This document shows, in pieces, positions 1 through 64,000 of a stretch of 64,000 nt of DNA. Source of the DNA: an uncultured Methanosarcinales archaeon (GTDB lineage Archaea > Nanobdellota > Nanobdellia > Woesearchaeales > ARS49). Position 1 is the stretch's first letter. Every line of letters starts with the position of its first letter. Where the stretch lies: assembly GCA_964353335.1 (NCBI GenBank), contig CAYGVI010000003.1, forward strand, positions 130,695 to 194,694. Direction: 5' to 3'. The position numbers and the translations under genes were made by a program. Below the pieces are notes generated by a model. That model was given only the letters and a program-made list of their open reading frames with translations. It had not been told where the DNA came from and did no database searches.

Positions 1-1076
1 TCATAGCGGCATCAATAAACGCGCACACTACTGAGACAATATTCTTTTACGGCTTCGTCATATTCATTTTAATCATCAAGTCACTTCTAAGGAAGATAAA
101 CAAGGCTGAGCTCCTGCAGTTCTTAAAAATACTTGGGCTCGCAACTCTTCTTGCAATCCTGCTGTCAGTAAATTATTTGCTGATTTTTTACAACGGATAT
201 GTCACCGAAAGCGCAAAAAGCTATATTGAATTCAAGCCAGTATCCCCTGAGGCATTTGAAGCAATCCGAGTTCCGCCTTTGCAGGATTTCCACTGGCCGG
301 TTCTTACTGCAATCCTGGTTGGAATAGGCGCGGTTATCCTGCTTATCAGAAAACAGCAGCACACCGCAATCCTGGTTTCAGCATACATGCTTTTGGTCGG
401 CCTTACAAATTACATAGGCATGCATTACCGCGCATTCCAGACAAGGTTCTTTTGGCCAATCTACCTTGCGCTATTTTTCGGGCTGGCATCATACATTGCA
501 GTCCATAAAGTAATAAAAGGAAAATCATTATACTTCATAATCAGCGTCATTCTCGCTGCTGTAATCTTCAACAGCTATTACCAGCCAGTGCATTCAGATA
601 TACCTTATCAAGGCCAATGGGACGGATTCAAGTGGCTAGAGCAGAATACTCCTGCTGATTCCCACACTCTGATGTTCTATGGCGACGGCTACAGCCAAGA
701 CATACGCCTCCTGAAGAGGATAAAATCATCAGTTGAAGTATCCGACTATGAACGTTTCTTGAAATCATTGCCTAACAGGACAATCATAGTGACCCCTTAC
801 ACGGAAAACTACATGAAATACCTACATCGCAAAAGCTTTTTCGAGTTCGGATATTATGTGCCAGAACTAAGCCTTAACCTTGGCGCCCAGCCCGCGGACA
901 TTTGCCAATATGATTATTATTTAATTGACAGGGCAAGCGCTTATGCACCACAACTGGTTCAGGCAAACATACAAATCGCAAACATATTTATCAACCATAA
1001 CATGAGCATCTCATTCCAGAATGATAATGTTGCAATACTGAAAAACAGCAATCCTGGCGGTGAATGCATTGGCTGA
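1..1076 (+). CDS. GT-C-fold integral membrane glycosyltransferase (ArnT/PMT-like), 5'-partial (continues upstream of window)
   Basis: Frame of ORF 177..1076 is open back to position 3 (no stop codon), so it is a truncated gene. It encodes many TM helices followed by a soluble C-terminal domain whose tail ([14 protein letters not shown]) and motif QNTPADS..F.G match paralog 2104..3732. Confidence 0.6.
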   Translation, partial: IAASINAHTTETIFFYGFVIFILIIKSLLRKINKAELLQFLKILGLATLLAILLSVNYLLIFYNGYVTESAKSYIEFKPVSPEAFEAIRVPPLQDFHWPVLTAILVGIGAVILLIRKQQHTAILVSAYMLLVGLTNYIGMHYRAFQTRFFWPIYLALFFGLASYIAVHKVIKGKSLYFIISVILAAVIFNSYYQPVHSDIPYQGQWDGFKWLEQNTPADSHTLMFYGDGYSQDIRLLKRIKSSVEVSDYERFLKSLPNRTIIVTPYTENYMKYLHRKSFFEFGYYVPELSLNLGAQPADICQYDYYLIDRASAYAPQLVQANIQIANIFINHNMSISFQNDNVAILKNSNPGGECIG

Positions 1077-1413
1077 ACTTGCACAAATCAAGCAGGAATT
1101 GAAATGGCTCGCAATTGGCTACATTGCGCTCTCAATAATCATATTCATCGCATTCCAGAAGAGCAGCATCATAGAAATCCTCAGGACAACTGCCAGCCTT
1201 TACTGGATGTTTGTCCTGCCAGGCTACACACTCTCATTATGCTCAAAGCAGGGATTTGTGGACAGGCTTATTATTGGAGTGTCAGTTCAGGCAGCAGTAT
1301 TTGGGCTTGCCAGCTATTATGCAGGCCTTGCAGGCTGGCATATAGCAACCCATGGGATTGTTCTGCCATTGATAAGCATCATAGTAGGATTGATTTTGTG
1401 GTGGAAAAAATGA
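1060..1413 (+). CDS. small 3-4 TM membrane protein (PGYTL motif), partner of GT-C genes
   Basis: 117 aa hydrophobic ORF; paralog of 3723..4070 (shared PGYTL motif); stop overlaps next start (ATGA at 1410-1413). Confidence 0.5.
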
Positions 1414-2102
1414 AAACCTTGTCAATAATAATGCCGGTATTTAACGAGAAAAAGACAATCCGCACAATCCTTAACAAAGTCCAGAAAGCAAAACTTCCTG
1501 TCAGCAAGGAAATCATAATTGTTGATGACTTCTCAACAGACGGCACGCGCAACATCCTGAAAAAGCTGAAAGGAGTCAAAATCTTTTACCACCCGCAGAA
1601 CAGGGGGAAGGGCGCGGCAATCCGCACAGGCTTTGGGCACGCGACAGGAGACATAATCACAATACAGGACGCTGACCTTGAGTACAACCCGCAGGAATAC
1701 GCAAAGCTCCTCAAACCGATTCTTGAAGGAAAGGCAAATGTGGTGTACGGCTCGCGGTTCAAGGGTCGGGCTTTCAGCTACCAGGCTCTTGCAATTCCCA
1801 CGCATTACATCGGCAACAGGTTCCTCTCGCTTGTCACGACATTATTATACTGCCAGTGGGTAAGCGACATGGAGACATGCTACAAGATGTTCACCAAGGA
1901 AGTCCTGCAAACTCTTAACCTGAAAGGAAACAGGTTTGAGATAGAGCCTGAGATAACTGCGAAAATAATGAAGAAAGGCTTCAAAATCCTTGAGCTTCCC
2001 ATAGTTTACCACCCAAGAAAGTGGAACGAGGGCAAAAAAATAAACTGGCGCGACGGAGTAAAGGCATTGTATTACCTGATGAAGTACCGCATAAGAGACT
2101 GA
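1410..2102 (+). CDS. GT2 glycosyltransferase, dolichyl/polyprenyl-phosphate sugar synthase (Dpm1-like)
   Basis: [33 protein letters not shown] motifs typical of GT2 DPM/DPG synthases. The real start is the ATG at 1410; the N-terminal 100 aa of the track ORF 1104..2102 is out-of-frame overlap with the previous gene. Confidence 0.85.
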
Positions 2103-2103
2103 T

Positions 2104-3732
2104 ATGGAGCGCGAAGAAATATTCACAATAATTGCAATCCTCGCAATAGTCTGCCTTGGATTTTTCGCAAGATATGCCCCATACAGCAGCGCAATAATCC
2201 ATAATTTTCCTGCAACAATAGGCGCAGGAGACCCTAACTCAAGGCTTAGCGAAGCAGAATACGTGCTTGAGTCAGGAAGCGCAAAGTTCATGCCTCCCTG
2301 GTTCACAGGCGAAAAAGACCTTATGACAACACAGCCGCCATTGAACCTCATAATCGCAGCAATGGTTGCCGGCGCTTCTGGAATAAACGTCTTTGATGCA
2401 TTCTACCTTGACGCAGTCCTTGCCTCAATCGGGGTTGCATTGTGCTTTTTTGTCCTGTTCTCAAGGATTTTCAAGAACAAAACCATGGGGCTTGTTGCGG
2501 CAGCAGCACTGATTTACCCCCTTGAGGAGTTTTTCAGCTATCAGATTAATATTGGAATGTATGCAAACTACTCAACAATACTTTTTTACCCGATAATTTT
2601 GTTGTTTGCTTATGAATTTTCATCAAAGCCATCCTGGTCAAATGCATTTTTGCTTGCTTTGGGCTTTGCAATGCAGTTTTTGATGCACTCAAGCGAAGCA
2701 GTTGTGTTTGGAGCAGCAGTTGGCTCTTACCTTTTGATTTTTGAGCACAAATCAATAGGCTGGAAAAAGCTAATTGGCGCAGGAATAATCTTTGCAGTCC
2801 TTATTGCGCCTTATTTTCCAATACTTTACTCAAACTTTATCCTGGCAAACTTTGGCGGAGAAGGTGAGGAAAGCTCGATTTTCCAGGGCAAGGAGATAAC
2901 AGCCCCAAGCTATGAGCCCCAGATTTTCCTCACAAATGTTGTCCACCCTGTGCTTTACATTCTCCTGCTACTTGCAATCGTCCTGACTTGGAAGAAAAAG
3001 GAATTCCGCTTCCTTAACTACATTTTCCTTTTCTACATCGCCGTTATTTTCATCCTTGCCAAGTTCGGCATAGGCACTTACTACGTCACAATCCGCACAA
3101 GGCCAATATTTTTCGTATTTACATATCCCTTAGTCGCAGTCGGTCTTTACACCCTTGCATCAAGCATCAGAAAATTCCTGCCTGTGAAAAAGGAAATATT
3201 TTTCACAGCACTTGTTGCCCTTCTGGTTATTGGACAAGGCTACCTTATCCACAAAGAAGCCCAGCAGCGCCAGGGAATTTTCACAGAAGATGCCTACAAA
3301 GGCTTCCAGTGGGTGAAGCAAAACACCCCTGAGGACTCAACAGTGCTTTGCTTTGGCTGCCAGCAGTTTGAAGGCCTCACATCACACCGCGTTATTGCCC
3401 AGCCAATGTATTGGGACGAAAGAAGCGTGAACCAGATGGCTGGCTTTGCCACAAACAGCACAAACTCTTCATTATGGCTTGAGCTTTGCGGCTATTCTGA
3501 CCAGCGCCTTGCAAAGAAAGGCTTGTTTGGGTTTGAAAAGCGCGGAATAACCGGCTATCATGAAAGTGACATTTGCGGGTTTGACTATTTCATAATCAAG
3601 CCTTATGGCAATGCAGGCCAATTGATGGTGCAAATAGGCCAGAGACTTTTGCAGAACAATGCAACACAAGCGTATTCAAACAACAATCTTGCAATCCTGA
3701 AGAATAACAACAAGGGAGGGAAGTGCATATGA
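2104..3732 (+). CDS. GT-C-fold integral membrane glycosyltransferase (ArnT/PMT-like) with C-terminal soluble domain
   Basis: 542 aa, about 11 TM helices, acidic residues in the first extracytoplasmic loop (GDPNSRLSEAEY), C-terminal about 190 aa soluble domain ending NNNKGGKCI like paralog 1..1076. Confidence 0.7.
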   Translation: MEREEIFTIIAILAIVCLGFFARYAPYSSAIIHNFPATIGAGDPNSRLSEAEYVLESGSAKFMPPWFTGEKDLMTTQPPLNLIIAAMVAGASGINVFDAFYLDAVLASIGVALCFFVLFSRIFKNKTMGLVAAAALIYPLEEFFSYQINIGMYANYSTILFYPIILLFAYEFSSKPSWSNAFLLALGFAMQFLMHSSEAVVFGAAVGSYLLIFEHKSIGWKKLIGAGIIFAVLIAPYFPILYSNFILANFGGEGEESSIFQGKEITAPSYEPQIFLTNVVHPVLYILLLLAIVLTWKKKEFRFLNYIFLFYIAVIFILAKFGIGTYYVTIRTRPIFFVFTYPLVAVGLYTLASSIRKFLPVKKEIFFTALVALLVIGQGYLIHKEAQQRQGIFTEDAYKGFQWVKQNTPEDSTVLCFGCQQFEGLTSHRVIAQPMYWDERSVNQMAGFATNSTNSSLWLELCGYSDQRLAKKGLFGFEKRGITGYHESDICGFDYFIIKPYGNAGQLMVQIGQRLLQNNATQAYSNNNLAILKNNNKGGKCI

Positions 3733-4070
3733 GCCTGAAATACCTTGCAGGAGCAGTAATTGCAGTCCTTGCCCTTACAACTTACTTTTCAGGCAGTATT
3801 TCAGAAGGATTCATACTCGGCATCTCCCTGATAATGCTTGGGCTGATTCCAGGCTACACTTTGCTTACTTTCCTCATGAAAGACCTTGAAGAGCTTGAAA
3901 AAACAATACTGGGATTCTTCATTGGCATCTGCTCAACTGCAATGCTGTTGTACTACCTTAATTTCATCGGCATTGCAAGCATAAAGCCAGTATTCAGCTA
4001 TGGCATTGGAATAATCTGCCTTGCTTTGCTCGCGGTAAAAAAGTTTAAACAGCCAAAAAAGGTGCAATAA
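3723..4070 (+). CDS. small membrane protein (PGYTL motif), paralog of 1060..1413
   Basis: 115 aa, 3-4 TM; same position relative to a GT-C gene as 1060..1413. Confidence 0.5.
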   Translation: MHMSLKYLAGAVIAVLALTTYFSGSISEGFILGISLIMLGLIPGYTLLTFLMKDLEELEKTILGFFIGICSTAMLLYYLNFIGIASIKPVFSYGIGIICLALLAVKKFKQPKKVQ

Positions 4071-5134
4071 TGTACCAGACAAGAACAATATTCAAGCCGT
4101 TTCTGCTTTTGACTGACATAATTGGCTATGTTTTTTTCTTCTGGCTCAAGTTCAGAAGGGTTCCAGAGCCTAAAAAGATTCTTTGCATTAGGATTGACCA
4201 CATTGGAGACGTGCTTCTCACAACCCCTGCATTCAGGGCTCTTAGAAAGCGCTATCCAAAGGCAAGGATTGATGTGCTTGTGCGCTCTTTTTCAAAAGAA
4301 ATACTTGACGGCAACAAAAACATCAGCAAAATTCTCACTTTTGACTTTCCCTGGCTTGGCTTGCACGGCAAAAAAGCATCCTGGAAAGAAACAATTAGCT
4401 TCATAAAACAGCTAAGAAAGGAAAAATATGATATCGCCATTGATTTCCACGCAGACCCGAGGAATATCTGGCTCGCAACAAAGGTCGCAAAGTACAGGAT
4501 TGGATATGGAATACGCGGATTTGGCTTCCTACTAAACAAAGTAGTGCCTTACAAGCCAGCAAGACACCAGATTCAGAGAAATTTTGACCTTGTCCGCGCG
4601 CTTGGAGCCAATGCAAGCCAAGAAATGGATTTCATAATCCCTGCATCTGCAAAAACAAAGGCAAAATCACTTCTCAAGCAGGCTGGAAATGCAAAACTTG
4701 TTGGAATTACTCCAGCAACAGGAAGAAAGCCAAAATACTGGCTTAATGAACGCTGGGCGCAGGTTGCCGATGCACTTGTTGACAAATATGGAGTAAAAAT
4801 AGTGCTTACAGGCGGAAAAGGAGATGCTAAAGACATTGAAGAAATAATCAGCAATATGACCCACAAAGAAAATATCATAAATCTTACAGGAAAAACATCG
4901 CTGAAAGAGCTTGGGGCAGTTATCCAGCAGTGCAGTCTCTTCCTAAGCCCTGACACAGGCCCTGCTCACATTGCAAGAGCGCTGAATGTTCCGCTACTTG
5001 AGCTCTTTGGCCCTGAAAATCCAAAGCAGTGGGGCTATAACGAGCCAAAGTTCAGGCACATAAAAAAAGACAAAATGGAAGACATAACAACAGAAGACGT
5101 AATTTCTGCAGTCAAACAAATGAGAGCGCTTTAA
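4070..5134 (+). CDS. GT9 family glycosyltransferase (ADP/GDP-heptose heptosyltransferase, RfaF/WaaC-like)
   Basis: ILCIRIDHIGDVLLTTPAFRALRKRYP...GITPATGRKPKYW...LTGKTSLKELGAVIQQCSLFLSPDTGPAHIA: canonical GT9 heptosyltransferase motifs. Confidence 0.85.
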   Translation: MYQTRTIFKPFLLLTDIIGYVFFFWLKFRRVPEPKKILCIRIDHIGDVLLTTPAFRALRKRYPKARIDVLVRSFSKEILDGNKNISKILTFDFPWLGLHGKKASWKETISFIKQLRKEKYDIAIDFHADPRNIWLATKVAKYRIGYGIRGFGFLLNKVVPYKPARHQIQRNFDLVRALGANASQEMDFIIPASAKTKAKSLLKQAGNAKLVGITPATGRKPKYWLNERWAQVADALVDKYGVKIVLTGGKGDAKDIEEIISNMTHKENIINLTGKTSLKELGAVIQQCSLFLSPDTGPAHIARALNVPLLELFGPENPKQWGYNEPKFRHIKKDKMEDITTEDVISAVKQMRAL

Positions 5135-5180
5135 ACATCACTCTTTTAAAGACCTGCCAACTTTTCCGACTGACTCTAAA

Positions 5181-7115
5181 ATGTGTGGAATAACAGGATT
5201 CACTTGGGACGACAAAAGGCTTGTCAGGCAGATGGCCAGTCTTATTTACCACCGCGGTCCTGACCAGGACGGGTTCTATCATGACTCAAAGGTTTCTTTG
5301 GGCCACAGGCGCCTGAGCATTATTGACCTCTCAGACAGGGGAAGGCAGCCGCTTGAGAATGAAAACGGCGATGTGCTTGTCATTTACAACGGAGAGATTT
5401 ACAATTACAAGGATTTGCGTGCAGAGCTTGAGCAAAAAGGCCACAGGTTTTTCTCGGAAACAGACACAGAAGTGCTTGTGCACGGCTATGAGGAATGGGG
5501 CGCTGCTCTTCCGAAGAGGCTGAACGGCATATTCGCGTTCTGCATTTATGACAGGAAGAACAAACAGCTCTTCCTGGCAAGAGACCACCTTGGTGTCAAG
5601 CCTTTGTATTACCATGACACAGGAAAGCACCTTGTTTTTGCCTCTGAAATCAAGGCAATGCTGCTCGCAGATATCCCGCGCGAAGTTGACCCTGTTGCCC
5701 TGCACGAATACCTCACATTCCGTTATGCCCCTGGCGAGCGCACAATGTTCAGGGATGTCAAAAAGCTACTTCCTGGGCATTATCTTGCTTATGACCTGAA
5801 GACGCGCAAAAAGAAAATTACGCAATACTGGAGCATTGCAATGCAGTCTGATGAAACCCCGAAGAATGACGCGTTTTATGCGAAGCAGCTCCTTGAGCAA
5901 TTGAAGAAAAGTGTTGAAATGCAGCTCATGTCAGATGTTCCGCTCGGGGTTTTCCTTTCAGGCGGAATTGACTCGAGCGCGCTTGTCGGCCTGATGCACG
6001 GGCTCGGCGTTGAGGACATCAAGACCTTTGGCATAGGGTTCACAAACTACAATGACAAGGCAGAGGAAATGAAGCATGCGCGCCTTGTCGCAGACCACTT
6101 TGGAACAGACCACCACGAATTCATTGTCGGACCAGAGGCAATGGAGCACCTTCCTGCTGTTGTCTGGCATATGGACGAGCCTGTCGGAGTTGACACCTCT
6201 ATTCCGACATATCTTCTCAGCAAATTCACAAAGCCCCATGTCACTGTAACGCTTTCAGGGGAAGGCGGAGATGAGGCATTTGGGGGTTATGTGCAGTATT
6301 CAACTATGAAGCTCGCTGAAAAGCTCATCAAGCCCATTCCCGGAATTGTTCGAAGGGGGATAATTGCTCCAATCGGCTCAGTAATCCCTGTCCCTCTCCT
6401 GACAAAGTTCTTCAGGTATCCCGGCTCAATCGGCACAGAAGGAAGGGAGAGGTTTGTTGAGCTTGTCAAAAACGTGCAGGACCGCGCGCGCTCATATGTG
6501 ACAATGGTGTCAATCTTCTCTGACGCTGAAAAGCGCAGGCTGTACTCGCCTGAATTCGCAGAATCAGTTGAGGGCAGGGACATTGTTGAGGAAACGCGGA
6601 AGAAATACTTTAACAACAACCTTGTGCTTGGAGACCAGATTTTCCTGCGTGAAAACACCACTTTCCTTCCTGATTTTGTGCTTTCAAGGCTTGACAAGAT
6701 GACAATGGCATTCAGCATTGAAAGCAGGGTGCCTTTGCTTGACAAGGATTTGATGGGGCTTGTGAGCACAATCCCACGACATTTGAAAAAGAACAAGCAG
6801 GTGTTCAGGATGGCAATGAAAGACATTCTGCCAAAACAGATTGCGCAAAGGAAAAAGACTCCGTTCTATCTGCCAATTGAGTCATGGTACTCACGCGGGC
6901 TGAACAGGATTGGGAACAATGTCCTTGATTCAAAAGAGCCTGTGATGAAGAAATACTTCAGGATGCCTGCTGTCAGGAAGCTTCTTGAAAAGCCTGTTTC
7001 AAGCATGCCCCATAGCAGGCAGTTATGGGCTTTGCTTAATTTTGCATTGTGGCATAAGCTTTATATTGAGCAAAATGTGAGAAAACCCCCAAAGTCATTT
7101 GATGATTTGTATTAG
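5181..7115 (+). CDS. asnB: asparagine synthase (glutamine-hydrolysing)-like amidotransferase (WbpG/AsnB family)
   Basis: MCGITGF N-terminal nucleophile Cys2, class II GATase domain plus PP-loop SGGIDSS synthetase domain; 644 aa. Confidence 0.9.
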   Translation: MCGITGFTWDDKRLVRQMASLIYHRGPDQDGFYHDSKVSLGHRRLSIIDLSDRGRQPLENENGDVLVIYNGEIYNYKDLRAELEQKGHRFFSETDTEVLVHGYEEWGAALPKRLNGIFAFCIYDRKNKQLFLARDHLGVKPLYYHDTGKHLVFASEIKAMLLADIPREVDPVALHEYLTFRYAPGERTMFRDVKKLLPGHYLAYDLKTRKKKITQYWSIAMQSDETPKNDAFYAKQLLEQLKKSVEMQLMSDVPLGVFLSGGIDSSALVGLMHGLGVEDIKTFGIGFTNYNDKAEEMKHARLVADHFGTDHHEFIVGPEAMEHLPAVVWHMDEPVGVDTSIPTYLLSKFTKPHVTVTLSGEGGDEAFGGYVQYSTMKLAEKLIKPIPGIVRRGIIAPIGSVIPVPLLTKFFRYPGSIGTEGRERFVELVKNVQDRARSYVTMVSIFSDAEKRRLYSPEFAESVEGRDIVEETRKKYFNNNLVLGDQIFLRENTTFLPDFVLSRLDKMTMAFSIESRVPLLDKDLMGLVSTIPRHLKKNKQVFRMAMKDILPKQIAQRKKTPFYLPIESWYSRGLNRIGNNVLDSKEPVMKKYFRMPAVRKLLEKPVSSMPHSRQLWALLNFALWHKLYIEQNVRKPPKSFDDLY

Positions 7116-7124
7116 GGGGTTGCA

Positions 7125-8747
7125 GTGAAAACAAATTACAGGGAATTGTATCTTGAAAAATCACTCGCAGAAATACCACGGCTTCTCGGACTAATTGACA
7201 GAAACCCCGCATCCCAGACTTACGGCTGTTTTGACCGCAATTTCTGGCACTACAAGACTGTGGATTTCGCAACAGGAATGGCACAGCTCGGTGTTTTACC
7301 TCTTGCTTATGTCTATACGCAAAAACTGAAGAACAACCCGTATTACAAGCAGCCAAGAATAAGAGAGCTTATCCTTGCTGGAATGCGTTTTATGCCCAAA
7401 TGCTCGCACAAGGACGGCACAACTGATGAGTTTTATCCATTTGAGCGCGCACTTGGGGCAACAGCATTCTCATTGATTGCAGCCACAGAGGCATATTTGC
7501 TGCTTGGCGAGAACCATCCTGACATTGTGGCGTTTTTCAAAAAGCGCGCAAACTGGATGGCGCGCAATACAGAGCCGTCAGTTATTGCAAATCATCAGGC
7601 AGGTGCAGCATTGGCACTTGCGAATGTCTGGAAGATAACTGGCGATTCAAGATACCTCAAGGCAGCAAGGCAGAAAATCAAAAACACCCTTGCGTGGATG
7701 TGTGATGAGGGCTGGTTCAAGGAATACGAGGGCTGTGACCCTGGCTATCACACGTTTACAGTAGATTATCTTGCAAAATACTACAAAAAGACAGGCGACG
7801 AATCTGTGCTTCCTGTGCTTAAGAAAGCAGTTGAGTTCAGCACGTACTTTATCCACCCTGACGGAAGTTATGCAGGGGAATATGGCAGCAGGAACACTGC
7901 GCATTTCCTTCCTCATGGCTTTGAAATTCTTGGAAAGCACTTCCCTGTAGCATTGGCAATTGTCACTAAATTCAGCGAAGGGCTTGCAAACAACAAAAAC
8001 GAGTTCATGAATGATGAAAAATACTTTTTTTACAACCTGATAAACTATTTCCAGACATACCTTGACTGGAATGAAAAGCGCCCGGGCCCTTTTGAGCACA
8101 AAAAAGACTTTGAAAAATACTTTCCAAGGGCACGCATTTACATTTGCAAGCACAAGGACTGGTATGTGGTGTGCTCACTCGCAAAAGGCGGAGTAGTCAA
8201 AGCGTTCAAAAAAGGCAAACTAGTGTTCCAGGACACAGGAATTGTTGCAAAACTGACAAATGGGCGAGTTATTGCAAGCCAGGTCATAGACCAGGCATAC
8301 AAAATCAGTATAGGACCCCATAAACTTTCTGTTACAGGACAGTTCCACTCAATCAACCGCGAGACAATGACCTCTTTCAAGATGATTGCGTTCAGGATGA
8401 TTCTGCTTGTCCTTGCCCGCGTGTGGTGGATGGGCGCCCTTGTAAAAAATCTCTTAATAAAGCGCCTTATCACCAGAAAAAAACACGAAAAAGCGTGGTT
8501 CAGGCGCGACATAAGCATCAGCGACAAAATCTCTGTCACTACAACCCTCAAGCTCGGAGCAGGCAGAAAGGCAGGCAGGCTCTGGCACAGCACAGATGCA
8601 GCAGTCATCCACGTCCCAACAAGCCGTTACTTCCAGGAAGGCGCAATGACGCCCTGGACAGACTGCTCAAATGCAATTCCAGAACTTAATAGGAAAAGAA
8701 GAATTACGATTGAACGAAATACAGAAATGGTGGCGATAACCAAATGA
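7125..8747 (+). CDS. heparinase II/III-like (alpha/alpha toroid + beta-sandwich) protein
   Basis: GTG start with GGGGG RBS. N-terminal region with alpha/alpha-toroid-like repeats and a C-terminal beta-rich domain. The common genomic partner of AsnB-like amidotransferases in polysaccharide loci. Confidence 0.45.
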   Translation: MKTNYRELYLEKSLAEIPRLLGLIDRNPASQTYGCFDRNFWHYKTVDFATGMAQLGVLPLAYVYTQKLKNNPYYKQPRIRELILAGMRFMPKCSHKDGTTDEFYPFERALGATAFSLIAATEAYLLLGENHPDIVAFFKKRANWMARNTEPSVIANHQAGAALALANVWKITGDSRYLKAARQKIKNTLAWMCDEGWFKEYEGCDPGYHTFTVDYLAKYYKKTGDESVLPVLKKAVEFSTYFIHPDGSYAGEYGSRNTAHFLPHGFEILGKHFPVALAIVTKFSEGLANNKNEFMNDEKYFFYNLINYFQTYLDWNEKRPGPFEHKKDFEKYFPRARIYICKHKDWYVVCSLAKGGVVKAFKKGKLVFQDTGIVAKLTNGRVIASQVIDQAYKISIGPHKLSVTGQFHSINRETMTSFKMIAFRMILLVLARVWWMGALVKNLLIKRLITRKKHEKAWFRRDISISDKISVTTTLKLGAGRKAGRLWHSTDAAVIHVPTSRYFQEGAMTPWTDCSNAIPELNRKRRITIERNTEMVAITK

Positions 8748-10207
8748 ACTTTAAGCATTTTGTCCGTAGCGGCATTATTGTCAGCATTCTGTATGGAATT
8801 GCGGCGGTTGTGGGCTATCTGACAAGGCTTTTTCTTTCACACTACGTAAGTATAGATTTATTTGGCTTATTCTATTCAGTATTAACTTTCGTACTTGCAT
8901 TCTCTATATTTTGCGATTTAAGTTTAGGGCAATTACTGCAAATTTACATCCCACAGCTCAGAAAGAAGCGACAATGGGGAAAGATCAAAGGATACATCAC
9001 ATTAGTTTTGGGCTGGAATCTCATAATGCGGTTGATTATTATTGCGATGTTAATTGCAACTGCAAAATTCTTTGCTATTAACTACTTTAAGAACCCAGCA
9101 TCTGAAATCCTCATCTATCTTTTCGCTTTTGCATTCCTATTGAGCGGATTTGGCAGTTTTAGTGCAGGACTTATAGGATTCGGTTTCTTCCGCACAGTGG
9201 CGTTCTTAAATTTTTTCCGCATACTGCTTTATCTATTTGGCTTATACGCAATTTTCTGGATTAAGCCAAACCTGATAGCCGCCACCTGTGCCTATGTTTT
9301 CTCAGTACTTGCTACAGATATTATGACCTTTATTTTATTCATAAAGCGTGCAATGCCTTCATTCTTCAAAATCAAGATGCTGTTGACAAAAGAGATGGTT
9401 TTTGATACATTCAAAATGGGGATAACGCTAACACTTTGCTCTCTCGCATTGCAAGTTATTGGCATTGCAGATACCCTTACAATAACACATTTTAGGCCGT
9501 TAGCGGAATTGGGGTTATATCAGATGGCATTGCCTACGGCAACATTCATTACATCAGTTATCAGCTGGCCAATAAATCTCATGATGCCTGCCACAATTGC
9601 ATATCTTGAAAAATTACAGCAGAGAAAAGCCATCCAACAAGTAAGTCATTTCCTCTTATTTTCAGTTATTCCGATTACTTCATGCGTGATCGTATTCTCT
9701 GGAGAAATCCTTCAAATCCTGTTTAACCAAAGCAGCACTCTTGGCACGTGGATGCTCAGATTACTTGCAATAAATCAAGCAATATTTTTATTTATTCAAT
9801 TTTCAATAAGCAGTCTCATTGGATTAAAACGTGTAAAAGAGCTTCTTAAGATAAGCATCATTATAACTAGCATCATCGTGTTATTAAGTATTTTGGGCGG
9901 TTTTCTTTTTAATGCAATTGGAATAATACTAGGATATCTCTTTTCCTTCATTATATTCTTATTACTTGCGAGGCACACTATTCATAAATTTTGCGGAACA
10001 AAACCAAATTTCATGGTATTTATGCGCGGGTGTGCATTAAGTTTAATTTGCATTGCCGTCATGAGCATAATACGCTTATTAAATATGCCAGTAATCTTTA
10101 AACTTATTTTAGTGGGAATCTGTAGTTTACCATTTTATTTTTGGCTTACGGTAAGTTTTGGTTTAATAAAACCAAGTCTTATAATAAAACGCTTTAAACG
10201 GCAATGA
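8744..10207 (+). CDS. Wzx-like oligosaccharide flippase (MOP/polysaccharide biosynthesis protein family)
   Basis: 487 aa, about 12-14 TM helices, lies in a glycan locus; low-GC codon usage. Confidence 0.75.
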   Translation: MNFKHFVRSGIIVSILYGIAAVVGYLTRLFLSHYVSIDLFGLFYSVLTFVLAFSIFCDLSLGQLLQIYIPQLRKKRQWGKIKGYITLVLGWNLIMRLIIIAMLIATAKFFAINYFKNPASEILIYLFAFAFLLSGFGSFSAGLIGFGFFRTVAFLNFFRILLYLFGLYAIFWIKPNLIAATCAYVFSVLATDIMTFILFIKRAMPSFFKIKMLLTKEMVFDTFKMGITLTLCSLALQVIGIADTLTITHFRPLAELGLYQMALPTATFITSVISWPINLMMPATIAYLEKLQQRKAIQQVSHFLLFSVIPITSCVIVFSGEILQILFNQSSTLGTWMLRLLAINQAIFLFIQFSISSLIGLKRVKELLKISIIITSIIVLLSILGGFLFNAIGIILGYLFSFIIFLLLARHTIHKFCGTKPNFMVFMRGCALSLICIAVMSIIRLLNMPVIFKLILVGICSLPFYFWLTVSFGLIKPSLIIKRFKRQ

Positions 10208-10995
10208 TATTTATGGGAAAAAAAGAATACGGTTTGTATGAAAAAGAAGAAATGCTTAATAAGTTTGGAGATAATTATCTGACTTGTGTTTCAAATATCG
10301 GAAAGAATTATGATTATATGATTTTATCATTTCTACTTAATAAAATACCAAAACTTTCGAAAGAAATCAAGATTCTTGACATAGGTACGGGAAATGGCAA
10401 AAATGCATTTCAGTTTATATTTCGTGGATACAACAATTGCTATGCAATTGATTTATCAACCCAAAACCTAAAAACATTCATAAACCGCAATATTCAATTT
10501 TCAAAATGCGATATCGAGAAACAACAATTGCCATTTAATGACCAAACATTTGATTTAATAATATCTTCTCAAACGATAGAGCATTTGCGTAATTATTCTG
10601 CTTTTTTTGGCGAAGCAAATCGAGTACTAAAGATGGGGGGGTATATCATAATTGATTGTCCAGATTGGGAGAGATCTTATGACACATTTTATTCCACATA
10701 TACCCACTTCACACCTTTTACTAAAGAGTCATTAAAACAAATATTGGCAATATACCAATTTGAAACAATTGCTGTTGGAAACATCGGAATGCCGCGTTGG
10801 ATATTTAAAATCTGGGATTTAATACGTATTTTTAAGCGAAACACGAATAATACTCACAAAACTAATAAAATAATATCTTTCAAAGAGGAAAGATTCAAAA
10901 AGAAAAAATGGTTCCAAGTGTTATTTCCTCGCGTAATTCTTTCTACAGGAGAAACCGCGTACATTATTGGGAAGAAAAAGGCACATTTAGAATGA
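10204..10995 (+). CDS. class I SAM-dependent methyltransferase
   Basis: ILDIGTGNGKNAF (motif I) ... LKMGGYIIIDCPD (motif post-II); low GC. Confidence 0.7.
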   Translation: MIFMGKKEYGLYEKEEMLNKFGDNYLTCVSNIGKNYDYMILSFLLNKIPKLSKEIKILDIGTGNGKNAFQFIFRGYNNCYAIDLSTQNLKTFINRNIQFSKCDIEKQQLPFNDQTFDLIISSQTIEHLRNYSAFFGEANRVLKMGGYIIIDCPDWERSYDTFYSTYTHFTPFTKESLKQILAIYQFETIAVGNIGMPRWIFKIWDLIRIFKRNTNNTHKTNKIISFKEERFKKKKWFQVLFPRVILSTGETAYIIGKKKAHLE

Positions 10996-11078
10996 TACTC
11001 GCACACAAATTCAGAATACCAAATCCCGTGCATATCTGACCGAAAGACATTTAAATATCGTGCCTACAAAAAGACGAT

Positions 11079-12434
11079 ATGAAAGTTTTGTTCATCAAGC
11101 CAAAAACCAAACTCGAATCATCAGTCATTTCAAAGGCAGAAAGTCTATTGCCTCCTGCTGGATTATTGTATATTGCATCTTCTTTGCGCAAAGCAAACCA
11201 TACTGTTGAATTCCTTGATATGGATTTTGATTGCAACCTGCAGGGTATTCTTGATTCATTTAAGCCGGATTGGATAGGAATAACCTCAACAACACCAAGT
11301 TTTCCTTATGCAATGGAAGTGGTTAAAAAACTCAAATCAATGACCAGTGTGCCGATAGTTCTTGGAGGGGTTCATGCAAGCTCACTCGGGGGGCGCCTGC
11401 TTGAAAAATACAAACACCTTGATTTTGTTGTCAGAGGTGAAGGAGAGCAGGCAATGGTTGATTTAGTGGACGGAAAACCTCCTGCTTCAATCCCTGGCGT
11501 TTGTTATAGGGACAATGACCAAATTATAGCGAAAGACATGACGTATATTGATGATTTGAATACTCTCCCTTTTCCAGCAAGGGACTTGACCTTCAAGTAC
11601 AAATACAGGGATTCACCATTATACCGCAGAACAGAAAAACACGCAACAATTCTCTTTTCAAGAGGCTGTGTTCACAAATGCATCTTCTGCGATTACCAAA
11701 CCCGAGGCAGGCCGCGTTTTAGAAGCGCAGAAAACATCTTATCAGAACTGAAAGAAGCTTATGCGCAAGGATTAAGTGATTTCAGAATCCTTGATGAATT
11801 CTTCACAATGAACAGGCCATTGGTAAAAGCAATCTGCGAAGGAATTGTTGAAAGCGGAATGAAAATAACGTGGAATTGCCAGACACGCGCAGACGCGTTG
11901 AACGAAGAGATGATTATTATGATGAAAAAAGCAGGCTGCTGGGGCATTCAAATAGGTGTTGAGACAGGCAGTCCGAGAGTGATGGAATTAATACACAAAA
12001 AACTTGACCTTAACAAAGTTCCTGATGTTGTCAAGCTGCTCAAGAAGCACGGTATGTTCACCACTTGCTTCTTTATGATTGGCTTTCCTTTCGAGACAAT
12101 GGAAGATATTGAAAAGACAATATCTTACTCAAGAGCGCTGGATTGCGACATGGTGACATACAGCAGGGTCACTCCATTCCCTGCAACTGACTTATGGCCT
12201 TTAAGCGGATTGGACGAGTTTGATGAAGCAACTTTGAAAAAGCTGGGCATATTTTCCAATGAGGGTTATTTCTTGAAGGAGCTGGATCTGCCAAAGATTT
12301 TTTCAAGGGCGATTAGAAGCTTTTATTGGAGGCCGAAGATATTTTACCGACTATTGAAAGAAGCTTGTCTGCATGGAAGCTTTAAGCGGCGCATCGAGTA
12401 CCTGCAAGTTTTACTGCAAGGATCACATTTGTAA
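11079..12434 (+). CDS. B12-binding domain radical SAM enzyme
   Basis: N-terminal cobalamin-binding-like domain plus CxxxCxxC (SRGCVHKCIFCDY) radical SAM cluster motif. Confidence 0.85.
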   Translation: MKVLFIKPKTKLESSVISKAESLLPPAGLLYIASSLRKANHTVEFLDMDFDCNLQGILDSFKPDWIGITSTTPSFPYAMEVVKKLKSMTSVPIVLGGVHASSLGGRLLEKYKHLDFVVRGEGEQAMVDLVDGKPPASIPGVCYRDNDQIIAKDMTYIDDLNTLPFPARDLTFKYKYRDSPLYRRTEKHATILFSRGCVHKCIFCDYQTRGRPRFRSAENILSELKEAYAQGLSDFRILDEFFTMNRPLVKAICEGIVESGMKITWNCQTRADALNEEMIIMMKKAGCWGIQIGVETGSPRVMELIHKKLDLNKVPDVVKLLKKHGMFTTCFFMIGFPFETMEDIEKTISYSRALDCDMVTYSRVTPFPATDLWPLSGLDEFDEATLKKLGIFSNEGYFLKELDLPKIFSRAIRSFYWRPKIFYRLLKEACLHGSFKRRIEYLQVLLQGSHL

Positions 12435-12514
12435 AAGATGAAATAGATGTCTGCCACTTCGTACGTGTTCCAACCTCCCTTTGCCAGATGGGCTACCAGT
12501 ATTCCTTCACTGCC

Positions 12515-13453
12515 TCAATATTTTCTGCCATTGCGCGTCATTCGCAGTTCCTCGCGTAGCTGGAGGTATTTAAGCTGTATCATATCCGCAAGGTATCCGA
12601 GGAATATCAGAAGGAATCCGAAAAGCATAAGGAAGGAGCTGAGAATGATTGTTCCTGTGCGGCTGCTTACGTTTCCTGAGCCAAAAAAGTATATGTAGCT
12701 CATTTCCGCGCCAAGAAGCATTCCCCATAATAGAAAAATAATCCCTGGAACGCCGAAAAACATCATTGGATGGTATTCACGCACAAGCTGCATAATGATT
12801 GTAAAAGCCTTGCGCGCATACCCTGTGAGGCTCGGAATCAATCTTGAAGGCCCTGATTTTCTTTTTTTGAAGAATGAAGGCACTTCCCTGACACGCCAGC
12901 CTTCTTTTACAGATCGTATTATCATTTCCTGGACATATGTCTTTTTGCTCATTGGAATTATCTCCTCGAGCAATTCGCGCCGCATTGCACGGTATCCGCT
13001 TTGGGCATCAGAAATCCTCTTGCCTGCTACAAAACTCGTAATCAAAGTGCCAACCTGATTGCCAAGGCGGTTTCCGAAAGGCATTGATTCAATCCCGCCA
13101 CGGAAACGCGAGGCGATTACCATGTCTGCCTGATTATTCACAATCGGTGCAATGAGTTTTGGAATGTCAGAGGCAGTATATTGGCCGTCAGCGTCAATCT
13201 GCACAACAATGTCAGCTCCGCGCTGGAGCGCTGCCTGATACCCCCTTCTTATTGTGACTCCAAGACCGCGGTTTATTACATTTGAAACAACAATTGCACC
13301 CTCCGCCGAGGAAATTTCACGCGTCCTGTCCCTTGAGCCGTCATCAATAACAAGAACTTCATCAGAATACGGCTGGACTTCGCGGATTACCTGTGCAATT
13401 GTTTTTTCTTCATTATACGCAGGAATTATCGTCACTATTTTCGGCCGTAGCAT
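12515..13453 (-). CDS. GT2 polyprenyl-phosphate glycosyltransferase with C-terminal TM hairpin (GtrB/ArnC/Dpm1-like)
   Basis: IVTIIPAYNEE..LVIDDGSRDRT..VQIDADGQ plus two C-terminal TM helices. Start placed at the ATG at 13453 (MLRPKIV), leaderless relative to the palindromic TATA at 13473-13482; the track ORF extends to 13510. Confidence 0.8.
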   Translation of the reverse strand: MLRPKIVTIIPAYNEEKTIAQVIREVQPYSDEVLVIDDGSRDRTREISSAEGAIVVSNVINRGLGVTIRRGYQAALQRGADIVVQIDADGQYTASDIPKLIAPIVNNQADMVIASRFRGGIESMPFGNRLGNQVGTLITSFVAGKRISDAQSGYRAMRRELLEEIIPMSKKTYVQEMIIRSVKEGWRVREVPSFFKKRKSGPSRLIPSLTGYARKAFTIIMQLVREYHPMMFFGVPGIIFLLWGMLLGAEMSYIYFFGSGNVSSRTGTIILSSFLMLFGFLLIFLGYLADMIQLKYLQLREELRMTRNGRKY

Positions 13454-13472
13454 TTGACGGCTGACCTGCATA

Positions 13473-13482
13473 ATCTTTATAA
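13473..13482. promoter_or_regulatory. palindromic TATA box (CTTTATAAAG) for divergent GT2 / GT-C genes
   Basis: Lies 25 nt from the leaderless ATG at 13453 on the minus strand and upstream of the SD-containing GTG start at 13529 on the plus strand. Confidence 0.4.
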
Positions 13483-13528
13483 AGCTATGCCTTGTGGAAA
13501 TTCCACTCATAATGACGAGGGGGGCATA

Positions 13529-15139
13529 GTGAACTGGAAAGAGTTTCTGGCATCGCCGCAGGCTTGTATCCTAGCTTTAGCAGCAGTATTCATTGTACTG
13601 AGACTTTTTGCACCCACGCCTTTCTACTATGTTGGCGCTGATGAAGCACGTTATTTGGCGCTTGCGCACAATTTCCCTCACCACACAATGCATGGCGGAA
13701 CTTTGTTCTTGCAGCACATGCCAATGTATCCGTATCTTATCGCAATAACCACTTTCGTTCTGCAGAATGACCTAGCAACAGGACTCATAGTGAGTTTTGC
13801 AATGAGCATATCTGTTCTCGCAATACTGCTTAAACTCTTTAAGACAGAAGCAAAAACCAACACCTGGTTTTTCCTTTTTTCACTGCTTTTCAGCCTTAAC
13901 TGGGCTCTTGTTGAATTATCTCGAATCGTATTCAAAGAAACCACATATATTGCATTTTGGTGGTCTGCGATTGCATTTTACTGGCTGGGCTTGAAGAGAT
14001 CGCCAAAATGGCTCTGGCTTTCAGGCATTTTTGCAGCCTTGACTGCTTTTGCTTCTGACCAGGTGATTTTCCTTTTCCCAGCAATGCTCATCACGCTTTT
14101 CCTTATTCCATCCAAAAGAGCAGGATGGCACAAGTACATTCCAATCGTGATCGGGGGCATAGCTTATGCGTTGTGGATTGCAATAAGACTGCAGTTCTAC
14201 ATGACCCACACATTTGCCCCTGTGGGAATTGACGGTATTATTGAGGATGTTTCGCAGTTCACGCCAGGCAACTTGCTTAATGTTTTTTCTTTCCCTGAAT
14301 CAGACAGGCTTTCGCTAGCAAGCGGTTTCAATAATCCCCTGCAAATAGCGGCAAATCTTGGCTACCTGCTTGATACGTATCCTTTTCTTTTCACCCCAAA
14401 CTTGTCCAGAGCAATGCTTGGAAGCGTTTTTACTGTTAAGAATGCCCTGGTTGCGATAATCTGGTACATCCCGCTTCTGGTGCTTGGTGCATTGTGGCTT
14501 TGGAAAAGGGCAAAACAGTTTGTGAAAGAAAAGAAATTATTGAATAACACAGACCTTATTTTTGCAGCATATTTGATTTTGCTTGTTCTGCCAATTCTAT
14601 CTGGGGTGGGCAACTGGCGGCACATAATCCTTTCAGTCATCCCAGTCCTTTACTTTGAAACCCAGGCATTGTTCATGCTTTTCAATAAGTTCATGGAAAA
14701 AGAGCCAGTAAGGGTTGGCTTTGTCATCCTATCTGCACTGTTTATTGTCTGCTGGATAGTAGCACACCCGCACTTTTCGCTCGGCGCACAGAAAATCGTG
14801 CAGGGCAATAGCGTTGCAAATGAACTAAGAGCATTGCCTGGAGACGGAATCTTTGTGCAGACTGGCTACAGCATGGAGCTGGACTACCTGCTTCCAGAAA
14901 AGCGCGTTTATGGAATTGTCTCAAACTCAACCAACCTGCAGAAATACATCAAAGAATTCAATATCTCTTACCTTGTGCTCGGCAACAAGACATGGGCTCC
15001 TGCTGATGAGCCATCGCTTGATTTCATACGCGCCCATCCTGAATTATTTGCCCCAATCAAGACAGTGAACGAGCGCTATCCTATAAACAGCATCGTGCCT
15101 GATGTTTACACAATTTACCAAGTTAAAACCAAAAAATGA
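13529..15139 (+). CDS. GT-C-fold glycosyltransferase, ArnT/PMT (GT39/GT83)-like
   Basis: Multi-TM protein with an early-loop motif (DEARYLALAHNF) characteristic of the ArnT/PMT family. Start set at GTG 13529 (RBS GAGGGGGG at 13516-13524). The track ORF from TTG 13454 would overlap the divergent GT2 gene. Confidence 0.7.
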   Translation: MNWKEFLASPQACILALAAVFIVLRLFAPTPFYYVGADEARYLALAHNFPHHTMHGGTLFLQHMPMYPYLIAITTFVLQNDLATGLIVSFAMSISVLAILLKLFKTEAKTNTWFFLFSLLFSLNWALVELSRIVFKETTYIAFWWSAIAFYWLGLKRSPKWLWLSGIFAALTAFASDQVIFLFPAMLITLFLIPSKRAGWHKYIPIVIGGIAYALWIAIRLQFYMTHTFAPVGIDGIIEDVSQFTPGNLLNVFSFPESDRLSLASGFNNPLQIAANLGYLLDTYPFLFTPNLSRAMLGSVFTVKNALVAIIWYIPLLVLGALWLWKRAKQFVKEKKLLNNTDLIFAAYLILLVLPILSGVGNWRHIILSVIPVLYFETQALFMLFNKFMEKEPVRVGFVILSALFIVCWIVAHPHFSLGAQKIVQGNSVANELRALPGDGIFVQTGYSMELDYLLPEKRVYGIVSNSTNLQKYIKEFNISYLVLGNKTWAPADEPSLDFIRAHPELFAPIKTVNERYPINSIVPDVYTIYQVKTKK

Positions 15140-16920
15140 AAACCAACATAAAAATACTGCTGTTAATACTGGTGCTTGCGATTGCATTGCGCCTGCCAAG
15201 CATAAATGACCCTTTGTTTGGTGATGCAATCCAGTTGGAGCGCTGGTTCTGCACAGGACAGTTCTGGTTTACAGATACAGGCCACCCAAGCCTTTTTGGC
15301 TGGCTTACAAATGCTTCATGCATTCTCTTCGGGGTTCATCATTGGGCAATCCGGCTGCCATTTTTGCTTATTTCACTGGCAACCATCCTATTGACTTATT
15401 TTTACGGCAGGAAATTTATTTCAGAAAATGCAGGATTGCTTGCAGCACTGCTTCTTGCAGTAAGCCCGTGGTATGCTGGCGTTGGTATGGGCACAGGTCC
15501 TGATAATTACCTTGTGCTTTTCTTTGCGTTCGGAATCCTTGCATACCGCTCATGGCTAGATACAAAAAGTAAAATACGAATGGCAGTGCTTGCTCTTGCA
15601 TTCGGACTTAGCTTAATCACAAAAAGCGCAGCTGCGCTTTTGCCTGGAATAATTCTCGCGCACCAGCTCTGGCTCATAATCAAAAAACAGCAGAACTGGA
15701 AAGAGACCCTGAAGCTCTGGCCAATGCTGCTTGGATTTGTGATCCCGATTATTTATTACTCAATACAGCAGGCGATGGGCGCCACATTATTCACAAATTA
15801 CACAATACACCGCACTGCAATAAAGCTGATTACTGCAGGAGGATACAGCTTTCCAATATCGTCCTGGGTTCTTGCGGTAGTGATGGCATCCCCTGCATTT
15901 TTCGCACTGCTTGCGCTCATGCTTGCCAGGCGCCCTGACAATGAAAAGCCGCTTCTATGGGCTTGGATTATTATCCCTGCATTTGTTTATTCTTTCCTGA
16001 TAGTCCACAACAATATTGAGCGCTTCCTGCACGTTGCTCTTCCGGCAATGGTCCTGTTGATAAGCGAAGGCATTACCAGCATTAGCAGCAATGAACTGCG
16101 CAATTTTGTCAAAAGAAAATATAATATTTTACTCGGAATTGCTAGCGCCCTTACACTTTTGTTGTCATATTTCCTGCCAAACCCGAACAGTTATGCCACA
16201 CCGTATTATTCAGCTTCTGCATACCTTTCAGCATTGTTAAGCCCCTCAAAATATCTTTTCCCGATAATCAGCGATATTGAGCCAACTTATTATCTGCCGA
16301 TGCTATTTGTAATCTTTTCAGGAATTTTGGCGGTGGCGTGGTTTGCAGCTGCGCTTTACGGAATTTTCACGTACAAAAAACAATTGTTAAAAATGGCGCT
16401 GATTATGCTTCTGGTGACATGTGTTACAACAAACCTCATTGTCCTAGCAGAACAGCATTTGTCAATCAAGGGTCCTGATATTCCTGAGATGGCAAAAGTC
16501 GCTGACAAAGCAATCAGTCAGTATGCTGGAAACAAGTCCCTGCTGATTATTGGAGCCCATCAGGTTGATTACCAATGGCGCAATCAGCCAAAAGGCAGCC
16601 AGTTTTCAGGCAATCCTGCAAACCTGACCTTGCTATTTTTGAGCATAAACCAAACAGAAGCCCAGAAGGAAGGCGGGGTATATGTTGACCCTGTGACAGG
16701 CCTGCGAATCCAGAAATCAGGCATAATTCTGCTGCGCTCTGAAAAGGAATTTGAACTTTTGAAAGAAAAGGCACTGAAAGCTGATTTGGTGCTTTTCGAA
16801 GATTATCCGCCATTGCCAGAATATAATCCGATAAAGCAGGCTATCAGCACTTGTAGAAAGCTTGGAAGCGTCCAGGACAAGGGCTTGGTATTCTCGATGC
16901 ATGCCTGCAAAAGTCCATAA
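15136..16920 (+). CDS. GT-C-fold glycosyltransferase, ArnT/PMT-like, with C-terminal soluble domain
   Basis: 594 aa; RLPFLLISLATILLTYFYGRKF..AVSPWY typical of the ArnT/PMT_2 family; ATGA overlap with the upstream gene. Confidence 0.75.
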   Translation: MKTNIKILLLILVLAIALRLPSINDPLFGDAIQLERWFCTGQFWFTDTGHPSLFGWLTNASCILFGVHHWAIRLPFLLISLATILLTYFYGRKFISENAGLLAALLLAVSPWYAGVGMGTGPDNYLVLFFAFGILAYRSWLDTKSKIRMAVLALAFGLSLITKSAAALLPGIILAHQLWLIIKKQQNWKETLKLWPMLLGFVIPIIYYSIQQAMGATLFTNYTIHRTAIKLITAGGYSFPISSWVLAVVMASPAFFALLALMLARRPDNEKPLLWAWIIIPAFVYSFLIVHNNIERFLHVALPAMVLLISEGITSISSNELRNFVKRKYNILLGIASALTLLLSYFLPNPNSYATPYYSASAYLSALLSPSKYLFPIISDIEPTYYLPMLFVIFSGILAVAWFAAALYGIFTYKKQLLKMALIMLLVTCVTTNLIVLAEQHLSIKGPDIPEMAKVADKAISQYAGNKSLLIIGAHQVDYQWRNQPKGSQFSGNPANLTLLFLSINQTEAQKEGGVYVDPVTGLRIQKSGIILLRSEKEFELLKEKALKADLVLFEDYPPLPEYNPIKQAISTCRKLGSVQDKGLVFSMHACKSP

Positions 16921-16953
16921 AGCTTTTAAACAGTTATTAGGTCTGAGTGGCTG

Positions 16954-17664
16954 ATGGGGAACCTTGTATCAATAGTAATTCCAACATATAAAGAGGCAAA
17001 GAATGTTCCTATTCTTGTCAGAAGGATAGATGCTGCAATGCACAAGGCAAAGATGGCTTACGAATGCATTGTTGTTGATGACAATTCTCCCGATGGCACT
17101 TATGAAATTGCAAAAGGGCTTGCCAAGAAATACAATGTCAGGGCGTTCTTAAGGACAAAGGAGCGTGGCTTGAGTTCTGCAATGCTTTATGGCTACAAAA
17201 AATCAAAAGGCAGTATTGTTGGCTGGATTGACGCTGACCTGCAACACAAGCCAGAGCTTATTCCTGAGCTTGTGAAAGCAATAACAGATGAGGGCTACCT
17301 GATGTCTGTGGGAAGCAGGCTAACACAAGGCGGAGGAGTAAAAGGCTGGGCTTTGCACAGGAGGCTTATTTCCTGGACTGCAAGGCTTATTGCTGTTCCT
17401 CTCACAAGTGTCAAGGACACAATGAGCGGTTTTTTCTTCATAAGGCGCGAAGTGATTGAGGGGGTAAAGCTCAGGACAATTGGCTACAAGCTCGGCCTTG
17501 AAATCATGGTGAAGGGGAAGCACCAGAGAAAAATAAAGGAAGTGCCTTATGTTTTCCTGCACCGTTCAATGGGGCAGAGCAAAATGACCTGGAAAACAAA
17601 CATCGAATACCTTAAGCACGTTGCATTCCTTTACGGCTACAAGATAAGGGCACTTTTCAAATGA
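16954..17664 (+). CDS. dolichyl-phosphate mannose/glucose synthase (Dpm1-like GT2)
   Basis: VSIVIPTYKEAKNV..VVDDNSPDGT..DADLQH; 236 aa soluble GT2. Confidence 0.85.
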   Translation: MGNLVSIVIPTYKEAKNVPILVRRIDAAMHKAKMAYECIVVDDNSPDGTYEIAKGLAKKYNVRAFLRTKERGLSSAMLYGYKKSKGSIVGWIDADLQHKPELIPELVKAITDEGYLMSVGSRLTQGGGVKGWALHRRLISWTARLIAVPLTSVKDTMSGFFFIRREVIEGVKLRTIGYKLGLEIMVKGKHQRKIKEVPYVFLHRSMGQSKMTWKTNIEYLKHVAFLYGYKIRALFK

Positions 17665-18371
17665 AAGAATTTGATTATGAAACAATTGACCCCGGATACT
17701 ACCACCGCGCAATGCTGCACGGCAACAAGATACAGAGGTTCTGGCATACCTGGAAGTTTGCCATCGTAGCAGAAAGAATTTCGCATAAAAAAACAACCGT
17801 TGTTGATATTGGGTGCGGTCCTGGCAGTTTTTTTTATGTTCTCAGGAAGAAAAACAAGGATGCAATTCTTATTGGAACTGATTTAATGCTGAAACAATTG
17901 GAATTCGCGAAAACAATAGCACCTGACGCCCACTGGTTTGCCTCTGATGCAACAAAACTCCCTTTAAAGACTGGCGCGATTACTACTTTCACAATGCTTG
18001 AGCTGATTGAGCACCTTCCTTATGCCACAGAGCGTGAAATGCTCGAACAAATTCATAAATCGCTTGCTCCGAATGGCAGGATAATCATCACAACACCCAA
18101 CTATCATTCGTTATGGCCGCTGATTGAATGGTTCTGGAATATCATGTCTCCTGTCAGCTACAAGCACCAGCATATTAACAGAAAGACAATGCCAAAACTT
18201 GCAAGAAGCCTGCACAATGCAGGTTTCAAGGTCGAGAGCATAAAGACATTCTTTGTGCTCTCCCCATTTTTCGCATTTATTTCACCGCGTTTTGCAGAAT
18301 GGCTTTTGCGTATTGAGCAGAAATACCTGCCCGGTCTTGGGGCTTGCATCATTGCAGAGGCAACTGCATGA
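17661..18371 (+). CDS. class I SAM-dependent methyltransferase
   Basis: VVDIGCGPGSF motif I; Methyltransf_11/23-like. Confidence 0.75.
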   Translation: MKEFDYETIDPGYYHRAMLHGNKIQRFWHTWKFAIVAERISHKKTTVVDIGCGPGSFFYVLRKKNKDAILIGTDLMLKQLEFAKTIAPDAHWFASDATKLPLKTGAITTFTMLELIEHLPYATEREMLEQIHKSLAPNGRIIITTPNYHSLWPLIEWFWNIMSPVSYKHQHINRKTMPKLARSLHNAGFKVESIKTFFVLSPFFAFISPRFAEWLLRIEQKYLPGLGACIIAEATA

Positions 18372-20035
18372 GATCGTACCAGATTTTTTGGGTTATTCTT
18401 GCAGTCGCATTATTTCTCCGGGTTTGGACTCTGGGCACGCCGTTCACTTCTGATGAAAATCCCTGGCCTTATGCGGCTGCAGACCATTCAAATGCAGGCT
18501 TTAACTTTGTGATTGACCGCGGTTTTGACACTTTTGTCTGGACATCCCCGCCATTGGCGCCTCTTGCTTACAGGTTTTTCACATGGTTTATCGGCGTGAA
18601 TGAAATAACCATGCGCCTTCTCCCTCTCATTATCGGTCTTATCAACATCTGGCTCACATATTTGCTTGCAAGAAAGTTGTTTGACCCCAAAAGCGCGGTT
18701 TTTGCTGCGGGCTTGATGGCGGTTTCTTTCTGGCACATACTTGCATCATTCCTGATTGAGCATGACAGCTCAATCCTCACACTGTTCTGGCTGCTTTTTT
18801 TCCACAGCTGGCTCTTGTTTGAAACAACAAGAAAGACAAAATGGCTTTTTGGATGCGGAATTGTGCTTGGTCTTGCTTTATTGACAAAGCTCACAGGCGG
18901 CTTGATGCTTATTGCTCTCGCGGTTTACCTTGTCTGGAAGCACGGCTCGCTGAAAGAACCTGCAATCGCTTGCGCAAAAATACTGGGCATAGGCGCGGCA
19001 ATGTTTGCAGTATTCCCTATCCTTTCAATGCTTATTTATCCTGCGTATATCAAGGAGACTTTCATCCATGCAGGCGTGCTCACCTTTATCCCCTCATTGT
19101 TTTCGCCAATAAGAATCATAATTTATCTTCTGCTCTGGGCAACTCCTTTGCTTACTGGCCTTGCTCTCCTGTCTTTGTTTGAGCCTGACAAGCGCGCCAG
19201 GCTTTTGTGGTGCTGGGCAGGCGCAGTGATTTTGTTTTATACTTTGACAAAATACTTTGGCGCCATTGACCGGTATATGGCGGTTATGATTCCTGCGTTG
19301 TGCATTCTTGGAGGGCGTGAGCTGGCAAAGCGCCTTGAATTCAGGGATTTGAAAAAAGTCCTTCTTATTGCCCTGCCGTTCCTTGTATTGTTTATCCTGC
19401 TCAACTTCATTCCAAGCAGCTGGATTGAGCACAACACCGCAACATACATCGGCAAGGCGTTGACTTTTGACTGGGCTTTTATTTTCCAGTTCTGGGGCAG
19501 CGGCGGTCCTGCATTCATGGCATCATTCATTCCATTGGGCGCAGGGATTTTATTGTGCCTGCTTTCATTGGCACTATTCGTTTATGCAATTCATTCGGAA
19601 AAAGAAAAGGCAATTCAGAGGTCTTTTGTTCTTTTTGTCGCGGTTGCTTTGGCATTTAATTTGTTCATTGTTCAGGCTTTTGTCACAAAAGAGCCGTATC
19701 CTGATGTTGGCAGTGCCACAAAAGGGATTATTGCTGAAATGAAAATCCTTCCTGAACCGTTTTACGCAAATGACATGAATCTTGCTTGGTACATTGACCG
19801 CAAGGCAGACTTTTATGTTATCGGCGATGTTTATACTGATGAACAAAAGGAAGTCGACCAATTGAGTGCGATAATCCAACGCAGAGGGGGCACGCTCATA
19901 ATTACTGACTATCCCAAATACTTAAAAACAGACCCGATATGGCAGTTGGCAGGCGAGTGCAAATTGCAGAAGACATTTGGAAGCAAAGAAATCATGCTTG
20001 GTTACGTGTTTGCTTGCCCACCTCATGCAATATGA
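18344..20035 (+). CDS. GT-C-fold glycosyltransferase, ArnT (4-amino-arabinose transferase)/GT39-like
   Basis: 563 aa, about 12 TM; N-terminal loop and TM pattern of the ArnT family (RLLPLIIGLINIWLTYLLARKLF). Confidence 0.8.
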   Translation: MHHCRGNCMRSYQIFWVILAVALFLRVWTLGTPFTSDENPWPYAAADHSNAGFNFVIDRGFDTFVWTSPPLAPLAYRFFTWFIGVNEITMRLLPLIIGLINIWLTYLLARKLFDPKSAVFAAGLMAVSFWHILASFLIEHDSSILTLFWLLFFHSWLLFETTRKTKWLFGCGIVLGLALLTKLTGGLMLIALAVYLVWKHGSLKEPAIACAKILGIGAAMFAVFPILSMLIYPAYIKETFIHAGVLTFIPSLFSPIRIIIYLLLWATPLLTGLALLSLFEPDKRARLLWCWAGAVILFYTLTKYFGAIDRYMAVMIPALCILGGRELAKRLEFRDLKKVLLIALPFLVLFILLNFIPSSWIEHNTATYIGKALTFDWAFIFQFWGSGGPAFMASFIPLGAGILLCLLSLALFVYAIHSEKEKAIQRSFVLFVAVALAFNLFIVQAFVTKEPYPDVGSATKGIIAEMKILPEPFYANDMNLAWYIDRKADFYVIGDVYTDEQKEVDQLSAIIQRRGGTLIITDYPKYLKTDPIWQLAGECKLQKTFGSKEIMLGYVFACPPHAI

Positions 20036-20553
20036 AAAAGCTTAATGTTGGCTGCGGAAATGACATAAAGCAAGGATGGACTAATCTTGATTTCAAACGC
20101 ATTTCAGGGGTTGATGTTGTCCAGGATATCAACAAGACCCCCTGGCCATTCAAGGCAAACTCATTTGATGAAGTATTATGCCAGGATGTGCTTGAGCATT
20201 CAGATGATGTCATCTCTGTTATGAATGAGATTCACAGGATTCTCAAGCCAAATGGAATTGTTCTCATCAGAGTTCCTCATTTTACAAGCGCAGGAGCATT
20301 CACTGACCCGACCCACAGGCACTTTTTCGGTTGGGGCTCATTCAATTATTTCCAAAAAGCGAGCAAATATCATTATTACGCAGATTTCTCTTTTGAAATT
20401 GTAAAAAGGAAGCTTGAGTTCGGCAAAAAGTTTGCAATATGGAATTGGCTTGTTCAACCGTTAGTTAACCTTATGCCAATGGTTTATGAAAGTACGCCCC
20501 TGAGGATATTCCCTGCAATGAACCTTCACTTTGCCCTGCGCAAGCCAAAGTGA
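20032..20553 (+). CDS. class I SAM-dependent methyltransferase (Methyltransf_11)
   Basis: MKKLNVGCGND...LKPNGIVLIRVPH. Start at ATG 20032 overlaps the upstream stop (ATGA); the track ORF 19939 start gives a 97-nt overlap. Confidence 0.75.
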   Translation: MKKLNVGCGNDIKQGWTNLDFKRISGVDVVQDINKTPWPFKANSFDEVLCQDVLEHSDDVISVMNEIHRILKPNGIVLIRVPHFTSAGAFTDPTHRHFFGWGSFNYFQKASKYHYYADFSFEIVKRKLEFGKKFAIWNWLVQPLVNLMPMVYESTPLRIFPAMNLHFALRKPK

Positions 20554-22025
20554 GATGCAATCCAAGCGATTTCTTCCCTGCTGACGATTTTCAGCGCAAG
20601 CAAAAGCAGGCAGTATGCAATTCCGCCTGCAAAAGCGCCGATAGCAAGTTCAATCCACGGGTTTAATGACAGCAATGCCTTTACCCCTGAAATTATTCCT
20701 GCAAGGATTATTGCTGCAAGAAGTGTCTTTGCCCAGACCACCCATGGCTCGCGGATTCTCAAAATCCGTCTTATTCCGCGCGAACTAAGCGCAAGCATGA
20801 GCAAATAGCTGAGCGATGTTCCGCAGGCAGCGCCGATTATGCCAAAACGCGGGACAAGCGCGAGATTAAGAATTACATTTGCAACTGCTGAAATGAGCAT
20901 TATTGTTGTGGTGTATTTGGGCCTGCCAAGGCCGAAAAGCGCATTAAGGTTTGTGTAAGCAATAGAGTAAAGCACCATGCCACCCGCAAGAATCTGGAGT
21001 GCAGGCGCTGAATTGATGAATTTGTCCCCAAAAAACAGCCTGATAAAAATTTCAGGGAATGCAATAAGAACCACTGCCATTGGAATTATTGCAATAAACA
21101 CATACTTGTGCAGGAATTCTATTCCTTTTCTCAATTGAATCCGCTTTTTTAGCGCGAGCAGTTCTGATATCAGCGGTGTGGCAACTGCAGATACTGAATA
21201 CGCAACATAAAGCACAAGCCCTGCAAGAGGCGCCGCAACCTGATAAAGTCCGACGCTTGCCAGGTCCTTGAAATAACTGAGCATTAGTGTGTCTGTGTAT
21301 TGCAGGACATTATTGCCGAAAATTGTAAGCATTGCCGGAAGCCCGAAAAGGATAAGGCGGGAAAAGTCCTGTCCTGCAAGCAGTGCGTGCGCTTTCCAGA
21401 ATTGTTTGAACACTTTTTTTGTGAACAGGAAGAAAAAGAACAAAAATACAACCACATACATTATCAGGTAAGCCCAGACCGGTGCAAGAATGCCAAAACC
21501 AAGCCATAAAAGCACAAAAGAAATTGCAAGCACAACAAGGTTTCTCGACAGGTCCTGCAATGAATAAAGAAACATCCTTTGGAAACTCTGTAATCCAATA
21601 GAAACAACATTTTGGGCAAAAGAAACAAAAAATATTATGGCAAATAAAATCAATAATTTGGTATCGCTTGTGTGAAAGAATGTAGGCATTATTTGAGGGG
21701 CAAATGTTATCAGCAGGAATGCAATGATTGCTGAGGAAAACAACTGTATAAGGAAGCTTGATGAAATCAGCGATTTTATCCTGTTCCAGTCTTTTTTGAC
21801 AATAAGCTCTGGAATGAATTTCAGCAGTGCATATCCCTGCCCAAGGTCCTTGAACAAGACCAGCAGGTTTATGAAAGAAAATAATGCGAAGAAAAGCCCG
21901 TAGTCTTCAATGCTGAGTTTCCTTGCGAGCAAAAACCTGAGAAAATACGCGGACAATGCCGCCATAAGTGTAAGAACAAAGACAGTTGCTGCGCCATGAA
22001 GCGCTTTTTTTGCATAAGACACCAT
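20526..22025 (-). CDS. Wzx/MOP-family polysaccharide flippase
   Basis: 499 aa, about 14 TM; typical polysaccharide biosynthesis protein C-terminal architecture. Confidence 0.8.
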   Translation of the reverse strand: MVSYAKKALHGAATVFVLTLMAALSAYFLRFLLARKLSIEDYGLFFALFSFINLLVLFKDLGQGYALLKFIPELIVKKDWNRIKSLISSSFLIQLFSSAIIAFLLITFAPQIMPTFFHTSDTKLLILFAIIFFVSFAQNVVSIGLQSFQRMFLYSLQDLSRNLVVLAISFVLLWLGFGILAPVWAYLIMYVVVFLFFFFLFTKKVFKQFWKAHALLAGQDFSRLILFGLPAMLTIFGNNVLQYTDTLMLSYFKDLASVGLYQVAAPLAGLVLYVAYSVSAVATPLISELLALKKRIQLRKGIEFLHKYVFIAIIPMAVVLIAFPEIFIRLFFGDKFINSAPALQILAGGMVLYSIAYTNLNALFGLGRPKYTTTIMLISAVANVILNLALVPRFGIIGAACGTSLSYLLMLALSSRGIRRILRIREPWVVWAKTLLAAIILAGIISGVKALLSLNPWIELAIGAFAGGIAYCLLLLALKIVSREEIAWIASHFGLRRAK

Positions 22026-22061
22026 GCACCCAAGTCCGTGAATATGCTATATAAAGATTAT

Positions 22062-22258
22062 GGACGACCACAACATTTTAAAACAGGGTCTGGCTTGCCT
22101 TCAGTCGTGGAAGAGCAGCCAAAGAAAGTGTGGAACTGGCAAGTCAAGGCAGCCATTATTGCAGTTATACTGTATCTCGGGGTTGCGCTGTCCTTGTACA
22201 TGAAGCTAAAGCACCTGCCCGGGCCTTATTATGGCGGAGACCTTTATGCCCACCATGG
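22062..22258 (+). repeat. direct repeat copy L (truncated 5' fragment of gene 26747..28540), about 95% identical to 26768..26964
   Basis: Nucleotide identity visible directly (ggacgaccacaacattttaaaa ... tttatgcccaccatgg). Encodes GRPQHFK..VEEQPKKVWNWQVKAAIIAVILYLGVALSLYMKLKHLPGPYYGGDLYAHHG, then diverges and stops. Confidence 0.85.
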
Positions 22259-22408
22259 GTTTTGTGCTTGAAAAAATCTGTGTAGTAATGGCAGGTGGAT
22301 CCTGCGAATCAAGGGTGATTTAACACATTTAGCTTTTTAGCCGTTGCTGATCATTTGCCTGTCAGCAAAGCAAGCGTTACTGCTTATTTATGCAAATCGC
22401 ATAGAAAA

Positions 22409-23092
22409 CTATCTTTTAATAATCATACATTGAGACATGGGTAATTGAATAATTTGTTCATTTTTGTCTTTAAAAAATTCATCAAACGCTTTTTTAACGC
22501 CTTGGGCATGATAATCGTGTGAGATGATTATGCCACCTTTTGACATTTTATCATAAAAAAATTCAAGGCAATCTTTTGTGCTTTTGTAAATATCTACATC
22601 CAGATGTACAAAAGCGAATTTTTTGTTTTGAATGAAATTGCCTGTTTCTGGAAACAGTCCTTTATAAATGTGGACATGGGGATATCTTTGTAGTTTATGT
22701 TTGACTTTTTGAAAGTCAGACTTCCACATTTTTGTCTTGTATTTTGTATCTATTTTATCAACTTCGGGCAGCCCTTCGAATGTGTCAAATAGATGCAACT
22801 GTTTATTGCCTTTCGATTCACATATTGCTTTTGCAGTCGCACCCTTGAATACACCAACCTCTGCATAATCCCCCTCGATACTTGTTTGGTTTTTTGCAAA
22901 GGAATAAACAAAAAATAATTCGCTCGGTTTCAATAAAAATGGGCGGTCCTCGCTAATTATTTGTTTCATTAAATTCATTGTTTTTTTATCATGATAATAT
23001 CCCATGAATTTAAATTCAATACTTGAGAATAAACGCTGAATTGCAAATCCTATGGGGGATCTGCTTATTCTATCAATAAATTTTTGCATCAT
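22409..23092 (-). CDS. TylF/MycF-like (macrocin O-methyltransferase family) sugar O-methyltransferase
   Basis: AEVGVFKGATAKAI ... FVHLDVDIYKST ... GGIIISHDY: class I MTase of the TylF/CmcI type; AT-rich gene. Confidence 0.65.
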   Translation of the reverse strand: MMQKFIDRISRSPIGFAIQRLFSSIEFKFMGYYHDKKTMNLMKQIISEDRPFLLKPSELFFVYSFAKNQTSIEGDYAEVGVFKGATAKAICESKGNKQLHLFDTFEGLPEVDKIDTKYKTKMWKSDFQKVKHKLQRYPHVHIYKGLFPETGNFIQNKKFAFVHLDVDIYKSTKDCLEFFYDKMSKGGIIISHDYHAQGVKKAFDEFFKDKNEQIIQLPMSQCMIIKR

Positions 23093-23201
23093 ATTTTTAA
23101 TAATATCGAAATGGTTTTAAAGCTTTTCTTTTGCCGGGTGAAAAGTCATCAAAAGGTCTTGTGGCAAGCTGAATCCCAAGAGCGATGTTGTTTGGGGCAA
23201 T

Positions 23202-23927
23202 TTACTTATTGTAAACCCCCCTTAAATCGTTCATTCTTATTTTCACAATATCTCTGCCATTATGGGTTATGTTCCCTATCGCAGTGAAATTGCTTGAGTC
23301 AGAATCTATCCATGTGATGGGCACTTCTTTGATATGAAAACCGAATTTTTTTGCGAGATATAGAAGTTCGACATCAAATGCGCCGTCCCTGATTGTCTGC
23401 TTCTCAAAAATAACCCTGCAATGTCTCTTGAACATCTTAAATCCGCACTGGGTGTCCTTTATCTTCATGTTTAATATCAACCGTTTCCAGAAGGAAAAGC
23501 CCCTGCTAAGAACCATCTTGAAAAACTTCCTTTCTATTTTTGATTCCTTGAGCGCTCTTGATGCAATAAGGATATCATAGTCATCAATAATTTCCAGGAA
23601 TTTGTTAACTTCGCATAATGGGGTGCTTAAATCATTGTCATAAAACAGGATAAGGCCGTATTTTGCCTGCATTGCCCCTGCCCTGACTGAAAACCCCTTT
23701 CTCAGGCGTTCCTGGTTGACTATCAGCTTCAGCTCCTTGTTTTTTGAAAGGTGCTTCTGAATTGTGCTGATTGTCTGGTCTCCTGAGCGGTCAGCGACAA
23801 AGATAATCTCAAAATTGCCAATTAGCGGGTTGTTCCTGAAAAAGAACAGAGATTCTATGATGCACCGCTCAACACGCTTTTCTTCCTTGTATACCGGAAC
23901 AACAACAGATATATCGTGCTTTTTCAT
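23202..23927 (-). CDS. GT2 glycosyltransferase
   Basis: ISVVVPVYKEEKRVERCI..IFVADRSGDQT; AT-rich. Confidence 0.8.
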   Translation of the reverse strand: MKKHDISVVVPVYKEEKRVERCIIESLFFFRNNPLIGNFEIIFVADRSGDQTISTIQKHLSKNKELKLIVNQERLRKGFSVRAGAMQAKYGLILFYDNDLSTPLCEVNKFLEIIDDYDILIASRALKESKIERKFFKMVLSRGFSFWKRLILNMKIKDTQCGFKMFKRHCRVIFEKQTIRDGAFDVELLYLAKKFGFHIKEVPITWIDSDSSNFTAIGNITHNGRDIVKIRMNDLRGVYNK

Positions 23928-23993
23928 TGATGATATGCCCTTGGGAATCCTTTATAAAATTATCCCTTTTTGGCAGGGGAAGAAAAATCAGGC

Positions 23994-24980
23994 TTAAATT
24001 TCATGGCCGCCGAGATAAACAATTCTTGAACCTTCAGGGTCAAATGCGAATTTAATCTCGCGCAGGGGCAGGCTTTCCCTAAGCTTCTGCTGTTTGTCCT
24101 TGTCGCAGTAAAGCAGCAGGAACCCGCCGCCGCCTGCGCCCAGCAGCTTTCCGCCTGTGGCGCCTGATTCAAGGGCTTTTTTGTAATAAGCGTCAATGAT
24201 GTCATTGGATATTCCCGATGCAATCTCTTTTTTCAGCAGCCAGCCTTTGTTAAGTATTTCCCCGAATGATGAAAGGTCGCCGCCAGTGAGGGCATCGCGC
24301 AGTTCAAACACCAAATCACGCATTTTACACAGCTTCAGCCATTTTTCCTGTTTGAGAGTCTCTTTTTTCTGTTCAGTCAGGATTGTCCGCGACTGGCGCG
24401 TGATTCCTGTGTAAAAAAGCACAAGGTTGTCCTCAAGCGCTTTTTTTGTTTCATCCGGGATTTTGATCGGCTCCACAGCAACACTGCCGTCAGGATTGAA
24501 CCTTATCACATTAAGGCCGCCGAGCGCACAGGCATATTGGTCCTGTTTTCCAATAGGCTCCTTAAGCTCATCAATCTCAATCTCGCACGCCTCTTTTGCA
24601 AGAGTATGGTTTTCCTTGTTCTCATTGAGCGCGGTATAAAGCGCCTTGAGCAGACCGACAGTAAATGCTGATGATGACCCCAAGCCTGTTCCTGACGAGG
24701 GAATATCTGCAAAACTTGCCATTTCCAAAGGCATCTTGTTCTTTGTTTTCAGGAAGCACTGCCTTATGAGGGGGTGCTGTATCTCCTGCGCATCCTTGAT
24801 AAGCTCTGTCCTTGCGTATTTCAGCAGGATATTGTCCTCAAACTGCCTGTTTACTGCAATGTACATGTATTTTTTGATTGTTGTGGACAATACTGTCCCC
24901 TGCTCTTTCTCATAAAATTCCTTCAGGTCAGTTCCGCCGCCTGCAAAACTAATGCGGAATGGGGTTTGTGTGACAATCAC
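23994..24980 (-). CDS. hddA: D-glycero-alpha-D-manno-heptose 7-phosphate kinase (GHMP kinase)
   Basis: MIVTQTPFRISFAGGGTDL..., GHMP kinase motif PLEMASFADIPSSGTGLGSSSAF. Sits in an operon with a nucleotidyltransferase and next to a GmhB-like phosphatase. Confidence 0.75.
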   Translation of the reverse strand: MIVTQTPFRISFAGGGTDLKEFYEKEQGTVLSTTIKKYMYIAVNRQFEDNILLKYARTELIKDAQEIQHPLIRQCFLKTKNKMPLEMASFADIPSSGTGLGSSSAFTVGLLKALYTALNENKENHTLAKEACEIEIDELKEPIGKQDQYACALGGLNVIRFNPDGSVAVEPIKIPDETKKALEDNLVLFYTGITRQSRTILTEQKKETLKQEKWLKLCKMRDLVFELRDALTGGDLSSFGEILNKGWLLKKEIASGISNDIIDAYYKKALESGATGGKLLGAGGGGFLLLYCDKDKQQKLRESLPLREIKFAFDPEGSRIVYLGGHEI

Positions 24981-25714
24981 GTTTTCACCTTTCCTGTCCG
25001 CAGGTCATTCTCTGCCTCTTTTAACCTTTCGGCAGTTCCGATGTCTTTTAGGTATTCTGTGGTGTAATATCCGTAGACCTTGAATTTGTTCTTAACCAGC
25101 GATGGAAGGATATCTTTTCCAAAATCAAAACTGCCTGATTCCGGAATCAGTGAGAAGCATTCGGGGTTAAGTATGTACAATGCCGCATTGGTGATGTTGC
25201 CGTAATCCGCATTTCCCGGCTTGTGCACAAGCTTTTCAACTTCGCCTGACTTGTTCATTATCACCACGTCGCTGTCTTCAGGGTGGCGTGATTCGTGCAC
25301 GACCAGTGTTGCCTGCGCACCGCGCTCAAAATGGAAATCAATAATTTTTCTCAGGTCAATGTTAATCAGCACATCGCCGTACAAGACCACAACAGGCTGT
25401 TTTTCCTTCTCAAGGTGCTTTAATCCGCCGCAGGTCCCCATTGGCTCTTTTTCTACAAAATATTCTATTGCGCAGTTGAAGCGCCCGCCGTTTCCAAAAT
25501 AATCCTCGATTTTTTTTGAAAGATATCCTGTTTTCAACAGAAACCTTGAAAGCCCGTTTTTCCTTGCATGCGACAGGATGTGCTCAAGGATTGGCTTTCC
25601 AAGCAGGTCAATCATTGGTTTTGGCTTGTCAGTTGCAATACCCTGCAGCCTTTTCCCAACTCCTCCTGCAATAATGACCGTTTTAATGTCGCCCAGCGGA
25701 ATATCCATTCCCAC
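24977..25714 (-). CDS. hddC: D-glycero-alpha-D-manno-heptose 1-phosphate guanylyltransferase (NTP_transferase)
   Basis: KTVIIAGGVGKRLQGIATDKPKPMIDLLGKPILEHIL: sugar-1-P nucleotidyltransferase signature; overlaps hddA by 4 nt. Confidence 0.75.
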   Translation of the reverse strand: MGMDIPLGDIKTVIIAGGVGKRLQGIATDKPKPMIDLLGKPILEHILSHARKNGLSRFLLKTGYLSKKIEDYFGNGGRFNCAIEYFVEKEPMGTCGGLKHLEKEKQPVVVLYGDVLINIDLRKIIDFHFERGAQATLVVHESRHPEDSDVVIMNKSGEVEKLVHKPGNADYGNITNAALYILNPECFSLIPESGSFDFGKDILPSLVKNKFKVYGYYTTEYLKDIGTAERLKEAENDLRTGKVKT

Positions 25715-25815
25715 ACCACCATCAATGCGTTACGTACTGTTGTTTTTAAATCTTATTAACTTATAGGGGAGGGAAATACGAAAGCTTAAAAGAGAAGGTC
25801 AACGTGTGATTGAAC

Positions 25816-26394
25816 ATGAACAGAGCAGTTTTCCTGGACCGTGATGGTGTCATTAACAGAAACCTTCCTAATCTGGTGAGCGAGAAACAGTTTGAATTGG
25901 TAAGTGATTCGGTGCCTGCAGCAGTAAAACGCGCAAAAGAGGCAGGATACCGTGTAATTATTATAACAAATCAGCCTGTAATTGCAAAAGGCTTCTGCAC
26001 AAGGGAGGATGTTGAGCGCATACACGAGCATATGAAATCAATTCTTGCAGCAAAAGGTGCGCGTATTGATGCAATCTATGTCTGTCCGCATCATCCTGAG
26101 AAAGGTTTTGCTGGCGAGGTTAAGGCGCTCAAAATAGACTGTGACTGCCGCAAGCCAAAGCCAGGGCTGATACTTCAGGCGGCAAAAGAGCACCAGATTG
26201 ACCTGGGCAATTCCTGGATGATTGGCGACTCTGTTGTTGATGTTGCGGCGGGCAAGGCAGCAGGAGTAAGAACAATACTTCTGGCCGGAAGCGAAAATGG
26301 CAGCAAGGATGAAAAGCGCATAACTGCAGTCCCTGATTTTCAAGCCATTGACATTAATGAAGCGGTTTCTATTGTGCTGAACAATCATACATAA
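25816..26394 (+). CDS. gmhB: D,D-heptose 1,7-bisphosphate phosphatase (HAD, histidinol-phosphatase family)
   Basis: AVFLDRDGVIN (HAD motif I) and the GmhB zinc motif CPHHP...CDCRKPKPG. Confidence 0.85.
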   Translation: MNRAVFLDRDGVINRNLPNLVSEKQFELVSDSVPAAVKRAKEAGYRVIIITNQPVIAKGFCTREDVERIHEHMKSILAAKGARIDAIYVCPHHPEKGFAGEVKALKIDCDCRKPKPGLILQAAKEHQIDLGNSWMIGDSVVDVAAGKAAGVRTILLAGSENGSKDEKRITAVPDFQAIDINEAVSIVLNNHT

Positions 26395-26426
26395 TCTTTA
26401 AATACGTTCTCTGTGAGTTTTATTGC

Positions 26427-26648
26427 ATGGCCACAAGCTCAGCATGCCTTGTTGTCTGGAATGGCGAGGATGAGATACGCGGATGCCTAGAAAGCATAAA
26501 GAAAGTTGTTGACGAAATTATAGTTGTGCATGACGGTCCATGCAGTGACAGGAAGAAGGTTGATGAAAGACAGCAGCACGAAGAAAAGACAATAATCCTC
26601 AATGCTCAGCCTGCGGGCAAGCATCAGCCTGAACACTTACGCTGCTAG
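26427..26648 (+). pseudogene. N-terminal fragment of a GT2 glycosyltransferase (truncated)
   Basis: ACLVVWNGEDEIRGCLESIKKVVDEIIVVHDGPCSD resembles a GT2 N-terminus, but the ORF ends after 73 aa with unrelated sequence. Confidence 0.45.
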
Positions 26649-26746
26649 CGCTGCAAGAAGCAAAAGGACCAACAATGTTGCCGTGAAGCGCTCGGCAGGT
26701 ATATGAAACCATATTCTAATTGCCGTTCACACAATATATACCGAGT

Positions 26747-28540
26747 ATGGATAAGGCGTGCAGCTTCGGACGACCACAACATTTTAAAATAGGGTCTGGC
26801 TTGCGTTTGGCTGTGGAAGAGCAGCCAAAGAAAGTGTGGAACTGGCAAGTCAAGGCAGCCATTATTGCAGTTATACTGTATCTCGGGGTTGCGCTGTCCT
26901 TGTACATGAAGCTGAAGCACCTGCCCGGCCCTTATTATGGCGGCGACCTTTATGCCCACCATGGATTTGCGCTCAACTACATGGCAAACGGTTTCTGGAG
27001 CGACCCGTATTTCATCAATAATTACTCATTTTATCCCTGGCTTGGCAACTACATATTCATCGCGCTCAACCTTTTGCCAGGCATAACTGTGTTAAAGGCT
27101 GAAATGTTTGTCGGGCTTGCCACAACAATACTCTCAGCAATTGCATATTATTTTCTTGGAAGGCAGCTTTTCAAGAGCGACACCTGGGCGCTTGTGCTTA
27201 TGCTCTTCTCGCTTGTCACAAGAGGGATTCCTGACGGCGCGCCCAACCTTGTGCCATGGATGATTACGATTCCTTTCTGGTTTGCCTTCTGGCTCAAGGC
27301 AGAGGAAACAGGAAAACTGCGCGACAAGGCTCTTGCAGGATTGTTCATGGGCCTTACAAGCCTTGCCCACGTGGCATTTTTTCTTGCGGGAATGGCGGTT
27401 TTTGCTTTTACAGCAGTGGTTGAGACTTTAAAGCAGAAAGACAAGAAGCAAGCAGTTGTTGCCGCGTTCAGGCTGTATGCTCCAATGCTCATAGTCGGAT
27501 TTTTCGTGTCCCTACTGTTCTATGGACCGATAATTATCAATTATCATGCAAAGACCCTTAACCCGCTTTTCCAGTACAATGGCACTGACATTGACAACCT
27601 TGGAATTGGCTGGGTGATCAAGACGCTTTGGAACGCGACACTTAACTTTTCCTCAATTCCCGCCGCAGTCCTTAGCATACTCAGCATTATCGGGCTTGTG
27701 GTCTGCATGATGAACTGGAACAAGAAAGCGCCAAGATATGCTGTGCTTTGGTATATCGCAGGCTTTCTTGCGCCGCTGCACCACATTATCACAAGGCCTT
27801 TGCTTGGCAGGTGGATACTTCCATCACACCTCTTTGCGCTTGCCCTTCCATTGCTGATATTCGCAGTCTACGGTGTCCGCGCTGTTGAACAGTTCGCAGC
27901 CAGAAAATCCCCCAATTCGAAGCGCATTGTCGCGATTGGAGTCATAATCCTTGTGCTCCTCCTGTTCTGGCAGCGCTATAATGACTACAATGCAAATCCA
28001 TGGGTGCAGTTTGGCCAGCGCCTTGACCCTTCAACACAGGCATGGATGTCATTTGGGGTGTGGATGGAGAAAAACACAGGCATTAATGACGTTGTGCTGA
28101 GCAATGACGAGACATGCTTTGCGATGAACGGCATGAGCGGAAGAAAATGCGTATTTGTGCGCAGGACTCACGCGAACTACTTTGTTGATGTTGAGCAGAG
28201 GTATGCAGACGGAGTTGTGATGCTCTATGGCAACAACAGCGCTTTGACAAGCAGGCTTCTTGGCGATTACAAGGTGGACTATGTGCTTATTGACGCATAC
28301 ATGCAGCAGCAGCCTGTGCTTTTGGACGCGAAGTTTGAACAGTATTTGCTTGATAACAATGTAACATTCACAAAGATACGCGAGCGCAAAGACCTTTCAG
28401 TCCCTGATGCAAAAGTGTTTGACCTTCTTGCTGTTCCTTTCCAGCAGATTAACAAGGCGCTTGAGTCAAAGCTCAGCCCTGCCACAGAAGCAAATATCGG
28501 CACACAGGCGTATCTCAAGCTGTACAGGATAAATAGGTAA
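26747..28540 (+). CDS. large polytopic membrane protein, putative GT-C-like glycosyltransferase/polymerase
   Basis: About 598 aa, >10 TM with soluble C-terminal region; N-terminal TM AAIIAVILYLGVALSLYM. The start (ATG 26747 or the GTG of VWNW) is uncertain. Confidence 0.5.
   Translation: MDKACSFGRPQHFKIGSGLRLAVEEQPKKVWNWQVKAAIIAVILYLGVALSLYMKLKHLPGPYYGGDLYAHHGFALNYMANGFWSDPYFINNYSFYPWLGNYIFIALNLLPGITVLKAEMFVGLATTILSAIAYYFLGRQLFKSDTWALVLMLFSLVTRGIPDGAPNLVPWMITIPFWFAFWLKAEETGKLRDKALAGLFMGLTSLAHVAFFLAGMAVFAFTAVVETLKQKDKKQAVVAAFRLYAPMLIVGFFVSLLFYGPIIINYHAKTLNPLFQYNGTDIDNLGIGWVIKTLWNATLNFSSIPAAVLSILSIIGLVVCMMNWNKKAPRYAVLWYIAGFLAPLHHIITRPLLGRWILPSHLFALALPLLIFAVYGVRAVEQFAARKSPNSKRIVAIGVIILVLLLFWQRYNDYNANPWVQFGQRLDPSTQAWMSFGVWMEKNTGINDVVLSNDETCFAMNGMSGRKCVFVRRTHANYFVDVEQRYADGVVMLYGNNSALTSRLLGDYKVDYVLIDAYMQQQPVLLDAKFEQYLLDNNVTFTKIRERKDLSVPDAKVFDLLAVPFQQINKALESKLSPATEANIGTQAYLKLYRINR
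26768..26964 (+). repeat. direct repeat copy R (inside the 5' end of gene 26747..28540)
   Basis: About 95% identical to 22062..22258. Confidence 0.85.
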
Positions 28541-28584
28541 TCCATAAGCTTTTTAAGCATCCTGCAAGGAGCACAAATAGAAAA

Positions 28585-29631
28585 ATGGCACAAAAACAAC
28601 TTACATTCCTTATTACCGGCGGGGCAGGATTTCTCGGCCACAACCTTGCACGATATCTGTTAAAGAAAGGCTGCAAAGTAAGGACAGTTGACCTGGGTGA
28701 TTTTGATTATCCTGACATAAAGGGAGTACAGCACTTCAAGGGGGACATAAGAAACAAGGAAATACTGCGAAAGGCAGCAGCAGGTGTGGACAGTATTGTG
28801 CACGCAGCTGCAGGACTGCCTTTATGGAAGCCCGCTGAAATACGCTCTGTCAACATAAACGGCATCAAGGCAGTATTTGCTGTTGCTGAGGAGCTTGGAA
28901 TTGAGCGCGTTGTGCACATCTCAAGCACTGCTGTTTACGGAATCCCTGACCACCATCCTCTTTACGAAAATGACAGGCTTGTGGGAGTCGGTCCATATGG
29001 CGAGAGCAAGGTTGCTGCTGAAAAAATTGCAGAATCTTTCAGGAACAGGATGTGCGTCCCAATCCTCAGGCCCAAATCATTCATTGGCGCAGGGCGCCTC
29101 GGCGTATTTGACGTTCTTTTTGACTGGGTAAGGCGCGGAAAAAACATTCCAATGGTCGGCTGGGGAAACAATCTCTACCAGCTTTTGCATGTTGAGGATT
29201 TGAACCAAGCAATCTGGCTTGCATCAACAAAGCCGGCGAAGATTGCGAATGACACTTTCAATGTCGGCGCTGAAAAATTCAGCACAATGAAAAAAGACTA
29301 TCAGGCATTGCTCAACTATGCAGGCTTTCACAAGCGCGTGATAGGGACTCCGCCCTGGCTTGTGATTAACACTCTCAGGATTCTTGAAAAGCTCAAGCTC
29401 TCGCCCTTGTACAGGTGGGTTTATGAGACAGCTGATAAGGATTCTTTTGTTTCGATAGACAAAGCAAAGAAAGTGCTCGGCTTCAGGCCAAAGTACAGCA
29501 ATGTTGATGCCCTGATTGACAGCTACAAGTGGTATTTGCAGCACTACAAGGAATACCAGGGCAAAACAGGAGTCACGCACAGGGTTCCTTGGAAGCAGGG
29601 CATCCTGTCCATAGTAAGATGGTTTTTCTAA
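28585..29631 (+). CDS. NAD-dependent epimerase/dehydratase (extended SDR)
   Basis: ITGGAGFLGHNL (GxxGxxG) and YGESK (YxxxK). Confidence 0.85.
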   Translation: MAQKQLTFLITGGAGFLGHNLARYLLKKGCKVRTVDLGDFDYPDIKGVQHFKGDIRNKEILRKAAAGVDSIVHAAAGLPLWKPAEIRSVNINGIKAVFAVAEELGIERVVHISSTAVYGIPDHHPLYENDRLVGVGPYGESKVAAEKIAESFRNRMCVPILRPKSFIGAGRLGVFDVLFDWVRRGKNIPMVGWGNNLYQLLHVEDLNQAIWLASTKPAKIANDTFNVGAEKFSTMKKDYQALLNYAGFHKRVIGTPPWLVINTLRILEKLKLSPLYRWVYETADKDSFVSIDKAKKVLGFRPKYSNVDALIDSYKWYLQHYKEYQGKTGVTHRVPWKQGILSIVRWFF

Positions 29632-30560
29632 TGCGGAGAAATCATTTCTTTCGCATACTTTGAGCATGGTGAGTGCCAGGTTTTCCACATTGCTTCCCTG
29701 AATGGCGTGTACCTGACTCCAAACTCATCCCACCAGTTCTCAACAGCGAATTCGTCTCCTGCGACAAGAGCCCTCATCTGGTCTGGAGTAAAGACTGTCT
29801 TGCGGAAAACAAAGCTGTAAACCCGCAAAAGGAATCCGAAAAGCCACAATGGAAGCGGAATAAACAGCCTGTGCCATCCGCGTGTCTTTGCAATTATCCT
29901 TAGCAAATCAATGTATGGTATTTTTTCCCTGCCAATAATGTTATGAATTTTGTTCTCAGGCTTTCTTTTGGTCAGCTCAACAATCACATTGCACATATCA
30001 TTGACAAACAAGGGCTGCCTCACATATTTTCCAGAGCCAGGCACAGGGACTACTGGTATTTTTTCCATAAAACGGGTTATCCAGCCAAGGTGTTTTGCAT
30101 CAAAGCAGCCAAACATCAGCGGCGGCCTCAAAATTGTGTGCGGAACCCTGCTCTTGTGCACAAGCTCTTCGCCAATGCGCTTTGTCCTTGTGTATTCGTC
30201 TTTTGCGACAGAGATGACAACAGATGAGCTTATGTGGATTAGGTTCTTCACATTGTACTTTTTGCAGAGCTCAAGCACATTGCTGACTCCTTCAATGTTG
30301 CTTCGTTCAAAAGGCGCGGATGACTGCGCCGCGATTTGCGCGTGAAGCTCAATAACACAGTCAGCGCCTTCAAATTCCTTTTCCCACTTTCCAGGATAAC
30401 TGACATCTGTCTGGACGCAGTTTACTTTCTTGTTAAGGCGCTGCAGGAGATTTATGTTTGAATTCCGGTCTATTGCGGTTATTTTGTATCCCTGCCTGAC
30501 AAGCATTGGCATCAGATTCTGCCCTACAAGCCCTGCTGCTCCTGTGACAATTACTTTCAT
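29628..30560 (-). CDS. NAD-dependent epimerase/dehydratase (extended SDR)
   Basis: VTGAAGLVGQNL and YTRTK catalytic motif. Confidence 0.8.
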   Translation of the reverse strand: MKVIVTGAAGLVGQNLMPMLVRQGYKITAIDRNSNINLLQRLNKKVNCVQTDVSYPGKWEKEFEGADCVIELHAQIAAQSSAPFERSNIEGVSNVLELCKKYNVKNLIHISSSVVISVAKDEYTRTKRIGEELVHKSRVPHTILRPPLMFGCFDAKHLGWITRFMEKIPVVPVPGSGKYVRQPLFVNDMCNVIVELTKRKPENKIHNIIGREKIPYIDLLRIIAKTRGWHRLFIPLPLWLFGFLLRVYSFVFRKTVFTPDQMRALVAGDEFAVENWWDEFGVRYTPFREAMWKTWHSPCSKYAKEMISPH

Positions 30561-31828
30561 TTTAAGTCCTCGAGGACATATTGCGCTGCTTTTTCTCCGC
30601 TGTCAAGCGCGACGTCCATGTTCCTTATCTTTGGAAATGTCACCTGGATTCCTGCATTGTACAATCCTGCGACAGGTGTCCTGTATTTTGGCGCGTACTT
30701 TGCGTAGTCCTTGTCATAAATCGGCTCTGCATACTTGTCTTTGAAAACAAGGCAGAACTTCACGTCCATTTTCGGGAAGTATTTTCTCAGGACGCCCAAA
30801 TAGAGGTCCTTGATTTCCTCGTCTGACTTTGGCAAATCCTCTGCAGAGCCGCCATAGCGGTCAACCCATGTGATTTTTGTTTTGTACCTGTCTATAAGCA
30901 AGGAGTGCTGGTACATCACGTGCACGCGCTCGCCAAAGAAATTTATCCAGTAATTTTCAGGGTCAAGGTAATCTTTTGTGCCAAACAATATTCCGACAAC
31001 AGGAGTATAATGCAGTTTTTTGATGTCATCAGCATATTCTTTTGGCAGTCCTTTTGTGAAATGCGCAAATTCCTGCACAGGGATTGTGTTAATTAGAGCG
31101 TCATAGACCTCTGTGTGCTCTTTTCCGCCAACTTCGTATGTTATGACCTTTTTCTGGACATTCAGGCTGGTTGTTTCTGCCTTCCTGATGATTTTTCCGC
31201 CCTTTCTCAGCACATCCTGCTCAAGCCCGTCAATAACTCCCTGTATTCCGCGGGTTGGATATGTGAATTTGTCATTGAACTCGCGCTCTTTCATCCTGTT
31301 CGCAAACTGCTTTGCAGAAATCTGGCTCAACGGAATGTTGAATTTGTTCCTCGCATACAATTGGTAGTGCATTTTTTGCGTTACAGACTTTCCGCATGCC
31401 TTATTCAGCCAGGTTTCTGCGTCAAGATCATCAGGAAGCTTGTCTGGGTTGAAGAGATAAGAGACATAAAGCCCGAAAAGGCCGAACCTTATCTTGTCAA
31501 TAAGATTCAGATAATTGAACCTGAGATATTTCCAGGGCTTATTTATGTTGTAAACCCTGTTTTTCCACGCGATTGCAAGATTGATGCGCTTCCAAACATT
31601 ATTGCCGAGCAAATCATACCGCTTCAGGTACTCGAGCGTCTTTTTGTTTGTGCGGACAATGTGATGGTTGAAAATTGGTATCTGCTCGCCATCAACCTCA
31701 ACGCTTCTCGCAAGCCCGCCAAGGAAAGGCATTTTCTCAAGTATTGTAACCTCTGCCTTTCCGGAATCAAGCAGTTTGTCTGCTGCTGCAAGGCCTGACA
31801 ATCCCCCCCCAAGTATGATGGCTCGCAT
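30557..31828 (-). CDS. Rossmann FAD-dependent oxidoreductase (amine-oxidase/PPOX/Glf-like)
   Basis: ILGGGLSGLAAADKL dinucleotide-binding motif at the N-terminus; 423 aa. Confidence 0.7.
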   Translation of the reverse strand: MRAIILGGGLSGLAAADKLLDSGKAEVTILEKMPFLGGLARSVEVDGEQIPIFNHHIVRTNKKTLEYLKRYDLLGNNVWKRINLAIAWKNRVYNINKPWKYLRFNYLNLIDKIRFGLFGLYVSYLFNPDKLPDDLDAETWLNKACGKSVTQKMHYQLYARNKFNIPLSQISAKQFANRMKEREFNDKFTYPTRGIQGVIDGLEQDVLRKGGKIIRKAETTSLNVQKKVITYEVGGKEHTEVYDALINTIPVQEFAHFTKGLPKEYADDIKKLHYTPVVGILFGTKDYLDPENYWINFFGERVHVMYQHSLLIDRYKTKITWVDRYGGSAEDLPKSDEEIKDLYLGVLRKYFPKMDVKFCLVFKDKYAEPIYDKDYAKYAPKYRTPVAGLYNAGIQVTFPKIRNMDVALDSGEKAAQYVLEDLK

Positions 31829-31880
31829 GGATTTACCGATTAGTGAAGAATTTATAAAACTATCGTAGTTATCGTCGGAA

Positions 31881-31943
31881 ACACAAGCAGCGGCCGACGG
31901 AGTCGTCCCGCTTGTGCTTCGCTCAGCACAAGCTTAATAAACC
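31881..31943 (+). repeat. about 60-nt promoter-proximal repeated element, copy A (upstream of ubiA-like gene)
   Basis: agcggccgacggagtcgtcc..gctt..hairpin..gcacaagcttaataaa; compare copy B. Confidence 0.6.
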
Positions 31944-31963
31944 CTCCGCCTGTCGCAAAACAC

Positions 31964-32827
31964 ATGGCAATCATTGATTACGTAAAAGTGCTCAGGCCTT
32001 TGCAGTGGTACAAGAATTTGCTTGTCTTCCTGCCGCTCATATTTGTAGGCAGGCTTATGGAATTGAACCTTGTCTGGCTGGCATTTCTCGGATTTGTGAG
32101 CCTTTGCCTGTGCGCCTCATTCAACTACATCATAAATGACATTGTTGACAGGAAAAAAGACAGGGCGCACCCTGAAAAGCGCACAAGGCCGATTGCCGCA
32201 GGAAAAATTTCAGTAATCACAGCGCTCATTTGGGGAATTTTACTGCTTGCTGCGGGGCTTTATCTTGCGTTCAGTCTTAACAGGAATTTCTTTTACGCAG
32301 CAGGATTTATTGTTGTTCTCACACAGATGTACTCATTCCTCCTGAAGAGGATTGCATTTGCAGACATTCTTACTGTCGCGATTAATTTTGTAGTTCGCGC
32401 AATATCCGGGGCGTTCATTATCGGTGTAATTATTTCACCCTGGCTTGTGCTTTGCACGTTCTTTTTTGCGCTTTTCCTGCTTTCCGGAAAGCGATACGCA
32501 GACCTTGCCCTACTTGGCTCAAAGGCTGCAATGCACAAGGAAACACTCAAAGTTTACACAAAAGAGGTCGCAAACGCATTAATGATTGTTGCAACTGCAT
32601 TGCTGATTGTTGCATACGGCGCTTTTGCACTGCTCGGAACCCACCCTCAGCTCGCATTTTCCCTTCCTTTTGCCCTGTTTGTAATTTTCAGGTATTTCTC
32701 ATTGATTTATGTGGGCTCGCCAATCGCGCGCCATCCAGAGCTTGTTTTCAGGGACTGGAAAATGCTTGTTGGAATGCTCCTCTGGGCAATTGCAACATTT
32801 ATTGCGCTGTATGTTTATCCGAAATGA
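31964..32827 (+). CDS. UbiA-family prenyltransferase resembling decaprenyl-phosphate phosphoribosyltransferase (DPPR synthase)
   Basis: NDIVDRKKDRAHPEKRTRPIAAG: this NDxxDxxxD..HPxKRxRPIAAG signature is the one recalled for Rv3806c-type phosphoribosyltransferases, not the DGGGP-synthase signature. About 8 TM. Confidence 0.7.
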   Translation: MAIIDYVKVLRPLQWYKNLLVFLPLIFVGRLMELNLVWLAFLGFVSLCLCASFNYIINDIVDRKKDRAHPEKRTRPIAAGKISVITALIWGILLLAAGLYLAFSLNRNFFYAAGFIVVLTQMYSFLLKRIAFADILTVAINFVVRAISGAFIIGVIISPWLVLCTFFFALFLLSGKRYADLALLGSKAAMHKETLKVYTKEVANALMIVATALLIVAYGAFALLGTHPQLAFSLPFALFVIFRYFSLIYVGSPIARHPELVFRDWKMLVGMLLWAIATFIALYVYPK

Positions 32828-32832
32828 AAATT

Positions 32833-32896
32833 CCGCAATCAGCGGCCGACTTAGGTCGTCCAGCTTCCGCTGAGGCGCAAGCTTTATAAAGCACCC
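32833..32896 (+). repeat. about 60-nt promoter-proximal repeated element, copy B (upstream of 5S rRNA, contains its TATA)
   Basis: agcggccgacttaggtcgtcc.gctt..hairpin..gcgcaagctttataaa. Confidence 0.6.
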
Positions 32897-32907
32897 ATAG
32901 TGTTTTC

Positions 32908-33024
32908 TCCTCGGACGGTCATAGGGGCCTGGTCCCACCCGATCCCATTCGAACTCGGCAGTTAAACCGGCCTCCGTACCCGACTGTACTGCATTACGCG
33001 GGAACTCGGGTAAGCTGTCCACCT
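32908..33024 (+). rRNA. rrf: 5S ribosomal RNA (standalone)
   Basis: Terminal helix ggacgg/ctgtcc, conserved loop CGAAC.CGG.AGTTAAAC and GTACTG motifs, TATA tttataaa about 25 nt upstream, T-run after the 3' end. Confidence 0.7.
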
Positions 33025-33115
33025 TTTTTATTTCATTAATAAACTACTCCAATTAACGGGCGCTTACAGCGCCAGAGACACAACGATTCCTGGAAGTTCT
33101 TTTAAGAAAACAAGT

Positions 33116-34195
33116 TTAAATCTCAACAACAATATCCGCAGTCGCCTCATTTATCTCAAGAATTTGCGAGAACTTCGCTTTTACTTCCTTCCAACTGAGT
33201 TTTTTCTTTGCCTCGACTATTTCATCGAGCAATTTCTTGATTTCCTGATAGTGCTCGTAAATGTATTCGCCTTTTTTGCGCTCTTCCACTGATTTTTGTT
33301 CAAGCTGCGCCAGGTTCTGCTGCTGGACTGCTATCATTGTCTCAACTTTCTGCAGCTGCGTGCTTGTCGGAGCGAGCTTCTGCTCCTTCACAGCTTCTGC
33401 AGGAAGGGCAAATATCCTGTCAAGTGCGCTGCCAAAGCTTTCAACATTCTCCCTTTTCTTGGCAGAATAGCAGTCAAATGGTATTGGAGTTGCGTCAGAG
33501 ACAATGCTTCCTTCGTAAATCAGCTGAGGAGATATTTTTTTCACAAGAAGTTCGTGCAAAATGCGGAAAATGTCATCTGCGTGCTCTTTTTTCACAGGCT
33601 CTGCAGCAGGAATTCCGCATCGTACGCAAAGCTCTTCTGCCAAAACCTTGCCCAAGCCGAACTGGACAGCCAAAGTCTTTGAAATATTGTCCTTGCTCTC
33701 TGCGAATTTCTCTGCGAATTCCCGTGAGTCAAGGTGGAATGTGTCAATGCTTTTGGGCAATTGATAAGCCTTGCCGCGCTGCACCCTGTCATTAAGCGCT
33801 AGCACAGTAATCACAATGCCTTCTCCGTCGCAAAGCACAACATTTCCCCTTCCAAACACCTCTAGATACAGGATAAACTGCTTTTCAGACCTTGTTACGT
33901 GTATTGCGATTATCCTTTCAGAACAAACCTGCTCTATTTTGCTTATCCTGCTGTTTCCTATCAGTTTCCTTAGCTGGGCTGCAAAGGGATGTATCTGTTC
34001 TGGCGTCGCAGGCCTTTGAAGCGGAGTCCAGCACTTGCCTGGCCCTGCCTGGAGCATTATTTTCACGCCAAAAGTGATAAGGATTCCGCGGTCTTCGAGA
34101 ACATAAATCTTGTCAAGCCTCTCATTTGCCAATGGCTGAAGCTCTTGCAAAAGAAAATGCAGGTCAAAAGCGGTTATTTCGGTTTTCATCATCAT
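33116..34195 (-). CDS. NFACT-N domain protein (Rqc2/NEMF/FbpA N-terminal homologue), short form
   Basis: MKTEITAFDLHFLLQELQPLANERLDKIYV matches the NFACT-N N-terminus; followed by coiled coil, but the gene ends without an NFACT-R domain. Confidence 0.55.
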   Translation of the reverse strand: MMMKTEITAFDLHFLLQELQPLANERLDKIYVLEDRGILITFGVKIMLQAGPGKCWTPLQRPATPEQIHPFAAQLRKLIGNSRISKIEQVCSERIIAIHVTRSEKQFILYLEVFGRGNVVLCDGEGIVITVLALNDRVQRGKAYQLPKSIDTFHLDSREFAEKFAESKDNISKTLAVQFGLGKVLAEELCVRCGIPAAEPVKKEHADDIFRILHELLVKKISPQLIYEGSIVSDATPIPFDCYSAKKRENVESFGSALDRIFALPAEAVKEQKLAPTSTQLQKVETMIAVQQQNLAQLEQKSVEERKKGEYIYEHYQEIKKLLDEIVEAKKKLSWKEVKAKFSQILEINEATADIVVEI

Positions 34196-34566
34196 GCTCT
34201 GCCAAGTCCTATCAGCACAACACCAAGCAGTATCCAAGCGATTCCAATCCACTTGCTCCTGTTCATCTTTTCATTAAGCATTTTTGTGGACCACAGGCAG
34301 GTCCATATGTACGTGACAGATGTGATTGGGTAAAGAACTGAAAGCTCGCCATGCCTGAGCCCCCATACAAAAAATATTGCTGAAATGCCGAAAAGCCCAC
34401 ACCCTATTATTGCATTGTAGTTTTTCAGGATAATCATTGGGTTCTTGAGTATTTTTATCGGGTTAATCGTGAATTTTTCAGCGCCTTTTTTCATGAAAAT
34501 AGGTCCAAGTGCTCCTATTAGCGTTCCCAAAAGAACAAGCCCTACTCCAAGCAAGTCAGTAGTCAT
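34192..34566 (-). CDS. EamA/DMT 4-TM half-transporter (ArnE/ArnF-like)
   Basis: 124 aa, 4 TM; pattern VLYPITSVTYIW...GIAWILLGVVLIG as in ArnE/ArnF. Confidence 0.65.
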   Translation of the reverse strand: MTTDLLGVGLVLLGTLIGALGPIFMKKGAEKFTINPIKILKNPMIILKNYNAIIGCGLFGISAIFFVWGLRHGELSVLYPITSVTYIWTCLWSTKMLNEKMNRSKWIGIAWILLGVVLIGLGRA

Positions 34567-34925
34567 GGTGTGACCACCTGGCCGTGCTTGTGAGACCCTC
34601 TTCCTATCATCACAACGCCAACTATTACTGCTGCCATTCCTGCGAACTTGAACCCATTAAGCGGCTCTGCGAGATAAAGTGCTGAAAGGATGCTTACCCA
34701 GATGTAATTTGTTGCATACATCGGATAAAGCACAGAAACCTCTCCTCCCTTGAATGAAACTATCAGGAGTGCTGCTGCGATTACATATGTGCCTAATGCG
34801 ACCATCAGAGGGGTATTGGTAACAAGCTCAGGAAGCCTCATTGCGCCGAATTTCCACATAAGCTGGCCGACAGAAGTGATAATTGTGCAAAAAAGAATCA
34901 ACAAAATTGACTTGAGCTGGGTCAT
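34563..34925 (-). CDS. EamA/DMT 4-TM half-transporter (ArnE/ArnF-like), partner of 34192..34566
   Basis: 120 aa, 4 TM; SVLYPMYATNYIWVSILSALYLAEP..AGMAAVIVGVVMIG. Confidence 0.65.
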   Translation of the reverse strand: MTQLKSILLILFCTIITSVGQLMWKFGAMRLPELVTNTPLMVALGTYVIAAALLIVSFKGGEVSVLYPMYATNYIWVSILSALYLAEPLNGFKFAGMAAVIVGVVMIGRGSHKHGQVVTP

Positions 34926-36670
34926 TACTCCTGGTCCTCGTATAGGAGCTGTATGACATATGCGTACGCAGGCCTTGTGATGAATACGCCGATTGAGGCT
35001 CCGATTATTGTTGTGAGGGCAAAGCCCTTGAGCAGTCCTGCGCCTGCGAACAGCAATGGAAGCATTGCAACAACAACTGTGCAGTATGCGCTGAATATGA
35101 TGAAGAACGCGCGCTTGATGCGCTCCCGCCAGTTGTAAACAGTCTTGTCAAGCTCCCTCTTCAGGGCTTCGTCCATTATGACAATCTGGTCATTGACACC
35201 TATGCCGACTGCGACTATGAGCCCTGCAATTGCCGCGAGGTCAAGGCTCCAGCCGAACAGGGCGTACATTCCCATTGTAAGTATGATTTCTGTAAGGCTG
35301 CAGCCGATAATTGGAAGCGCTATCTTTATCTTCCTGTAGCTTATGACGAGGATTAATGTGACAACTGCGACTGCGAGCAGCCCTGTCATCCACGCGTTCT
35401 TTACGAACTGCGAGCCAAGGGTTGGGGAAATTGTGTCAATCCTGACTATTTCAAGCTTGACAGGCAGGCTTCCTGTGATAAGCACTGTCTGCAACTTCTT
35501 CATGCTTTCAAGGGTTGCGCGTGTCGCATCATCCCTTGTAGTGCCCGAACCTCCGCCTGTTATCGCAATGTCAGTAACAGCCCTGCCACGCAGGTCGTCT
35601 GCGATGTTAAGGGAATCAACTTCCTGGTCGTCAAGGTAGAGAATCAGCTTTTCACTCAGGTAGCTTCCGTCCTGCTCTGTGACCACTTTCATATTCTTTG
35701 TTATGTCTGCCTGCCTTTGGGCTGCTTCAGGGCTGAGTGAGATGCTGAACATGAAGCTGCACGCCCATCCGCCCTGCGATGTTCCGCAGCCGCGCCTTGG
35801 GTCAATTCCGCTGCATTCTGCAGTGCGGCAGACATATGTTATGTCCTGCCCTCCGCGGAATACTGTCTGGTTTCCTATTGTCGCCTCAAACTTGCCCTGC
35901 CTTGCGAGCAAATCCTTGACTTCCTCCTCTGTTGCTCCTGCGATTTCAACAAGGATGTACCTGTTTGGCTCTCCGAGGAATCCTGGCTTGTCCTGCACTG
36001 ATGTAACAACAATGTCGCTGAGCCCGTAAACATTAAGGCGCTCCTTGAGGCTGTCAATCATTATGTTGAGCATATCAATAGTGATTTCTTCAGCAGGCCT
36101 GAGCAAAACCCTTGTTCCTCCCTGAAGGTCAAGGCCCTTGCGGAGGTTTGTTGTGGGCGCGTTGTCAATCCTGAACCCGAGGTTTTCAACACCGATTGGC
36201 TCGAGCGCGGTCGCGTTTACAAGGACCTGCTTTGTGAATGTCTTGTTTACCAGGACAACAGTGCCGTTTATTGTCTCATTAACCTCCCTTGTCTCTGTTA
36301 CGTTCTGCTCCTCTGTCCTGTTGAGCTCAATAACCCTGAATGCCTCTTTTGTTGTAAGCTTGTAAATGCTCTTGCTTGTCTTTACCTGTATTGTCTGGTT
36401 GACCCTGAGCCCTTTGGTAAATGCGTAATAGTCATCCACATTATTGATTGGCTTGTTGTTAATGCTGATTATGACTTCTTTTGACAGCGGAGTTGCTGTG
36501 GGCTTCGGGTTTGTCATGCCTGCAAGGGCTGCAGAGCTGTTCTTTGCAACGCTCTTTATCACGACGCCATTGTTCCACGGCTCTGGCATAAGCGCGAAAA
36601 CCATGAACAGTATGCAGGCTATCAGGATTATTACACGGATGTTAAGAAGGGCTTTCTTAAGGGTGCTCAT
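34925..36670 (-). CDS. secD: protein-export membrane protein SecD
   Basis: N-terminal TM, large periplasmic domain, C-terminal 5-TM bundle (LAAIAGLIVAVGIGVNDQIV). Confidence 0.85.
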   Translation of the reverse strand: MSTLKKALLNIRVIILIACILFMVFALMPEPWNNGVVIKSVAKNSSAALAGMTNPKPTATPLSKEVIISINNKPINNVDDYYAFTKGLRVNQTIQVKTSKSIYKLTTKEAFRVIELNRTEEQNVTETREVNETINGTVVLVNKTFTKQVLVNATALEPIGVENLGFRIDNAPTTNLRKGLDLQGGTRVLLRPAEEITIDMLNIMIDSLKERLNVYGLSDIVVTSVQDKPGFLGEPNRYILVEIAGATEEEVKDLLARQGKFEATIGNQTVFRGGQDITYVCRTAECSGIDPRRGCGTSQGGWACSFMFSISLSPEAAQRQADITKNMKVVTEQDGSYLSEKLILYLDDQEVDSLNIADDLRGRAVTDIAITGGGSGTTRDDATRATLESMKKLQTVLITGSLPVKLEIVRIDTISPTLGSQFVKNAWMTGLLAVAVVTLILVISYRKIKIALPIIGCSLTEIILTMGMYALFGWSLDLAAIAGLIVAVGIGVNDQIVIMDEALKRELDKTVYNWRERIKRAFFIIFSAYCTVVVAMLPLLFAGAGLLKGFALTTIIGASIGVFITRPAYAYVIQLLYEDQE

Positions 36671-37562
36671 GGTGCCCCGCCTTCTTTTCCTTGTTCTCTA
36701 AGTACCATCTTAGGATGCCTGCGTTCTGCACCCATGTGTAAATTATGTCAAAAAGCATTCCGATTGAGATTACGAGCATTATCTGCTTGACAACATCTGA
36801 CTGTGTGTAAAAGTATCCTGCCATTGAAGCGCCGAATGCTGTCAGTGACATCAGGAGTCCTGTGCGCATTGTTCCGACAGTGCGCTCAAAAATTGTCCCT
36901 TCTTTTCTTTTCAGGACCTTTGTTGTGAGAAGGATGTCTGTATCAACAGAGTAACCGATGAGCATCAGGAGGGCAGCAACACCTGCTGTTGAAAGCTTTA
37001 CCCCGAGCACGTCCAGCATTGCTATTGTGCTGATAATGTCTGAGACTGCGCACAGGATTACGAACAAGCTTGGCAAAAGGTTCCTGAAAGTCACAAAAAC
37101 AACTATGCTCATGAAAAGGAATGCGAGCGCGACAGCGATAAGGGTCTGCTTGTAAAAGCTCTGGCCGAGGGATGAGCCCATAACTTCAATTGAGAACTTG
37201 CCTTCCTCCAACGTAATTCCCTGCGCCTTGATTGCTGCAACAAGATCTGTGTCAGAGACGTCTGCGGCTTCTATTATTAGTGCTTTAACCTGGCCTGCTT
37301 CTGCTATGCTTCTTACATTAATGTCTGCAAGCGGGAATTGCGATGACAAGGCTGCCTGTAGCGCGTGGATATCTGCCTGCTCAACAGGAATTGTCATTGT
37401 GAGCCCGCCCTTGAGCGAAACTCCCTTTGCAATGAACTCTCCTGTCTGCATCTTGTGCGTTATCAGAACAGCTACGCAGGCGAAAAGAAGCAGGAAGCTC
37501 AGTATCAGCAGCTTCTTGTAATGCTTGTCATAAATGTTCAGCAAAAATGACTTTATGGTCAA
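36657..37562 (-). CDS. secF: protein-export membrane protein SecF
   Basis: 301 aa; SecF topology and conserved C-terminal TM core; overlaps secD by 14 nt. Confidence 0.85.
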   Translation of the reverse strand: MTIKSFLLNIYDKHYKKLLILSFLLLFACVAVLITHKMQTGEFIAKGVSLKGGLTMTIPVEQADIHALQAALSSQFPLADINVRSIAEAGQVKALIIEAADVSDTDLVAAIKAQGITLEEGKFSIEVMGSSLGQSFYKQTLIAVALAFLFMSIVVFVTFRNLLPSLFVILCAVSDIISTIAMLDVLGVKLSTAGVAALLMLIGYSVDTDILLTTKVLKRKEGTIFERTVGTMRTGLLMSLTAFGASMAGYFYTQSDVVKQIMLVISIGMLFDIIYTWVQNAGILRWYLENKEKKAGHHEHP

Positions 37563-37613
37563 TATATCACCGACGAAGAGAGTATATGGTCACTTTTTAA
37601 AGCTTGCGTACCA

Positions 37614-38177
37614 TCACGCCAGCGCCTGCCACAATCCTGAATAGAAAGTAAACCCGTCAAATCCTGGGATTGGAAGCATGTTAAGGATGAACAATAGCAT
37701 GTTTATTTTCTGCGTCAGGAACCAGAAGACAAACCACTTCCTGCTTCGGATATGCCTGTGTTTCAGGACAGCCCAGGAGGAAATCCAAAGTATGAGATTA
37801 AGCGCAGGGCCTGAAACCGCGATAAGTGCATGGGTTATTGGGGGCAAAGAGCAATGGGCTCCTGTGCAGTTTATTGACACGTATGCAGGAACGAAAAACA
37901 GGAATGGCGAGTGCGCAAGCTTCAGCAGGATTCCGATTCCGAGCCAGGTGTAAGCTGCGTGGAATGTTGCCTGCATTCCTGCTGCCAAAGCCACAAACTT
38001 GTGCGCGAGCTCGTGAAGCATGAGCGCAGGGGCTGTCACAAGGCAGGCAAACCACAATGCATTCCAGTCAAACCCTTGCCGCAGTATTTTTTGCTGGAAA
38101 ATTCCCATGAAAATGTAGCCGACTGCAACAGTCATCAGCGCAGCGTCAAAAAGCTCGCGAAGCGTAAGTATCATCAT
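37614..38177 (-). CDS. site-2-protease-like membrane metallopeptidase (M50 family)
   Basis: HELAHK (HExxH) in a TM helix plus LNMLPIPGFDG (NxxPxxxxDG). Confidence 0.65.
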   Translation of the reverse strand: MMILTLRELFDAALMTVAVGYIFMGIFQQKILRQGFDWNALWFACLVTAPALMLHELAHKFVALAAGMQATFHAAYTWLGIGILLKLAHSPFLFFVPAYVSINCTGAHCSLPPITHALIAVSGPALNLILWISSWAVLKHRHIRSRKWFVFWFLTQKINMLLFILNMLPIPGFDGFTFYSGLWQALA

Positions 38178-38197
38178 TCCGAAAAGGACGCCGGCGG

Positions 38198-38206
38198 TTT
38201 ATAATA
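38198..38206 (-). promoter_or_regulatory. TATA box (TTATAAA) for leaderless M50 protease mRNA
   Basis: Centred about 25 nt upstream of ATG 38177. Confidence 0.4.
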
Positions 38207-38304
38207 CTTTGGACGGGCTCCAAAGCCCGCCAGCTTTGCTGACCGCTGTCGTCAGAGAAAATGTCAGAGAAAAAAATAACTGCCCCGCCTTGCGAGGCAG
38301 TAAA

Positions 38305-38358
38305 ATGACGTAATTTATCTTTTCTTTCGGCGCTTTGAAGTCTTCGCCTTTCTTTTCT
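38305..38358 (-). CDS. 17-aa polybasic micro-ORF (MAAKKRKAKTSKRRKKR)
   Basis: SD AAGAGGTG 8 nt upstream of the ATG; followed by a hairpin (ctgcc..ggcag) plus T7 run; the upstream hairpin sequesters the SD. Confidence 0.3.
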
Positions 38359-38486
38359 TTGCTGCCATTTTTACTGCACCTCTTTTGTCTTGCAAAAGAG
38401 ACCAGTCGACCGAAGTCGACGCTGCCTCTTTTTTCAGGCTTTAATGTGGGGGAATAATTGATTTAAGTATTTTAATCTATGTTAAA

Positions 38487-39443
38487 TTATTTTAGAAAAT
38501 GCGCTTTCAGCTGCTGGTCAAGCGCGAAAAGAGTGCTGTCAAAGTTCTCGCGGGTTATTGACGGGAACTGGGCGAGCCTTGCACCTGCAGCATAATTGTG
38601 CCCGCCTCCGCCAAACAGCTTTGCTATGTCTGCGAGGTTCAGCTGGCAGATATCCCTCTTCCTGAAGCTTATCCTGCCATTCCTGTAAAGCACTGCTGAA
38701 ACATCAACAGCAGAATGGTTGTCAAGCACGTGCTGTCCTGCGTCAGCTGACTGCAATAATGCTGGCGCAAGGGCGAACCCGAATTGGTAGCCTGCGATGT
38801 TCTTGACTGCCAGATGCGAGATGATGTCCTTCAAAGCGTGCTCTTTTTTCTGCAAATATTCCCTGTGCAGCTGCTCAAACCTTTCTGACCAGAACACCCC
38901 TTTTGACAAAGCCTCAATCAGCTCTTTTGGCTCAAACCCTGACGCGATAAGGTCTGCGAGCCTTGCCGAGTTCTGGTCATTGCGCTCCCAGAACTCAATG
39001 TCGTGCGCCAGCCTCGCAAGCTCTTTTGCAACGCTGTCATTCGGCAAAAACCTCTGGCAGGCAAGCTCTGCTGCGCAAACCTTTTCCTTCGGCACAGGCG
39101 CATAGTGCAATGGGCCTGAGAGGTCAACAGTATGAACATGCCTCGCAAGTATTTCCTGGTCTTTCTCGTCGTGCGGGTGGTGGCTGTTAAGGTATGCGAT
39201 GCGGTTCCTGACTGTAATCTCGCTTAGCTTCTGTTCCATTGCGGCAAGGTTGTCAGGAAGGAAGTCAAGGATGAAAATAAGGTCGCCGCTGAGGCTTTGC
39301 ATTGAATCAAACTGCTCTTTGGCATTTTCAAAATTAAGAAGCCCGCCAAGCCTTACGTCATGCCCTCTGAGGCGTTCAGCTCTGAAGAGAATGGCTGCTG
39401 CTGCGAGCCCGTCCAGCTGCTGCGAACAGTAGACGACATGCAT
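38487..39443 (-). CDS. DHH/DHHA1 family phosphoesterase (NrnA/RecJ-like)
   Basis: C-terminal GGGHNYAAGA DHHA1 signature; NSHHPHDEKD N-terminal metal motif. Confidence 0.7.
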   Translation of the reverse strand: MHVVYCSQQLDGLAAAAILFRAERLRGHDVRLGGLLNFENAKEQFDSMQSLSGDLIFILDFLPDNLAAMEQKLSEITVRNRIAYLNSHHPHDEKDQEILARHVHTVDLSGPLHYAPVPKEKVCAAELACQRFLPNDSVAKELARLAHDIEFWERNDQNSARLADLIASGFEPKELIEALSKGVFWSERFEQLHREYLQKKEHALKDIISHLAVKNIAGYQFGFALAPALLQSADAGQHVLDNHSAVDVSAVLYRNGRISFRKRDICQLNLADIAKLFGGGGHNYAAGARLAQFPSITRENFDSTLFALDQQLKAHFLK

Positions 39444-39474
39444 GCTGCGGATTAAGGCTCGGCGCTATATAAAG

Positions 39475-40194
39475 TTAGTTGATAATCCCGTAGAATGTGT
39501 AGAGTATCCTGTCTATTGCCCTTATGAGGTCAAGCTCTTTTCCCTCGAGAATCAGGCAGTTGCCGGCAAGGATAACTCTTGGCTGTTCTGCTGTCCTGAG
39601 AAGGTAAACTCCCTTGTCAGCATCATCGCAGGTGACTATTGAGTGGTTCAGGCAGGCTTCTGAGCTGTTGACTGTGCATGCCATCTCAATCCTTCCGCCA
39701 AGCCCGCGCACAAGATTGAGCCCGAGCTCTCCCACTCCGAGTGCAATGTATTTCATGTTAGTGGTGTTTTCCCCTGGGTCAAAGGTGATGTACTGCGGCA
39801 GCTTCCTGAAAGTGATGTTAAGGTCTATGCCGCCTACTGGAACATTCTCGACTTCAAGCGGATTGTAGCGCATTCCAATGTCATACACCTGCCCGTTTTT
39901 CTGCCATTGCGTATGCCACATTCCCTCAACCTTGTTGAACTCAAAGTTATTGTAAGTTAGCTGGGCGCGCGGAGGCTCCCTGTGCAAATACTTGTATGCT
40001 AAGAAGCTTATCAGGATTAGGACAACTATTGTGGAAATAATTGCAACAGCATTTTGAACATTGCTTGCCTTTGGACTTTCCTCCTTTTTTGCCTGTTTTG
40101 CTTCAGTCACTTCATCACCTTGAATTCCTGGTAAAGTATCCTGTCTCCGACACGGTAAATTTCCCTGCCGCTTGACGCAGTTGCAATGATGCAC
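39475..40194 (-). CDS. membrane-anchored secreted hypothetical protein (paralog A)
   Basis: N-terminal TM anchor then an extracellular domain with YNxxxF..GW.T motif and several N-x-S/T sequons; the start is probably internal. Confidence 0.45.
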   Translation of the reverse strand: MHHCNCVKRQGNLPCRRQDTLPGIQGDEVTEAKQAKKEESPKASNVQNAVAIISTIVVLILISFLAYKYLHREPPRAQLTYNNFEFNKVEGMWHTQWQKNGQVYDIGMRYNPLEVENVPVGGIDLNITFRKLPQYITFDPGENTTNMKYIALGVGELGLNLVRGLGGRIEMACTVNSSEACLNHSIVTCDDADKGVYLLRTAEQPRVILAGNCLILEGKELDLIRAIDRILYTFYGIIN

Positions 40195-40721
40195 CCGTTA
40201 TTATGCTTTATGGACGTTTCGTTCCCTGACTCTAGTATCAGCACAGGCACTGTTGCTGTCGCGTTTGCGCATGTGGCTTCTGGAAGCTCATAGCCTGTGT
40301 TGTTTGTGAGCCCCCTTTGGACATAAATGCCCGCTGCCTTGCCAAGCGATTCCTCCATGTAAAACAGCGTGTCTGCTATTTCCTGCGCGTAAGTCTCCTT
40401 TGGATTGTATGAGAACCACAGGACTTTTACGCCGTCAAGGGCAACTCCTGCGCCCTCGTCAAACTGGATGTCCTCAAGCTCGCTCGGAAAGGTGTAAAAC
40501 TCAACTTTATTGTTGTTTATTTTTGTTTGCCAGCCGTTCTGTGTCCTTGTGAAGTCGGTGTCATTATACGCCAGCTGCTGGGTGTTCTCCTCGGTGAACG
40601 TGAGCGAGAAACCTATGACGCTGAGTATCATAATCGCCGCAATGAATAATGACATCCAGGTTTTCCTGCTGAATTCCATAGAAAATAGCCTCTTGCTGTC
40701 AATATTTAAAGGTTTGTGCAA
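40107..40721 (-). CDS. membrane-anchored secreted hypothetical protein (paralog B)
   Basis: Same architecture and motif (YNDTDFTRTQNGWQT) as 39475..40194. Confidence 0.45.
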   Translation of the reverse strand: MHKPLNIDSKRLFSMEFSRKTWMSLFIAAIMILSVIGFSLTFTEENTQQLAYNDTDFTRTQNGWQTKINNNKVEFYTFPSELEDIQFDEGAGVALDGVKVLWFSYNPKETYAQEIADTLFYMEESLGKAAGIYVQRGLTNNTGYELPEATCANATATVPVLILESGNETSIKHNNGCIIATASSGREIYRVGDRILYQEFKVMK

Positions 40722-40809
40722 TGCAAACCTTTATAATGGGGCGCTCTTGTACGCTCATTGATATTCTCAAAAATATAGTTTAGAGAATAGAATCGTTCGG
40801 AGTGACAAG

Positions 40810-42006
40810 ATGCAATTTACAGATTTTCACTTGCAAGTCCCTATACTGAAAGCTATCGAAGAACAGGGCTATGCTACGCCGACACAAATACAGGAAAAAG
40901 CCATTCCGCTTGTCAATAACGGCCAGGACATAATCGGCCACTCAGAAACAGGCTCTGGAAAAACCGCTGCTTTTGGGCTGCCTATCCTGAACGAGCTCTC
41001 GCACGGCAACGGAATACACGCATTGGTGCTAACTCCGACCCGCGAACTTTGCCTGCAGGTGTGCGAGGCACTCAACGGATTTGGAAAATACATCCATCTC
41101 AGGATTGTCCCTGTCTTTGGCGGGGTGGGAATTGCGCCCCAGCTGAAAGCCCTGCGCACAGCAGATGTTGTTGTCGCAACGCCAGGAAGGCTGCTTGACG
41201 TGCTTGGGCAGGGGGTTAAACTCAACGCAGTCCGCTACCTTGTACTTGACGAAGCTGACCGCATGCTTGATATGGGCTTTATTGATGACGTTGAGAAAAT
41301 AATGCGATACACGCCAAGGCAGCGCCAGACGCTGCTTTTCAGCGCAACAGTTTCCCCGCGCCTGCGCTCCCTTGTTAACAAGTACATGCGTTCTCCTGTC
41401 GCGATTCAGGGAAAGACGCACGTGGATACGCACCTGCTCACCGAACGCGCATACTCTGTTCAATCGCAGGAAAAATTATCACTTTTGGCCCACTTACTCA
41501 AGCACGAAACTCCTGGAATCGCTCTTGTCTTTTGCAAGACGCGGCGCAATTGCGACAGGGTTTCCAAGAACCTGCGGGCGCAAAGAATTGATGCAACCCC
41601 AATACACGGCGGCCTTTCACAGGGCAGGCGCACTGAGACCATAGCCAACCTCCATAAACGCGGGCTTGGCATCCTGATCGCGACAGACGTTGCTTCGCGC
41701 GGCCTGCACATCGACAATATCTCGCATGTTTACAATTATGACCTGCCCCAGACATCAGATGATTATACCCACAGAATCGGGCGCACGGCACGGGCGGGCG
41801 CAAAAGGGGATGCGGTAACTTTCGTAACACCGCAGGATAACCGCGATTTCCAGGTTATAGTGCGCGGTCTCAGAAGGCAGATAGCACCTGCTCCTCTTCC
41901 TGCATTTGAAAAAATAGCGGTTGTTGCCGCAGGCCCTTCGCACGGAAGAAGCCGCCAGCAGCAAAACCACAAGCCATTCTGGCAGCGCAGGCGCCGACAT
42001 AGGTAA
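40810..42006 (+). CDS. DEAD-box ATP-dependent RNA helicase
   Basis: Q-motif, GSGKTAAF, DEAD, SAT, HRIGRTARAG motifs. Confidence 0.9.
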   Translation: MQFTDFHLQVPILKAIEEQGYATPTQIQEKAIPLVNNGQDIIGHSETGSGKTAAFGLPILNELSHGNGIHALVLTPTRELCLQVCEALNGFGKYIHLRIVPVFGGVGIAPQLKALRTADVVVATPGRLLDVLGQGVKLNAVRYLVLDEADRMLDMGFIDDVEKIMRYTPRQRQTLLFSATVSPRLRSLVNKYMRSPVAIQGKTHVDTHLLTERAYSVQSQEKLSLLAHLLKHETPGIALVFCKTRRNCDRVSKNLRAQRIDATPIHGGLSQGRRTETIANLHKRGLGILIATDVASRGLHIDNISHVYNYDLPQTSDDYTHRIGRTARAGAKGDAVTFVTPQDNRDFQVIVRGLRRQIAPAPLPAFEKIAVVAAGPSHGRSRQQQNHKPFWQRRRRHR

Positions 42007-42013
42007 TTGCAAA

Positions 42014-42085
42014 GCCTCCGGAGGGAGTTGCACCCTCGACCTCGACCTTACGAGGGTCGCGCTATAGCTACTAAGCTACGGAGGC
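42014..42085 (-). tRNA. tRNA-like gene, putative tRNA-Thr(CGU), non-canonical D/T loops
   Basis: Cloverleaf with 7-bp acceptor, 5-bp anticodon stem, loop CTCGTAA, 5-bp T stem. However C19 and G55 violate the G19-C56 and G18-Psi55 tertiary pairs. Confidence 0.45.
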
Positions 42086-42091
42086 GGACAC

Positions 42092-42250
42092 TTATTTCAG
42101 CTGCGCAAGAACATCTTCTTTCTTCTGGAACTTTTTCTGGCACTCAAAGCATATTGTGTGGGGCTTTCCCTTTGCGTCCTTTACTATGGTGCCGAGTATT
42201 TTAGCCAGGAATGTCTGCTCAATCCCCTTCTTGCACAGCTCGCATTTCAT
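42092..42250 (-). CDS. 52-aa zinc-ribbon protein (CxxC...CxxC)
   Basis: MKCELCKKGIEQTFLAKILGTIVKDAKGKPHTICFECQKKFQKKEDVLAQLK; below the 60-aa ORF-track threshold; stop lies 6 nt before the tRNA-like gene. Confidence 0.45.
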   Translation of the reverse strand: MKCELCKKGIEQTFLAKILGTIVKDAKGKPHTICFECQKKFQKKEDVLAQLK

Positions 42251-42303
42251 AATGCTTTCACGTCAGCGAGGATTTATAAATGTCACGTTTTAAAATAGTG
42301 TTT

Positions 42304-44064
42304 ATGCCACGAATAGCAATTGTGCACAAGGAAAGGTGCAACCCAAAAGGGTGCGGCGGATACCTGTGTATGCGCATCTGCCCGATGAACAGGCAGGGAT
42401 TGGAATGCAAGACCATTGACCCTGTTGACCAGAAGATTCGGATAAATCCAGAACTAACGTCAGATGCCTGCAGTATTTGCCAGAACCGCTGTCCTTTTGG
42501 CGCGATAAGCATTATCAAGCTTCCTGAAGAGCTTGCCAAACAGCCAGTCCACCAATATGGAACAAACGGATTCCATCTTTACAATCTTCCAATGCCTGTT
42601 TTTGGAAAAGTTGTTGGAATTGTCGGAAGGAACGGCATAGGAAAATCAACAGCGATAAAGATTCTTGCAGGGCAGTTAATTCCAAACCTTGGCACTGAGA
42701 AAGAAGCAAGCCACAGTGAGCTTCTGGAATATTTTAAGGGCACAGAAGCGCAGGTGTTTTTTGAAAAGCTTGCGAAAGGGGAAATAAAAGTCAGCTACAA
42801 GCCCCAGCACATTGACCAGATTCAGAAAAATGCAAAAGGAAAAGTCAAGGATTTGCTTGACAAGGTAAATGAGACAAAGAAGCTGATAGAAGTTGCAAAA
42901 GCCCTTGGCATAGACCACATTCTCAACAATGACATTGCAAATGTTTCTGGCGGTGAGATGCAGAGGATTGCGATTGCAGCGACAGTGCTTAAGAAGGCAA
43001 ATTTGTACATTTTTGACGAGCCATCATCTTATTTGGACATAAAGCAGAGAATTAATGTCGCGAAATTCATCAAGGAGCTTGCCAATGAGCAGACTGCAGT
43101 GCTTGTTGTTGAGCACGACCTGATTATTCTTGACTACATGACAGACCTTGCGCACATAATGTTCGGAGAAGAGGGCTCTTATGGAATTGTAAGCGTTCCA
43201 AAGCCGGCTCGCAATGGAATTAACAGCTATCTCGAGGGCTTCATCAAAGAGCAGAACATGAGGTTCAGGCCTTACTCAATCACTTTCTTCTCACGCCAGC
43301 CAGGACAAAAGAAGTTTGCCAAGAAATTAACAAACTGGGATGAAATAAAGAAAAAACTTGACCAGTTCTCGCTCGATATCCAGCCAGGAAGCGTGAATGT
43401 GCACAGTGTTGTTGGAATTCTTGGTGAAAACGGCACTGGAAAGACAACTTTTGTGAAAATGCTTGCAAATGTCCTGAAGCCTGATGCAGGAAGCGTTGAA
43501 ACTCCTGTCAAGGTCGCTTACAAGCCCCAATATCTTGATTCATCATCAGAAGAATCAGTCAGCATTGCCCTGCAAAATGCTGTTGGCAAGTACGAAGTCC
43601 AGCTTATCCGCCCTCTTGACATCAAGCACTTGCTGCTCAAGAACATGAACACTCTTTCAGGCGGAGAATTGCAGCGTGTTGCAATTGCACACTGCCTCTC
43701 GCAGGAAGCAGAGCTTTACCTGCTTGATGAGCCATCAGCATATCTTGACGTTGAACAAAGGCTGGCGGTTGCAAAGACAATAAAGGACATTGCAGAGCAG
43801 CGCGGTGTGACAATTATGGTTGTTGACCACGACTTAATGTTCCTTGACTATCTTGCAGATGAGCTTATGGTCTTTGCCGGCAATCCTGGAAAAGAAGGCA
43901 AGGCAACCGGTCCTTTTGACATGGTGAGCGGAATGAACAACTTCCTCACAGAAATCGACATCACGCTCAGGAGAGACGAGGAAAGCAAGCGCCCAAGAAT
44001 AAACAAACCCGGCTCACGCCTCGACCGCGAACAGAAAGAAACCGGCAAACTCTATTACACTTAA
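42304..44064 (+). CDS. abcE1: ABCE1 / RNase L inhibitor (ribosome recycling factor)
   Basis: N-terminal 4Fe-4S ferredoxin-like Cys clusters (CNPKGCGGYLCMRICP; CSICQNRCPFGAI) plus two ABC ATPase domains. Start at MPRIAIV (42304), 30 nt from the TATA ATTTATAAA. Confidence 0.9.
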   Translation: MPRIAIVHKERCNPKGCGGYLCMRICPMNRQGLECKTIDPVDQKIRINPELTSDACSICQNRCPFGAISIIKLPEELAKQPVHQYGTNGFHLYNLPMPVFGKVVGIVGRNGIGKSTAIKILAGQLIPNLGTEKEASHSELLEYFKGTEAQVFFEKLAKGEIKVSYKPQHIDQIQKNAKGKVKDLLDKVNETKKLIEVAKALGIDHILNNDIANVSGGEMQRIAIAATVLKKANLYIFDEPSSYLDIKQRINVAKFIKELANEQTAVLVVEHDLIILDYMTDLAHIMFGEEGSYGIVSVPKPARNGINSYLEGFIKEQNMRFRPYSITFFSRQPGQKKFAKKLTNWDEIKKKLDQFSLDIQPGSVNVHSVVGILGENGTGKTTFVKMLANVLKPDAGSVETPVKVAYKPQYLDSSSEESVSIALQNAVGKYEVQLIRPLDIKHLLLKNMNTLSGGELQRVAIAHCLSQEAELYLLDEPSAYLDVEQRLAVAKTIKDIAEQRGVTIMVVDHDLMFLDYLADELMVFAGNPGKEGKATGPFDMVSGMNNFLTEIDITLRRDEESKRPRINKPGSRLDREQKETGKLYYT

Positions 44065-44621
44065 GCCCTTCCCCTGCTCTGTCCTTTTACAACTCCTGCG
44101 GCAATTAAGTGCGCAACTCTCAGCGGTTCTGGGATAAATGCCCTTGTTGAGGTTATTCTGAGCAGTTCCTTTACTGATTTCAGGTCTGTTCCTGCAAATT
44201 GAACATAAACTTTGCCGATTTGTGTCGGCTTGGGCAGCTTTTTGATTAGCGCCATTGCTTTTTTCTTTTTCAGCCATGTAAGAACGCGATAAATCTCTTC
44301 CAAATCAGGATAATCACGCACAACAACCACAACAGGGCGCCTTGTCAGCCTGTGCAATTTCTCAATATCAATGACATTAAACCCGCCTACAGCAACTCCT
44401 TTGAGCAGTATTGCCTGTAATTGCGTCCTGAAACGGCACTTGTTTATCATCAAAGCGATTTTCTCAGTAGCATCAGTGCCGTCAACAGTAGCATAAGTGG
44501 AAACAACTCCGTCAGGAAACACACCGCCGCGATAAACAACTCCAACAACAAGCACTTTCTTGTCTTTTCTCTTGACAAAAGGCCCATCATCAATGCCAAT
44601 AACTCTCGCTTCTGTTTTCAC
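44061..44621 (-). CDS. UPF0215/DUF99 family protein
   Basis: RVIGIDDGPF N-terminal signature. GTG start at 44621 is preferred over the track start 44732, which would overlap the divergent gene. Confidence 0.55.
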   Translation of the reverse strand: MKTEARVIGIDDGPFVKRKDKKVLVVGVVYRGGVFPDGVVSTYATVDGTDATEKIALMINKCRFRTQLQAILLKGVAVGGFNVIDIEKLHRLTRRPVVVVVRDYPDLEEIYRVLTWLKKKKAMALIKKLPKPTQIGKVYVQFAGTDLKSVKELLRITSTRAFIPEPLRVAHLIAAGVVKGQSRGRA

Positions 44622-44674
44622 ACAAGCAAACAATGGCGATGGATTTATATATTTAGCGTGACGAATGCAATAAT

Positions 44675-46315
44675 ATGAAAATTGACAATAAAATATTCTC
44701 GCTCTGGAAAAAAATCTCTCCATTAGGTGCATTCTGCTCAGGATTAAAACAATACGCTGGTAAAGTCTGGATTCCTACCAAAGAAAATGAGAAAAAAGCA
44801 TTGGCAGAGATTGACAAACTCCTTAAAAAGTGCAAAAAAGACAAAAAAGCAACAAAATTCCTTAGATCCGTGCGCAGAGGATTCCTGTTTGAGGAGCCCA
44901 ATGACCCTCCTGGCGCAGTAATGAGCTATTTGTACAATCATTTCCTTGTTGAGGGCTTTAAGGAAAACCACATAAGGAAGATAGCAGACGGCTGCGGTAA
45001 AAGCCTTGACGTAAAAAAGTATTTGCTGAAAAAAGACTGGCCTGCTGAAATCAAAATCCTTGGCGTATTATCCTGCGACGGCTGTTTTGGAGTCATTTCA
45101 ACAGCAAAAAACAATGTCAAAAAGGAAAGCACAAAGAAAAAACTTGATGCTTTGGCAGAAAAAGTGAAAGAATGGCGCAATGCAATGCTCGTCGGCAAAA
45201 TAAAGAAAGGCGACTTCACAGAAGTGTTCCCGCTGTTAAAGAAATACGGCAAGGGCTTCAGGCGCGAAAAAATCTATCCAAAGCTACTGAAAGACTATTA
45301 TGACTATCCTGAATCAGCAAAAGAGATTGAAAGCAAGGCACTGGGCTGGCTTGAAGAAGACCTTCCAAAGTTCAAAGCCATTTGCGCCAAGCTCGCTTCA
45401 AAGCTGAACTGTAAAAACACAGTTCCAGACATTGACGTGGCATTAAAGAAAAAATACAATGTGCCTTTGAAGCAATTAATCAAGGTGATAGTTGAAACAA
45501 GGCGCCTGCTTCAGGACATTGCGGAAGAAAGCCTTGTGAAAATAACCCCTAAATATGATGTCAGGGTTGTTGAAACCCCTTCTTACATGGTTCCGTTCAT
45601 GCCTTCTGGCGCAATGAGCCCGTTCGGAACATTGACGAAAAAGCCATTCTGTGTTTATTTTGCGACAAATGACAAGCGCGGAAGCCCGAATGACTGCCTG
45701 CCTGAAATTTTCCAGCTCACAATACACGAAGAGCACGGCCACTGCGTCAACTTCATGAACAGCTACACAGGATACCTTGGAAAGCTCCGCCTTGTTGAGA
45801 TTCTTGGCTCTTCTCTGGACACTCCAATCACAGAAGGGCTAAGCTTCCACAGGGAAATTGAGCTTCTTGAGATATTCAGGCATCTTGAACACGAATACAT
45901 GCCAAGCAAGGCAGAGAAAAACGTCATAAATTTTATCAGCAAATATTCTGATTTGGAAACTTTCAATGACGCAATGGAATATGTTGTGAGAAAATGGCGT
46001 GTTGGAAGATTCCTCAGGGCAATTTCAGACAGCCGTGTCAACTCAGGAAAGCAAAAATACGCTGATTTTGTTGAGTGGGCAAACAAAAAAACAGGATTGC
46101 CAAAGAAAAGAATATACGACCTAACATTCACCTTCTTTGAAAACCCAGGATATTCGCCGAACTACAGTGTTTTCGGGCAGCGTTTGGCAGAACTCCAGCG
46201 AAAAGCAATGTCAAAAGGAATCTCGAGAGTCGAATTCAACACTTTTGTCGCGAGCAAGGGCTTCCCGGCGAGAAGTATATTTGAGAAGCAGTTGAAAGAA
46301 GAATTCAAAATCTAG
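44675..46315 (+). CDS. uncharacterised HExxH protein, putative zinc metallopeptidase (DUF885-like)
   Basis: 546 aa with LTIHEEHGHCVNF (HExxH+H) in the C-terminal half. Confidence 0.45.
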   Translation: MKIDNKIFSLWKKISPLGAFCSGLKQYAGKVWIPTKENEKKALAEIDKLLKKCKKDKKATKFLRSVRRGFLFEEPNDPPGAVMSYLYNHFLVEGFKENHIRKIADGCGKSLDVKKYLLKKDWPAEIKILGVLSCDGCFGVISTAKNNVKKESTKKKLDALAEKVKEWRNAMLVGKIKKGDFTEVFPLLKKYGKGFRREKIYPKLLKDYYDYPESAKEIESKALGWLEEDLPKFKAICAKLASKLNCKNTVPDIDVALKKKYNVPLKQLIKVIVETRRLLQDIAEESLVKITPKYDVRVVETPSYMVPFMPSGAMSPFGTLTKKPFCVYFATNDKRGSPNDCLPEIFQLTIHEEHGHCVNFMNSYTGYLGKLRLVEILGSSLDTPITEGLSFHREIELLEIFRHLEHEYMPSKAEKNVINFISKYSDLETFNDAMEYVVRKWRVGRFLRAISDSRVNSGKQKYADFVEWANKKTGLPKKRIYDLTFTFFENPGYSPNYSVFGQRLAELQRKAMSKGISRVEFNTFVASKGFPARSIFEKQLKEEFKI

Positions 46316-47460
46316 CGAAACCTGTAAAGTATCAGCGGCACCTGCATTTCTATCTTGGTTGTTCCGCCGTGATGGCCGATTAAAGGCGTGTAAAAGTCAA
46401 GCATTGTCTTGTTTTTCTTGCAGAACACGATAAAATCACCCATTCTTTCGCGAACAAGCGGATTAACTTCGCCTTTTCCGAACAATCCGCTTTCAAGAGC
46501 TTTCTGAGATGACACAATATCGCAGTACTTTGCAAGATGTTTCCTGATATAATTCTGCACGAATTCCTGCTTTCCTTTCTTGCAGTGCAAATAATTGATT
46601 CTCGCTTCACCTGAAACTGCCTTTAGCGCTGAATACAGCTTGGGATATTTCTGATACCGTATGAGTTTTGCAGGATTTGTGGTGATTGAGCCATGGTCTG
46701 CGCTGACAATAAGCAACGCCTTTCGCGCGCGTGTAAGCCCAAGGCGCGCAAACTGGTTGTTCAAGTATGACAATAAAAGACCAGGTATTATTGCATTAGG
46801 CCCTTGTTCGTGGCAGGCAGTGTCATAATCAGGCAGGTAGCAGTACACATACGCCTTTCCTTTTTTCGAAATCAGCTTGTTCAGCTTCTTGAACATTTCA
46901 GGAATTGATTGGTATGGGACATATTTTGTCCGTGAATTCTGAATTGAGGAGAGCTTTGTTTTTTGCAGATTTGATGGCATAAGTATGATTGACCTGATTC
47001 CTGCCTTTTTCAATCGCTGATAAACAGTTGTGAATGGGTAAAGCTTGTGCAAATTTAGTTTTACAGGCTTGTGTGTCTTTATGCTTTCGAAGCCCAGCAT
47101 ATTGACTACTTTGTTTTGTTCCGGAATGTACTGCGTGTAACCAAGCACACCATGCTCAACAGGCAAAAGCCCTGTTGCAAAAGATAAAACGCTTGTTGCA
47201 GTGGTTGAGGGGAAAACCGCGCTGACTGGCTTGTTCTGCATCCATTTTCTCAAAAATGAGTGCTTTGGCAGGGTCTTGACCTGTTGGTATCCAAGCGCGT
47301 CAACAACAAAGAAAACAATCTTGTCTGCGCCTTTTGCAGCATCAAGAATCGGCTTCAGCGGCTTGTGTAATGGCTCAGCTCCAAAGTGCTGCAGAACTGA
47401 ATTTACAATGCTAACAGTGCTGTTATCATAATTTGGAGGATTGAACCCTTTAATCAGCAT
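46312..47460 (-). CDS. alkaline phosphatase superfamily protein (type I phosphodiesterase / nucleotide pyrophosphatase-like)
   Basis: VVDALGYQ metal/nucleophile region and SADHGS, GHHGG motifs. Start chosen at MLIKGF (47460) to avoid an 88-nt overlap with trmI. Confidence 0.6.
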   Translation of the reverse strand: MLIKGFNPPNYDNSTVSIVNSVLQHFGAEPLHKPLKPILDAAKGADKIVFFVVDALGYQQVKTLPKHSFLRKWMQNKPVSAVFPSTTATSVLSFATGLLPVEHGVLGYTQYIPEQNKVVNMLGFESIKTHKPVKLNLHKLYPFTTVYQRLKKAGIRSIILMPSNLQKTKLSSIQNSRTKYVPYQSIPEMFKKLNKLISKKGKAYVYCYLPDYDTACHEQGPNAIIPGLLLSYLNNQFARLGLTRARKALLIVSADHGSITTNPAKLIRYQKYPKLYSALKAVSGEARINYLHCKKGKQEFVQNYIRKHLAKYCDIVSSQKALESGLFGKGEVNPLVRERMGDFIVFCKKNKTMLDFYTPLIGHHGGTTKIEMQVPLILYRFR

Positions 47461-48239
47461 ATTTTCCTCGCGAAAACCAAAAATCCTGTGTGGCCGAATG
47501 GCGCTGTTGAGGGCCTGAGTATCTGCCCCTCTGCTTTCCACGTCCTTTCAATCAGTTCGCAGCTCTTGATGAACAAGAACCGCTTGTTTTTCATCAGCTC
47601 ATTTGTAAAATTGAGCATTTGCGTTGCCTGGATTGTGTAAGCAACAAGATAACCGCCGACTTTAAGCGCGTTTTCTGCTGTTTTTATCGCCTTTTGCGGC
47701 TCTGGAACGTCAAGAACCAATAAATCCGCGTTTTTCTCAGGGATTTTGTCGTAAATGCTTGCTTTTTTTATCAAAAGGTTCTTCAGTCCAAGGAATTTCT
47801 GGTTTTCTTTCGCCACTTCTATGTGCTTGTCAATGATTTCATAGCTCACAACTTTTTTGCACAGGTGCGCCAGATAGCAAGCCAATGCCCCTGAGCCTGT
47901 TCCTGAGTCAATTGCAAAGCTTTCCTTGTTCACTCCTGTTGCAGAAACAATCAAGCCCATGTCTTTTGCTGACATTGTCTGTGGCAGGCGCTTGATGTGC
48001 CTTAAGTCATCGCCAAAATCAGCGTCAATAATCGTGAATTCCTTTCCCATTGATGTTTTTACAGAGCTTCCTGGCTTTTTCTTCAGCTCTTTTGCTGTGA
48101 TGGCTCCGTATTTTGTGTGAAAGTCCCTGCCAGGCTCTGTTACGTAGAACATTGCCTCTTTTTCAACCCTGATTTCCCTGTCCAGTTCAGGGACAAACTG
48201 CCACTTTTCCTTCCTGAGCAGTATTTTCCGGCTTGCCAT
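47454..48239 (-). CDS. trmI: tRNA (adenine57/58-N1)-methyltransferase TrmI (Gcd14 family)
   Basis: N-terminal beta-domain plus SAM fold (AIDSGTGSGALACYLA ... LLVLDVPEP). Confidence 0.75.
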   Translation of the reverse strand: MASRKILLRKEKWQFVPELDREIRVEKEAMFYVTEPGRDFHTKYGAITAKELKKKPGSSVKTSMGKEFTIIDADFGDDLRHIKRLPQTMSAKDMGLIVSATGVNKESFAIDSGTGSGALACYLAHLCKKVVSYEIIDKHIEVAKENQKFLGLKNLLIKKASIYDKIPEKNADLLVLDVPEPQKAIKTAENALKVGGYLVAYTIQATQMLNFTNELMKNKRFLFIKSCELIERTWKAEGQILRPSTAPFGHTGFLVFARKIC

Positions 48240-48285
48240 AACCTGCTTTTGAGCAGTTTGGTTTAAATAGTTTGTCTAAATCCCC

Positions 48286-48984
48286 TTGTTTATGGAAAAA
48301 CATTCAAGGCTGAAGTTCCTGCTGTTCATACTGCTGATTGCAGCTGCGCTTTACCTTGTGAAGTTCTCCCCTTACTCTGGAAAATTCACTATTGACTCAA
48401 TAAGGGGTTTTGTTGACGTGTTTGGGTTTGCAGGCTGGATTGTTTTTATCGCGATTTACGGAATAGCTGCCGCCCTAATGGTTCCTGTAACCCTTATGAC
48501 TTTTATCGGCGCAGTGCTTTTCGGCCCAACAGAGGGGCTTTTCCTGAACATTGCAGGCTTTTCCCTCGGCGCCTCTTTGGCATTCTTTGTCGCCAGGCGG
48601 CTTGGCGGGGATTTTGTCAAGAGTATTTTCGGAAAACACAAAAAACTGCAGAAAATGGTTGAGCGCCATGGCTTCAGCGGGCTTTTTTTCCTGAGGATAT
48701 TCCCATTGGAGCCTTTTGGAATTGTTAATTATGTCTGCGGGCTGTCAAGCATAAAATTTGCTGATTATTTCCTTGCAACACTGCTTGGATTTGTGCCTGA
48801 AACATTTATCATGACTTATTTTTTCGCAAAGATAAGCGAGCACGCGCTTTCAGGCAGTCTTTTATCCGAGCTTATGACCCCTGAATTCCTTTTGCCTGCA
48901 GGGCTTATGCTGCTGTTCATACTTGCAACTCTTGGGTTCAGGTACAGGAAAAAGCTCAGCGCAGCTCTGCCTCTCCCCAGATGA
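48286..48984 (+). CDS. DedA/TVP38/SNARE-associated family membrane protein
   Basis: FIGAVLFGPTEGLFLNIAGFSLGASLAFFVARRLG signature. Confidence 0.8.
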   Translation: MFMEKHSRLKFLLFILLIAAALYLVKFSPYSGKFTIDSIRGFVDVFGFAGWIVFIAIYGIAAALMVPVTLMTFIGAVLFGPTEGLFLNIAGFSLGASLAFFVARRLGGDFVKSIFGKHKKLQKMVERHGFSGLFFLRIFPLEPFGIVNYVCGLSSIKFADYFLATLLGFVPETFIMTYFFAKISEHALSGSLLSELMTPEFLLPAGLMLLFILATLGFRYRKKLSAALPLPR

Positions 48985-49519
48985 CATTGTATTTCTTGTT
49001 GTAAATCGAGACCTTTGTGTACTTTCTCAGGTCAGTGTTGGCAGGCAGTGTGTAAGAGTAGCTTCCTGTGTTTGACGTGAGCCCGCTTACAGCCAAGCCT
49101 GTTGCCGGGTCTCCTGAGTTAAGCACAATAGTGAGCCCTGGTCCTGCGTCTGTGAAGAATCCAAGCAGGTTTAGCGCAAGCCCTCCGCCTGGAATCCTTG
49201 CAATCTGGGCGCGGCCGTGTGTGTTGTGGACAACATCGCGGAAGTCACCCTGCTTAAGTATGACAGTGTCCTGCGCTGTTGTCGGTCCTGCAGAGCCGCT
49301 TGTCGGCGCTGAGACTTCTGCAGCCACTTCATAAGCTGACTGCACCGGCCCTGTTGGCGCTGGCGGAACAGGCCCTGGGGCAACCTCAACAGCAGAAGGC
49401 GGCGTTGGTTCTGGAGGCGGGTTTGTTGCTGCATTCGGCCTCGGAGCAACTGGCTGTGCCGCTGGCTGGCACCCTATCAAAAACAGAACCAAAATCAATA
49501 ATGCAATTATTTGTTTCAT
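48956..49519 (-). CDS. secreted DM13-domain protein with lipobox-like signal peptide and Pro-rich linker
   Basis: MKQIIALLILVLFLIGC (L-I-G-C lipobox-like), Pro-rich linker, then a C-terminal DM13-like domain (GDFRDVVHNTHGRAQI..LALNLLGFFTDAGPGLTIVL). Confidence 0.55.
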   Translation of the reverse strand: MKQIIALLILVLFLIGCQPAAQPVAPRPNAATNPPPEPTPPSAVEVAPGPVPPAPTGPVQSAYEVAAEVSAPTSGSAGPTTAQDTVILKQGDFRDVVHNTHGRAQIARIPGGGLALNLLGFFTDAGPGLTIVLNSGDPATGLAVSGLTSNTGSYSYTLPANTDLRKYTKVSIYNKKYNVIWGEAELR

Positions 49520-49538
49520 ATTACGCCTCCCTTGAATA

Positions 49539-49612
49539 AGCCGCGGGAGGGATTTGAACCCTCACGTGATCGCTCTGCAGGCGATTGCCTTGCCGGATTT
49601 GGCTACCGCGGC
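49539..49612 (-). tRNA. tRNA-Cys(GCA)
   Basis: Canonical cloverleaf, anticodon loop CTGCAGA, TTCAAAT T-loop, discriminator U73. Confidence 0.85.
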
Positions 49613-49711
49613 GGACAATACTGTGTTGCTGTGACGTCTTTAAAAAAGTATCTCACAAAGCAGTGTTTTCCCTGAAACATTTATAAAGCCTCTAAAACCA
49701 GTATGTTTCAT

Positions 49712-49786
49712 GGGCCTGTAGCTCAGCCTGGAAAGAGCGCCTGCCTTCTAAGCAGAGGGTCGCGGGTTCAAATCCTGCCAGGCCCG
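49712..49786 (+). tRNA. tRNA-Arg(UCU)
   Basis: Canonical cloverleaf, G18G19, anticodon loop CTTCTAA, TTCAAAT T-loop; TATA ATTTATAAA 27 nt upstream. Confidence 0.8.
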
Positions 49787-50094
49787 TTATTTCTAGTAGG
49801 AATAAATTTCTTGCCCAAAGCCCAAATAATGCAAATAAGCAAGTACTGGTATGCTAAAATAATTACGAATGAAAGAGTAAGAAAATTAAATGGCAAAATT
49901 ATAGAGAACAAAATAAAAACCAATTCATGAAGTAAATAACCAAGAAAGACCGCTAACAAGTATAAAGAAATGGGCATTGGGCTTCCTTCTATAGCGCCAT
50001 GATATGTTTGTAATTTGTTGAAGATAAAATAGTACAAAACAAACATACAAATAAGCAGTATAATTTTAGTCTTGTTGGGTTTTAAAAATTCCAC
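49768..50094 (-). CDS. hypothetical small membrane protein in AT-rich islet (doubtful)
   Basis: 108 aa, 3 TM, about 33% GC. Its 3' end overlaps tRNA-Arg on the opposite strand. Confidence 0.25.
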   Translation of the reverse strand: MEFLKPNKTKIILLICMFVLYYFIFNKLQTYHGAIEGSPMPISLYLLAVFLGYLLHELVFILFSIILPFNFLTLSFVIILAYQYLLICIIWALGKKFIPTRNNGPGRI

Positions 50095-50151
50095 GATGAA
50101 ATGACACGAATACGCATATATTAAACTTTCCGAAACAAATGATTTAAAAAA

Positions 50152-51228
50152 TTATTCAATCCAGTCCTTATTCCTTATCTTCTCAGGCAGGTATGTGTCA
50201 GAAATAAAGGTTATTCCGCGTGCGCTCAATGCCTGGATTTCTGCTTTTGAGCCGAATGCTTTCATCATTTTGAATTCGCGTTGCCAGACTTTGTGGTTTT
50301 TGAACCAGTCATACTCGGAAATCTGCTTCAAACGTGCGAGGTCGCGGTCATTGAGCTTGATAAAGTTCTTTTTGAGCCCGTATTTCTCTATGTCATCAGA
50401 GGTAATGCCGAGGTATTTGACATTTGGAATAGCCAAAACTTCTGACATGTGCGCCAAGCTGATTGAACCGTACTTGATGACTGAGTAAATGTAGTGGCCC
50501 CAGGAGTCATAGTCTGTCAGGATGTAAATCGGCAGTTTGTGCTCGTTGCTCAAACGCTGCAAAAGCCTTCGAATTCCCCTTGTTGTCTGCCCCTGCGAGC
50601 TCATTATGATGCATTTTTGCTTGTCCCAGAACCTGTCTTCGTGCAAACGCTCCCACACGGCTGCTTTTTCCATGTAAAGGACGTATTTTGCCTCGACTTT
50701 CTTGAATGTAATCTCTTCAACGTTTGATGGGATTGACCATCCGCCAGAACCGAGCTTGCTCCAGTCAATTGTGTCGCCCTTGTCCTCGATAACAACATGT
50801 CCTGCGACAGAGCCGTTCTTGTTCGCGTTCATGTTCAACTGCTCTCTTGAGCTGCCTGTGACTAATTCTAAATCCTCAATCGCAGTGTCTGACTCGCTTT
50901 GCTCATCAACAAGATTGGTATTGGTGCCCGGCAAAGTCCTTTTTGCCATGTAGAAAACGTCCCTGAGTGAAGCGTGCTTGCTCAAGTCAAGCAATTGTTT
51001 TGAAATCTTTGCGACTTCCATTGTCTGCACGAACTTTTTGACGTGTCCGACATTGAAGAACAGCCTTTCTGCTGTCTTGTTTCCCAATTCAAGAGTCCTT
51101 GTCTTCTCGTTATAGACGACGTTGCTGAGAGCCCTTACAGGAATGTCAATCCTTGGCTGTTTTCCTTTCTTGATTGCCTCGACAAGCCCTTTTCCCATGT
51201 CCTGAAGCTTTTTCTTGGCTTCGCTCAT
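50152..51228 (-). CDS. top6A: DNA topoisomerase VI subunit A (Spo11-like)
   Basis: Toprim DxD (ILTDYDSWG) and Spo11 winged-helix region; 358 aa. Confidence 0.9.
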   Translation of the reverse strand: MSEAKKKLQDMGKGLVEAIKKGKQPRIDIPVRALSNVVYNEKTRTLELGNKTAERLFFNVGHVKKFVQTMEVAKISKQLLDLSKHASLRDVFYMAKRTLPGTNTNLVDEQSESDTAIEDLELVTGSSREQLNMNANKNGSVAGHVVIEDKGDTIDWSKLGSGGWSIPSNVEEITFKKVEAKYVLYMEKAAVWERLHEDRFWDKQKCIIMSSQGQTTRGIRRLLQRLSNEHKLPIYILTDYDSWGHYIYSVIKYGSISLAHMSEVLAIPNVKYLGITSDDIEKYGLKKNFIKLNDRDLARLKQISEYDWFKNHKVWQREFKMMKAFGSKAEIQALSARGITFISDTYLPEKIRNKDWIE

Positions 51229-52865
51229 TCGTCATCACTCTCTGCAGAGCCTGTGAGCTTGATTTTGTCTTCTGCGTCGTCTTTCTTTGATTCAGCAACA
51301 ATCGCAGTGTTTGTCTGGATGTATTCCTTGTTCTTTGCGAGCATTGAGTTCAGCTGGGACTCAATTGCTTTCTTGTTCTCGCCGGAAAGAAAAGAAAGTG
51401 AATCAGCAACTTCAGGAATATACCTTTCGAAAATATTGACACGCTCCCTTTCCAAGCCGACACGCTTCTTTTTGTTAACGTATGCGCCAAGCCTTCGTCC
51501 TGCTTCCTGAAGTGCGAGCTTGATTTCCTTGATGATTTCAGGATAGTGGGCAATGGCTTCTTTTGCTTCTGAAGTGAATGGCGGCCATACTGACGCCAAA
51601 TGAACAACAACTGTCAATGGTCCTACTGGCGCCGAGCTTCCGCTCTGCTGCATTCCGTAAGGCTTCCAGTTTGTCTGCAGAATGCTCTTGAATGCCGAGC
51701 AAGCGCTTTGCTGGTAGAGCAATGGCACCCTGTTTGCGAACCTCAAAACCCTTGCGATTTGGTCTTTAGGCTGCTGTCCTCCATAAGCAAGGGCAACTTC
51801 AATTACAAATGGGATTCCGCGGTAAATTTCCGGCGGCCTTGTAACAGCAGTGTAAAACTCTGCTGCAACTTCCTTTCTCAATCCTTTTTCAAGCAGTTCT
51901 TCCCCTATTGGCACTATGCAGTCTGTTGGTGGAGAGATGATTTTTGTCTTCTTTATTCCCTCCATTAATTTCTCAACATGCCCGAGTTCGAGCTCGCGCG
52001 GCTTCATGTCTGTCTGCAGGCCTGCATTTGAGCAGATTTCCTTTGCTGTCTGCGAGCCGACTCTTGAGAACTCGTTCATAAGGAATGACTGCAATGTCCT
52101 TGAGTCAGTCGCCCTTATCATCTTGAGCATTATTCCAAGCTCAACTCCATACGGGTGGGGCTTGATTTCCTGCGGTTCTTTTGGCAATTTGTCTGATGCC
52201 CTTGGGAAAATCACCTGTTCTGCCTTTGGATTGGTGTAAACTATCGTTGCGTGCGGGTTGACAATTGCTGTTTCCTTGAGATAGCTGTCAACGCTTTGGT
52301 CCCCTTTCTGATAGCTTGCCTCAATGTCAAGCTCAACTTTTGTTCCGCGCTCTTTTTTCCACTGCACTTCCTCGTCCTTGACTATGTGCGGCTCGTTTGT
52401 CTTGGTGTCAAGGTGCAGTTCCATGTAATGCGCAGGGTGGTTTGGGTCAATTCTTGTTGTGATTCTCGCAGGCCTTCCTGTGGTCAATTGCGCGTACAGC
52501 ACAGCAGCAGAAATTCCAATTCCCTGCTGTCCTCGCGCCTGCTTTAATGAGTGGAATTTTGAGCCGTAAAGAAGTTTTGCAAAAATATTTCCTATCTGCT
52601 TTCTGACAATTCCTGGCCCGTTGTCCTCGACAATAATCCTGAAGCGCTCATTGCCCATTTCAACTATCTGGATATTGATTTCTGGCAGGATTCTTGCTTC
52701 CTCGCATGCGTCAAGCGAGTTGTCAACAGCCTCTTTAACAACAGTCAGCAGTGCTTTTCTCTTGTTGTCAAAGCCAAGCAGGTGCCTGTTTCTCTCGAAG
52801 AATTCCGCAACTGAAACTGCCTTTTGTTTCTCAGCCAGTTTTTCCGCGATAGGTCTGTCAGCCAT
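51225..52865 (-). CDS. top6B: DNA topoisomerase VI subunit B (GHKL ATPase)
   Basis: Bergerat fold motifs (VKEAVDNSLDA; GLHGVG-like), transducer domain; overlaps top6A by 4 nt. Confidence 0.9.
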   Translation of the reverse strand: MADRPIAEKLAEKQKAVSVAEFFERNRHLLGFDNKRKALLTVVKEAVDNSLDACEEARILPEINIQIVEMGNERFRIIVEDNGPGIVRKQIGNIFAKLLYGSKFHSLKQARGQQGIGISAAVLYAQLTTGRPARITTRIDPNHPAHYMELHLDTKTNEPHIVKDEEVQWKKERGTKVELDIEASYQKGDQSVDSYLKETAIVNPHATIVYTNPKAEQVIFPRASDKLPKEPQEIKPHPYGVELGIMLKMIRATDSRTLQSFLMNEFSRVGSQTAKEICSNAGLQTDMKPRELELGHVEKLMEGIKKTKIISPPTDCIVPIGEELLEKGLRKEVAAEFYTAVTRPPEIYRGIPFVIEVALAYGGQQPKDQIARVLRFANRVPLLYQQSACSAFKSILQTNWKPYGMQQSGSSAPVGPLTVVVHLASVWPPFTSEAKEAIAHYPEIIKEIKLALQEAGRRLGAYVNKKKRVGLERERVNIFERYIPEVADSLSFLSGENKKAIESQLNSMLAKNKEYIQTNTAIVAESKKDDAEDKIKLTGSAESDDE

Positions 52866-52868
52866 TTA

Positions 52869-53432
52869 TTATTCACCTGAAGTCTCTGCCATCCTCATAT
52901 GTTTTCTATTCCTTTCGAGGAACTTGTACACTGTCCCGTGTTTTCTGCCTGCAAGCAATGCCTCGACTGCTTTTCTTGCAGCAGGTATGCCTTCAAGCCT
53001 TCCTATGATGCCTATTGTCTTTCCGTAAACGCTGATATTGGTGAATGTGAGGTCTTCTATTGTCCTTCTTGACTTTCCGCCCTCGCCTATTACTCTTCCG
53101 CGGAGCCTTTCAAGCATTTTTGGCGTGGCTGCGTAGTCAGTGAGGCTGATGAATTCAATCCCATAGTCCTGCTTTAGGAGCTGCATTGCGATATCAGGAT
53201 TAAATCCCCTTCCTATTGCCCTGACTATTTCGCGGCAGCTGTACAGCAATAAAGCGTCCTTGCCTCTTATGTTCACGTCACCCTCTTCCGAATCGATTTT
53301 TATCTTTGTCTTTGTGACGTGTTCCAGCTGACGCTTCAGCTCGCCTTTCTTTCCTATGAGCACGGCGACCCTTTCACGGGGTATTTTCAGCTCATAAGCA
53401 AATATATCAACTTCATCGGAGGTCATAATCAT
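52869..53432 (-). CDS. KH-domain RNA-binding protein (Dim2/Pno1-like, two KH domains)
   Basis: Two KH GxxG loops (IGKKGE; IGRLEG). Confidence 0.8.
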   Translation of the reverse strand: MIMTSDEVDIFAYELKIPRERVAVLIGKKGELKRQLEHVTKTKIKIDSEEGDVNIRGKDALLLYSCREIVRAIGRGFNPDIAMQLLKQDYGIEFISLTDYAATPKMLERLRGRVIGEGGKSRRTIEDLTFTNISVYGKTIGIIGRLEGIPAARKAVEALLAGRKHGTVYKFLERNRKHMRMAETSGE

Positions 53433-53462
53433 CAGGTGATTTGTTGGGAACGCAACTTGCTT

Positions 53463-54194
53463 TTAAATGTTGCGAATTGACTTTTTGCCAGTTATTTGCT
53501 GCCTGACTTTTTCATCGTCGATATCCAGCCCCAGTTTCCTGAAAAATGTGCAGATGTTTTTTATGTCGCGGTCAAGGTAGTCCTCTGCATTGTGGTTTTC
53601 AAGTGTTGTTGCCTGGCTCATGTCGATAAATACAGGCTCTTCGTTGTAATTCAGGATGTTGAACTGGCTCAAATCAGTATGAACTAAACCTGCTTTGTGC
53701 AATTTCTGCATTCCAATAATGATTTTTTCAAAGAACTCCTTGGGATTTTTAGGAATTAAGTCTTTTACGCGCGGTGCAGCTTCGCCTTCATCTCCGATAA
53801 ATTCCATTACAAGCACATTGTTCAAAACCGCCCTTGCCATCGGCACCCTTACTCCTGCCTCGCGGGCCTTTAACAAATTCCTGTACTCGCGCTTTGCCCA
53901 CAGTATCACTACTTTCCTTCTGTTCCTGTCAAGGCTTGGAAATCGCGGGTCTGCCCTTAAGTACTCAAACAGCTTGTTGAAGTCAACGACATTTATGCGG
54001 TAAATCTTGGCCATCACCCTCTCGCCCTGTGCCATTGCAGAGAAAACATTAGCCTCTTTCCCAATACTAATAGGGCTCTCCAATCCATCCAAGTGCCCCT
54101 TGGAAATCAGCTTAAGAATCGTCACATTAGTAAAATTGTCAAATACGTCTTTGAATGTCTTCTTTATGTCTTCAGGATGACGGATTCGTACCAT
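53463..54194 (-). CDS. rio1: RIO-type serine/threonine protein kinase
   Basis: LVHTDLSQFNIL catalytic loop, IDMSQA metal-binding loop; lacks the N-terminal wHTH, so closer to Rio1 than Rio2. Confidence 0.8.
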   Translation of the reverse strand: MVRIRHPEDIKKTFKDVFDNFTNVTILKLISKGHLDGLESPISIGKEANVFSAMAQGERVMAKIYRINVVDFNKLFEYLRADPRFPSLDRNRRKVVILWAKREYRNLLKAREAGVRVPMARAVLNNVLVMEFIGDEGEAAPRVKDLIPKNPKEFFEKIIIGMQKLHKAGLVHTDLSQFNILNYNEEPVFIDMSQATTLENHNAEDYLDRDIKNICTFFRKLGLDIDDEKVRQQITGKKSIRNI

Positions 54195-54593
54195 ACAGCA
54201 TCAAAGAATTGCCTTCTTTTTATACCTATCCCAATATCATTTATAAACCAAATACGAACCTTTAAATAGACCTGTAACATATAGTTTACACAAGTTAAAA
54301 GGTCGTTATCACGGCCCGTTGCCGAGAGAACCCTGTGGAGCTGACGGAAAACCAAGCAATGAGCTCAGGGGGTTAGCGGCGTGGCTACAGGCCTTTTAAC
54401 CAAGTCAAGATAACCATACAGAGACAGAAAAGAACCAATCATAATCATTTGTTCACTTTCCTTCGATTTGAAGGAAGAAATAAGCCGGAAACCAACAAAA
54501 GAAGTCCCAAAGGATGCTTTTAGTCTTTCCTGGCTGAACTGGTTCTTTTTAGTCTCTTTATAACACAATGGGGATCAATTTGGAGGGTTTAAA

Positions 54594-55895
54594 ATGGGAA
54601 AAATCAGTCCTGTTTCATCTAAGTATATTGTCAACGCAAACATTGAAATCGAGGGTGTTGTCGACAGGCCGGACGTCATCGGCGCAATCTTCGGCCAGAC
54701 AGAAGGCCTCTTAGGCGCAGACCTGGAACTCAGGGAGCTTCAGCGTTCTGGAAGAATAGGCCGTATTGAAGTCAACACAGAAACTCGAGGCGGAAAGACG
54801 CAGGGAAGCATAGTCGTACCGTCTTCTTTGGACAAGGCAGAAACAGCTATTGTGGCTGCTGCTTTGGAAATCATACAAAGAATAGGGCCTTGCAACGCCA
54901 AGTTAAAGGTCATAAACATTGAGGACGTCAGGATTAGCAAGAGGAACTTTGTTGTTGAGCGTGCAAAAGAGCTGCTCAGGACAATGGTTGACTCTGTAAT
55001 GCCTGACTCCCAAGAGCTCGCAGAGGAAGTCGCGCACTCTGTCCGTGTGATGGAAATCACAGAATACGGAAGAGACCGCTGCCCTGCAGGCCCGGGAATT
55101 GATGACTGCGACGAGGTAATCGTCGTTGAGGGCCGCGCTGACGTTCTGAACCTGTTGAAAAACGGAATCAAGAACGTAATAGCCATGAACGGCACCCAGG
55201 TTCCGCAGACTATCTGCGACCTCAGCAGGAAAAAGGACATGGTTGTCTTCCTTGACGGAGACCGCGGTGGAAACCTTATCCTCAAGGAGCTTGTGAACAT
55301 AGCAGAGATTGACTTTGTTGCGAGAGCGCCTGACGGAAAAGAAGTCGAGGAGCTCGCAAAGAAGGAAATCCACAAGGCACTGAGAAGCAGAATCACGATT
55401 GAGCAGGCAAAGCTTGAATTGGCAGCGAACGACACTTCGCAGTCAATCAGGCGCCCGTTGATGCGCGAGACAACCAACCGCATCCAGCCGGCTCCTGTCA
55501 GGGTAATGCCCCAGCCAAGGCTTCAGCCATTGGTAAGGACTGTCTCTGCAGAGCCAGAGATTCGCAGGCCAGCGCCAATCGCTGCACCTATAACACAGGG
55601 CAAGCTTAATCCTGAGGAAAAAAAGCGCTTTGGAAGCATGCTTGAGAACCTTATCGGCACACGCGGGGCATATCTTCTTGACAACAAGATGAATGTCCTT
55701 GGAAAAGTGCCTTTCACAGAGCTTTCAAGCACTCTGAAGAGCCTCAACTCAGGCGTCTATGCTGTTGTCTTTGACGGCGCTGCTGACAAGGAAATCACAG
55801 ACGTTGCCGAAAAGGCAGGCGTCAGGCACGTTGTCGCAATGGACAGCAGGGTTAAGGATGCCACAGTGAACGTCGTTACAGCAGCAGAGCTGTAA
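54594..55895 (+). CDS. dnaG: archaeal DnaG primase-like protein (Toprim; exosome-associated)
   Basis: N-terminal VVDRPDVIGAIFGQTEGLLG signature of archaeal DnaG; Toprim VIVVEGRADV...FLDGDRGG. Confidence 0.85.
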   Translation: MGKISPVSSKYIVNANIEIEGVVDRPDVIGAIFGQTEGLLGADLELRELQRSGRIGRIEVNTETRGGKTQGSIVVPSSLDKAETAIVAAALEIIQRIGPCNAKLKVINIEDVRISKRNFVVERAKELLRTMVDSVMPDSQELAEEVAHSVRVMEITEYGRDRCPAGPGIDDCDEVIVVEGRADVLNLLKNGIKNVIAMNGTQVPQTICDLSRKKDMVVFLDGDRGGNLILKELVNIAEIDFVARAPDGKEVEELAKKEIHKALRSRITIEQAKLELAANDTSQSIRRPLMRETTNRIQPAPVRVMPQPRLQPLVRTVSAEPEIRRPAPIAAPITQGKLNPEEKKRFGSMLENLIGTRGAYLLDNKMNVLGKVPFTELSSTLKSLNSGVYAVVFDGAADKEITDVAEKAGVRHVVAMDSRVKDATVNVVTAAEL

Positions 55896-55940
55896 GCGTT
55901 TTTTATTATTTTTTTATTTTTATTTAGCTGTCTATCTTGT
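55896..55940 (+). terminator. oligo-T terminator region after dnaG
   Basis: Several T5-T7 runs (gcgttttttattatttttttatttttattt). Confidence 0.4.
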
Positions 55941-55980
55941 AAATACATACATTTTTATTCTTGTTTGTTCCTCGCACAGT

Positions 55981-56427
55981 ATGCACCAATACAAAATTCT
56001 TGTAGGAATAGACAATCCGCAGATTCTCTTCAATGGGAATGGAACAACACCAGAACTCAGGCCAGGCGTCAGAGGCGGGCTTGGGCTGATTAATTTGCAA
56101 TTGCCCTGCAAAGAATTCTCGATTAACTGGCAGGACAGGCAGCCTGCTGAGCTTCCTGTGCCAATTACTCCTGTCAAAAGTGCGCCTGAGTGCTATGGCA
56201 TTGTTTACAGGATTAGCAACAGGGTGGAGGACATTGAATCAGCAATAAAAACCGCAGGAAATGTTGTGGGAATATTCATTGAAAGCCCGGAAAATAATTG
56301 CCTTGAAGCGATTGCGAACCTGCAGAAAAAATACCCACACCAGGTAAAGGCAGTAAGGGATTTTAACGATGCAGCAATAAAGCTTGTCTGCCATTACGAA
56401 TACAATAAAGGGCGCAGGCTAGCATAA
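55981..56427 (+). CDS. hypothetical protein (148 aa), upstream partner of HerA-like ATPase
   Basis: ORF only; no recognisable motif. Confidence 0.4.
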   Translation: MHQYKILVGIDNPQILFNGNGTTPELRPGVRGGLGLINLQLPCKEFSINWQDRQPAELPVPITPVKSAPECYGIVYRISNRVEDIESAIKTAGNVVGIFIESPENNCLEAIANLQKKYPHQVKAVRDFNDAAIKLVCHYEYNKGRRLA

Positions 56428-56469
56428 ACCTTTTTATACTCTTATTCCACAGTTCTTCCTGAAAAGAGG

Positions 56470-57810
56470 ATGGCATTCGAAATAATTCTTGGAAGAGAGG
56501 AATCTGAGAGGGAGAAGTTTGGCACTCTTGGCACTATTCTTATTGGAAAGCACTATGTCCAAATGGGCCAGACCACTGCGTTAGCACAGAATATCTACAT
56601 GGACTTGAACCGCGCGCACGTTGTTTTTGTCTGCGGAAAAAGAGGAAGTGGAAAATCATACTGCCTTGGAGTCATAGCAGAGGGCATAGCAACACTGCCG
56701 GAAGAATACCGCTCGCGATTAGCAGTTGTCCTTCTTGACACAATGGGAATTTACTGGACAATGAAGTACCCGAACCACAAGGACGAGAATTTGCTCCAGC
56801 AGTGGGGAATGGAAGGCAAGGGAATTCCTGTAAAAATCTTCACGCCGACAGGATTTTTCAAGAAATACAAGTCAGAGGGCATTCCAACAGACGTGCCTTT
56901 CTCAATCAGGCCTTATGAATTGACTCCAGAAGACTGGAATCTGACTTTTGACATACACCCAGAGGACCCGCTGGCTATTTTCCTCGCGAAAATAGTTCTC
57001 ACGCTGAAAAAAGACAGGGATGATTATGATATTGAGGACATAATCGCGGCAGTACAGGCAGACCCGCACGAGGAAGAGCACGTCAAGAACTCTGCCTTGA
57101 ACAGGTTCAGGAGCGTTGAATCCTGGGGAGTGTTCAGCAGGGAGGCAACACCGCTGAAAGAGCTGATACAGGGCGGCCAAATCAGCATCCTTGACCTCAG
57201 CCCTTATGCAGTGATGCCAAACGGCTGGAAGATAAAGCATTTGGTCATCGGGCTTGTTGCAGAAAGGCTGTTCATGGAGAGAATGACTGTGAGAAAGAAT
57301 GAGGAATTTCGGAGCATTCACTCTGCAATCCACTATTTGTTGTCTCAGGAAGAGGAGGAAGAGGCAAAGCTGAAGGGCAAAGAAATGCCCATTGTGTGGC
57401 TGATGATTGACGAAGCCCACGAATTCCTGCCTGCTCAGGGCAAGACATCTGCAACAGACGCATTAATCACGTTATTACGAGAAGGGCGCCAGCCTGGAAT
57501 TGCAATGGTAATGGCAACCCAGCAGCCTGGAAAGATACACACAGACGCAATGACCCAGTCAGACATTGTATTGTCACACAGGCTGACAGCAAAAGTGGAC
57601 ACTGACGCAATGGGAAGCATCATCCAGAGCTACCTGAGGGGCACGCTTGACAAGGAGCTCGCAGGGCTGCCAAGGGTGGCTGGCTCGTGCATAGCTGTTG
57701 ACGACGTAAATGAGCGCATGTACCCGATGCAAATCCGCCCCAGGTTCTCCTGGCACGGCGGCGGTGCGCCCAAGATAGTTGAAGAAAAAAAGAAAGCGCT
57801 GGAATTCTGA
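56470..57810 (+). CDS. HerA/FtsK-superfamily ATPase (DUF87-like)
   Basis: Walker A VFVCGKRGSGKSY; Walker B/DEAH LMIDEAHEFLP. Confidence 0.7.
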   Translation: MAFEIILGREESEREKFGTLGTILIGKHYVQMGQTTALAQNIYMDLNRAHVVFVCGKRGSGKSYCLGVIAEGIATLPEEYRSRLAVVLLDTMGIYWTMKYPNHKDENLLQQWGMEGKGIPVKIFTPTGFFKKYKSEGIPTDVPFSIRPYELTPEDWNLTFDIHPEDPLAIFLAKIVLTLKKDRDDYDIEDIIAAVQADPHEEEHVKNSALNRFRSVESWGVFSREATPLKELIQGGQISILDLSPYAVMPNGWKIKHLVIGLVAERLFMERMTVRKNEEFRSIHSAIHYLLSQEEEEEAKLKGKEMPIVWLMIDEAHEFLPAQGKTSATDALITLLREGRQPGIAMVMATQQPGKIHTDAMTQSDIVLSHRLTAKVDTDAMGSIIQSYLRGTLDKELAGLPRVAGSCIAVDDVNERMYPMQIRPRFSWHGGGAPKIVEEKKKALEF

Positions 57811-57811
57811 T

Positions 57812-58258
57812 TCAGGAATAAAGGACGAAATGATTGTCCTTTTCATCAAGCTTGCGTATTAATGAGTCATAATAAGTGTTAAAGACACTGCGAACAAACA
57901 TCTCTGCATCTCCGCCGAATAATTGCTCGACGTGAATCCCTGTCCTTTCGCCAATATCTTGTGTTTTCAGGTGATATTTAACATCAAGATTGGAATAAGT
58001 GGAGAGTATTAGCCCCTCCTTGTAAGCGCCGCTGTTCTTTACGTAAACAAAAGGGAAATTTTTTGAGGCTGCATCAAAACCTTTTGGAACCCACAGTTTC
58101 TTTCGCCCCAAAACAAACATTTTTCCAATCTTTGAAAGAAACCCCGGATCGCTCAGCACGCCTGTCAGAGTATCGTCAACATCGGCAGACAAATTAACCT
58201 TGCAAGCCGCTGTTAATCTTTCTTTATCAGACTGCCTTATCCACAGTTGCAGTGTCAT
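57812..58258 (-). CDS. small HAD-like phosphatase (NT5C/5'-nucleotidase-like), tentative
   Basis: DVDDTLTG matches HAD motif I (DxDxT); 148 aa. Confidence 0.4.
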   Translation of the reverse strand: MTLQLWIRQSDKERLTAACKVNLSADVDDTLTGVLSDPGFLSKIGKMFVLGRKKLWVPKGFDAASKNFPFVYVKNSGAYKEGLILSTYSNLDVKYHLKTQDIGERTGIHVEQLFGGDAEMFVRSVFNTYYDSLIRKLDEKDNHFVLYS

Positions 58259-58336
58259 GGGAATAATGCAAAAGGGATGCTTATAAAACTAAGGATTTGA
58301 AAAAGAAAGAATTATAAAAAAATAAAAAAATCCGCC

Positions 58337-59083
58337 TTAGATTGCAGGCGGTGTGACTTCCTGGTCTGTCAGTGTGTTGAAAAACACGTCATTGAACTTG
58401 TAGTTCAACTCCTGCCCTGACGATGGCACAATCCGGACTGCCCTTGGGACTCCGTATGTGTCATCAATCCACATCTGGATGAGCTTTCCGCCTTCTTCAT
58501 ACTCAATCTTGGTTGTAGTCCGCTGGTCAAACACTTCAGGACCGATTATTGTCGCGGTTGCAGGCACTGTCTTCACCCATTCATACGGCGTCTTGAACCT
58601 GTACTGGTCATAATTCAGGTTTGTCCATTCCTTCTTCCTGTTGTCGCCCTGTGGCCAGACGCAGCGCCTGTTGCTTTCACACCTGCCAACTATGCTCTTT
58701 GTGGCCGTGTCAAGGTATACTGTGTCAAAGTATGTGTCAGCAAGATACGGGTCATACTCATAGAGCTGTATCTTCATCTTGCTTCCCTTAACAAAGACTG
58801 TGTCTGGCTGCTGCTTTATTGGAATAACAAAGTCAAGGTACTTGTAGCTCTTCACTTTTTGGTCTGCCTTGCTCAAAAGTGCCTGCATTTGCTTTGACAC
58901 GGCAGGAACAGGCTTCACAACGACAGGTGTCGGTCCTGGCACAGCTGGAGCCGCAGGCTGTGCAGCCGGTGCCGCAGGCTGTGCAGCAGGAGCTGCAGGT
59001 GCAGCTGGTGCCGCAGGCTGTGCAGGCGCACACGAAATTAGCATTAATACCAAAAATGCCGCGATTATCGCAGTATATTTCAT
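58337..59083 (-). CDS. secreted lipobox-like protein with (PAAPAAQ)n low-complexity linker
   Basis: MKYTAIIAAFLVLMLISCAP signal/lipobox-like; tandem Pro-Ala repeats encoded by a GCAGGCTGTGCAGC-type DNA repeat at about 58900-59030. Confidence 0.55.
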   Translation of the reverse strand: MKYTAIIAAFLVLMLISCAPAQPAAPAAPAAPAAQPAAPAAQPAAPAVPGPTPVVVKPVPAVSKQMQALLSKADQKVKSYKYLDFVIPIKQQPDTVFVKGSKMKIQLYEYDPYLADTYFDTVYLDTATKSIVGRCESNRRCVWPQGDNRKKEWTNLNYDQYRFKTPYEWVKTVPATATIIGPEVFDQRTTTKIEYEEGGKLIQMWIDDTYGVPRAVRIVPSSGQELNYKFNDVFFNTLTDQEVTPPAI

Positions 59084-59103
59084 TTCAATCCCCCACAATT
59101 TTG

Positions 59104-59418
59104 TTATTTGACTGGTTTAACAGCAAGCTGCGCGTCAGGCGACGCGCGGCCCATTGAAATTACTGAAGCGAAAAACATGCACAAAAACACGACAGCAAAT
59201 GCAACCCCTATTTTCAGGGAGAATTTCGTTGCCACGTAAAGCAGTGACACGAAAAATCCAATTATGCTTGTGACCATAAAACCTGTTGTGAGCGGAGTCC
59301 ATCTCTTCGAGCCTGATGGGTCTCCAATAACATCCCTTCTCACATTGCCGTGCTTGTGGCCACGCCCTTTTGCCATGTGTTCCCCCGTGATTATCTCGCT
59401 ATATAAATGTTTCTGCAC
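59104..59418 (-). CDS. hypothetical small membrane protein
   Basis: 104 aa, basic N-terminus, 2 TM. Confidence 0.35.
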   Translation of the reverse strand: MQKHLYSEIITGEHMAKGRGHKHGNVRRDVIGDPSGSKRWTPLTTGFMVTSIIGFFVSLLYVATKFSLKIGVAFAVVFLCMFFASVISMGRASPDAQLAVKPVK

Positions 59419-60518
59419 TAATTGAACTTCATGAAATTGATGCTGTGGACCTGCGCGCGGGCTTTCTCAAGCTTTTTCATGAAGTCTTCCATGAAAGCAG
59501 TCATTTTTTCGCAAGCGATTTGTTTCAGCTCACCAGAAAGCATCTGCCCTTTCTTGTACTGCTGGTAAATCATGTCAAGCTTGTTGTCGTTTTCTATCAA
59601 ATGCATCTTCAAAAGCTCAAAGACCATGTCTTTCTCAACCTCTGCGCCAAGCCTTCTCTGCTCTTCTGCTGTCTTCCTTCCGCCAGTAACTGCCTTTTGG
59701 ATTTTCCTGCACGCCTCCTTGATGTCTTCAGGCAGTTCGATGTTGCCTCCGGGTTTGCTCTTGCTCATTTTAATGTCTCCGTCAAGCGAAGGCATGAACT
59801 TGTGGTAGATTCCCGCAGGCGGGAAAAAGTTGTGCACGCTCTTTGTCCTCGCAACAACATCCCTTGTCAGCCTTATGTGCGGGTCCTGGTCAATTCCAAC
59901 AGGAATTACGCCAGGCATTGGCTCCTCAAGCTGTGGGAAAAGTATGTCTCCGACCTGGGTTACTGCGCCCATTATCCTGCTTGGGTCAGCGCTGCCATAA
60001 ACCGCCTTGAATTCATTGAGTGTGATGTGCTTTGCAGCCTCATACGCAAGGTGGATAACATCCTTGTTCTCGCTCTGGAAGTAGAAATTTGTCTTTTTTG
60101 GGTCAAGCCCGAGCGCGATGTATGCCGGAATGTGAAAATCCAAAGCGCGCTGCCTTGCTGTTTCAAGCGATACGCCGCGGGTTGTGGACGCCTCAAGGTC
60201 TGCGACAAGGACATATGTCTTTGCGCCATGCTCCTGAAAATACTGCATTTGCTCGACAACCATCTTGTTGCCAAAGTGAATCCTGTCAGCGGTTGGCATG
60301 ATTCCAGTAAGTGCATAATACGGCTTTTTTTTCTTTATGCAGTCTGAAATCACCTTCTGGTCCCTTGCAGCGAAAACTACATTCCTGCGCATCAGCCTGT
60401 TCGGCTCAGGGAACAATGAGGGGTCAAATACCTCAAGCCCGAACTGCTTTATCAGCTTTTCATAGTCCGCGTGGAGCTCTGCGCCCCATGGGTCAATTAT
60501 CAGCGCCATGCTCGGCAA
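59418..60518 (-). CDS. trpS: tryptophanyl-tRNA synthetase (archaeal/eukaryotic type)
   Basis: DPWG N-terminus, GIDQDPHIRLTRD, KMSKS; class I aaRS. Confidence 0.85.
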   Translation of the reverse strand: MPSMALIIDPWGAELHADYEKLIKQFGLEVFDPSLFPEPNRLMRRNVVFAARDQKVISDCIKKKKPYYALTGIMPTADRIHFGNKMVVEQMQYFQEHGAKTYVLVADLEASTTRGVSLETARQRALDFHIPAYIALGLDPKKTNFYFQSENKDVIHLAYEAAKHITLNEFKAVYGSADPSRIMGAVTQVGDILFPQLEEPMPGVIPVGIDQDPHIRLTRDVVARTKSVHNFFPPAGIYHKFMPSLDGDIKMSKSKPGGNIELPEDIKEACRKIQKAVTGGRKTAEEQRRLGAEVEKDMVFELLKMHLIENDNKLDMIYQQYKKGQMLSGELKQIACEKMTAFMEDFMKKLEKARAQVHSINFMKFN

Positions 60519-60650
60519 GGGGACTATTAGGGTATAAAAATCTTCCCAGAAGTGCCTGTGTTAACCTATTTAACAAAGGAGACCATTCTACAATATGTTA
60601 ACCTATTTAACAAATAAGCTCAATTCTCAGGGATAGCAAAATGATGGAAT

Positions 60651-61571
60651 TTGCCCCGAACGCAGGGTTTATATACGCTTTACTCGCAGCAACAGCCAAT
60701 GAAACACAACTGGACAATCACTATCCTGCTTGTCGGGCTTTTCCTTCTCGCACAGGTTATCGGGCTGTTGATTATCAGCAATTACATTGATGTCCAGAAG
60801 ACAGCTGAGACAGGCAAGGTTGAATGGAAAGCATTGCCTGCTGTGGGCGGAATCGGAATGGAGCGCCCTGAAGCTCCGCCTTTAATCTCTGTGATTTACA
60901 TTGCAGTTGCCTTGATTATCGGCACTGTCCTTATCCTGCTGATAATCAGGTGGCAGAAAGTGATGCTCTGGAAGCTGTGGTTCTGGCTTGCGGTTGTGCT
61001 CTGTTTGCACATTGCGTTCGCTGCTTTCATGAAGAGCAGCTATGCGCTTTTGCTCGCGCTGATTCTCGGCACCTGGAAAATTTTCAGGCCTGGCATTCTC
61101 GTGCACAATCTCACAGAGCTTTTCATTTACGGCGGGCTTGCGGTCATCTTTGTTCCTTTGCTCACACCCATTGCGGCCATTGTCCTGCTTTTGCTCATCT
61201 CTGTTTATGACATGTATGCTGTCTGGAAGTCAAAGCACATGGCAAACATGGCGCAGTTCCAGGCAAAGAGCGGGATTTTCGCAGGATTGCTGCTGCCGTA
61301 TGCGCCGAAGAAAATAATCTTCAAGGCGCCAAAAAAGCCAGGGCTGATAAGGACTGCAATACTCGGCGGCGGCGACATCGGCTTCCCGCTTATCTTTGCC
61401 GGCGTTGTCATGAAAACATCTGGCTTGCGCTCATCTGCAGTTGTTGCGCTTGGTGCGTCTCTGGCACTGTTCGCATTGCTTTATTACGGCCAGAGAAAGA
61501 GGTTTTATCCTGCAATGCCTTTCCTTACTGCAGGGTGCCTTATTGGGTACGGTCTTCTTTTCCTGTTTTGA
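60651..61571 (+). CDS. presenilin/signal-peptide-peptidase homologue (A22 intramembrane aspartyl protease)
   Basis: YD (SVYDMYAV), GxGD (LGGGDIGFPL) and PAL-like (YPAMPF) motifs in successive TM helices. Confidence 0.7.
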   Translation: MPRTQGLYTLYSQQQPMKHNWTITILLVGLFLLAQVIGLLIISNYIDVQKTAETGKVEWKALPAVGGIGMERPEAPPLISVIYIAVALIIGTVLILLIIRWQKVMLWKLWFWLAVVLCLHIAFAAFMKSSYALLLALILGTWKIFRPGILVHNLTELFIYGGLAVIFVPLLTPIAAIVLLLLISVYDMYAVWKSKHMANMAQFQAKSGIFAGLLLPYAPKKIIFKAPKKPGLIRTAILGGGDIGFPLIFAGVVMKTSGLRSSAVVALGASLALFALLYYGQRKRFYPAMPFLTAGCLIGYGLLFLF

Positions 61572-62376
61572 AAAGGTTCAGGGTTTTCTGCCTTAGTTCT
61601 GCTGAGTAAGAGATAGGGTCAACAATCATTCCGTCTTCTGCTGATATCACCTGCACCCCTGACTGCAGTTTTATGTCCCTTGTTTCGTACATTGGCTTTG
61701 CGTCAAGCATTTTCTGCGAGAAATGGGTTAAAATGCACAGCTTGGGATTTGTCTTTTTGAGGATTTTCACAACGTCTGCCGAGCAAAGCCCTGGTTCCTT
61801 GCTTTTTCCCGGGTGCTGGCAGTTAAGCACGAGTATGTCAGCGCCTTCATACTGCTCTGCGATCTCAGGGCTGTATGATGTGTCTCCGCTGTAAGCCAGG
61901 ACAAAGTCAGGTGTGAAAATCTTAAATCCGAGCGAGTGGAGGTCAGAGTGCTTTGCCACGAGCGGGTGCACTTCAATATTTTCCATTGCTATCTTCTTGT
62001 TTGGCTGTGCGACAATGATTTTTTCCACGTGGTTTGCAAAGTGCGTGTGCAGCACTGGCTTGATGTGCTCTGTGCCTTGTATGACGCTCTCTGGTGCAAT
62101 AAGGACTCCGTGGCTGTCAAGGCCGTTCAATGTCATCGCGTGAATCAGGGCATTAAGGTCATTGCAGTGGTTCAGGTGCGCGTGTGAGACCAGGATTGCA
62201 GAGTGGCCGCGCACATTGATTCCGCAAAGCGCTGCATTTGTCAAGGCTCCTGGTCCTGGGTCAATGTGGAGCTGAAGCTCTCCGACCTGCACGATAAACC
62301 CTCCTGAGCTTCTTGACTGCTTGCTGACTACGCCGAGGTTCCCCGCAGTCCCCAAGAACACAAGCCGTGAAGGCAT
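61540..62376 (-). CDS. MBL-fold metallo-hydrolase
   Basis: VSHAHLNHC (HxHxDH-like), plus downstream His/Asp ligands. Confidence 0.75.
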   Translation of the reverse strand: MPSRLVFLGTAGNLGVVSKQSRSSGGFIVQVGELQLHIDPGPGALTNAALCGINVRGHSAILVSHAHLNHCNDLNALIHAMTLNGLDSHGVLIAPESVIQGTEHIKPVLHTHFANHVEKIIVAQPNKKIAMENIEVHPLVAKHSDLHSLGFKIFTPDFVLAYSGDTSYSPEIAEQYEGADILVLNCQHPGKSKEPGLCSADVVKILKKTNPKLCILTHFSQKMLDAKPMYETRDIKLQSGVQVISAEDGMIVDPISYSAELRQKTLNLFKTGKEDRTQ

Positions 62377-62429
62377 GACATACTAATCATTCACTGTTTT
62401 AATAAAGATTTCGAGACTGCAGAAGCATT

Positions 62430-63485
62430 TCAGAATTTCGGCAGGTAGGTCGGCGGCAAAAGTATGCCCTCCTCAACCATTCCTATCTGTTCAAGCCCGA
62501 TTTTTCCTGCATACAGTGGAGTTATGTCCTTTCCTTTTGCAATGAATTCCTCAAGCGCGAGCTTTCCTTCAAGGTAAACGTGGTCTTTGATAAATCCGCC
62601 TGCTGCAGAAGTGTCTTTTAATCCGCGCTTCACCCTCACTGTCATTTCAAATGCCTCTTTTGGAGGGAAAAACTTGCATAATTCATTGAAAACATCCCTG
62701 AAGCTGCCTTTCAAAGCTGTTGAGTCAGCAATAACCCTTCCTGCAAACCTCCTAAGCCTGATGTTTGTGAGACAGCCTGCTTTTTTCTCGTGCAGTGCAG
62801 CCAGCCCCTCTTCTGTTAAAAGGTATCCCGGGATTGCGTCTGTGGAAAAAATCTCATAGTGCTGCCTGTAGCCGTTCATTGACCTTAATACGTGCACACC
62901 GATTTCGTGCGCAAGTATGCATTTCACTCCTTTTGCTGAGAATTTTGCAGTATCCCTTATCACTATTGTTCTTTTGCTCGGGCTTACTGCGACTCTTGCG
63001 ACAGAGGGCTTTATCCTGATGTGCCATCCTGTGAATCCGTGCTGCAATAATGCCTTTTCAATCTCTGCTTTCATGTATGTTGCTGCGTAAGGCTTTGTCG
63101 GAACAGGCTCCCTTGACGTCTTCTCAAGTATTGCATATGCCTTGTGCACCAATTCCCTTGATGGAGTGCCGTAAAGCTGTGTGTCTGTGAAATCCTCTTT
63201 GCCGATTTTTTCCAGAACTTTCACTGACAGCAGCAGCCTTTCCTTCACATCCCTGAACAATTGCCCAAGAGGTGTTTTGTCAACAACATTTATCGCGCTG
63301 AGCCTTGTCCTCAATGCATCTGCCCTTGTGAAGTTGCGGTAAGTGAACTTTGGCTCGTAATTTGCAGAAGCGAAGAACGCCCTTGCCTCGTCCTGCAGGT
63401 TTGTTGGCGTGAGAAAAGCCAAAAGGTGCGATGCCCTGCTTGCCTCTGAAAGCGCCCTGTCAGCAACGTTAAGGGGAGTGGCCAT
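62430..63485 (-). CDS. DUF1704-like protein (QEGLA-motif, HExxxH carboxypeptidase-like)
   Basis: ILAHEIGVHVLR and TEEGLAALHE motifs. Confidence 0.55.
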   Translation of the reverse strand: MATPLNVADRALSEASRASHLLAFLTPTNLQDEARAFFASANYEPKFTYRNFTRADALRTRLSAINVVDKTPLGQLFRDVKERLLLSVKVLEKIGKEDFTDTQLYGTPSRELVHKAYAILEKTSREPVPTKPYAATYMKAEIEKALLQHGFTGWHIRIKPSVARVAVSPSKRTIVIRDTAKFSAKGVKCILAHEIGVHVLRSMNGYRQHYEIFSTDAIPGYLLTEEGLAALHEKKAGCLTNIRLRRFAGRVIADSTALKGSFRDVFNELCKFFPPKEAFEMTVRVKRGLKDTSAAGGFIKDHVYLEGKLALEEFIAKGKDITPLYAGKIGLEQIGMVEEGILLPPTYLPKF

Positions 63486-63537
63486 AATGTACTGCTAAAC
63501 CATTAGATTTAAAAACATTCTCTCAATGGTGTTTGTT

Positions 63538-63815
63538 GGGCGGGCTCTTCCGGGAGGTTAGCCGTCTCCTGTCACTTCAAATCGGCTTCATGGTTGGGAG
63601 AAGCAGTCCGAGCGACCCAGTTGAGAGTAATCGGTCTTGTGCCGGACGTTGACATTCTGTCCTGCAGGGTTGCTCTTGTAGGAACCGCTTCAGGGCCGGA
63701 AGGCAGCAGAGCTAACTGTAAGAGTGAATGCTTGCGGGGGTGCGGAATTGAGGATGGCATGAGGTCAAACCGGCTATTCTTTTCTGGCTCCACCGGTCTG
63801 CGTGTCCGCCCGCTT
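63538..63815 (+). ncRNA. ffs: signal recognition particle RNA (7S/SRP RNA)
   Basis: Helix-8 conserved motif CAGGGCCGGAAGGCAGCAGAGC (compare 4.5S GGUCCGGAAGGAAGCAGCC). 5' gcgggc pairs with 3' gcccgc followed by TTTTCTT; TATA tttaaaaa about 27 nt upstream. Confidence 0.7.
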
Positions 63816-63858
63816 TTCTTAACGAAGCTTTTTATTGAGCCGGCTGGTTTTGTTCAGT

Positions 63859-64000
63859 ATGGTTATTACTCCTGCAGCAAAGGTATTTGTGCTGAGCCTA
63901 GCAGAGCTTCTTACTAATCAGGGCGCTGAAAACCTTGAAGATGAGTCGCGCATCATCCGCCACACAACTGAAATAAAACTGCCAATGATGGAAATAGTTG
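63859..64000 (+). CDS. hypothetical protein, 3'-partial (MVITPAAKVFVLSLAELLTNQGAEN...)
   Basis: ATG at 63859 downstream of SRP RNA; runs off the window end. Confidence 0.3.
   Translation, partial: MVITPAAKVFVLSLAELLTNQGAENLEDESRIIRHTTEIKLPMMEIV

Follow-up and report, generated by a model that had tools for sequence, protein, structure and literature searches.

A 201-bp direct repeat in the sequence analysed here, a 64-kb stretch of DNA referred to as the window, is probably the scar of a recombination between strains in a strain-variable surface-glycan slot of an uncultured DPANN archaeon of the Woesearchaeota/Nanoarchaeia type. A repeat finder and self-BLASTN returned one direct repeat, 22062–22262 against 26768–26968 (201 nt, 95.0% identical, 10 mismatches, 0 gaps, E = 4.8e-87), with a spacing of 4706 bp, and this was the sole self-match across the 64 kb window. 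The first-pass annotation had reported a repeat of about 95% identity, which self-alignment recovered, with coordinates that proved 4 bp short at the 3' end. Each copy contains a putative core promoter and the first 52 codons of a membrane-protein gene, here named memb. The features of the locus are as follows:

4070–5134, plus strand: GT9 heptosyltransferase, conserved left border of the slot (Pfam PF01075, 1e-38; NCBIfam heptosyltransferase III/I)
20526–22025, minus strand: wzx1, intact MOP/Wzx-type flippase, last gene of "cluster A" (Pfam Polysacc_synt/MurJ/MatE)
22026–22061: IG1, L020/L011 type, without the 19-bp segment of IG2 (sequence and alignments)
22062–22262, plus strand: B', left repeat copy, orphan (repeat search and self-alignment)
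22263–23167, minus strand: segment T, AT-rich, with a TylF/MycF-type sugar O-methyltransferase gene, without L015 counterpart
22409–23092, minus strand: TylF-type O-methyltransferase (Pfam PF05711, 1e-23)
23168–26553: inverted L015-like heptose block, 87.9% identical to L015 11813–8429 reversed
23168–23201, minus strand: MT' remnant, 34 nt of a methyltransferase 5' end, start codon lost (alignment and translation)
23202–25714, minus strand: hddC-hddA-GT2b operon, inverted with respect to L015 (Pfam and NCBIfam)
23202–23927, minus strand: GT2b, a GT2 gene (Pfam and NCBIfam)
23994–24980, minus strand: hddA, HddA-like GHMP kinase (Pfam and NCBIfam)
24977–25714, minus strand: hddC, HddC-like nucleotidyltransferase (Pfam and NCBIfam)
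25810–26394, plus strand: gmhB-like HAD phosphatase gene, divergent from hddC (NCBIfam; 83% amino acid identity to L015)
26427–26553, plus strand: GT2a' remnant, first 42 codons (126 nt), 37 of 42 amino acids identical to the L015 GT2a N-terminus
26554–26767: stub of an L015-type wzx 5' end plus intergenic region, 214 bp (sequence comparison with L015)
26554–26712, minus strand: wzx2' remnant, first 159 nt of a second wzx allele, with a 5-bp deletion causing a frameshift
26713–26767: IG2, L015/L001 type, with the 19-bp segment GGATAAGGCGTGCAGCTTC (alignments)
26768–26968, plus strand: B, right repeat copy, putative promoter and true memb 5' end (repeat search and self-alignment)
26813–28540, plus strand: memb, 576-aa multi-pass membrane protein with a C-terminal soluble domain (homologs in 9 relatives)

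In the left copy, the putative memb core promoter ACCACAACATTTTAAAA (22067–22083) is followed by a GTG start at 22107 and by 52 codons, comprising one TM helix, whose translation is identical to that of memb; after codon 52 the reading frame enters foreign sequence and stops at 22269–22271. The description of this copy in the first-pass annotation as a truncated orphan beside the Wzx gene is accurate, and so is that of the right copy as the genuine 5' end of memb. The ATG at 26747 proposed there is probably not the start of the gene, because a 19-bp indel polymorphism among the relatives shifts its frame; the likely start is the GTG at 26813 (22107 in the left copy), which the alignments show to be kept in all relatives, as is the promoter motif 22–24 nt upstream of it. 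Based on archaeal BRE/TATA geometry, a TATA-like box for wzx1 may be placed in IG1 (TTTATATA, minus strand, 22048–22055, 22 nt from the ATG at 22025). As for the memb product itself, searches of Pfam, NCBIfam and PDB gave no match, hhalign gave a weak match with a PMT_2 paralog (33% probability), and the AF2 single-sequence model was unusable (pLDDT 42).

The 4.5 kb interval between the wzx1/IG1 side and memb is a patchwork of at least three pieces, and a sliding-window comparison revealed stepwise identity changes across it. The gene content given in the first-pass annotation (TylF-like, GT2, hddA, hddC, gmhB) was confirmed by Pfam and NCBIfam, together with its strongly AT-rich part: segment T (22263–23167) has 33% GC, against 45% for the window, no homology by blastn to the close relative L015, and a TylF gene whose nearest homologs, from CPR bacteria and DPANN, are 70–75% identical. 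Next to it lies the heptose block, inverted with respect to L015, where the same genes are found beyond an intact wzx2; amino acid identities to L015 are 89%, 96% and 91% along the hddC-hddA-GT2b operon, HddA reaching 96–97%. From 26554 to 28552 the window is again collinear, in direct orientation, with L015 16259–18261.

Four gene remnants, B', MT', GT2a' and wzx2', mark the junctions. The first junction, J1, falls between 22262 and 22263, at memb codon 52; similarity drops abruptly at 22262 and partly persists to ~22272. At J2, between 23167 and 23168 (blastn boundary), segment T abuts the MT' remnant, which translates as IAPNNIALGIQ against MDPHDISLGIQ in L015, where the intact gene comes after GT2b. 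At J3, between 26553 and 26554, wzx2' lies head-to-head with GT2a', with a microhomology of at most 2 nt. Both L015 and L001 have a complete GT2a of 262 aa, and the GT2a' DNA is 80% identical to L001 7395–7241; wzx2' shares ~92% identity with the start of the L015 wzx gene and ~66% with wzx1. The truncated GT2 N-terminus previously annotated at 26427–26648 is genuine up to 26553, the remainder being the antisense of the wzx 5' remnant (26554–26712). Since L015 has intact versions of the genes that are cut short at these breakpoints, the arrangement in this genome is the derived one.

Comparison with the relatives gave the context of these junctions. The synteny comparison proposed in the first-pass annotation showed that wzx directly adjoins memb, with nothing between, in L001, L011, L015 and L020, so that the intervening DNA here is the product of an insertion or an exchange, as had been suggested; what did not hold is the notion of one cassette, replaced by that of a three-fragment patchwork with four remnants. 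The distance from the GT9 gene to memb also varies, from direct adjacency (L002, L014) through 3.9 kb (L001) to 21.7 kb (this genome); slot gene content differs among L001, L015 and L020, and the gene order of cluster A is common to L020 and this genome. The nearest homolog of wzx1 outside this genome, P0002, is only 67% identical in amino acids and directly adjoins memb in L020. Overall, wzx alleles share 56–67% amino acid identity and memb alleles 90–95% DNA identity, and the wzx 5' ends are 61–71% identical pairwise, against 91–96% for the adjacent 201 bp (B, B', L011). Upstream of the repeat, weak homology (~54–66%) between the two sites in this genome extends across the intergenic region into the 5' ends of the wzx genes. 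A divergent wzx beside a conserved memb is the pattern expected where a variable region meets a conserved flank, and memb is the conserved right border of the variable glycan slot. With its variable content, divergent flippases and junction remnants, the locus fits a mosaic polysaccharide cluster.

The 10 differences between the repeat copies bear on how the repeat arose. Four are in coding sequence, all at synonymous third positions, and the remaining six in the promoter spacer. B equals L011 at 10/10 of the differing sites, and B' carries the state of the outgroups L020, L015 or L001 at most of them. Judged by these sites, the two copies look like alleles of two strains and not like a decaying duplicate, which argues against the simple target duplication considered in the first-pass annotation. 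With 10 differences spread uniformly, a perfectly identical core as long as 101 bp would be unlikely (p about 0.01–0.03); this core may also reflect gene conversion between the copies.

A related explanation, which we consider unlikely, is that a 4.5-kb foreign patch (22263–26767) was inserted in situ into a resident cluster-A locus with a true 201-bp target duplication, produced by replication-based or sister-chromosome copying, the copies having later diverged or been partly overwritten by other strains. Such an insertion, like the recombination between strains that we prefer, agrees with the L020 alignments, which extend from the left to ~22272 and resume exactly at 26768, overlapping in L020 by ~208 bp that correspond to the duplicated segment. 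It also agrees with the right copy, where L015-like sequence gives way to L011/B'-like sequence precisely where the repeat begins on the left (B is 96% identical to L011 and only 60–85% to L015 over 26768 to ~27070), and the identical core would fit a recent common origin as well as gene conversion. However, the differences are not those of random decay, all the coding ones being synonymous, with L011 states in B and outgroup states in B', and extra inter-strain conversion events would be required to produce this pattern.

Recombination between strains, the reading that we prefer, would have proceeded as we infer here. The usual right-hand architecture is wzx on the minus strand, putative compact divergent promoters and memb on the plus strand, and two versions of this wzx-memb module would have been joined in tandem. 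The left version would consist of cluster A, wzx1, IG1 and the first 201 bp of the memb region, and the right one of the TylF piece, the inverted hddC-hddA-GT2b/gmhB block, the wzx2 stub, IG2 and the full memb. The simplest route would be a single inter-strain event with one homologous and one illegitimate end, similar to homology-facilitated illegitimate recombination (HFIR), in which either a cluster-A strain received a heptose patch anchored in memb, or a heptose-patch strain received cluster A, anchored further to the left. Under both options the non-homologous end would have been joined at memb codon 52 (J1); the memb 5' end would now be present twice because the transferred or retained DNA brought its own, and both compact promoters would have been kept, that of wzx1 in IG1 and that of memb in the right copy. 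J2 and J3 would call for previous events or for a donor that was already concatenated, so that the single event would cover J1 only. Among the relatives we found neither a donor nor a recipient genome arranged as predicted for the parents; no full-length B'-type memb was seen in a cluster-A strain, and no strain had the T-heptose patch beside other sequence. As to the product, heptose and O-methyl decoration may have been combined with the cluster A glycan, by what would be an ordinary route of surface-sugar locus diversification, here in a little-studied lineage.

Once established, the repeats may allow loss of the 4.7 kb unit. It is very improbable that the 4.7-kb module pops out recurrently and that the B' promoter drives either a membrane peptide of 54 aa or antisense transcription. 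If the module did pop out, co-existing cells of this episymbiotic archaeon would differ in surface glycan, a population-level on-to-off variation; an antisense transcript from B' would run across the TylF-GT2b-hddA-hddC operon and tune its expression.

The assembly artefact against which the first-pass annotation had cautioned was evaluated in the Logan assemblies of runs ERR4334727 and ERR4334728. All four repeat flanks were present at 100% identity and J1 was reproduced in both runs, thus neither the repeat nor J1 is confined to a single assembly; the k=31 Logan graphs are interrupted at the repeat, and for the linear order across the 101-bp core we depend on the source assembly. A mixed population, with a wzx1-memb chromosome and a 4706-bp circular or tandem unit threaded through the repeat, would explain why the Logan contigs end in it (L006 ends at 22136, L007 spans 22178–26842, L009 and L010 start from 26884), and the two-in, two-out node around the identical core fits either path. 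We judge it very improbable, since the NCBI contig of 487,933 bp holds both wzx1 and hddA, Pfam showed no gene for replication or integration in the unit, and the junction of B' to T occurs in both runs. Moreover, the unit includes IG2 and a decayed wzx2 stub, both in collinear order with memb in L015, which requires an integrated form to have existed at some time.

Even less credible is programmed or frequent phase variation, in which the heptose/methyl module would be excised again and again by way of the repeats, toggling glycan decoration. Direct repeats with a perfect core do surround a self-contained functional module, its deletion would restore an intact wzx1-promoter-memb as in L020 and L011, and the de Bruijn graphs are compatible with a deleted subpopulation; however, no recombinase is present, the deleted form was not seen, loss of the module would be irreversible, and the repeat is adequately explained as a by-product of recombination. 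The "switch" of the first-pass annotation implied an ongoing or reversible change, which the data do not show; they fit a fixed historical scar. A mobile element or integrative cassette with att-like direct repeats, suggested by repeats around accessory genes with partly atypical GC, is hardly tenable, as that annotation had already held for a classical element, since the ORFs between the repeats gave by Pfam only methyltransferase, GT2, GHMP kinase, NTP transferase and HAD domains (no transposase, no integrase), there are no terminal inverted repeats at 22263 or 26767 and no tRNA target near the repeat (the window tRNAs lie only at 42013, 49539 and 49711), the repeat is 201 bp of promoter and coding sequence and only 95% identical, against the short (2–15 bp) identical target duplications of transposons and IS elements, and the interior is pieced together from truncated genes of a homologous locus.

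The gene content of the slot recalls the GDP-D-glycero-alpha-D-manno-heptose pathway, composed of GmhA, HddA, GmhB and HddC and used in bacterial S-layer glycan and capsule synthesis. HddA-like, HddC-like and GmhB-like genes occur here with glycosyltransferases, and a GT9 heptosyltransferase is in the locus. Unlike in the full pathway, GmhA (SIS isomerase) is absent among the large ORFs of the window, and all heptose-gene scores are under the NCBIfam equivalog cut-offs: 189 bits for HddA, the best hit (cut-off 600), 82 bits for HddC-like (cut-off 300), and 159 and 144.5 bits for GmhB-like against PRK08942 (cut-off 178) and TIGR00213 (cut-off 149.6). Some homologs elsewhere are SIS-GHMP fusions.

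The organisation of the locus resembles that of mosaic bacterial O-antigen and capsule clusters such as those of Salmonella, in which a block of sugar-synthesis, glycosyltransferase and wzx genes, with divergent wzx, lies between conserved flanks, and hybrids of parental clusters, junction remnants, partial gene duplications and some segments of atypical GC are found. Among the galactose-initiated groups, wzx differs between B1 and D1 at ~33% of bases, group D2 is a hybrid cluster formed from D1 and E by recombination, and junctions hold wzy remnants, with a partial wzy duplication in D3 (PMC3715488). Unlike those clusters, the one described here is in a DPANN host, is flanked by GT9 and a membrane-protein gene instead of galF/gnd, and lacks an IS or H-repeat where the pieces join.

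The proposed joining of the two modules resembles HFIR, in that a conserved stretch would act as homologous anchor while the other end would be joined illegitimately, and the old module would be displaced rather than cleanly replaced, leaving orphan fragments beside the new one. To our knowledge, no HFIR experiment has been reported in DPANN archaea. HFIR was demonstrated experimentally only in bacteria, namely Acinetobacter, Pseudomonas stutzeri, Streptococcus pneumoniae and in E. coli conjugation (PMC3240628, PMC5361080), and has been invoked for the orphan immunity-gene arrays of the Vibrio cholerae T6SS and for orphan rhs/CDI 3' ends (PMC5361080). Unlike in those cases, the orphan described here is a promoter-proximal 5' fragment, and not a 3' end or an immunity gene.

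A BLASTN comparison of the window with itself returned one non-trivial match (E=4.8e-87), confirming a direct repeat that the first-pass annotation had described: 201 nt, at 22062-22262 and 26768-26968, with 10 mismatches and 0 gaps (95.0% identity). The repeat is made up of the putative core promoter and the first 52 codons, including one transmembrane helix, of a conserved membrane-protein gene (26813-28540, plus strand), here called memb. In the left, orphan copy (B′), the reading frame enters foreign DNA past the repeat and meets a stop two codons later. Searches with memb found no match in Pfam, NCBIfam or the PDB sequences, and hhalign against a PMT_2-like paralog gave a weak profile match (33% probability). 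The single-sequence AlphaFold (AF2) model was unusable (pLDDT 42), and that memb is GT-C-like is only a guess.

The motif ACCA(C/A)AACATTTTAAAA lies 22-24 nt 5′ of a conserved GTG GA(A/G) GA in both copies and in the relatives' loci L001, L011, L015 and L020/L021. Just upstream of it, a 19-bp indel is present in the right copy (B), L015 and L001, and absent from the left copy, L011 and L020. Because this indel would put the ATG at 26747 out of frame, memb most likely starts at the GTG at 26813, which corresponds to 22107 in the left copy. This GTG, which follows a conserved TTTTAAAA box at a distance of 22-24 nt, is invariant among the relatives, suggesting a GTG-initiated, leaderless mRNA; from the geometry of archaeal BRE/TATA promoters, we infer that a near-leaderless memb transcript has TTTTAAAA as its TATA box. 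On the minus strand, TTTATATA at 22048-22055 forms a second TATA-like box, 22 nt from the ATG of wzx1, the intact flippase gene at 20526-22025 (minus strand). The left edge of the repeat falls between these two putative divergent core promoters, which are ~20 bp apart. A scan for sigma-70 promoters and terminators, a model not informative for archaea, gave counts within ~1.3 sd of the shuffled expectation. An RNA gene or riboswitch within the repeat was rejected, as Rfam gave no match over 21-28 kb at E<=0.1.

The archaeal markers encoded in the window are topoisomerase VI A and B, RIO kinase, ABCE1/RLI, HerA and a DnaG-type Toprim protein, and the nearest loci belong to DPANN MAGs labelled Nanoarchaeia or Woesearchaeota. 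Far from the repeat, a 351-aa protein (62430-63485, minus strand) has a strong Pfam match to MATCAP (PF08014, 1.5e-50), a family named after the eukaryotic microtubule-associated tyrosine carboxypeptidase and an unexpected name in a DPANN archaeon. The repeat belongs to a large glycan cluster, from ~1.1 to ~30.6 kb and possibly reaching as far as a UbiA-family gene that ends at 32.8 kb, with GT2, GT9, PMT/PMT_2-like, methyltransferase, radical-SAM, AsnB and epimerase genes and two Wzx-like flippases. The second Wzx/Polysacc_synt-type flippase gene, at 8744-10207, lies within cluster A, the gene set that wzx1 closes, and with it present, two distinct lipid-linked glycans may be made at this locus.

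In L001, L011, L015 and L020, an opposite-strand wzx directly adjoins memb. Compared in pairs, the four lineages share only 61-71% identity at their wzx 5′ ends, and the 201 bp beside wzx is 91-96% identical among B, B′ and L011; the border between hypervariable and conserved DNA is within the intergenic region, at the exact start of the repeat. The heptosyltransferase gene GT9 (4070-5134, plus strand in the window) is adjacent to memb in L002 and L014, 3.9 kb away in L001 and 21.7 kb away in the window; with GT9 directly 5′ of memb, L002 (4198-7052) and L014 (8923-11737) represent an "empty" version of the slot. Identity to L001 rises from 83% (window 26553-34542) to 95% (34841-37608), with a step at ~34.6-34.8 kb, where SecD/SecF start: either the strain-variable recombined region reaches far to the right of memb, or the SecDF DNA is unusually conserved. 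What seems to be a further small recombination patch lies at the far end of memb: over its 3′ end and the spacer before the epimerase gene (28311-28654), the window has just 70-85% identity to L015 and L011, although the two relatives share 94-97% with one another over the matching stretch.

Two relatives point to the parental architectures. L020 (GCA_038884575.1) shares with the window the gene order of cluster A (MT173, PMT555, MT236, GT2, PMT_2 and further genes to AsnB), and its wzx is 67% identical to wzx1 in amino acids. Its alignment with the window is unbroken to 22272 and restarts at 26768; the two parts share ~208 bp of L020, and this shared stretch is what the window has in duplicate. 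The close relative L015 (Logan SRR32827935), whose memb DNA is 90.5% identical and whose HddA is 96-97% identical in amino acids, has the order GT2a(-), gmhB(-), hddC(+), hddA(+), GT2b(+), MT′(+), MT″(-), PMT_2(+), wzx2(-), memb(+). By comparison with it, the interval between the copies resolves as follows.

Pieces, junctions and gene remnants between the repeat copies
22262/22263: junction J1
22263-23167: T, the TylF piece, without counterpart in L015
23167/23168: junction J2
23168-26553: H, the heptose block, inverted; L015 11813-8429 reversed, 87.9%
26553/26554: junction J3, a head-to-head join with microhomology of at most 2 nt
26554-26767: W2, 159 nt of the wzx2 5′ end plus the intergenic region IG2; 26554-28552 matches L015 16259-18261 directly
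MT′ remnant: intact in L015; here 34 nt, start codon gone
GT2a′ remnant: intact in L015; here 42 codons, 37/42 identical
wzx2′ remnant: intact in L015; here 159 nt with a 5-bp frameshifting deletion

Because genes intact in L015 are truncated here, these remnants mark the window's arrangement as the derived state relative to L015. Pfam and NCBIfam bore out the gene list proposed earlier, namely a TylF-type O-methyltransferase, a GT2, an HddA-like GHMP kinase, an HddC-like nucleotidyltransferase, a GmhB-like phosphatase and a GT2 N-terminal fragment, and the AT-rich part was located at 22263-23167 (33% GC, against 45% window-wide). The single cassette of the first-pass annotation was too simple, the interval consisting of three pieces, and its ORF 26427-26648 is a GT2 N-terminus only up to 26553, the remainder being the antisense strand of wzx2′. 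The HddA-, HddC- and GmhB-like genes all score below the NCBIfam equivalog cut-offs, and none of the window's large ORFs was recognised as a SIS-domain GmhA (sedoheptulose-7-phosphate isomerase); on these sequence matches, a heptose pathway is plausible but incomplete. Outside the window, certain HddA homologs combine SIS and GHMP in one fusion protein (P0044, P0046, P0047). The TylF-type gene (22409-23092, minus strand) has 32% GC, and its closest homologs, 70-75% identical in amino acids, are in unclassified or CPR bacterial MAGs and DPANN archaea, which together hint that it moved across domains among co-occurring episymbionts. The homolog contexts examined for a source of the segment (L017-L019) were unrelated.

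In ERR4334727 and ERR4334728, Logan contigs match the window at 100% identity yet terminate inside the repeat (L006 at 22136, with L007 covering 22178-26842 and L009/L010 beginning at 26884), the expected k=31 behaviour around its 101-bp identical core. Such a graph is compatible with the integrated order and also with a deleted chromosome accompanied by a 4706-bp circle. The integrated order is favoured, because one NCBI contig of 487,933 bp has both wzx1 and hddA, the 4706-bp unit is without a replication gene, and in L015 the counterparts of its wzx2 stub and IG2 run collinear with memb. In ERR4334727 the cassette contig is also split inside GT2b (23639-23666, ends of L008/L016), with a 28-bp overlap, whereas that of ERR4334728 is continuous; low depth or a minor variant are candidate causes. 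Scans of metagenomes and genomes with memb gave only 9 relatives, 0/9 with the cassette at this position, and no parental or deleted form.

Six of the 10 differences between the copies are in the 23-nt promoter spacer and just upstream, and the four in coding sequence are all synonymous third-position changes. The left copy has C at 22084, C at 22099, CA at 22102-22103 and TC at 22105-22106 in the first group; in the second it has A at 22208, G at 22223, A at 22238 and G at 22259, where the right copy has G, C, C and A. B has the L011 state at 10/10 differing sites and B′ that of an outgroup (L020, L015 or L001) at most of them; at eight other sites B and B′ agree against L011. This is what two alleles of different strains would look like under purifying selection, with some inter-allele recombination, and is unlike a dead duplicate decaying in place. 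The perfectly identical core (22107-22207) is longer than uniform placement of the differences predicts (p ~0.01-0.03); most of this is explained by the clustering of changes in the unconstrained spacer, and a contribution of gene conversion is possible. The right copy diverges from L015 from 26768 to ~27070, ~100 bp past the repeat, and because of this reach conversion from B′ was rejected as the sole cause of the divergence.

The best-supported origin is inter-strain recombination akin to homology-facilitated illegitimate recombination (HFIR), homologous at one end and illegitimate at the other. A short recipient stretch would have been replaced by donor DNA with its own memb 5′ end or, conversely, the donor would have ended inside that 5′ end. 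In direction (a), a cluster-A recipient would acquire a patch of T, H, W2 and memb, anchored in memb; in direction (b), a recipient with T, H and W2 would acquire cluster A, wzx1, IG1 (the intergenic region beside the left copy) and memb(1-156), anchored further left. The two fit equally well. Under (b) the loss of wzx2 could have been rescued; the flippase gene at 8744-10207 could also have covered it. J2 and J3 would require either a concatenated donor or rearrangements that came before, such as one inverting the stretch between GT2a and wzx2 and another putting TylF in place of MT′. A plausible selective rationale for the duplication is that both genes would work only if the wzx1 promoter and a complete memb promoter and start survive. 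A simple inversion of an L015-like locus explains J3 only and is insufficient alone, the reciprocal junction being absent and the left side being cluster A. A transposon or integrative element was dismissed, as there is no transposase or integrase, inverted repeat or tRNA target, and the repeat is both too long and too imperfect for one; in essence, the first-pass reading of a recombination product rather than a classical mobile element was right, while its "switch" lacks support.

The event is well resolved but of an ordinary type, in an unusual lineage, with no new mechanism or kind of element. It offers a base-pair-resolved case, from an uncultured DPANN archaeon, of inter-strain modular exchange at a locus for cell-surface glycans, with identifiable L015-like and L020-like parental architectures, junctions and gene remnants. 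Since short-read assemblies break at the repeat, the glycan-locus content of such MAGs can be mis-joined or lost. The surface glycans of these organisms probably mediate host contact and virus recognition.

Conserved flanks, very divergent wzx genes, hybrid clusters, junction remnants and partial duplications have been described for the O-antigen and capsule loci of bacteria (PMC3715488). The window locus is alike in its flanks, divergent wzx, hybrid makeup, remnants and partial duplication at the junctions, and the analogy suggests that the same evolutionary logic, with conserved flanks, hypervariable flippase and glycosyltransferase content, hybrids and leftovers, operates in these episymbionts too. 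Displacement by homology-facilitated illegitimate recombination, whose experimental basis is summarised in PMC3240628, has been invoked for orphan modules of T6SS, Rhs and CDI loci (PMC5361080), and the window locus would fit that displacement model.

Follow-up and report, generated by a model that had tools for sequence, protein, structure and literature searches.

What does the five-gene cluster at positions 26720–32827 of this window, the whole 64-kb stretch of DNA that was analysed, build at the surface of its host? The initial annotation had grouped a UbiA protein, an FAD oxidoreductase, two SDRs, and a GT-C-like membrane protein into a module of mycobacterial DPA type. All five ORFs are genuine and as first described; judging from their sequences, they probably constitute an archaeal form of the lipid-linked pentofuranose glycosylation machinery known as the "three-component" system, although the sugar cannot be called arabinose.

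The window is archaeal, since it contains an Archaea_SRP RNA; its closest kin are Woesearchaeota/Nanoarchaeia MAGs, and the host is a tiny DPANN archaeon of the Woesearchaeota type. The cluster closes a 33-kb surface-glycan island. Five or more GT-C genes are found in this island, along with several GT2 genes, two MOP flippases, and one inserted cassette. The features discussed below are as follows.

20526..22025, minus strand: MOP/Wzx-type flippase, 499 aa (Pfam Polysacc_synt, MurJ, MatE; synteny in L003, L004, L052)
26747..28540, plus strand: predicted GT-C-fold membrane glycosyltransferase with C-terminal alpha/beta domain, 597 aa from ATG
28585..29631, plus strand: SDR1, extended SDR of the epimerase/dehydratase family, 348 aa (Pfam Epimerase, PF01370, 5e-36)
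29628..30560, minus strand: SDR2, extended SDR and partner of the flavoprotein, 310 aa (PF01370, 5.5e-26)
30557..31828, minus strand: FAD-dependent oxidoreductase, PRK07233 family (PPOX/phytoene-desaturase/amine-oxidase fold), 423 aa (Pfam, NCBIfam, AlphaFold)
31829..31963, no strand: divergent intergenic region, 135 bp, between the FAD-SDR2 operon and UbiA
31851-31859: TATA-like box TTTATAAAA, A/T-rich, ~25 nt ahead of the start codon, putative promoter read from the sequence
31933-31940: TATA-like box TTAATAAA, likewise A/T-rich, ~25 nt ahead of the start codon and putative
31964..32827, plus strand: predicted UbiA-superfamily polyprenyl-phosphate phosphoribosyltransferase (PPPRS/DPPRS-like), 287 aa (NCBIfam, PDB, residues)
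32135..32203, plus strand: motif NDIVDRKKDRAHPEKRTRPIAAG, predicted Mg2+/PRPP-pyrophosphate-binding loop CL1 (translation; aligns to Rv3806c N73-G95)
34192..34925, minus strand: pair of overlapping genes for small EamA/SMR-like proteins with 4 TM each (124 and 120 aa), putative flippase (NCBIfam, locus survey)

The GT-C ORF opens at a TTG at 26720, for a protein of 597–606 aa, and the SDR2 start and FAD gene stop share 4 nt. The intergenic region, which also contains short AGCACAAGC inverted repeats, may represent a divergent promoter region. The five-gene order is syntenic in two further Nanoarchaeia/Woesearchaeota MAGs (L003, L004), the order SDR-FAD-SDR-UbiA is found again in a Pacearchaeota MAG (L052), and linkage to UbiA/PPPRS genes is also seen for orthologues of SDR1 and of the SDR2–FAD pair on replicons of proteobacteria and haloarchaea; because of this recurrence, the grouping is not by chance.

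The UbiA-family protein

The UbiA protein matches Pfam UbiA (E 2e-27), and DPPRS models are the best three of its four NCBIfam matches (187, 164, and 127 bits, the highest lying below the curated DPPRS cutoff of 234), while the HAD-PPPRS model PRK08238 is matched at 168 bits. The DGGGP synthase model reaches 31 bits, and no prenyltransferase model, whether for DGGGPS, UbiA, MenA, or heme O synthase, exceeds 45 bits. Against solved structures, Rv3806c (PDB 8j8j) is matched with E 1.3e-28 and AfUbiA with E 5e-6. Ten of the 13 residues with which Rv3806c binds DP, PRPP, and Mg are identical, and one further position is a tolerated Y-to-F change: R11, K17, Y55, N58, and D62 correspond to Rv3806c R22, K28, Y70, N73, and D77, and K72, R75, Y123, K128, and K176 to K87, R90, Y138, K143, and K191. 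These include 5-phosphate and K/R-cluster residues, which are not conserved in prenyltransferases (PMC10994848). The peptide quoted in the initial annotation is encoded exactly at 32135-32203, and the aligned Rv3806c stretch holds N73, D77, K87, and R90. By these sequence comparisons the protein is of the Rv3806c/DPPRS type and not of the DGGGP-synthase type, as had been proposed from its signature. Its strong homology and conserved substrate-binding residues suggest that it would transfer 5-phosphoribose from PRPP to polyprenyl or dolichyl phosphate at the cytoplasmic face.

Archaeal homologues of this protein already carry the NCBI name "decaprenyl-phosphate phosphoribosyltransferase."

The flavoprotein and the two dehydrogenases

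The FAD protein matches Pfam Amino_oxidase (E 1e-31) and NCBIfam PRK07233 (245.5 bits, slightly under the cutoff of 252); the best fold matches of its AlphaFold model (pLDDT 93.7) are PPOX, PDS, PF1083, and MAO. A UDP-galactopyranose mutase with Glf motifs, the other identity considered in the initial annotation, is ruled out: a GLF domain is lacking, and the top 50 fold matches include no UGM. In its partner SDR2, GxxGxxG, D31, S111-113, and Y123-x3-K127 are invariant among archaeal and bacterial orthologues, and the closest solved kin by sequence are NDUFA9-type membrane-peripheral SDRs. For SDR1, the best NCBIfam matches are HpnA and OleD, both lipid-acting; one orthologue (50% identity) adjoins DPPRS, PHP, and GT-C genes in Halostagnicola larsenii, and another (35%) lies within the PPPRS cluster of Rhizobium sp. 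CCGE531, a system listed by Kelly et al. (PMC11127046).

Because the linkage of flavoprotein and SDR genes is conserved across Archaea and Bacteria, we infer a step of membrane-peripheral redox remodelling in which the flavoprotein and SDR2, together with SDR1, would convert lipid-linked ribofuranose to another pentofuranose; the product could be a xylo-, arabino-, lyxo-, or keto/other derivative. Besides the below-cutoff scores of the UbiA and FAD proteins, two observations count against the pentofuranose reading. Enzymes of the PPOX/phytoene desaturase/MAO fold family usually dehydrogenate C-C or C-N bonds of hydrophobic substrates, not sugar hydroxyls. Among three archaeal flavoprotein homologues looked up, two (L086, L087) have a UbiA gene 1–2 kb away; around the third (L083), no UbiA lies within 7 kb and a PpgS-like GT2 stands alongside instead, though the GT-C, SDR1, SDR2, and EamA genes are all kept.

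In the specific chemistry first proposed, polyprenyl-P-ribose would be oxidised at C2' by the flavoprotein and then reduced by an SDR to polyprenyl-P-arabinofuranose, the two enzymes standing in for DprE1/DprE2 without being their orthologues, and a GT-C would transfer the arabinose; this model now appears unlikely. It has in its favour the shared "flavoprotein plus SDR" logic, the lack of any DprE1/DprE2 homologue in the window, and the DPA-dependent AftA as top structural match of the GT-C model. However, plasmid matches of the flavoprotein (six of six bacterial) include loci in which the orthologous pair coexists with DprE1-/DprE2-like genes, and all four inspected plasmid loci (in Rhizobium tumorigenes, Agrobacterium salinitolerans, Rhodobacteraceae SC52, and Burkholderia stagnalis) show the operon HAD-UbiA / DprE1-like / DprE2-like / SDR2-like / PRK07233 / GtrA. 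Since the pair shares an operon with those genes, it probably does something other than the DprE1/DprE2 reaction. Bona fide PRK07233 orthologues (511 bits) occur within bacterial PPPRS operons.

The flavoprotein and SDRs might otherwise tailor the lipid carrier (isoprene saturation or desaturation, polyprenol/dolichol-type redox), the delivered sugar being plain ribofuranose. The likeness of the flavoprotein to phytoene desaturase, PPOX, and HpnE fits this proposal, as do the lipid-acting or membrane-seated best named kin of the SDRs (HpnA, OleD, NSDHL, NDUFA9) and the L083 locus, where a GT2-type polyprenyl-P-sugar synthase takes the place of UbiA beside the module. We nevertheless consider it improbable: the genes are accessory, with the flavoprotein at only ~10 of 80 UbiA loci; in bacteria that use ordinary undecaprenyl phosphate, they sit between DprE2 and GtrA within the PPPRS operon, a position expected of a sugar-modifying step; and ORF13 of Citrobacter provides direct precedent for an SDR acting on lipid-linked ribose.

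Proposed dephosphorylation, export, and transfer

Under the preferred pentofuranose reading, the 5-phosphate would be removed from the lipid-linked ribose before remodelling; in other archaea a PHP-domain protein adjoins the UbiA gene. The PAP2 phosphatase that the initial annotation had in view is absent from the 64-kb window, as are PHP, DUF362, and dedicated HAD/phosphoribose phosphatase genes, which counts against the reading. The sole HAD phosphatase there is GmhB-like (25810..26394) and belongs to the inserted heptose cassette, which is absent in the closest relatives.

The remodelled sugar may be turned outward by the EamA pair, located 1.4 kb downstream of the cluster, whose best NCBIfam matches are ArnE and ArnF (~30 bits, under cutoff). 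The pair has UbiA/SDR genes as its immediate neighbours in L008, L009, and L083, and is 56%/43% identical to its L003 counterparts, with flanking genes at 95–98%. Between it and UbiA come genes for 5S rRNA and NFACT, and the order NFACT-EamA-SecDF repeats across Woesearchaeota; its nearness to UbiA could be plain synteny. The MOP flippase gene directly adjoins the GT-C gene in relatives that do not carry the heptose cassette, a synteny by which it is possibly a member of the same system.

The GT-C protein has no significant match in a Pfam search, but its AlphaFold model (pLDDT 91.7) adopts a GT-C fold, bearing out the initial assignment, and its nearest solved structure is the arabinofuranosyltransferase AftA. 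This AftA/STT3-like enzyme would act outside the cell, where it would place the sugar on a glycan or glycoprotein of the surface.

We surveyed the neighbourhoods of homologous UbiA genes at 80 GTDB loci. Nearby genes included GT2 (37/80), DUF362 (24/80; median distance 46 bp), SDR (20/80), PHP phosphoesterase (17/80; 106 bp), and PMT_2 GT-C (16/80; 137 bp), with EamA pairs within 6 kb at 12 loci. That the five genes are mere neighbours in a large mosaic island, with no joint function, is very unlikely: the island's many GT-C genes do mean that membership of any single GT-C in the module is not proven, and its GT2 genes, flippases, and inserted cassette suit such a view, but the same families are linked repeatedly in distant archaea and proteobacteria. 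Least probable of all is an ordinary prenyltransferase (DGGGP synthase, quinone, or similar) in an isoprenoid-lipid pathway unrelated to glycans, which Pfam UbiA membership, the label "4-hydroxybenzoate polyprenyltransferase" given to homologues by JGI pipelines, and the triterpenoid-type chemistry suggested by HpnA-/HpnE-like matches would favour, against the wide gap in model scores, the retained PRPP-specific residues, and neighbours that are glycosyltransferases, GT-C enzymes, and flippases across the 80 loci.

Relation to known systems

Lipid-linked pentofuranose pathways have been demonstrated so far in bacteria only, whereas the candidate genes here are archaeal and include a conserved flavoprotein/dehydrogenase pair of putative role. 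In 2024, Kelly et al. (PMC11127046) described the bacterial system of PPPRS, flippase, GT-C, and optional SDR epimerase, and experiments in Citrobacter have established the framework, including an SDR epimerase working on lipid-linked ribose (PMC11127046). Our literature search turned up no account of an archaeal system of this type. The proposal of an "undescribed archaeal lipid-linked pentofuranose pathway" thus stands as to the pathway, which is the best reading, and needs narrowing as to its novelty, given the bacterial precedent and the existing NCBI names.

Three-component systems for pentofuranose side chains on Gram-negative O antigens (Citrobacter youngae ORF12-15; PMC11127046) agree with the present cluster in having a UbiA-type polyprenyl phosphoribose synthase and a GT-C, in the option of a small transporter (MATE or SMR) as flippase, and in a cytoplasmic epimerase of the extended-SDR type, not always present, that converts Ribf to another pentofuranose. 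In contrast, the archaeal synthase has no fused HAD phosphoribose-phosphatase domain, the GT-C has no detectable sequence kinship to anything characterised, two SDRs and a PRK07233 flavoprotein replace the single SDR, and the lipid carrier is presumably dolichyl-type. The mycobacterial DPA pathway (Rv3806c, Rv3807c, DprE1/DprE2, Rv3789, Aft/Emb GT-Cs) has a homologous first enzyme (E ~1e-28) and the same sequence of lipid-P-ribose, redox remodelling, and GT-C transfer; however, the window has no VAO-type DprE1, classical-SDR DprE2, or PAP2 phosphatase, and its flavoprotein is from a different superfamily.

The proteobacterial plasmid operon, for which no published function was found in the literature, carries orthologues of SDR2 (37.6% identity, E 1e-72, in R. 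tumorigenes) and of the flavoprotein (24.7%, same NCBIfam family), mutually adjacent and beside PPPRS, but adds DprE1/E2 homologues and a fused HAD phosphatase and has a GtrA-type transporter, not an EamA pair. Compact clusters in Halostagnicola larsenii XH-48 (plasmid), Halalkalicoccus paucihalophilus (L078), and Methanolobus bombayensis (L053) belong to the same UbiA clade (34–38% identity) and have an adjacent GT-C, with an SDR1 orthologue (50–52%) in both haloarchaea; unlike the present cluster, they encode a PHP-domain phosphoesterase as well as an LPG_synthase_TM protein, have no flavoprotein/SDR2 pair, and use a GT-C of PMT_2 type. The Arn pathway of lipid A aminoarabinose (ArnC, ArnE/ArnF, ArnT) differs in its donor, which a GT2 forms from a UDP-sugar, and in its sugar, a pyranose; the resemblance lies in ArnT, a structural relative of the present GT-C, and in the weak, below-cutoff likeness of the EamA pair to ArnE/ArnF.

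Gene layout and the UbiA-family protein

The interval flagged in the initial annotation does hold the five ORFs described there, and the UbiA peptide quoted in it is coded at 32135-32203.

26720..28540, + strand: GT-C-fold membrane protein, 606-aa ORF (597 aa counted from the ATG at 26747)
28585..29631, + strand: SDR1, 348 aa
29628..30560, − strand: SDR2, 310 aa
30557..31828, − strand: flavoprotein, 423 aa
31964..32827, + strand: UbiA-family protein, 287 aa

SDR1 and SDR2 are convergent with a 4-nt overlap, and the stop codon of the flavoprotein gene overlaps the start of SDR2, also by 4 nt. A 135-bp spacer separates the divergent flavoprotein and UbiA genes and carries two TATA-like boxes, each about 25 nt before a start codon. 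Between these boxes, at 31878-31933, a 9-11-nt element occurs three times as inverted repeats (GAAACACAAGC / GCTTGTGCTTC / AGCACAAGC), which could be a regulator site or the product of chance. A lone 5S rRNA gene lies at 32911-33023, 84 nt past the UbiA stop codon; no 16S or 23S rRNA gene was found within the 64-kb window. The window is archaeal, as an archaeal SRP RNA (Archaea_SRP) was found in it. An identical UbiA protein is present on metagenome contigs, and its closest named relatives belong to Woesearchaeota/Nanoarchaeia MAGs.

The UbiA protein has the membrane fold of its superfamily (Pfam PF01040, 96 bits; cutoff 34). Within NCBIfam, models of decaprenyl-phosphate phosphoribosyltransferase (DPPRS) ranked top by a wide margin at 187, 164, and 127 bits, yet under their curated cutoffs of 234, 207, and 474; PRK08238, the model of HAD fusions to polyprenyl-phosphate phosphoribosyltransferase (PPPRS), was among the top four with 168 bits, also below its curated cutoff. 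Models of DGGGP synthase, UbiA, MenA-type enzymes, and heme O synthase gave at most 45 bits, all below cutoff. NCBI names closer archaeal homologues of the protein DPPRS, and the best solved-structure match is Rv3806c of M. tuberculosis (8j8j; E 1.3e-28, full-length alignment), as compared with 5e-6 for the AfUbiA prenyltransferase.

The residues of Rv3806c that bind decaprenyl phosphate, Mg2+, and PRPP have been established by Gao et al. (PMC10994848), and were transferred to the window protein via a HMMER alignment. Thirteen residues that bind Mg2+, the PRPP pyrophosphate, the 5-phosphate, or the lipid phosphate were checked (R22, K28, Y70, N73, D77, K87, R90, Q135, Y138, K143, Y157, K191, and K208, Rv3806c numbering); ten are identical (R22, K28, Y70, N73, D77, K87, R90, Y138, K143, and K191). 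Y157 is replaced by F, a variant of a type that occurs in some mycobacteria (PMC10994848), Q135 by T, with Q at the next position, and K208 by E, with K at the previous one. True prenyltransferases lack conservation at the positions that bind phosphoribose (PMC10994848); a match at these residues thus tells a PPPRS from a prenyltransferase. Together, the profile scores, the Rv3806c match, and the ten conserved residues bear out the earlier proposal that this protein is closer to mycobacterial DPPRS than to DGGGP synthase, and the profile-HMM search, which placed the DPPRS models first, did not group it with the latter. We infer from sequence a putative PRPP-dependent phosphoribosyl transfer to polyprenyl phosphate. 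A DGGGP synthase reading is rejected (31 bits; cutoffs 296 and 353), as are other prenyltransferase readings, by the profile scores, the Rv3806c structure match, and the PRPP residues.

Membrane protein, SDRs, and flavoprotein

The membrane protein returned no significant match in Pfam, NCBIfam, or, by sequence, the PDB. Its homologues form about 40 clusters, nearly all unnamed, the named ones being from Woesearchaeota; a few distant clusters bear PMT_2 or DUF6541. An AlphaFold model built with 30 homologues (pLDDT 91.7, pTM 0.89) predicts by fold comparison that it is a GT-C enzyme, which agrees with the GT-C-like protein described initially; a small lead of AftA among the fold matches is suggestive only. 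An invariant Asp (D67, in the motif GGDLY) lies in the first external loop. Between this gene and the UbiA gene, 3.4 kb away, lie the SDR and FAD genes and no others.

SDR1 and SDR2 are extended SDRs (310-348 aa) with the GxxGxxG and YxxxK motifs intact in both. Their best named relatives, HpnA, OleD, NSDHL, and NDUFA9, act on lipids or are located on membranes, which fits lipid-anchored substrates. An SDR1 orthologue of 50% identity occurs in Halostagnicola larsenii, in a cluster of LPG_synthase_TM / PHP / DPPRS facing SDR / GT-C. Another, of 35% identity, occurs in Rhizobium sp. CCGE531, in the cluster SDR / SMR / SMR-like / GMC oxidoreductase / 658-aa protein / oxidoreductase / HAD-UbiA; the CCGE531 accession is counted by Kelly et al. 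as a further three-component system, and some of these further systems are described as "more elaborate," with several epimerases (PMC11127046).

The flavoprotein bears the Pfam Amino_oxidase domain and aligns with NCBIfam PRK07233 over residues 1-421, its full length, at 245.5 bits, just below the cutoff of 252; HpnE scores far lower. Its genomic context is that of PRK07233, as it adjoins an SDR2-type partner in a PPPRS cluster. Fold matches of the AlphaFold model (pLDDT 93.7) are protoporphyrinogen oxidase, plant phytoene desaturase, PF1083 and 3ka7 (both archaeal and uncharacterised), and monoamine oxidases. UDP-galactopyranose mutase (Glf), named in the initial annotation as the identity that would instead imply galactofuranose, is excluded: the protein has no GLF Pfam domain, scores 23.5 bits with TIGR00031 (cutoff 304), and has no such mutase among its top 50 fold matches, and its likeness to the mutase in the PDB is confined to the N-terminal FAD-binding stretch.

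Homologous loci and relation to known systems

Scanning GTDB species genomes with the UbiA protein returned at least 580 related stretches, some bacterial, which suggests a wide distribution of the UbiA-type synthase among archaea. For the best 80 of these, all ORFs up to 6 kb away from UbiA were clustered. Among these 80 loci are genomes of DPANN, Asgard, methanogen, and haloarchaeal lineages, including Woese-, Pace-, Aenigm-, Micr-, Parv-, and Altiarchaeota, Thor- and Hermodarchaeota, Methanobacteriota, and the cultured Methanolobus bombayensis and Halalkalicoccus paucihalophilus, and of some bacteria (Paenibacillus and uncultured lineages). The archaeal loci bring their own accessory set, including PHP phosphoesterases, DUF362 proteins, EamA pairs, and the PRK07233 flavoprotein.

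Gene families near the UbiA gene at the 80 best loci (number of loci; median distance)
GT2: 37; 2.6 kb
DUF362: 24; 46 bp
Extended SDR: 20; 1.5 kb
PHP-domain phosphoesterase: 17; 106 bp
PMT_2-type GT-C: 16; 137 bp
Small EamA pairs: 12; 1.1 kb
LPG_synthase_TM: 11; 0.7 kb
Flavoprotein: about 10; 1.1 kb

At these loci the flavoprotein always occurs with one of two partner sets: SDR2 and SDR1 (the window, its nearest relatives L003 and L004, and L052) or two DUF362 proteins (L012, L013, L014, L020, and L024); L008 mixes both. DUF362 takes the place of the SDRs as flavoprotein partner in related archaeal loci. The DUF362 proteins are about 346-360 aa long, often two per locus, and directly beside the UbiA gene (L012, L013, L014, L020, L024, L086, L087, L008, and L053). 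Because DUF362 belongs to a Pfam clan shared with the N-terminal domain of the racemase/epimerase LarA (PMC11770544), they may be epimerases or redox enzymes of lipid-linked sugars that have so far gone unrecognised. The PHP-domain phosphoesterase (about 220-260 aa) adjoins the archaeal UbiA/DPPRS gene at, for example, L013, L020, L024, L008, L053, and L091, and is a candidate non-orthologous stand-in for Rv3807c or the HAD PRP domain as the phosphatase that acts on the ribose 5-phosphate. An LPG_synthase_TM-family membrane protein, with a possible role as a flippase or in lipid modification, recurs beside UbiA/PHP genes at L053, L078, L091, and eight other loci. UbiA proteins of Paenibacillus spp. 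(L050, L055, L057, L061, L066, L076, and L081) are 37-41% identical to this clade, otherwise mostly archaeal, and lie beside GlmS-like genes; inter-domain transfer may be the cause.

Three archaeal homologues of the flavoprotein with 50-54% identity were looked up (L083, L086, and L087), and the GT-Cs at all three loci belong to the same family as that of the window (29-33% identity). Those at L086 and L087 adjoin DUF362 and UbiA genes. L083, a marine DPANN contig, has the order S-layer gene / STT3 / GT-C / SDR2 orthologue / FAD / PpgS-like GT2 / EamA pair / SDR1 orthologue, with no UbiA gene within 7 kb. In marine DPANN contigs L083-L085 (Saanich Inlet and others), the GT-C/SDR2/FAD/EamA/SDR1 set is directly downstream of the S-layer gene and STT3, the latter coding for 1145 aa and fused to rotamase (PPIase) domains; the GT2 in place of UbiA is PpgS-like, of the polyprenyl-P-GalNAc synthase family (200 bits).

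A tblastn search of 72,556 plasmids with the flavoprotein returned six matches only. The four inspected (Rhizobium tumorigenes, Agrobacterium salinitolerans, a Rhodobacteraceae bacterium, and Burkholderia stagnalis) have one common operon: HAD-UbiA (PRK08238, 523 bits) / DprE1-like (369 bits) / DprE2-like (168 bits) / extended SDR / PRK07233 (511 bits) / GtrA. SDR2 shares 37.6% identity with this extended SDR (E 1e-72).

Lipid-linked pentofuranose donors are familiar from mycobacterial cell walls, a drug target. In Gram-negative O antigens they have been known since 2024: in Citrobacter, a UbiA-type synthase turns PRPP into undecaprenyl-P-ribofuranose, a MATE or SMR transporter flips the lipid-ribofuranose, and a GT-C then adds the sugar to the O antigen (Kelly et al., 2024; PMC11127046). 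Xylofuranose is formed there from lipid-linked ribose by the SDR ORF13, and glycans that contain Araf are accompanied by homologues of DprE1/E2 (PMC11127046). The window cluster fits this three-component system, with a PPPRS-type gene clustered with a GT-C in both. A system of this kind would also call for a phosphatase that acts on the ribose 5-phosphate (fused HAD PRP, PAP2 Rv3807c, or equivalent). No PAP2 enzyme, for which the initial annotation advised looking nearby in the genome, and no PHP or fused HAD protein was found among the examined ORFs of the 64-kb window; the enzyme may be encoded elsewhere in the genome. Pfam searches of about 40 window ORFs yielded only a GmhB-like HAD that is part of a heptose cassette, a weakly matching DHHA1 protein, and one type I phosphodiesterase, which show no link with the module, and tblastn of the window for DprE1, DprE2, GtrA, PHP, DUF362, and LPG_synthase_TM homologues, including the Rhizobium DprE1-like and DprE2-like proteins, found none. 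From its gene content, the cluster appears to be the archaeal version of a system whose kind is known, joined by an accessory enzyme pair that is uncharacterised and conserved across domains. Literature searches, incomplete in coverage and thus no proof of absence, recovered no paper on archaeal lipid-linked pentofuranose systems.

The lipid-linked pentofuranose pathway of the initial annotation is the most probable reading, but its view of the flavoprotein and an SDR as replacements for DprE1/DprE2 is weakened. DprE1 is a VAO-type FAD_binding_4 oxidase and DprE2 a classical SDR of about 250 aa, whereas the window proteins have an amine-oxidase/PPOX fold and the extended SDR form. It is possible, though we advance it only tentatively, that the PRK07233 flavoprotein and SDR2, independently of DprE1/DprE2, constitute a second two-enzyme system for pentofuranose linked to polyprenyl phosphate, conserved from DPANN archaea to proteobacteria and making a sugar new to glycans, with DPANN surfaces so decorated and a LarA-clan DUF362 pair replacing the SDRs in other archaea. 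Products might be, for example, D-lyxofuranose, if a second epimerase takes part, or a pentofuranose with a keto group or some other modification. A simple replacement of DprE1/E2 giving arabinose is less likely than a different modification, because the flavoprotein/SDR2 pair coexists with DprE1/E2 within one proteobacterial operon. That the flavoprotein and SDRs tailor the polyprenyl carrier rather than the sugar is a less probable alternative, which would accord with the phytoene desaturase-like fold and the L083 arrangement.

Host attachment of DPANN cells is governed by surface chemistry. If correct, the reading as an archaeal lipid-linked pentofuranose system would predict unrecognised pentofuranose sugars on archaeal surfaces, including those of host-dependent DPANN cells; it would also draw attention to a conserved flavoprotein/SDR pair carried by culturable Rhizobium and Burkholderia, and to archaea that can be cultured, have the system in compact form, and could serve for genetics.

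Flippase candidates and the surrounding glycan island

Two small ArnE/F-like EamA genes (34192..34925, − strand) lie 1.4 kb downstream of UbiA, past the 5S rRNA and NFACT genes, and a pair of this kind recurs with the module in L008, L009, and L083. A MOP flippase gene is also present, upstream of the GT-C; the EamA pair is the likeliest candidate flippase of the cluster. Between the window and L003, its nearest relative, enzymes and housekeeping neighbours share 93-98% amino acid identity, whereas the GT-C (74%), the EamA pair (56% and 43%), and the MOP flippase (20526-22025; 56%) are far more diverged. This pattern is expected of glycan-specific surface machinery, and suggests that alleles were replaced or that selection has been diversifying.

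A stretch that comprises the 5′ end of the GT-C gene and the spacer before it is present in two copies (21840-22262 and 26553-26968), with a 201-nt core that is 95% identical (22062-22262 and 26768-26968). The upstream copy amounts to a gene fragment of 91 aa (21996..22271). The two 5′-end copies bracket a 4.3-kb cassette (22263-26552) of methyltransferase-like, GtrB-like GT2, HddA-like kinase, HddC-like nucleotidyltransferase, and GmhB-like phosphatase genes, a GDP-heptose route. L003 and L004 are without this cassette, and the flippase start abuts the GT-C start there; Logan contigs with the cassette locus end inside the repeat.

Window positions 1-33000 form a surface-glycan island of 33 kb. 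It holds two MOP flippases and at least five genes of GT-C type, alongside an asparagine-synthase-like gene and several GT2 and methyltransferase genes. Individual features include:

2104..3732: GT-C-type gene (DUF6541/PMT_2)
4070..5134: GT9 heptosyltransferase
11079..12434: B12-binding radical SAM gene
13454..15139: GT-C-type gene
15136..16920: GT-C-type gene
18344..20035: GT-C-type gene
26747..28540: GT-C-type gene of the cluster

Follow-up and report, generated by a model that had tools for sequence, protein, structure and literature searches.

An ArnE/ArnF-like half-transporter pair in the secFD operon of a Woesearchaeota-type archaeon: a candidate lipid-linked sugar flippase

Introduction

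What is the function of two small, adjacent membrane-protein genes that directly follow secF and secD in a Woesearchaeota-type (DPANN) archaeon, and does their position tie them to protein export? The question arose from a window of 64,000 nucleotides, the whole stretch of DNA analysed here. EamA/DMT proteins are mostly carriers of small metabolites. ArnE/ArnF (PmrM/PmrL), which belong to the 'lipid' SMR subtype, flip undecaprenyl-phosphate-L-Ara4N in E. coli and Salmonella, an activity that Yan, Guan and Raetz in 2007 reportedly derived from genetics and whole-cell labelling, not from reconstitution. A preliminary description of the locus had likened the two genes to ArnE/ArnF, proposed them as a flippase for lipid-linked sugars and read their linkage to secDF as a coupling of export to flipping.

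Operon layout

On the minus strand, secF and secD are followed by genes A and B (Table 1, coordinates from the sequence), and the four open reading frames lie where the preliminary description had placed them. SecF matches Pfam SecD_SecF_C (6.9e-26) and the NCBIfam archaeal SecF model NF006353 (2e-61), and SecD matches NF006218 (1.5e-96; 323.6 bits versus a cut-off of 383) and SecD_SecF_C (1.4e-20), which confirms both identities as archaeal in type. As read from the sequence, secF and secD overlap by 14 nt, the secD stop and the ATG of gene A have one nucleotide in common (TAATG), and the stop of A and the start of B overlap by 4 nt (ATGA); the last two overlaps had been described before and were seen again at the junctions themselves. 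A further ATG, at 34195, overlaps the TGA of B, likewise as ATGA, and opens ATGATGATG (MMMKTE...), where the match to the RqcH HMM starts. This gene encodes the N-terminal half of RqcH (NFACT_N 2.2e-39; RqcH_arch NF041120 5.7e-63, model positions 1-362 of 645). The coupled string therefore consists of five genes, secF-secD-A-B-rqcH(N-half), and not of four, with the rqcH half as a functionally unrelated passenger within the secFD-A-B operon. Gene order and overlaps point to co-transcription of A and B with secF and secD.

The gap between secF and the M50-like gene, 51 nt long, contains the TATA-box-like TTTAAAAA, with its centre some 35 nt before the secF TTG as read from the sequence; it may be an archaeal promoter for the secF operon. 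The metalloprotease gene itself is a conserved neighbour 5' of secF in many related loci.

Table 1. Features of the window discussed in the text (window positions)
Feature	Coordinates	Strand	Description
rqcH, N-terminal half (NFACT_N)	33116..34195	-	ATGA overlap with B
Subunit B	34192..34566	-	124 aa, predicted 4-TM EamA/SMR-fold half-transporter
Subunit A	34563..34925	-	120 aa, predicted 4-TM EamA/SMR-fold half-transporter
secD	34925..36670	-	581 aa, archaeal type
secF	36657..37562	-	301 aa, TTG start; first gene of coupled string
TATA-box-like TTTAAAAA	37594..37601	-	candidate promoter, in the gap between the M50-like gene and secF
M50-like membrane metalloprotease	37614..38177	-	187 aa; Peptidase_M50 3.3e-9
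Tandem PMT_2 GT-C (ArnT/Pmt-like) pair	13454..16920	+	13454-15139 and 15136-16920; PMT_2 6.6e-5 (below GA) and 1.6e-17
GT2_a	16954..17664	+	236 aa, ArnC/DPM1-type; Glycos_transf_2 1.9e-34
Third PMT_2 GT-C glycosyltransferase	18344..20035	+	PMT_2 3.3e-23, PMT 1e-9
SDR	29628-30560	-	Epimerase 5.5e-26
FAD oxidoreductase	30557-31828	-	Amino_oxidase 9.9e-32
UbiA-family decaprenyl-phosphate phosphoribosyltransferase-like gene	31964-32827	+	NF008977 3.9e-55, below 234-bit cut-off

The two subunits

Subunit A matches EamA at 4.9e-4 (20.8 bits, below the GA of 28.2) and NCBIfam ArnE NF011625 at 4.2e-7; hhalign aligns it with E. coli ArnE over 100 columns (96.4% probability, E=1.3e-9), and AF2 gives four helices (pLDDT 69). 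Subunit B matches EamA at 1.6e-11 (45 bits, above the same GA), TMEM234 at 2.1e-8 (also above GA), and NCBIfam ArnE and ArnF at 1.3e-7 and 5.2e-6; its hhalign match to E. coli ArnE has 97.5% probability (E=8.8e-12). The AF2 model of B (pLDDT 92) finds its best Foldseek matches in EmrE and Gdx-Clo, with TM-scores of 0.58-0.71, and predicts an SMR fold for this subunit. Residues conserved at 90% or more in A are T14, Q21, K25, Y67, P68, W76, V77, G96 and G103, while B carries a conserved G73-x-L75-S76-V77-L78-Y79-P80 motif, plus E99 and K26. Common to both subunits, and unlike ArnE/ArnF, is the motif GGE(L/V)SVLYP.

The topologies of the two are opposed. A is ArnF-like, with positive charge at the N-terminus, in loop 2 and in the C-tail, and B is ArnE-like, with strongly positive loops 1 and 3. 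Among orthologs of B, loops 1 and 3 hold a mean of 7.9 K+R versus 1.3 elsewhere, a bias that holds in 81/81 sequences; for A the means are 2.8 and 5.0, reversed relative to B in 66/78. E. coli ArnE (7 versus 0) and ArnF show the same asymmetry. The two subunits are unambiguous paralogs (32% identity, E=4.8e-38 by hhalign), and their genes adjoin in 78 of 80 loci from archaea and bacteria, typically with junctions of 4, 1 or 0 nt; the family ranges over DPANN archaea and Bryobacteraceae. Since A and B are paralogous, have four TM helices each and show opposite positive-inside bias, they should form an antiparallel heterodimer.

Family assignment

Among curated families, ArnE and ArnF rank first for all 34 B-family members tested (best E 2.8e-12 and 5e-10), which bears out the earlier view of two 4-TM DMT-family half-transporters nearest ArnE/ArnF. 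The ArnE match by hhalign runs over the full length, while that to EmrE covers TM3-4 only (34-41 columns, 47-64% probability) and the MdtJ alignment is likewise limited to TM3-4 (41-78 columns). The Pfam comparison proposed in the preliminary description gave EamA matches, that of A lying below GA, and rare and weak Multi_Drug_Res matches (5/34 and 1/14 members). An Asp or Glu in TM1 is absent from 77/78 A and 80/81 B sequences. The proteins thus do not classify as SMR drug exporters lacking ArnE/F affinity, and an assignment as SMR drug pumps was rejected on account of the missing TM1 acidic residue and the poor Multi_Drug_Res matches. According to the SMR review (PMC9574504), proton coupling is improbable for the lipid-type SMRs, which have no central glutamate.

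Nor are A and B orthologs of ArnE/ArnF, a possibility that was rejected because they score 22-32 bits on the NCBIfam models, far under the equivalog cut-offs of 92 and 99 bits. They therefore represent a distinct family, to which function cannot be transferred by orthology. Because A and B resemble each other more than they resemble ArnE/ArnF, their duplication was probably independent of that which gave rise to ArnE and ArnF.

It is rather unlikely that the pair is a DMT/SMR-type exporter or importer of a small solute (a metabolite, polyamine, nucleotide-related compound or toxin) that has no role in glycosylation and merely shares a housekeeping synteny. Such a function would suit the membership of both proteins in Pfam EamA, which is dominated by metabolite transporters, the weak matches to MdtJ, EbrA/B and Qac models in 1-9/34 members, and the commonest neighbours, pyrH, secDF and rqcH, none of which serves glycosylation; short archaeal DMT proteins without a context clue are also on record (Makarova et al., PMC5898192). 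However, cation-coupled SMR subtypes need a membrane-embedded carboxylate in TM1 (PMC9574504), which is missing here, the best curated matches are consistently ArnE/ArnF over their full length, GT2, AglB, GT4 and manC contexts recur, and one B-like domain is fused to a DegT aminotransferase.

Glycosylation genes and proposed function

ArnT-like GT-C enzymes had been reported from the window, and three PMT_2 enzymes were indeed found, flanking an ArnC-like GT2. The best NCBIfam matches of the latter, GT2_a, are ArnC (3.5e-20), PgfS, AglJ, Dol-P-hexose transferase and PpgS, none reaching its cut-off. Judged by these similarities, GT2_a is a candidate polyprenyl-phosphate glycosyltransferase that would make the lipid-linked sugar to be flipped, and the tandem PMT_2 enzymes are candidate consumers of the flipped donor. 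The A-B pair lies 14-20 kb from these genes and does not adjoin them.

At other loci the association is closer. An ArnC-like GT2 gene with 40-44% identity to GT2_a stands directly upstream of A-B in L029 and L044, and nearby in L042, L063 and L089. The order STT3/AglB-GT2-small ORF-A-B is found in L061 and L089, followed by a GT4 gene in L061, and in L011 the pair has two GT4 genes and AsnB next to it. Among the 18 bacterial loci, 11 have manC as a divergent neighbour, and in one protein (P0155) a DegT/ArnB-family sugar aminotransferase is fused to a B-like domain. GT2/AglB contexts are a minority, about 8 of the 15 archaeal loci without secDF.

We consider it moderately probable that A and B form a polyprenyl-phosphate-sugar flippase that feeds the GT-C enzymes of the window and is co-expressed with SecDF; similarity and gene contexts suggest both the flipping activity and the identity of the substrate. 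GT2_a would make the donor on the cytoplasmic face. The two 4-TM SMR-fold subunits, joined antiparallel in a heterodimer built like ArnE/ArnF, would flip it, and the three PMT_2/ArnT-like enzymes would then transfer its sugar to exported proteins or lipids. In DPANN archaea of the Woesearchaeota type the pair has come to lie in a tightly packed operon of housekeeping and envelope genes, with secD before it and pyrH or rqcH after it, and the operon shared with SecDF would, through co-transcription and translational coupling, provide co-expression with the export machinery. The earlier flippase proposal is hence upheld in its likeness to ArnE/F and its glycosyltransferase contexts, and weakened by the lack of orthology, by the 14-20 kb that separate the pair from the GT2 and GT-C genes, by the small-metabolite substrates usual for EamA/DMT proteins, by the minority of loci with GT2/AglB contexts and by the nature of the most conserved neighbours.

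A UbiA/FAD/SDR trio 1.3-4.5 kb from the pair might instead supply a lipid-linked pentose as substrate. It is improbable, though, that the lipid flipped is another isoprenoid, be it a polyprenyl-phosphate-pentose from this trio, which would make the pair an analogue of Rv3789, the proposed DPA translocator of mycobacteria, or free polyprenyl phosphate for carrier recycling. The UbiA protein is DPPR-synthase-like, the full trio recurs near the pair in L003, L013, L014, L016 and L017, UbiA alone in L012, L092-L094 and L100, and UbiA with the SDR in L138; GT-C enzymes that use polyprenyl-P-pentoses exist, as established for mycobacterial Emb/Aft. Yet the UbiA neighbourhood is limited to the closest clade of the window, distant secDF-linked loci such as L005 are without the trio, the relocated pair associates with GT2 and not with UbiA, and the FAD enzyme is of the amine-oxidase/phytoene-desaturase type, not DprE1-like.

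Linkage to secDF

The linkage to secDF is conserved in related genomes, as the preliminary description had suggested checking by co-occurrence. The pair is linked to secFD in 44 of 59 archaeal pair loci (species loci) and present at 40 of 66 metagenomic SecD loci, counts that come from phylogenetically related loci and are not independent events. The order secF-secD-A-B is retained down to about 45% SecD identity, and recurs much too often for a chance arrangement. At 30 related loci this translationally coupled block also takes in pyrH (UMP kinase), CTP synthase (pyrG) lies upstream in L003, L005 and L006, and the position after B is occupied by rqcH, as in the window, in L001, L003 and about 12 of the 44 secDF-linked loci.

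None of the most conserved neighbours of the pair (secD, pyrH and rqcH) is a glycosylation gene, which counts against the flippase reading.

The claim that the linkage implies a coupling of export to flipping did not hold: with unrelated housekeeping genes (rqcH, pyrH, pyrG) in the same block, linkage is no proof of a mechanistic connection, and the claim is further weakened by six loci where pyrH or rqcH comes straight after SecD and the pair is missing, and by 15 archaeal and all 16 bacterial loci where the pair has no secDF beside it. That A and B are accessory subunits physically joined to SecDF, as a functional analogue of YajC or in a glycosylation-coupled holo-translocon, is very improbable, for although the secD/A overlap, the recurrent gene order and the signal peptidase I gene (lepB), a Sec-pathway gene, beside the bacterial homologs at 13 of 18 loci would fit it, SecDF lacks the pair at 26/66 loci, the pair can lie 1.3-3.2 kb from secD with pyrH still downstream, rqcH and pyrH are coupled as tightly with no plausible Sec-pathway link, and the divergent lepB neighbourhood is found in a single bacterial family. 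A better reading of the linkage is that, in a streamlined genome, the pair belongs with secDF to a conserved synteny block of housekeeping and envelope genes, and the proposed flippase need not be linked physically or mechanistically to SecDF.

Comparison with known systems

TMEM234 (PF10639), an uncharacterised eukaryotic 4-TM protein of the DMT clan, is related to B at the family level only: PF10639 matches B over the full profile length (34.7 bits versus a GA of 30.1) and 30/34 relatives. Unlike A and B, it is a single gene, for which neither a partner nor a function has been described, and a literature search turned up only mentions of expression or association and an SLC-like classification. 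The short archaeal EamA-type transporters of arCOG03427 and arCOG03426 (COG2510), which have 4-5 TM helices, are expanded in Thermococci and euryarchaea and have no informative context (PMC5898192), resemble A and B by description only. With EbrAB, MdtIJ and EmrE/Gdx the pair has in common the SMR fold and the principle of antiparallel pairing into a dimer or heterodimer, whereas it lacks their central TM1 glutamate and is similar in sequence over TM3-4 only. The GtrA family (GtrA, GtcA, Rv3789) consists of small 4-TM proteins proposed as polyprenyl-P-monosaccharide flippases in GT2/flippase/GT-C systems (PMC12992685), the same role as we propose for A and B; GtrA proteins are, however, a different family (PF04138) and do not form paralogous pairs, and a Pfam profile search gave no PF04138 match for A, B or their relatives.

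The closest parallel is ArnE/ArnF. From these, A and B differ in identity (24% to ArnE), in their reversed gene order with the ArnF-like topology first, in their archaeal host, where the carrier would be dolichyl-type and not undecaprenyl, and in the location of the pair, at Woesearchaeota-type loci, mostly inside a secFD operon and not a sugar-modification operon. Like ArnE/ArnF, they are encoded by two adjacent genes for proteins of about 110-130 aa with overlapping junctions, have four TM helices each without a TM1 glutamate, and are oppositely biased in K+R, B resembling the strongly biased ArnE and A the weaker, reversed ArnF. They share with ArnE the TM1 motif S-x-(A/G)-Q-L-x-x-K and the TM3 motif (Y/A)-P-M-x-(A/S)-x-N-(Y/F)-(I/V)-W-V, and both systems are associated with ArnC-type GT2 and ArnT-type GT-C enzymes.

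Organization of the secF-secD operon

The genes secF and secD, and the two small genes that follow them (A and B, together the pair), lie exactly where the preliminary description had placed them, all four on the minus strand (see the table). In NCBIfam, SecF (NF006353, 2e-61, 207.9 bits against a cut-off of 282) and SecD (NF006218, 1.5e-96, 323.6 bits against 383) score under the subfamily cut-offs, yet the archaeal-type models are their unambiguous best matches, and the Pfam domain SecD_SecF_C is over its gathering score (GA) in both. As read from the DNA, secF and secD overlap by 14 nt, secD and A share 1 nt (TAATG), A and B overlap by 4 nt (ATGA), and the stop codon of B overlaps an ATG at 34195, reading ATGATGATG... 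Since the RqcH/NFACT_N match starts at this ATG, the five genes secF, secD, A, B and the N-terminal half of rqcH are translationally coupled. Genes for archaeal RqcH, RLI/ABCE1 and endonuclease dU lie in the neighbourhood, and the closest database relatives are Candidatus Woesearchaeota and Nanoarchaeia MAGs; on both counts the source of the window is a DPANN archaeon of the Woesearchaeota type. A scan for sigma-70 promoters and intrinsic terminators gave counts at or near shuffle expectation; these are bacterial-type signals and as such uninformative for an archaeon.

Features of the window, with positions and strands
Feature	Position	Strand	Remarks
secF	36657-37562	-	301 aa; archaeal-type by Pfam and NCBIfam
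secD	34925-36670	-	581 aa; archaeal-type by Pfam and NCBIfam
Gene A	34563-34925	-	120 aa; 4 TM helices
Gene B	34192-34566	-	124 aa; 4 TM helices
rqcH N-half	33116-34195	-	NFACT_N/RqcH match begins at ATG 34195
TATA-like TTTAAAAA	37594-37601		in 51-nt gap upstream of secF; sequence observation only
Adjacent ORFs, 239 and 204 aa	39475-40721	-	each with N-terminal TM segment, without Pfam match
GT2_a (ArnC/DPM1-type glycosyltransferase)	16954-17664		best curated matches all polyprenyl-phosphate glycosyltransferases
Surface-glycan cluster	13454-29631		large cluster
Wzx/MurJ-like flippase	20526-22025		within surface-glycan cluster
606-aa protein	26720-28540	+	sub-threshold DUF7027 only, no NCBIfam match
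UbiA/FAD/SDR trio	29628-32827		1.3-4.5 kb from pair

Two further observations concern the surroundings of this operon. Only the NFACT_N half of rqcH (~357-360 aa) is found in the window and in two related loci (L001, 8375-9451; L003, 8425-9498); its match to the archaeal RqcH model, which has 645 positions, covers 1-362, and no C-terminal half was located. Its recurrence in relatives makes a split or truncated ribosome-rescue factor look likelier than an assembly error. The adjacent 239- and 204-aa ORFs are conserved upstream of DHH/DHHA1 and M50-like genes (L001, 1864-3056; L003, 564-1735), and their uncharacterised products are probably secreted or membrane-anchored.

Relationship of A and B to ArnE/ArnF

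By their profile matches, A and B belong to the EamA/DMT superfamily, each as a single EamA half-domain and not as the 10-TM two-domain form. B matches EamA (PF00892) with 45 bits against a Pfam gathering score of 28.2; A stays under it at 20.8 bits, and EamA is matched by 14/14 A-family members (best E-value 1.1e-7). B also matches TMEM234 (PF10639; 34.7 bits, gathering score 30.1) over profile positions 1-112 of 113, as do 30 of its 34 relatives at E<=0.01, while A has no match to this Pfam family. The profiles of A and B align with each other over their full length (E=4.8e-38, 32% identity), the motif G-G-E-(L/V)-S-V-L-Y-P opens TM3 in both, and an invariant Lys closes TM1 in both; on this evidence, A and B are paralogs.

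The affinity to ArnE/ArnF that had been proposed for the pair was borne out: these are the best curated NCBIfam matches of A and B of the window and of 34/34 B-family members (best E-values among the latter 2.8e-12 for ArnE and 5e-10 for ArnF). In comparisons with E. coli proteins (from NC_000913.3), hhalign aligned both subunits with ArnE over their full length, at 96.4% probability for A (E=1.3e-9, 100 columns, 24% identity) and 97.5% for B (E=8.8e-12, 100 columns, 24% identity). Probabilities were 76-84% for ArnF, 77-84% for a partial alignment with MdtJ, and 47-64% for EmrE, which aligned over TM3-4 only. Orthology with ArnE/ArnF was nevertheless rejected, because the scores (A, 30.2 bits for ArnE NF011625 and 22.1 for ArnF NF002816; B, 31.8 and 26.9) are far under the equivalog cut-offs of 92 and 99 bits. 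A and B thus form a family that is related to ArnE/ArnF but distinct from it, and the duplication behind A and B seems to have been separate from the one that gave ArnE and ArnF.

The alternative that the pair are SMR drug pumps, on which the preliminary description had proposed a check with Multi_Drug_Res, did not survive. Neither A nor B of the window matches this family (PF00893) at E<=0.01, and only 5/34 B and 1/14 A relatives match it, at E>=0.003; the SMR drug, polyamine and Qac models are matched by only 1-9 of the 34 B-family members, with much weaker E-values. Together with the absence of a TM1 Glu and the restriction of the EmrE alignment to TM3-4, this led us to reject a classification with the SMR drug, guanidinium or polyamine exporters.

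The family is large, a profile search yielding 11,820 clusters at 50% identity with E<=1e-3 and 2,664 with E<=1e-10, almost all of them stand-alone proteins of ~115 aa. One representative protein from the homolog search, P0155 (505 aa), is a natural fusion of a DegT/DnrJ/EryC1 sugar aminotransferase (25-340), the family of ArnB, with a subunit-B-like EamA half-domain (388-500).

Fold, membrane topology and pairing

AlphaFold2 models contain four TM helices in each subunit (pLDDT 92 for B and 69 for A). The structural search was made with the B model, leaving out that of A, and its best matches in the PDB were EmrE and Gdx-Clo (TM-scores 0.58-0.71, probability ~1); as modelled, B has an SMR fold. 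A search of PDB chains by sequence gave nothing significant, with EmrE at E=0.42.

For the question of pairing, A and B orthologs were drawn from 80 species-representative genomes by tblastn-anchored extraction. B is immediately preceded by an A-like gene in 78/80 loci, with junctions of mostly -4, -1 or 0 nt in bacteria and archaea alike. In B, loops 1 and 3 average 7.9 Lys and Arg residues versus 1.3 in the termini and loop 2, with the same sign in 81/81 sequences, whereas A has the opposite bias (2.8 versus 5.0; 66/78 sequences). E. coli ArnE and ArnF are biased in the same way, ArnE like B and ArnF like A. From this charge bias, A and B are predicted to take opposite orientations in the membrane, and this, with their adjacency, supports the prediction of an obligate antiparallel A/B heterodimer. 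An apparent A-B fusion ORF in one locus (L030), which would mean a parallel topology, was rejected, as a TGA separates A and B.

An Asp or Glu in TM1 is present in only 1/78 A and 1/81 B sequences, which speaks against cation export coupled to protons, as is usual for Qac, Gdx and polyamine SMRs. SMRs of the lipid subtype replace the central Glu (PMC9574504), and the lack of an acidic TM1 residue in A and B fits this subtype.

Conservation of the linkage to secDF

When each GTDB species, represented by one genome, was scanned with the B alignment, relatives turned up in 451 genomes. DPANN MAGs (Woesearchaeota, Nanoarchaeia and others) make up most of the best 80, which also include Bryobacteraceae and Terriglobia. 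Among the archaeal loci with enough upstream DNA, secF-secD immediately precedes the pair in 44/59, on the same strand and with A right after secD, and SecD identity falls to ~45% within these 44. Independent look-ups of related loci agree with this picture. Starting instead from SecD, a search of metagenomes with an alignment of this protein gave 80 SecD loci (49-85% identity); where at least 800 nt followed secD, the pair came directly after it in 40/66 loci and did not in 26/66. Both counts indicate that the linkage, which had been noted from the window, is real and deep within the lineage but not universal. In the literature that we searched, no ArnE/F-like pair linked to secFD is described, and as a conserved operon of DPANN genomes secF-secD-A-B is new.

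Many MAGs labelled 'uncultured Methanosarcinales archaeon' (L015, L018, L022, L025, L027, L028 and others) carry the Woesearchaeota-type block M50-secF-secD-A-B, with SecD 45-77% identical to that of the window; for these MAGs the label looks unreliable.

Glycosylation genes and candidate substrates

We favour, with somewhat more belief than doubt, a mechanism in which the pair is a flippase of polyprenyl- or dolichyl-phosphate monosaccharides that serves GT-C enzymes and is co-expressed with secFD. A and B would assemble as an antiparallel heterodimer of the SMR fold and ease the transbilayer movement of the lipid-linked monosaccharide without proton coupling; the flipped donor would then supply GT-C enzymes on the outer face of the membrane, and co-transcription with secFD would lead to expression of the pair together with the export apparatus.

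The window holds all parts of a GT2/flippase/GT-C system, with A/B as the flippase candidate. The best NCBIfam match of its glycosyltransferase GT2_a is ArnC (3.5e-20), followed by PgfS, AglJ, Dol-P-hexose transferase and PpgS, and three PMT_2/ArnT-like GT-C genes flank it. The ArnT-like enzymes to which the preliminary description had appealed are thus present, and accompanied by an ArnC-like GT2, but they and GT2_a lie 14-20 kb from the pair. In other genomes, archaeal pairs away from secDF tend to be found among genes for glycosylation. Right upstream of A in L029 (labelled Altiarchaeota) and in L044, and near the pair in L042, L063 and L089, is a GT2 with 40-44% identity to GT2_a, and some six non-secDF archaeal loci beyond L029 and L044 have a GT2 near the pair. 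L061 and L089 share the order STT3/AglB-GT2-small ORF-A-B, with a GT4 following in L061, and in L011 two GT4 genes and AsnB lie beside the pair.

That the pair is a small-solute transporter of the DMT type is improbable, though it deserves to be kept in mind: in most pair loci the context is secFD and pyrH rather than GT2/GT-C, to be set beside the glycosyltransferase neighbours just described and the missing acidic residue in TM1.

Rather unlikely is a variant in which the pair flips a different isoprenoid lipid, such as a polyprenyl-phosphate pentose or the free carrier, with a mechanism that overlaps that of our main model. The UbiA/FAD/SDR trio bears on it. Its UbiA resembles decaprenyl-phosphate phosphoribosyltransferase (DPPR synthase; NF008977, 3.9e-55), its FAD oxidoreductase is of the amine-oxidase type (PRK07233, 9e-73), and its third member is an SDR epimerase. 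In outline it is similar to the mycobacterial DPPR-to-DPA pathway, from which it differs in the family of the FAD enzyme; it may represent a route to polyprenyl-phosphate pentoses in Woesearchaeota and is a possible second source of lipid-linked substrate for the pair. The full trio is confined to the closest relatives (L003, 10710-13850; L013, L014, L016, L017); UbiA occurs alone in L012, L092-L094 and L100, and with the SDR in L138.

Several side observations concern these glycosylation settings. The surface-glycan cluster of the window comprises the three PMT_2 GT-C genes, two GT2 genes, SAM methyltransferases (Methyltransf_23, TylF), a HAD phosphatase, an SDR, the Wzx/MurJ-like flippase and a GHMP kinase with an NTP transferase. 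The 606-aa protein of the window has a homolog in L063 (8139-9845; 26% identity, E=5.6e-52) two genes downstream of A-B, inside a GT2-rich cluster, and may be an uncharacterised membrane component of glycosylation. Two genes upstream of A-B, L061 (2133-5561) encodes a 1142-aa STT3/AglB oligosaccharyltransferase with a C-terminal PPIC-type peptidyl-prolyl isomerase domain, an unusual fusion of oligosaccharyltransferase and foldase with a 41%-identical homolog in L089. In Bryobacteraceae/Terriglobia, the pair is divergent from the signal peptidase I gene lepB in 13/18 loci and from the mannose-1-phosphate guanylyltransferase gene manC in 11/18 (L051, L053, L069, L070, L075, L077-L081, L084, L086, L088, L009/L010). 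This is a second, independent neighbourhood with a Sec-pathway and a sugar-activation gene, confined to one family.

A cassette in a housekeeping block

The secFD-A-B block also contains genes of other functions. Next after B in the window and its closest relatives comes rqcH, overlapping B by ATGA, and in 30 other archaeal loci the gene after B encodes the archaeal UMP kinase PyrH (TIGR02076, over cut-off; for example L025, 7398-8021; L062, 7395-8021; L082, 7335-8033), even in some genomes where the pair is not beside secD. This match led us to reject isopentenyl-phosphate kinase, and with it an isoprenoid link, as the identity of this AA_kinase gene. In L003, L005 and L006 the CTP synthase gene pyrG separates the M50-like gene from secF, and two pyrimidine-nucleotide genes, pyrG and pyrH, thus flank the block. 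Without the pair, secD is followed directly by pyrH in L120, L122, L123 and L135 and by rqcH in L104 and L130. In L105, L145 and L171 the pair follows secD at a distance of 1.3-2.7 kb, with pyrH still as its neighbour; it follows at ~1.4 kb in L166 and ~3.2 kb in L157, two loci with no pyrH match. Being present, absent or displaced, the pair behaves as a cassette within a conserved synteny block of housekeeping and envelope genes.

With unrelated housekeeping genes in the block, the linkage alone is not evidence of a coupling between protein export and flipping, and the mechanistic coupling that had been implied from it is unsupported; in compact DPANN genomes, operon membership as such is weak evidence of this kind. 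A role of the pair as a true accessory subunit or complex partner of SecDF is accordingly very unlikely: the frequent position of A right after secD would suit it, but no SecD lies within 7 kb of the pair in 15/59 archaeal and 16/16 informative bacterial loci. Least credible is the idea that A/B is an archaeal Dol-P-monosaccharide flippase forming a physical or kinetic unit with SecDF for glycosylation at the translocon, such that GT-C (Pmt/ArnT-like) enzymes would glycosylate proteins as they emerge from it in Woesearchaeota-type cells, and that its eukaryotic relative TMEM234, for which we found no function in the literature, would then be a candidate ER flippase of Dol-P-Man/Dol-P-Glc. What the secF-secD-A-B operon suggests is that protein export and surface glycosylation are co-regulated, in organisms with a surface-dependent lifestyle.

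Comparison with known systems

In 2015, short DMT proteins of archaea were described as transporters whose gene context offered no clues (PMC5898192). Archaea were left outside the SMR review (PMC9574504), and which proteins flip dolichyl-phosphate monosaccharides has yet to be established or is in dispute, for archaea as for eukaryotes (PMC12992685). A/B is a sizeable uncharacterised family of paired genes, of opposite predicted topology, in DPANN archaea and Acidobacteriota. Its ArnE/ArnF architecture, its recurrent neighbours (GT2 genes like Dol-P-sugar synthases, AglB and GT4) and its match to the eukaryotic orphan TMEM234 make it a small, tractable candidate for reconstitution, and a testable one for the problem of Dol-P-sugar flipping. 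The annotation as an ArnE/F-like pair is solid and of moderate interest. A/B differs from ArnE/ArnF in orthology score, host, gene order and genomic setting; what the two systems share in silico are paired genes, opposite topology, the lack of a TM1 Glu, the SMR fold and the best sequence affinity.
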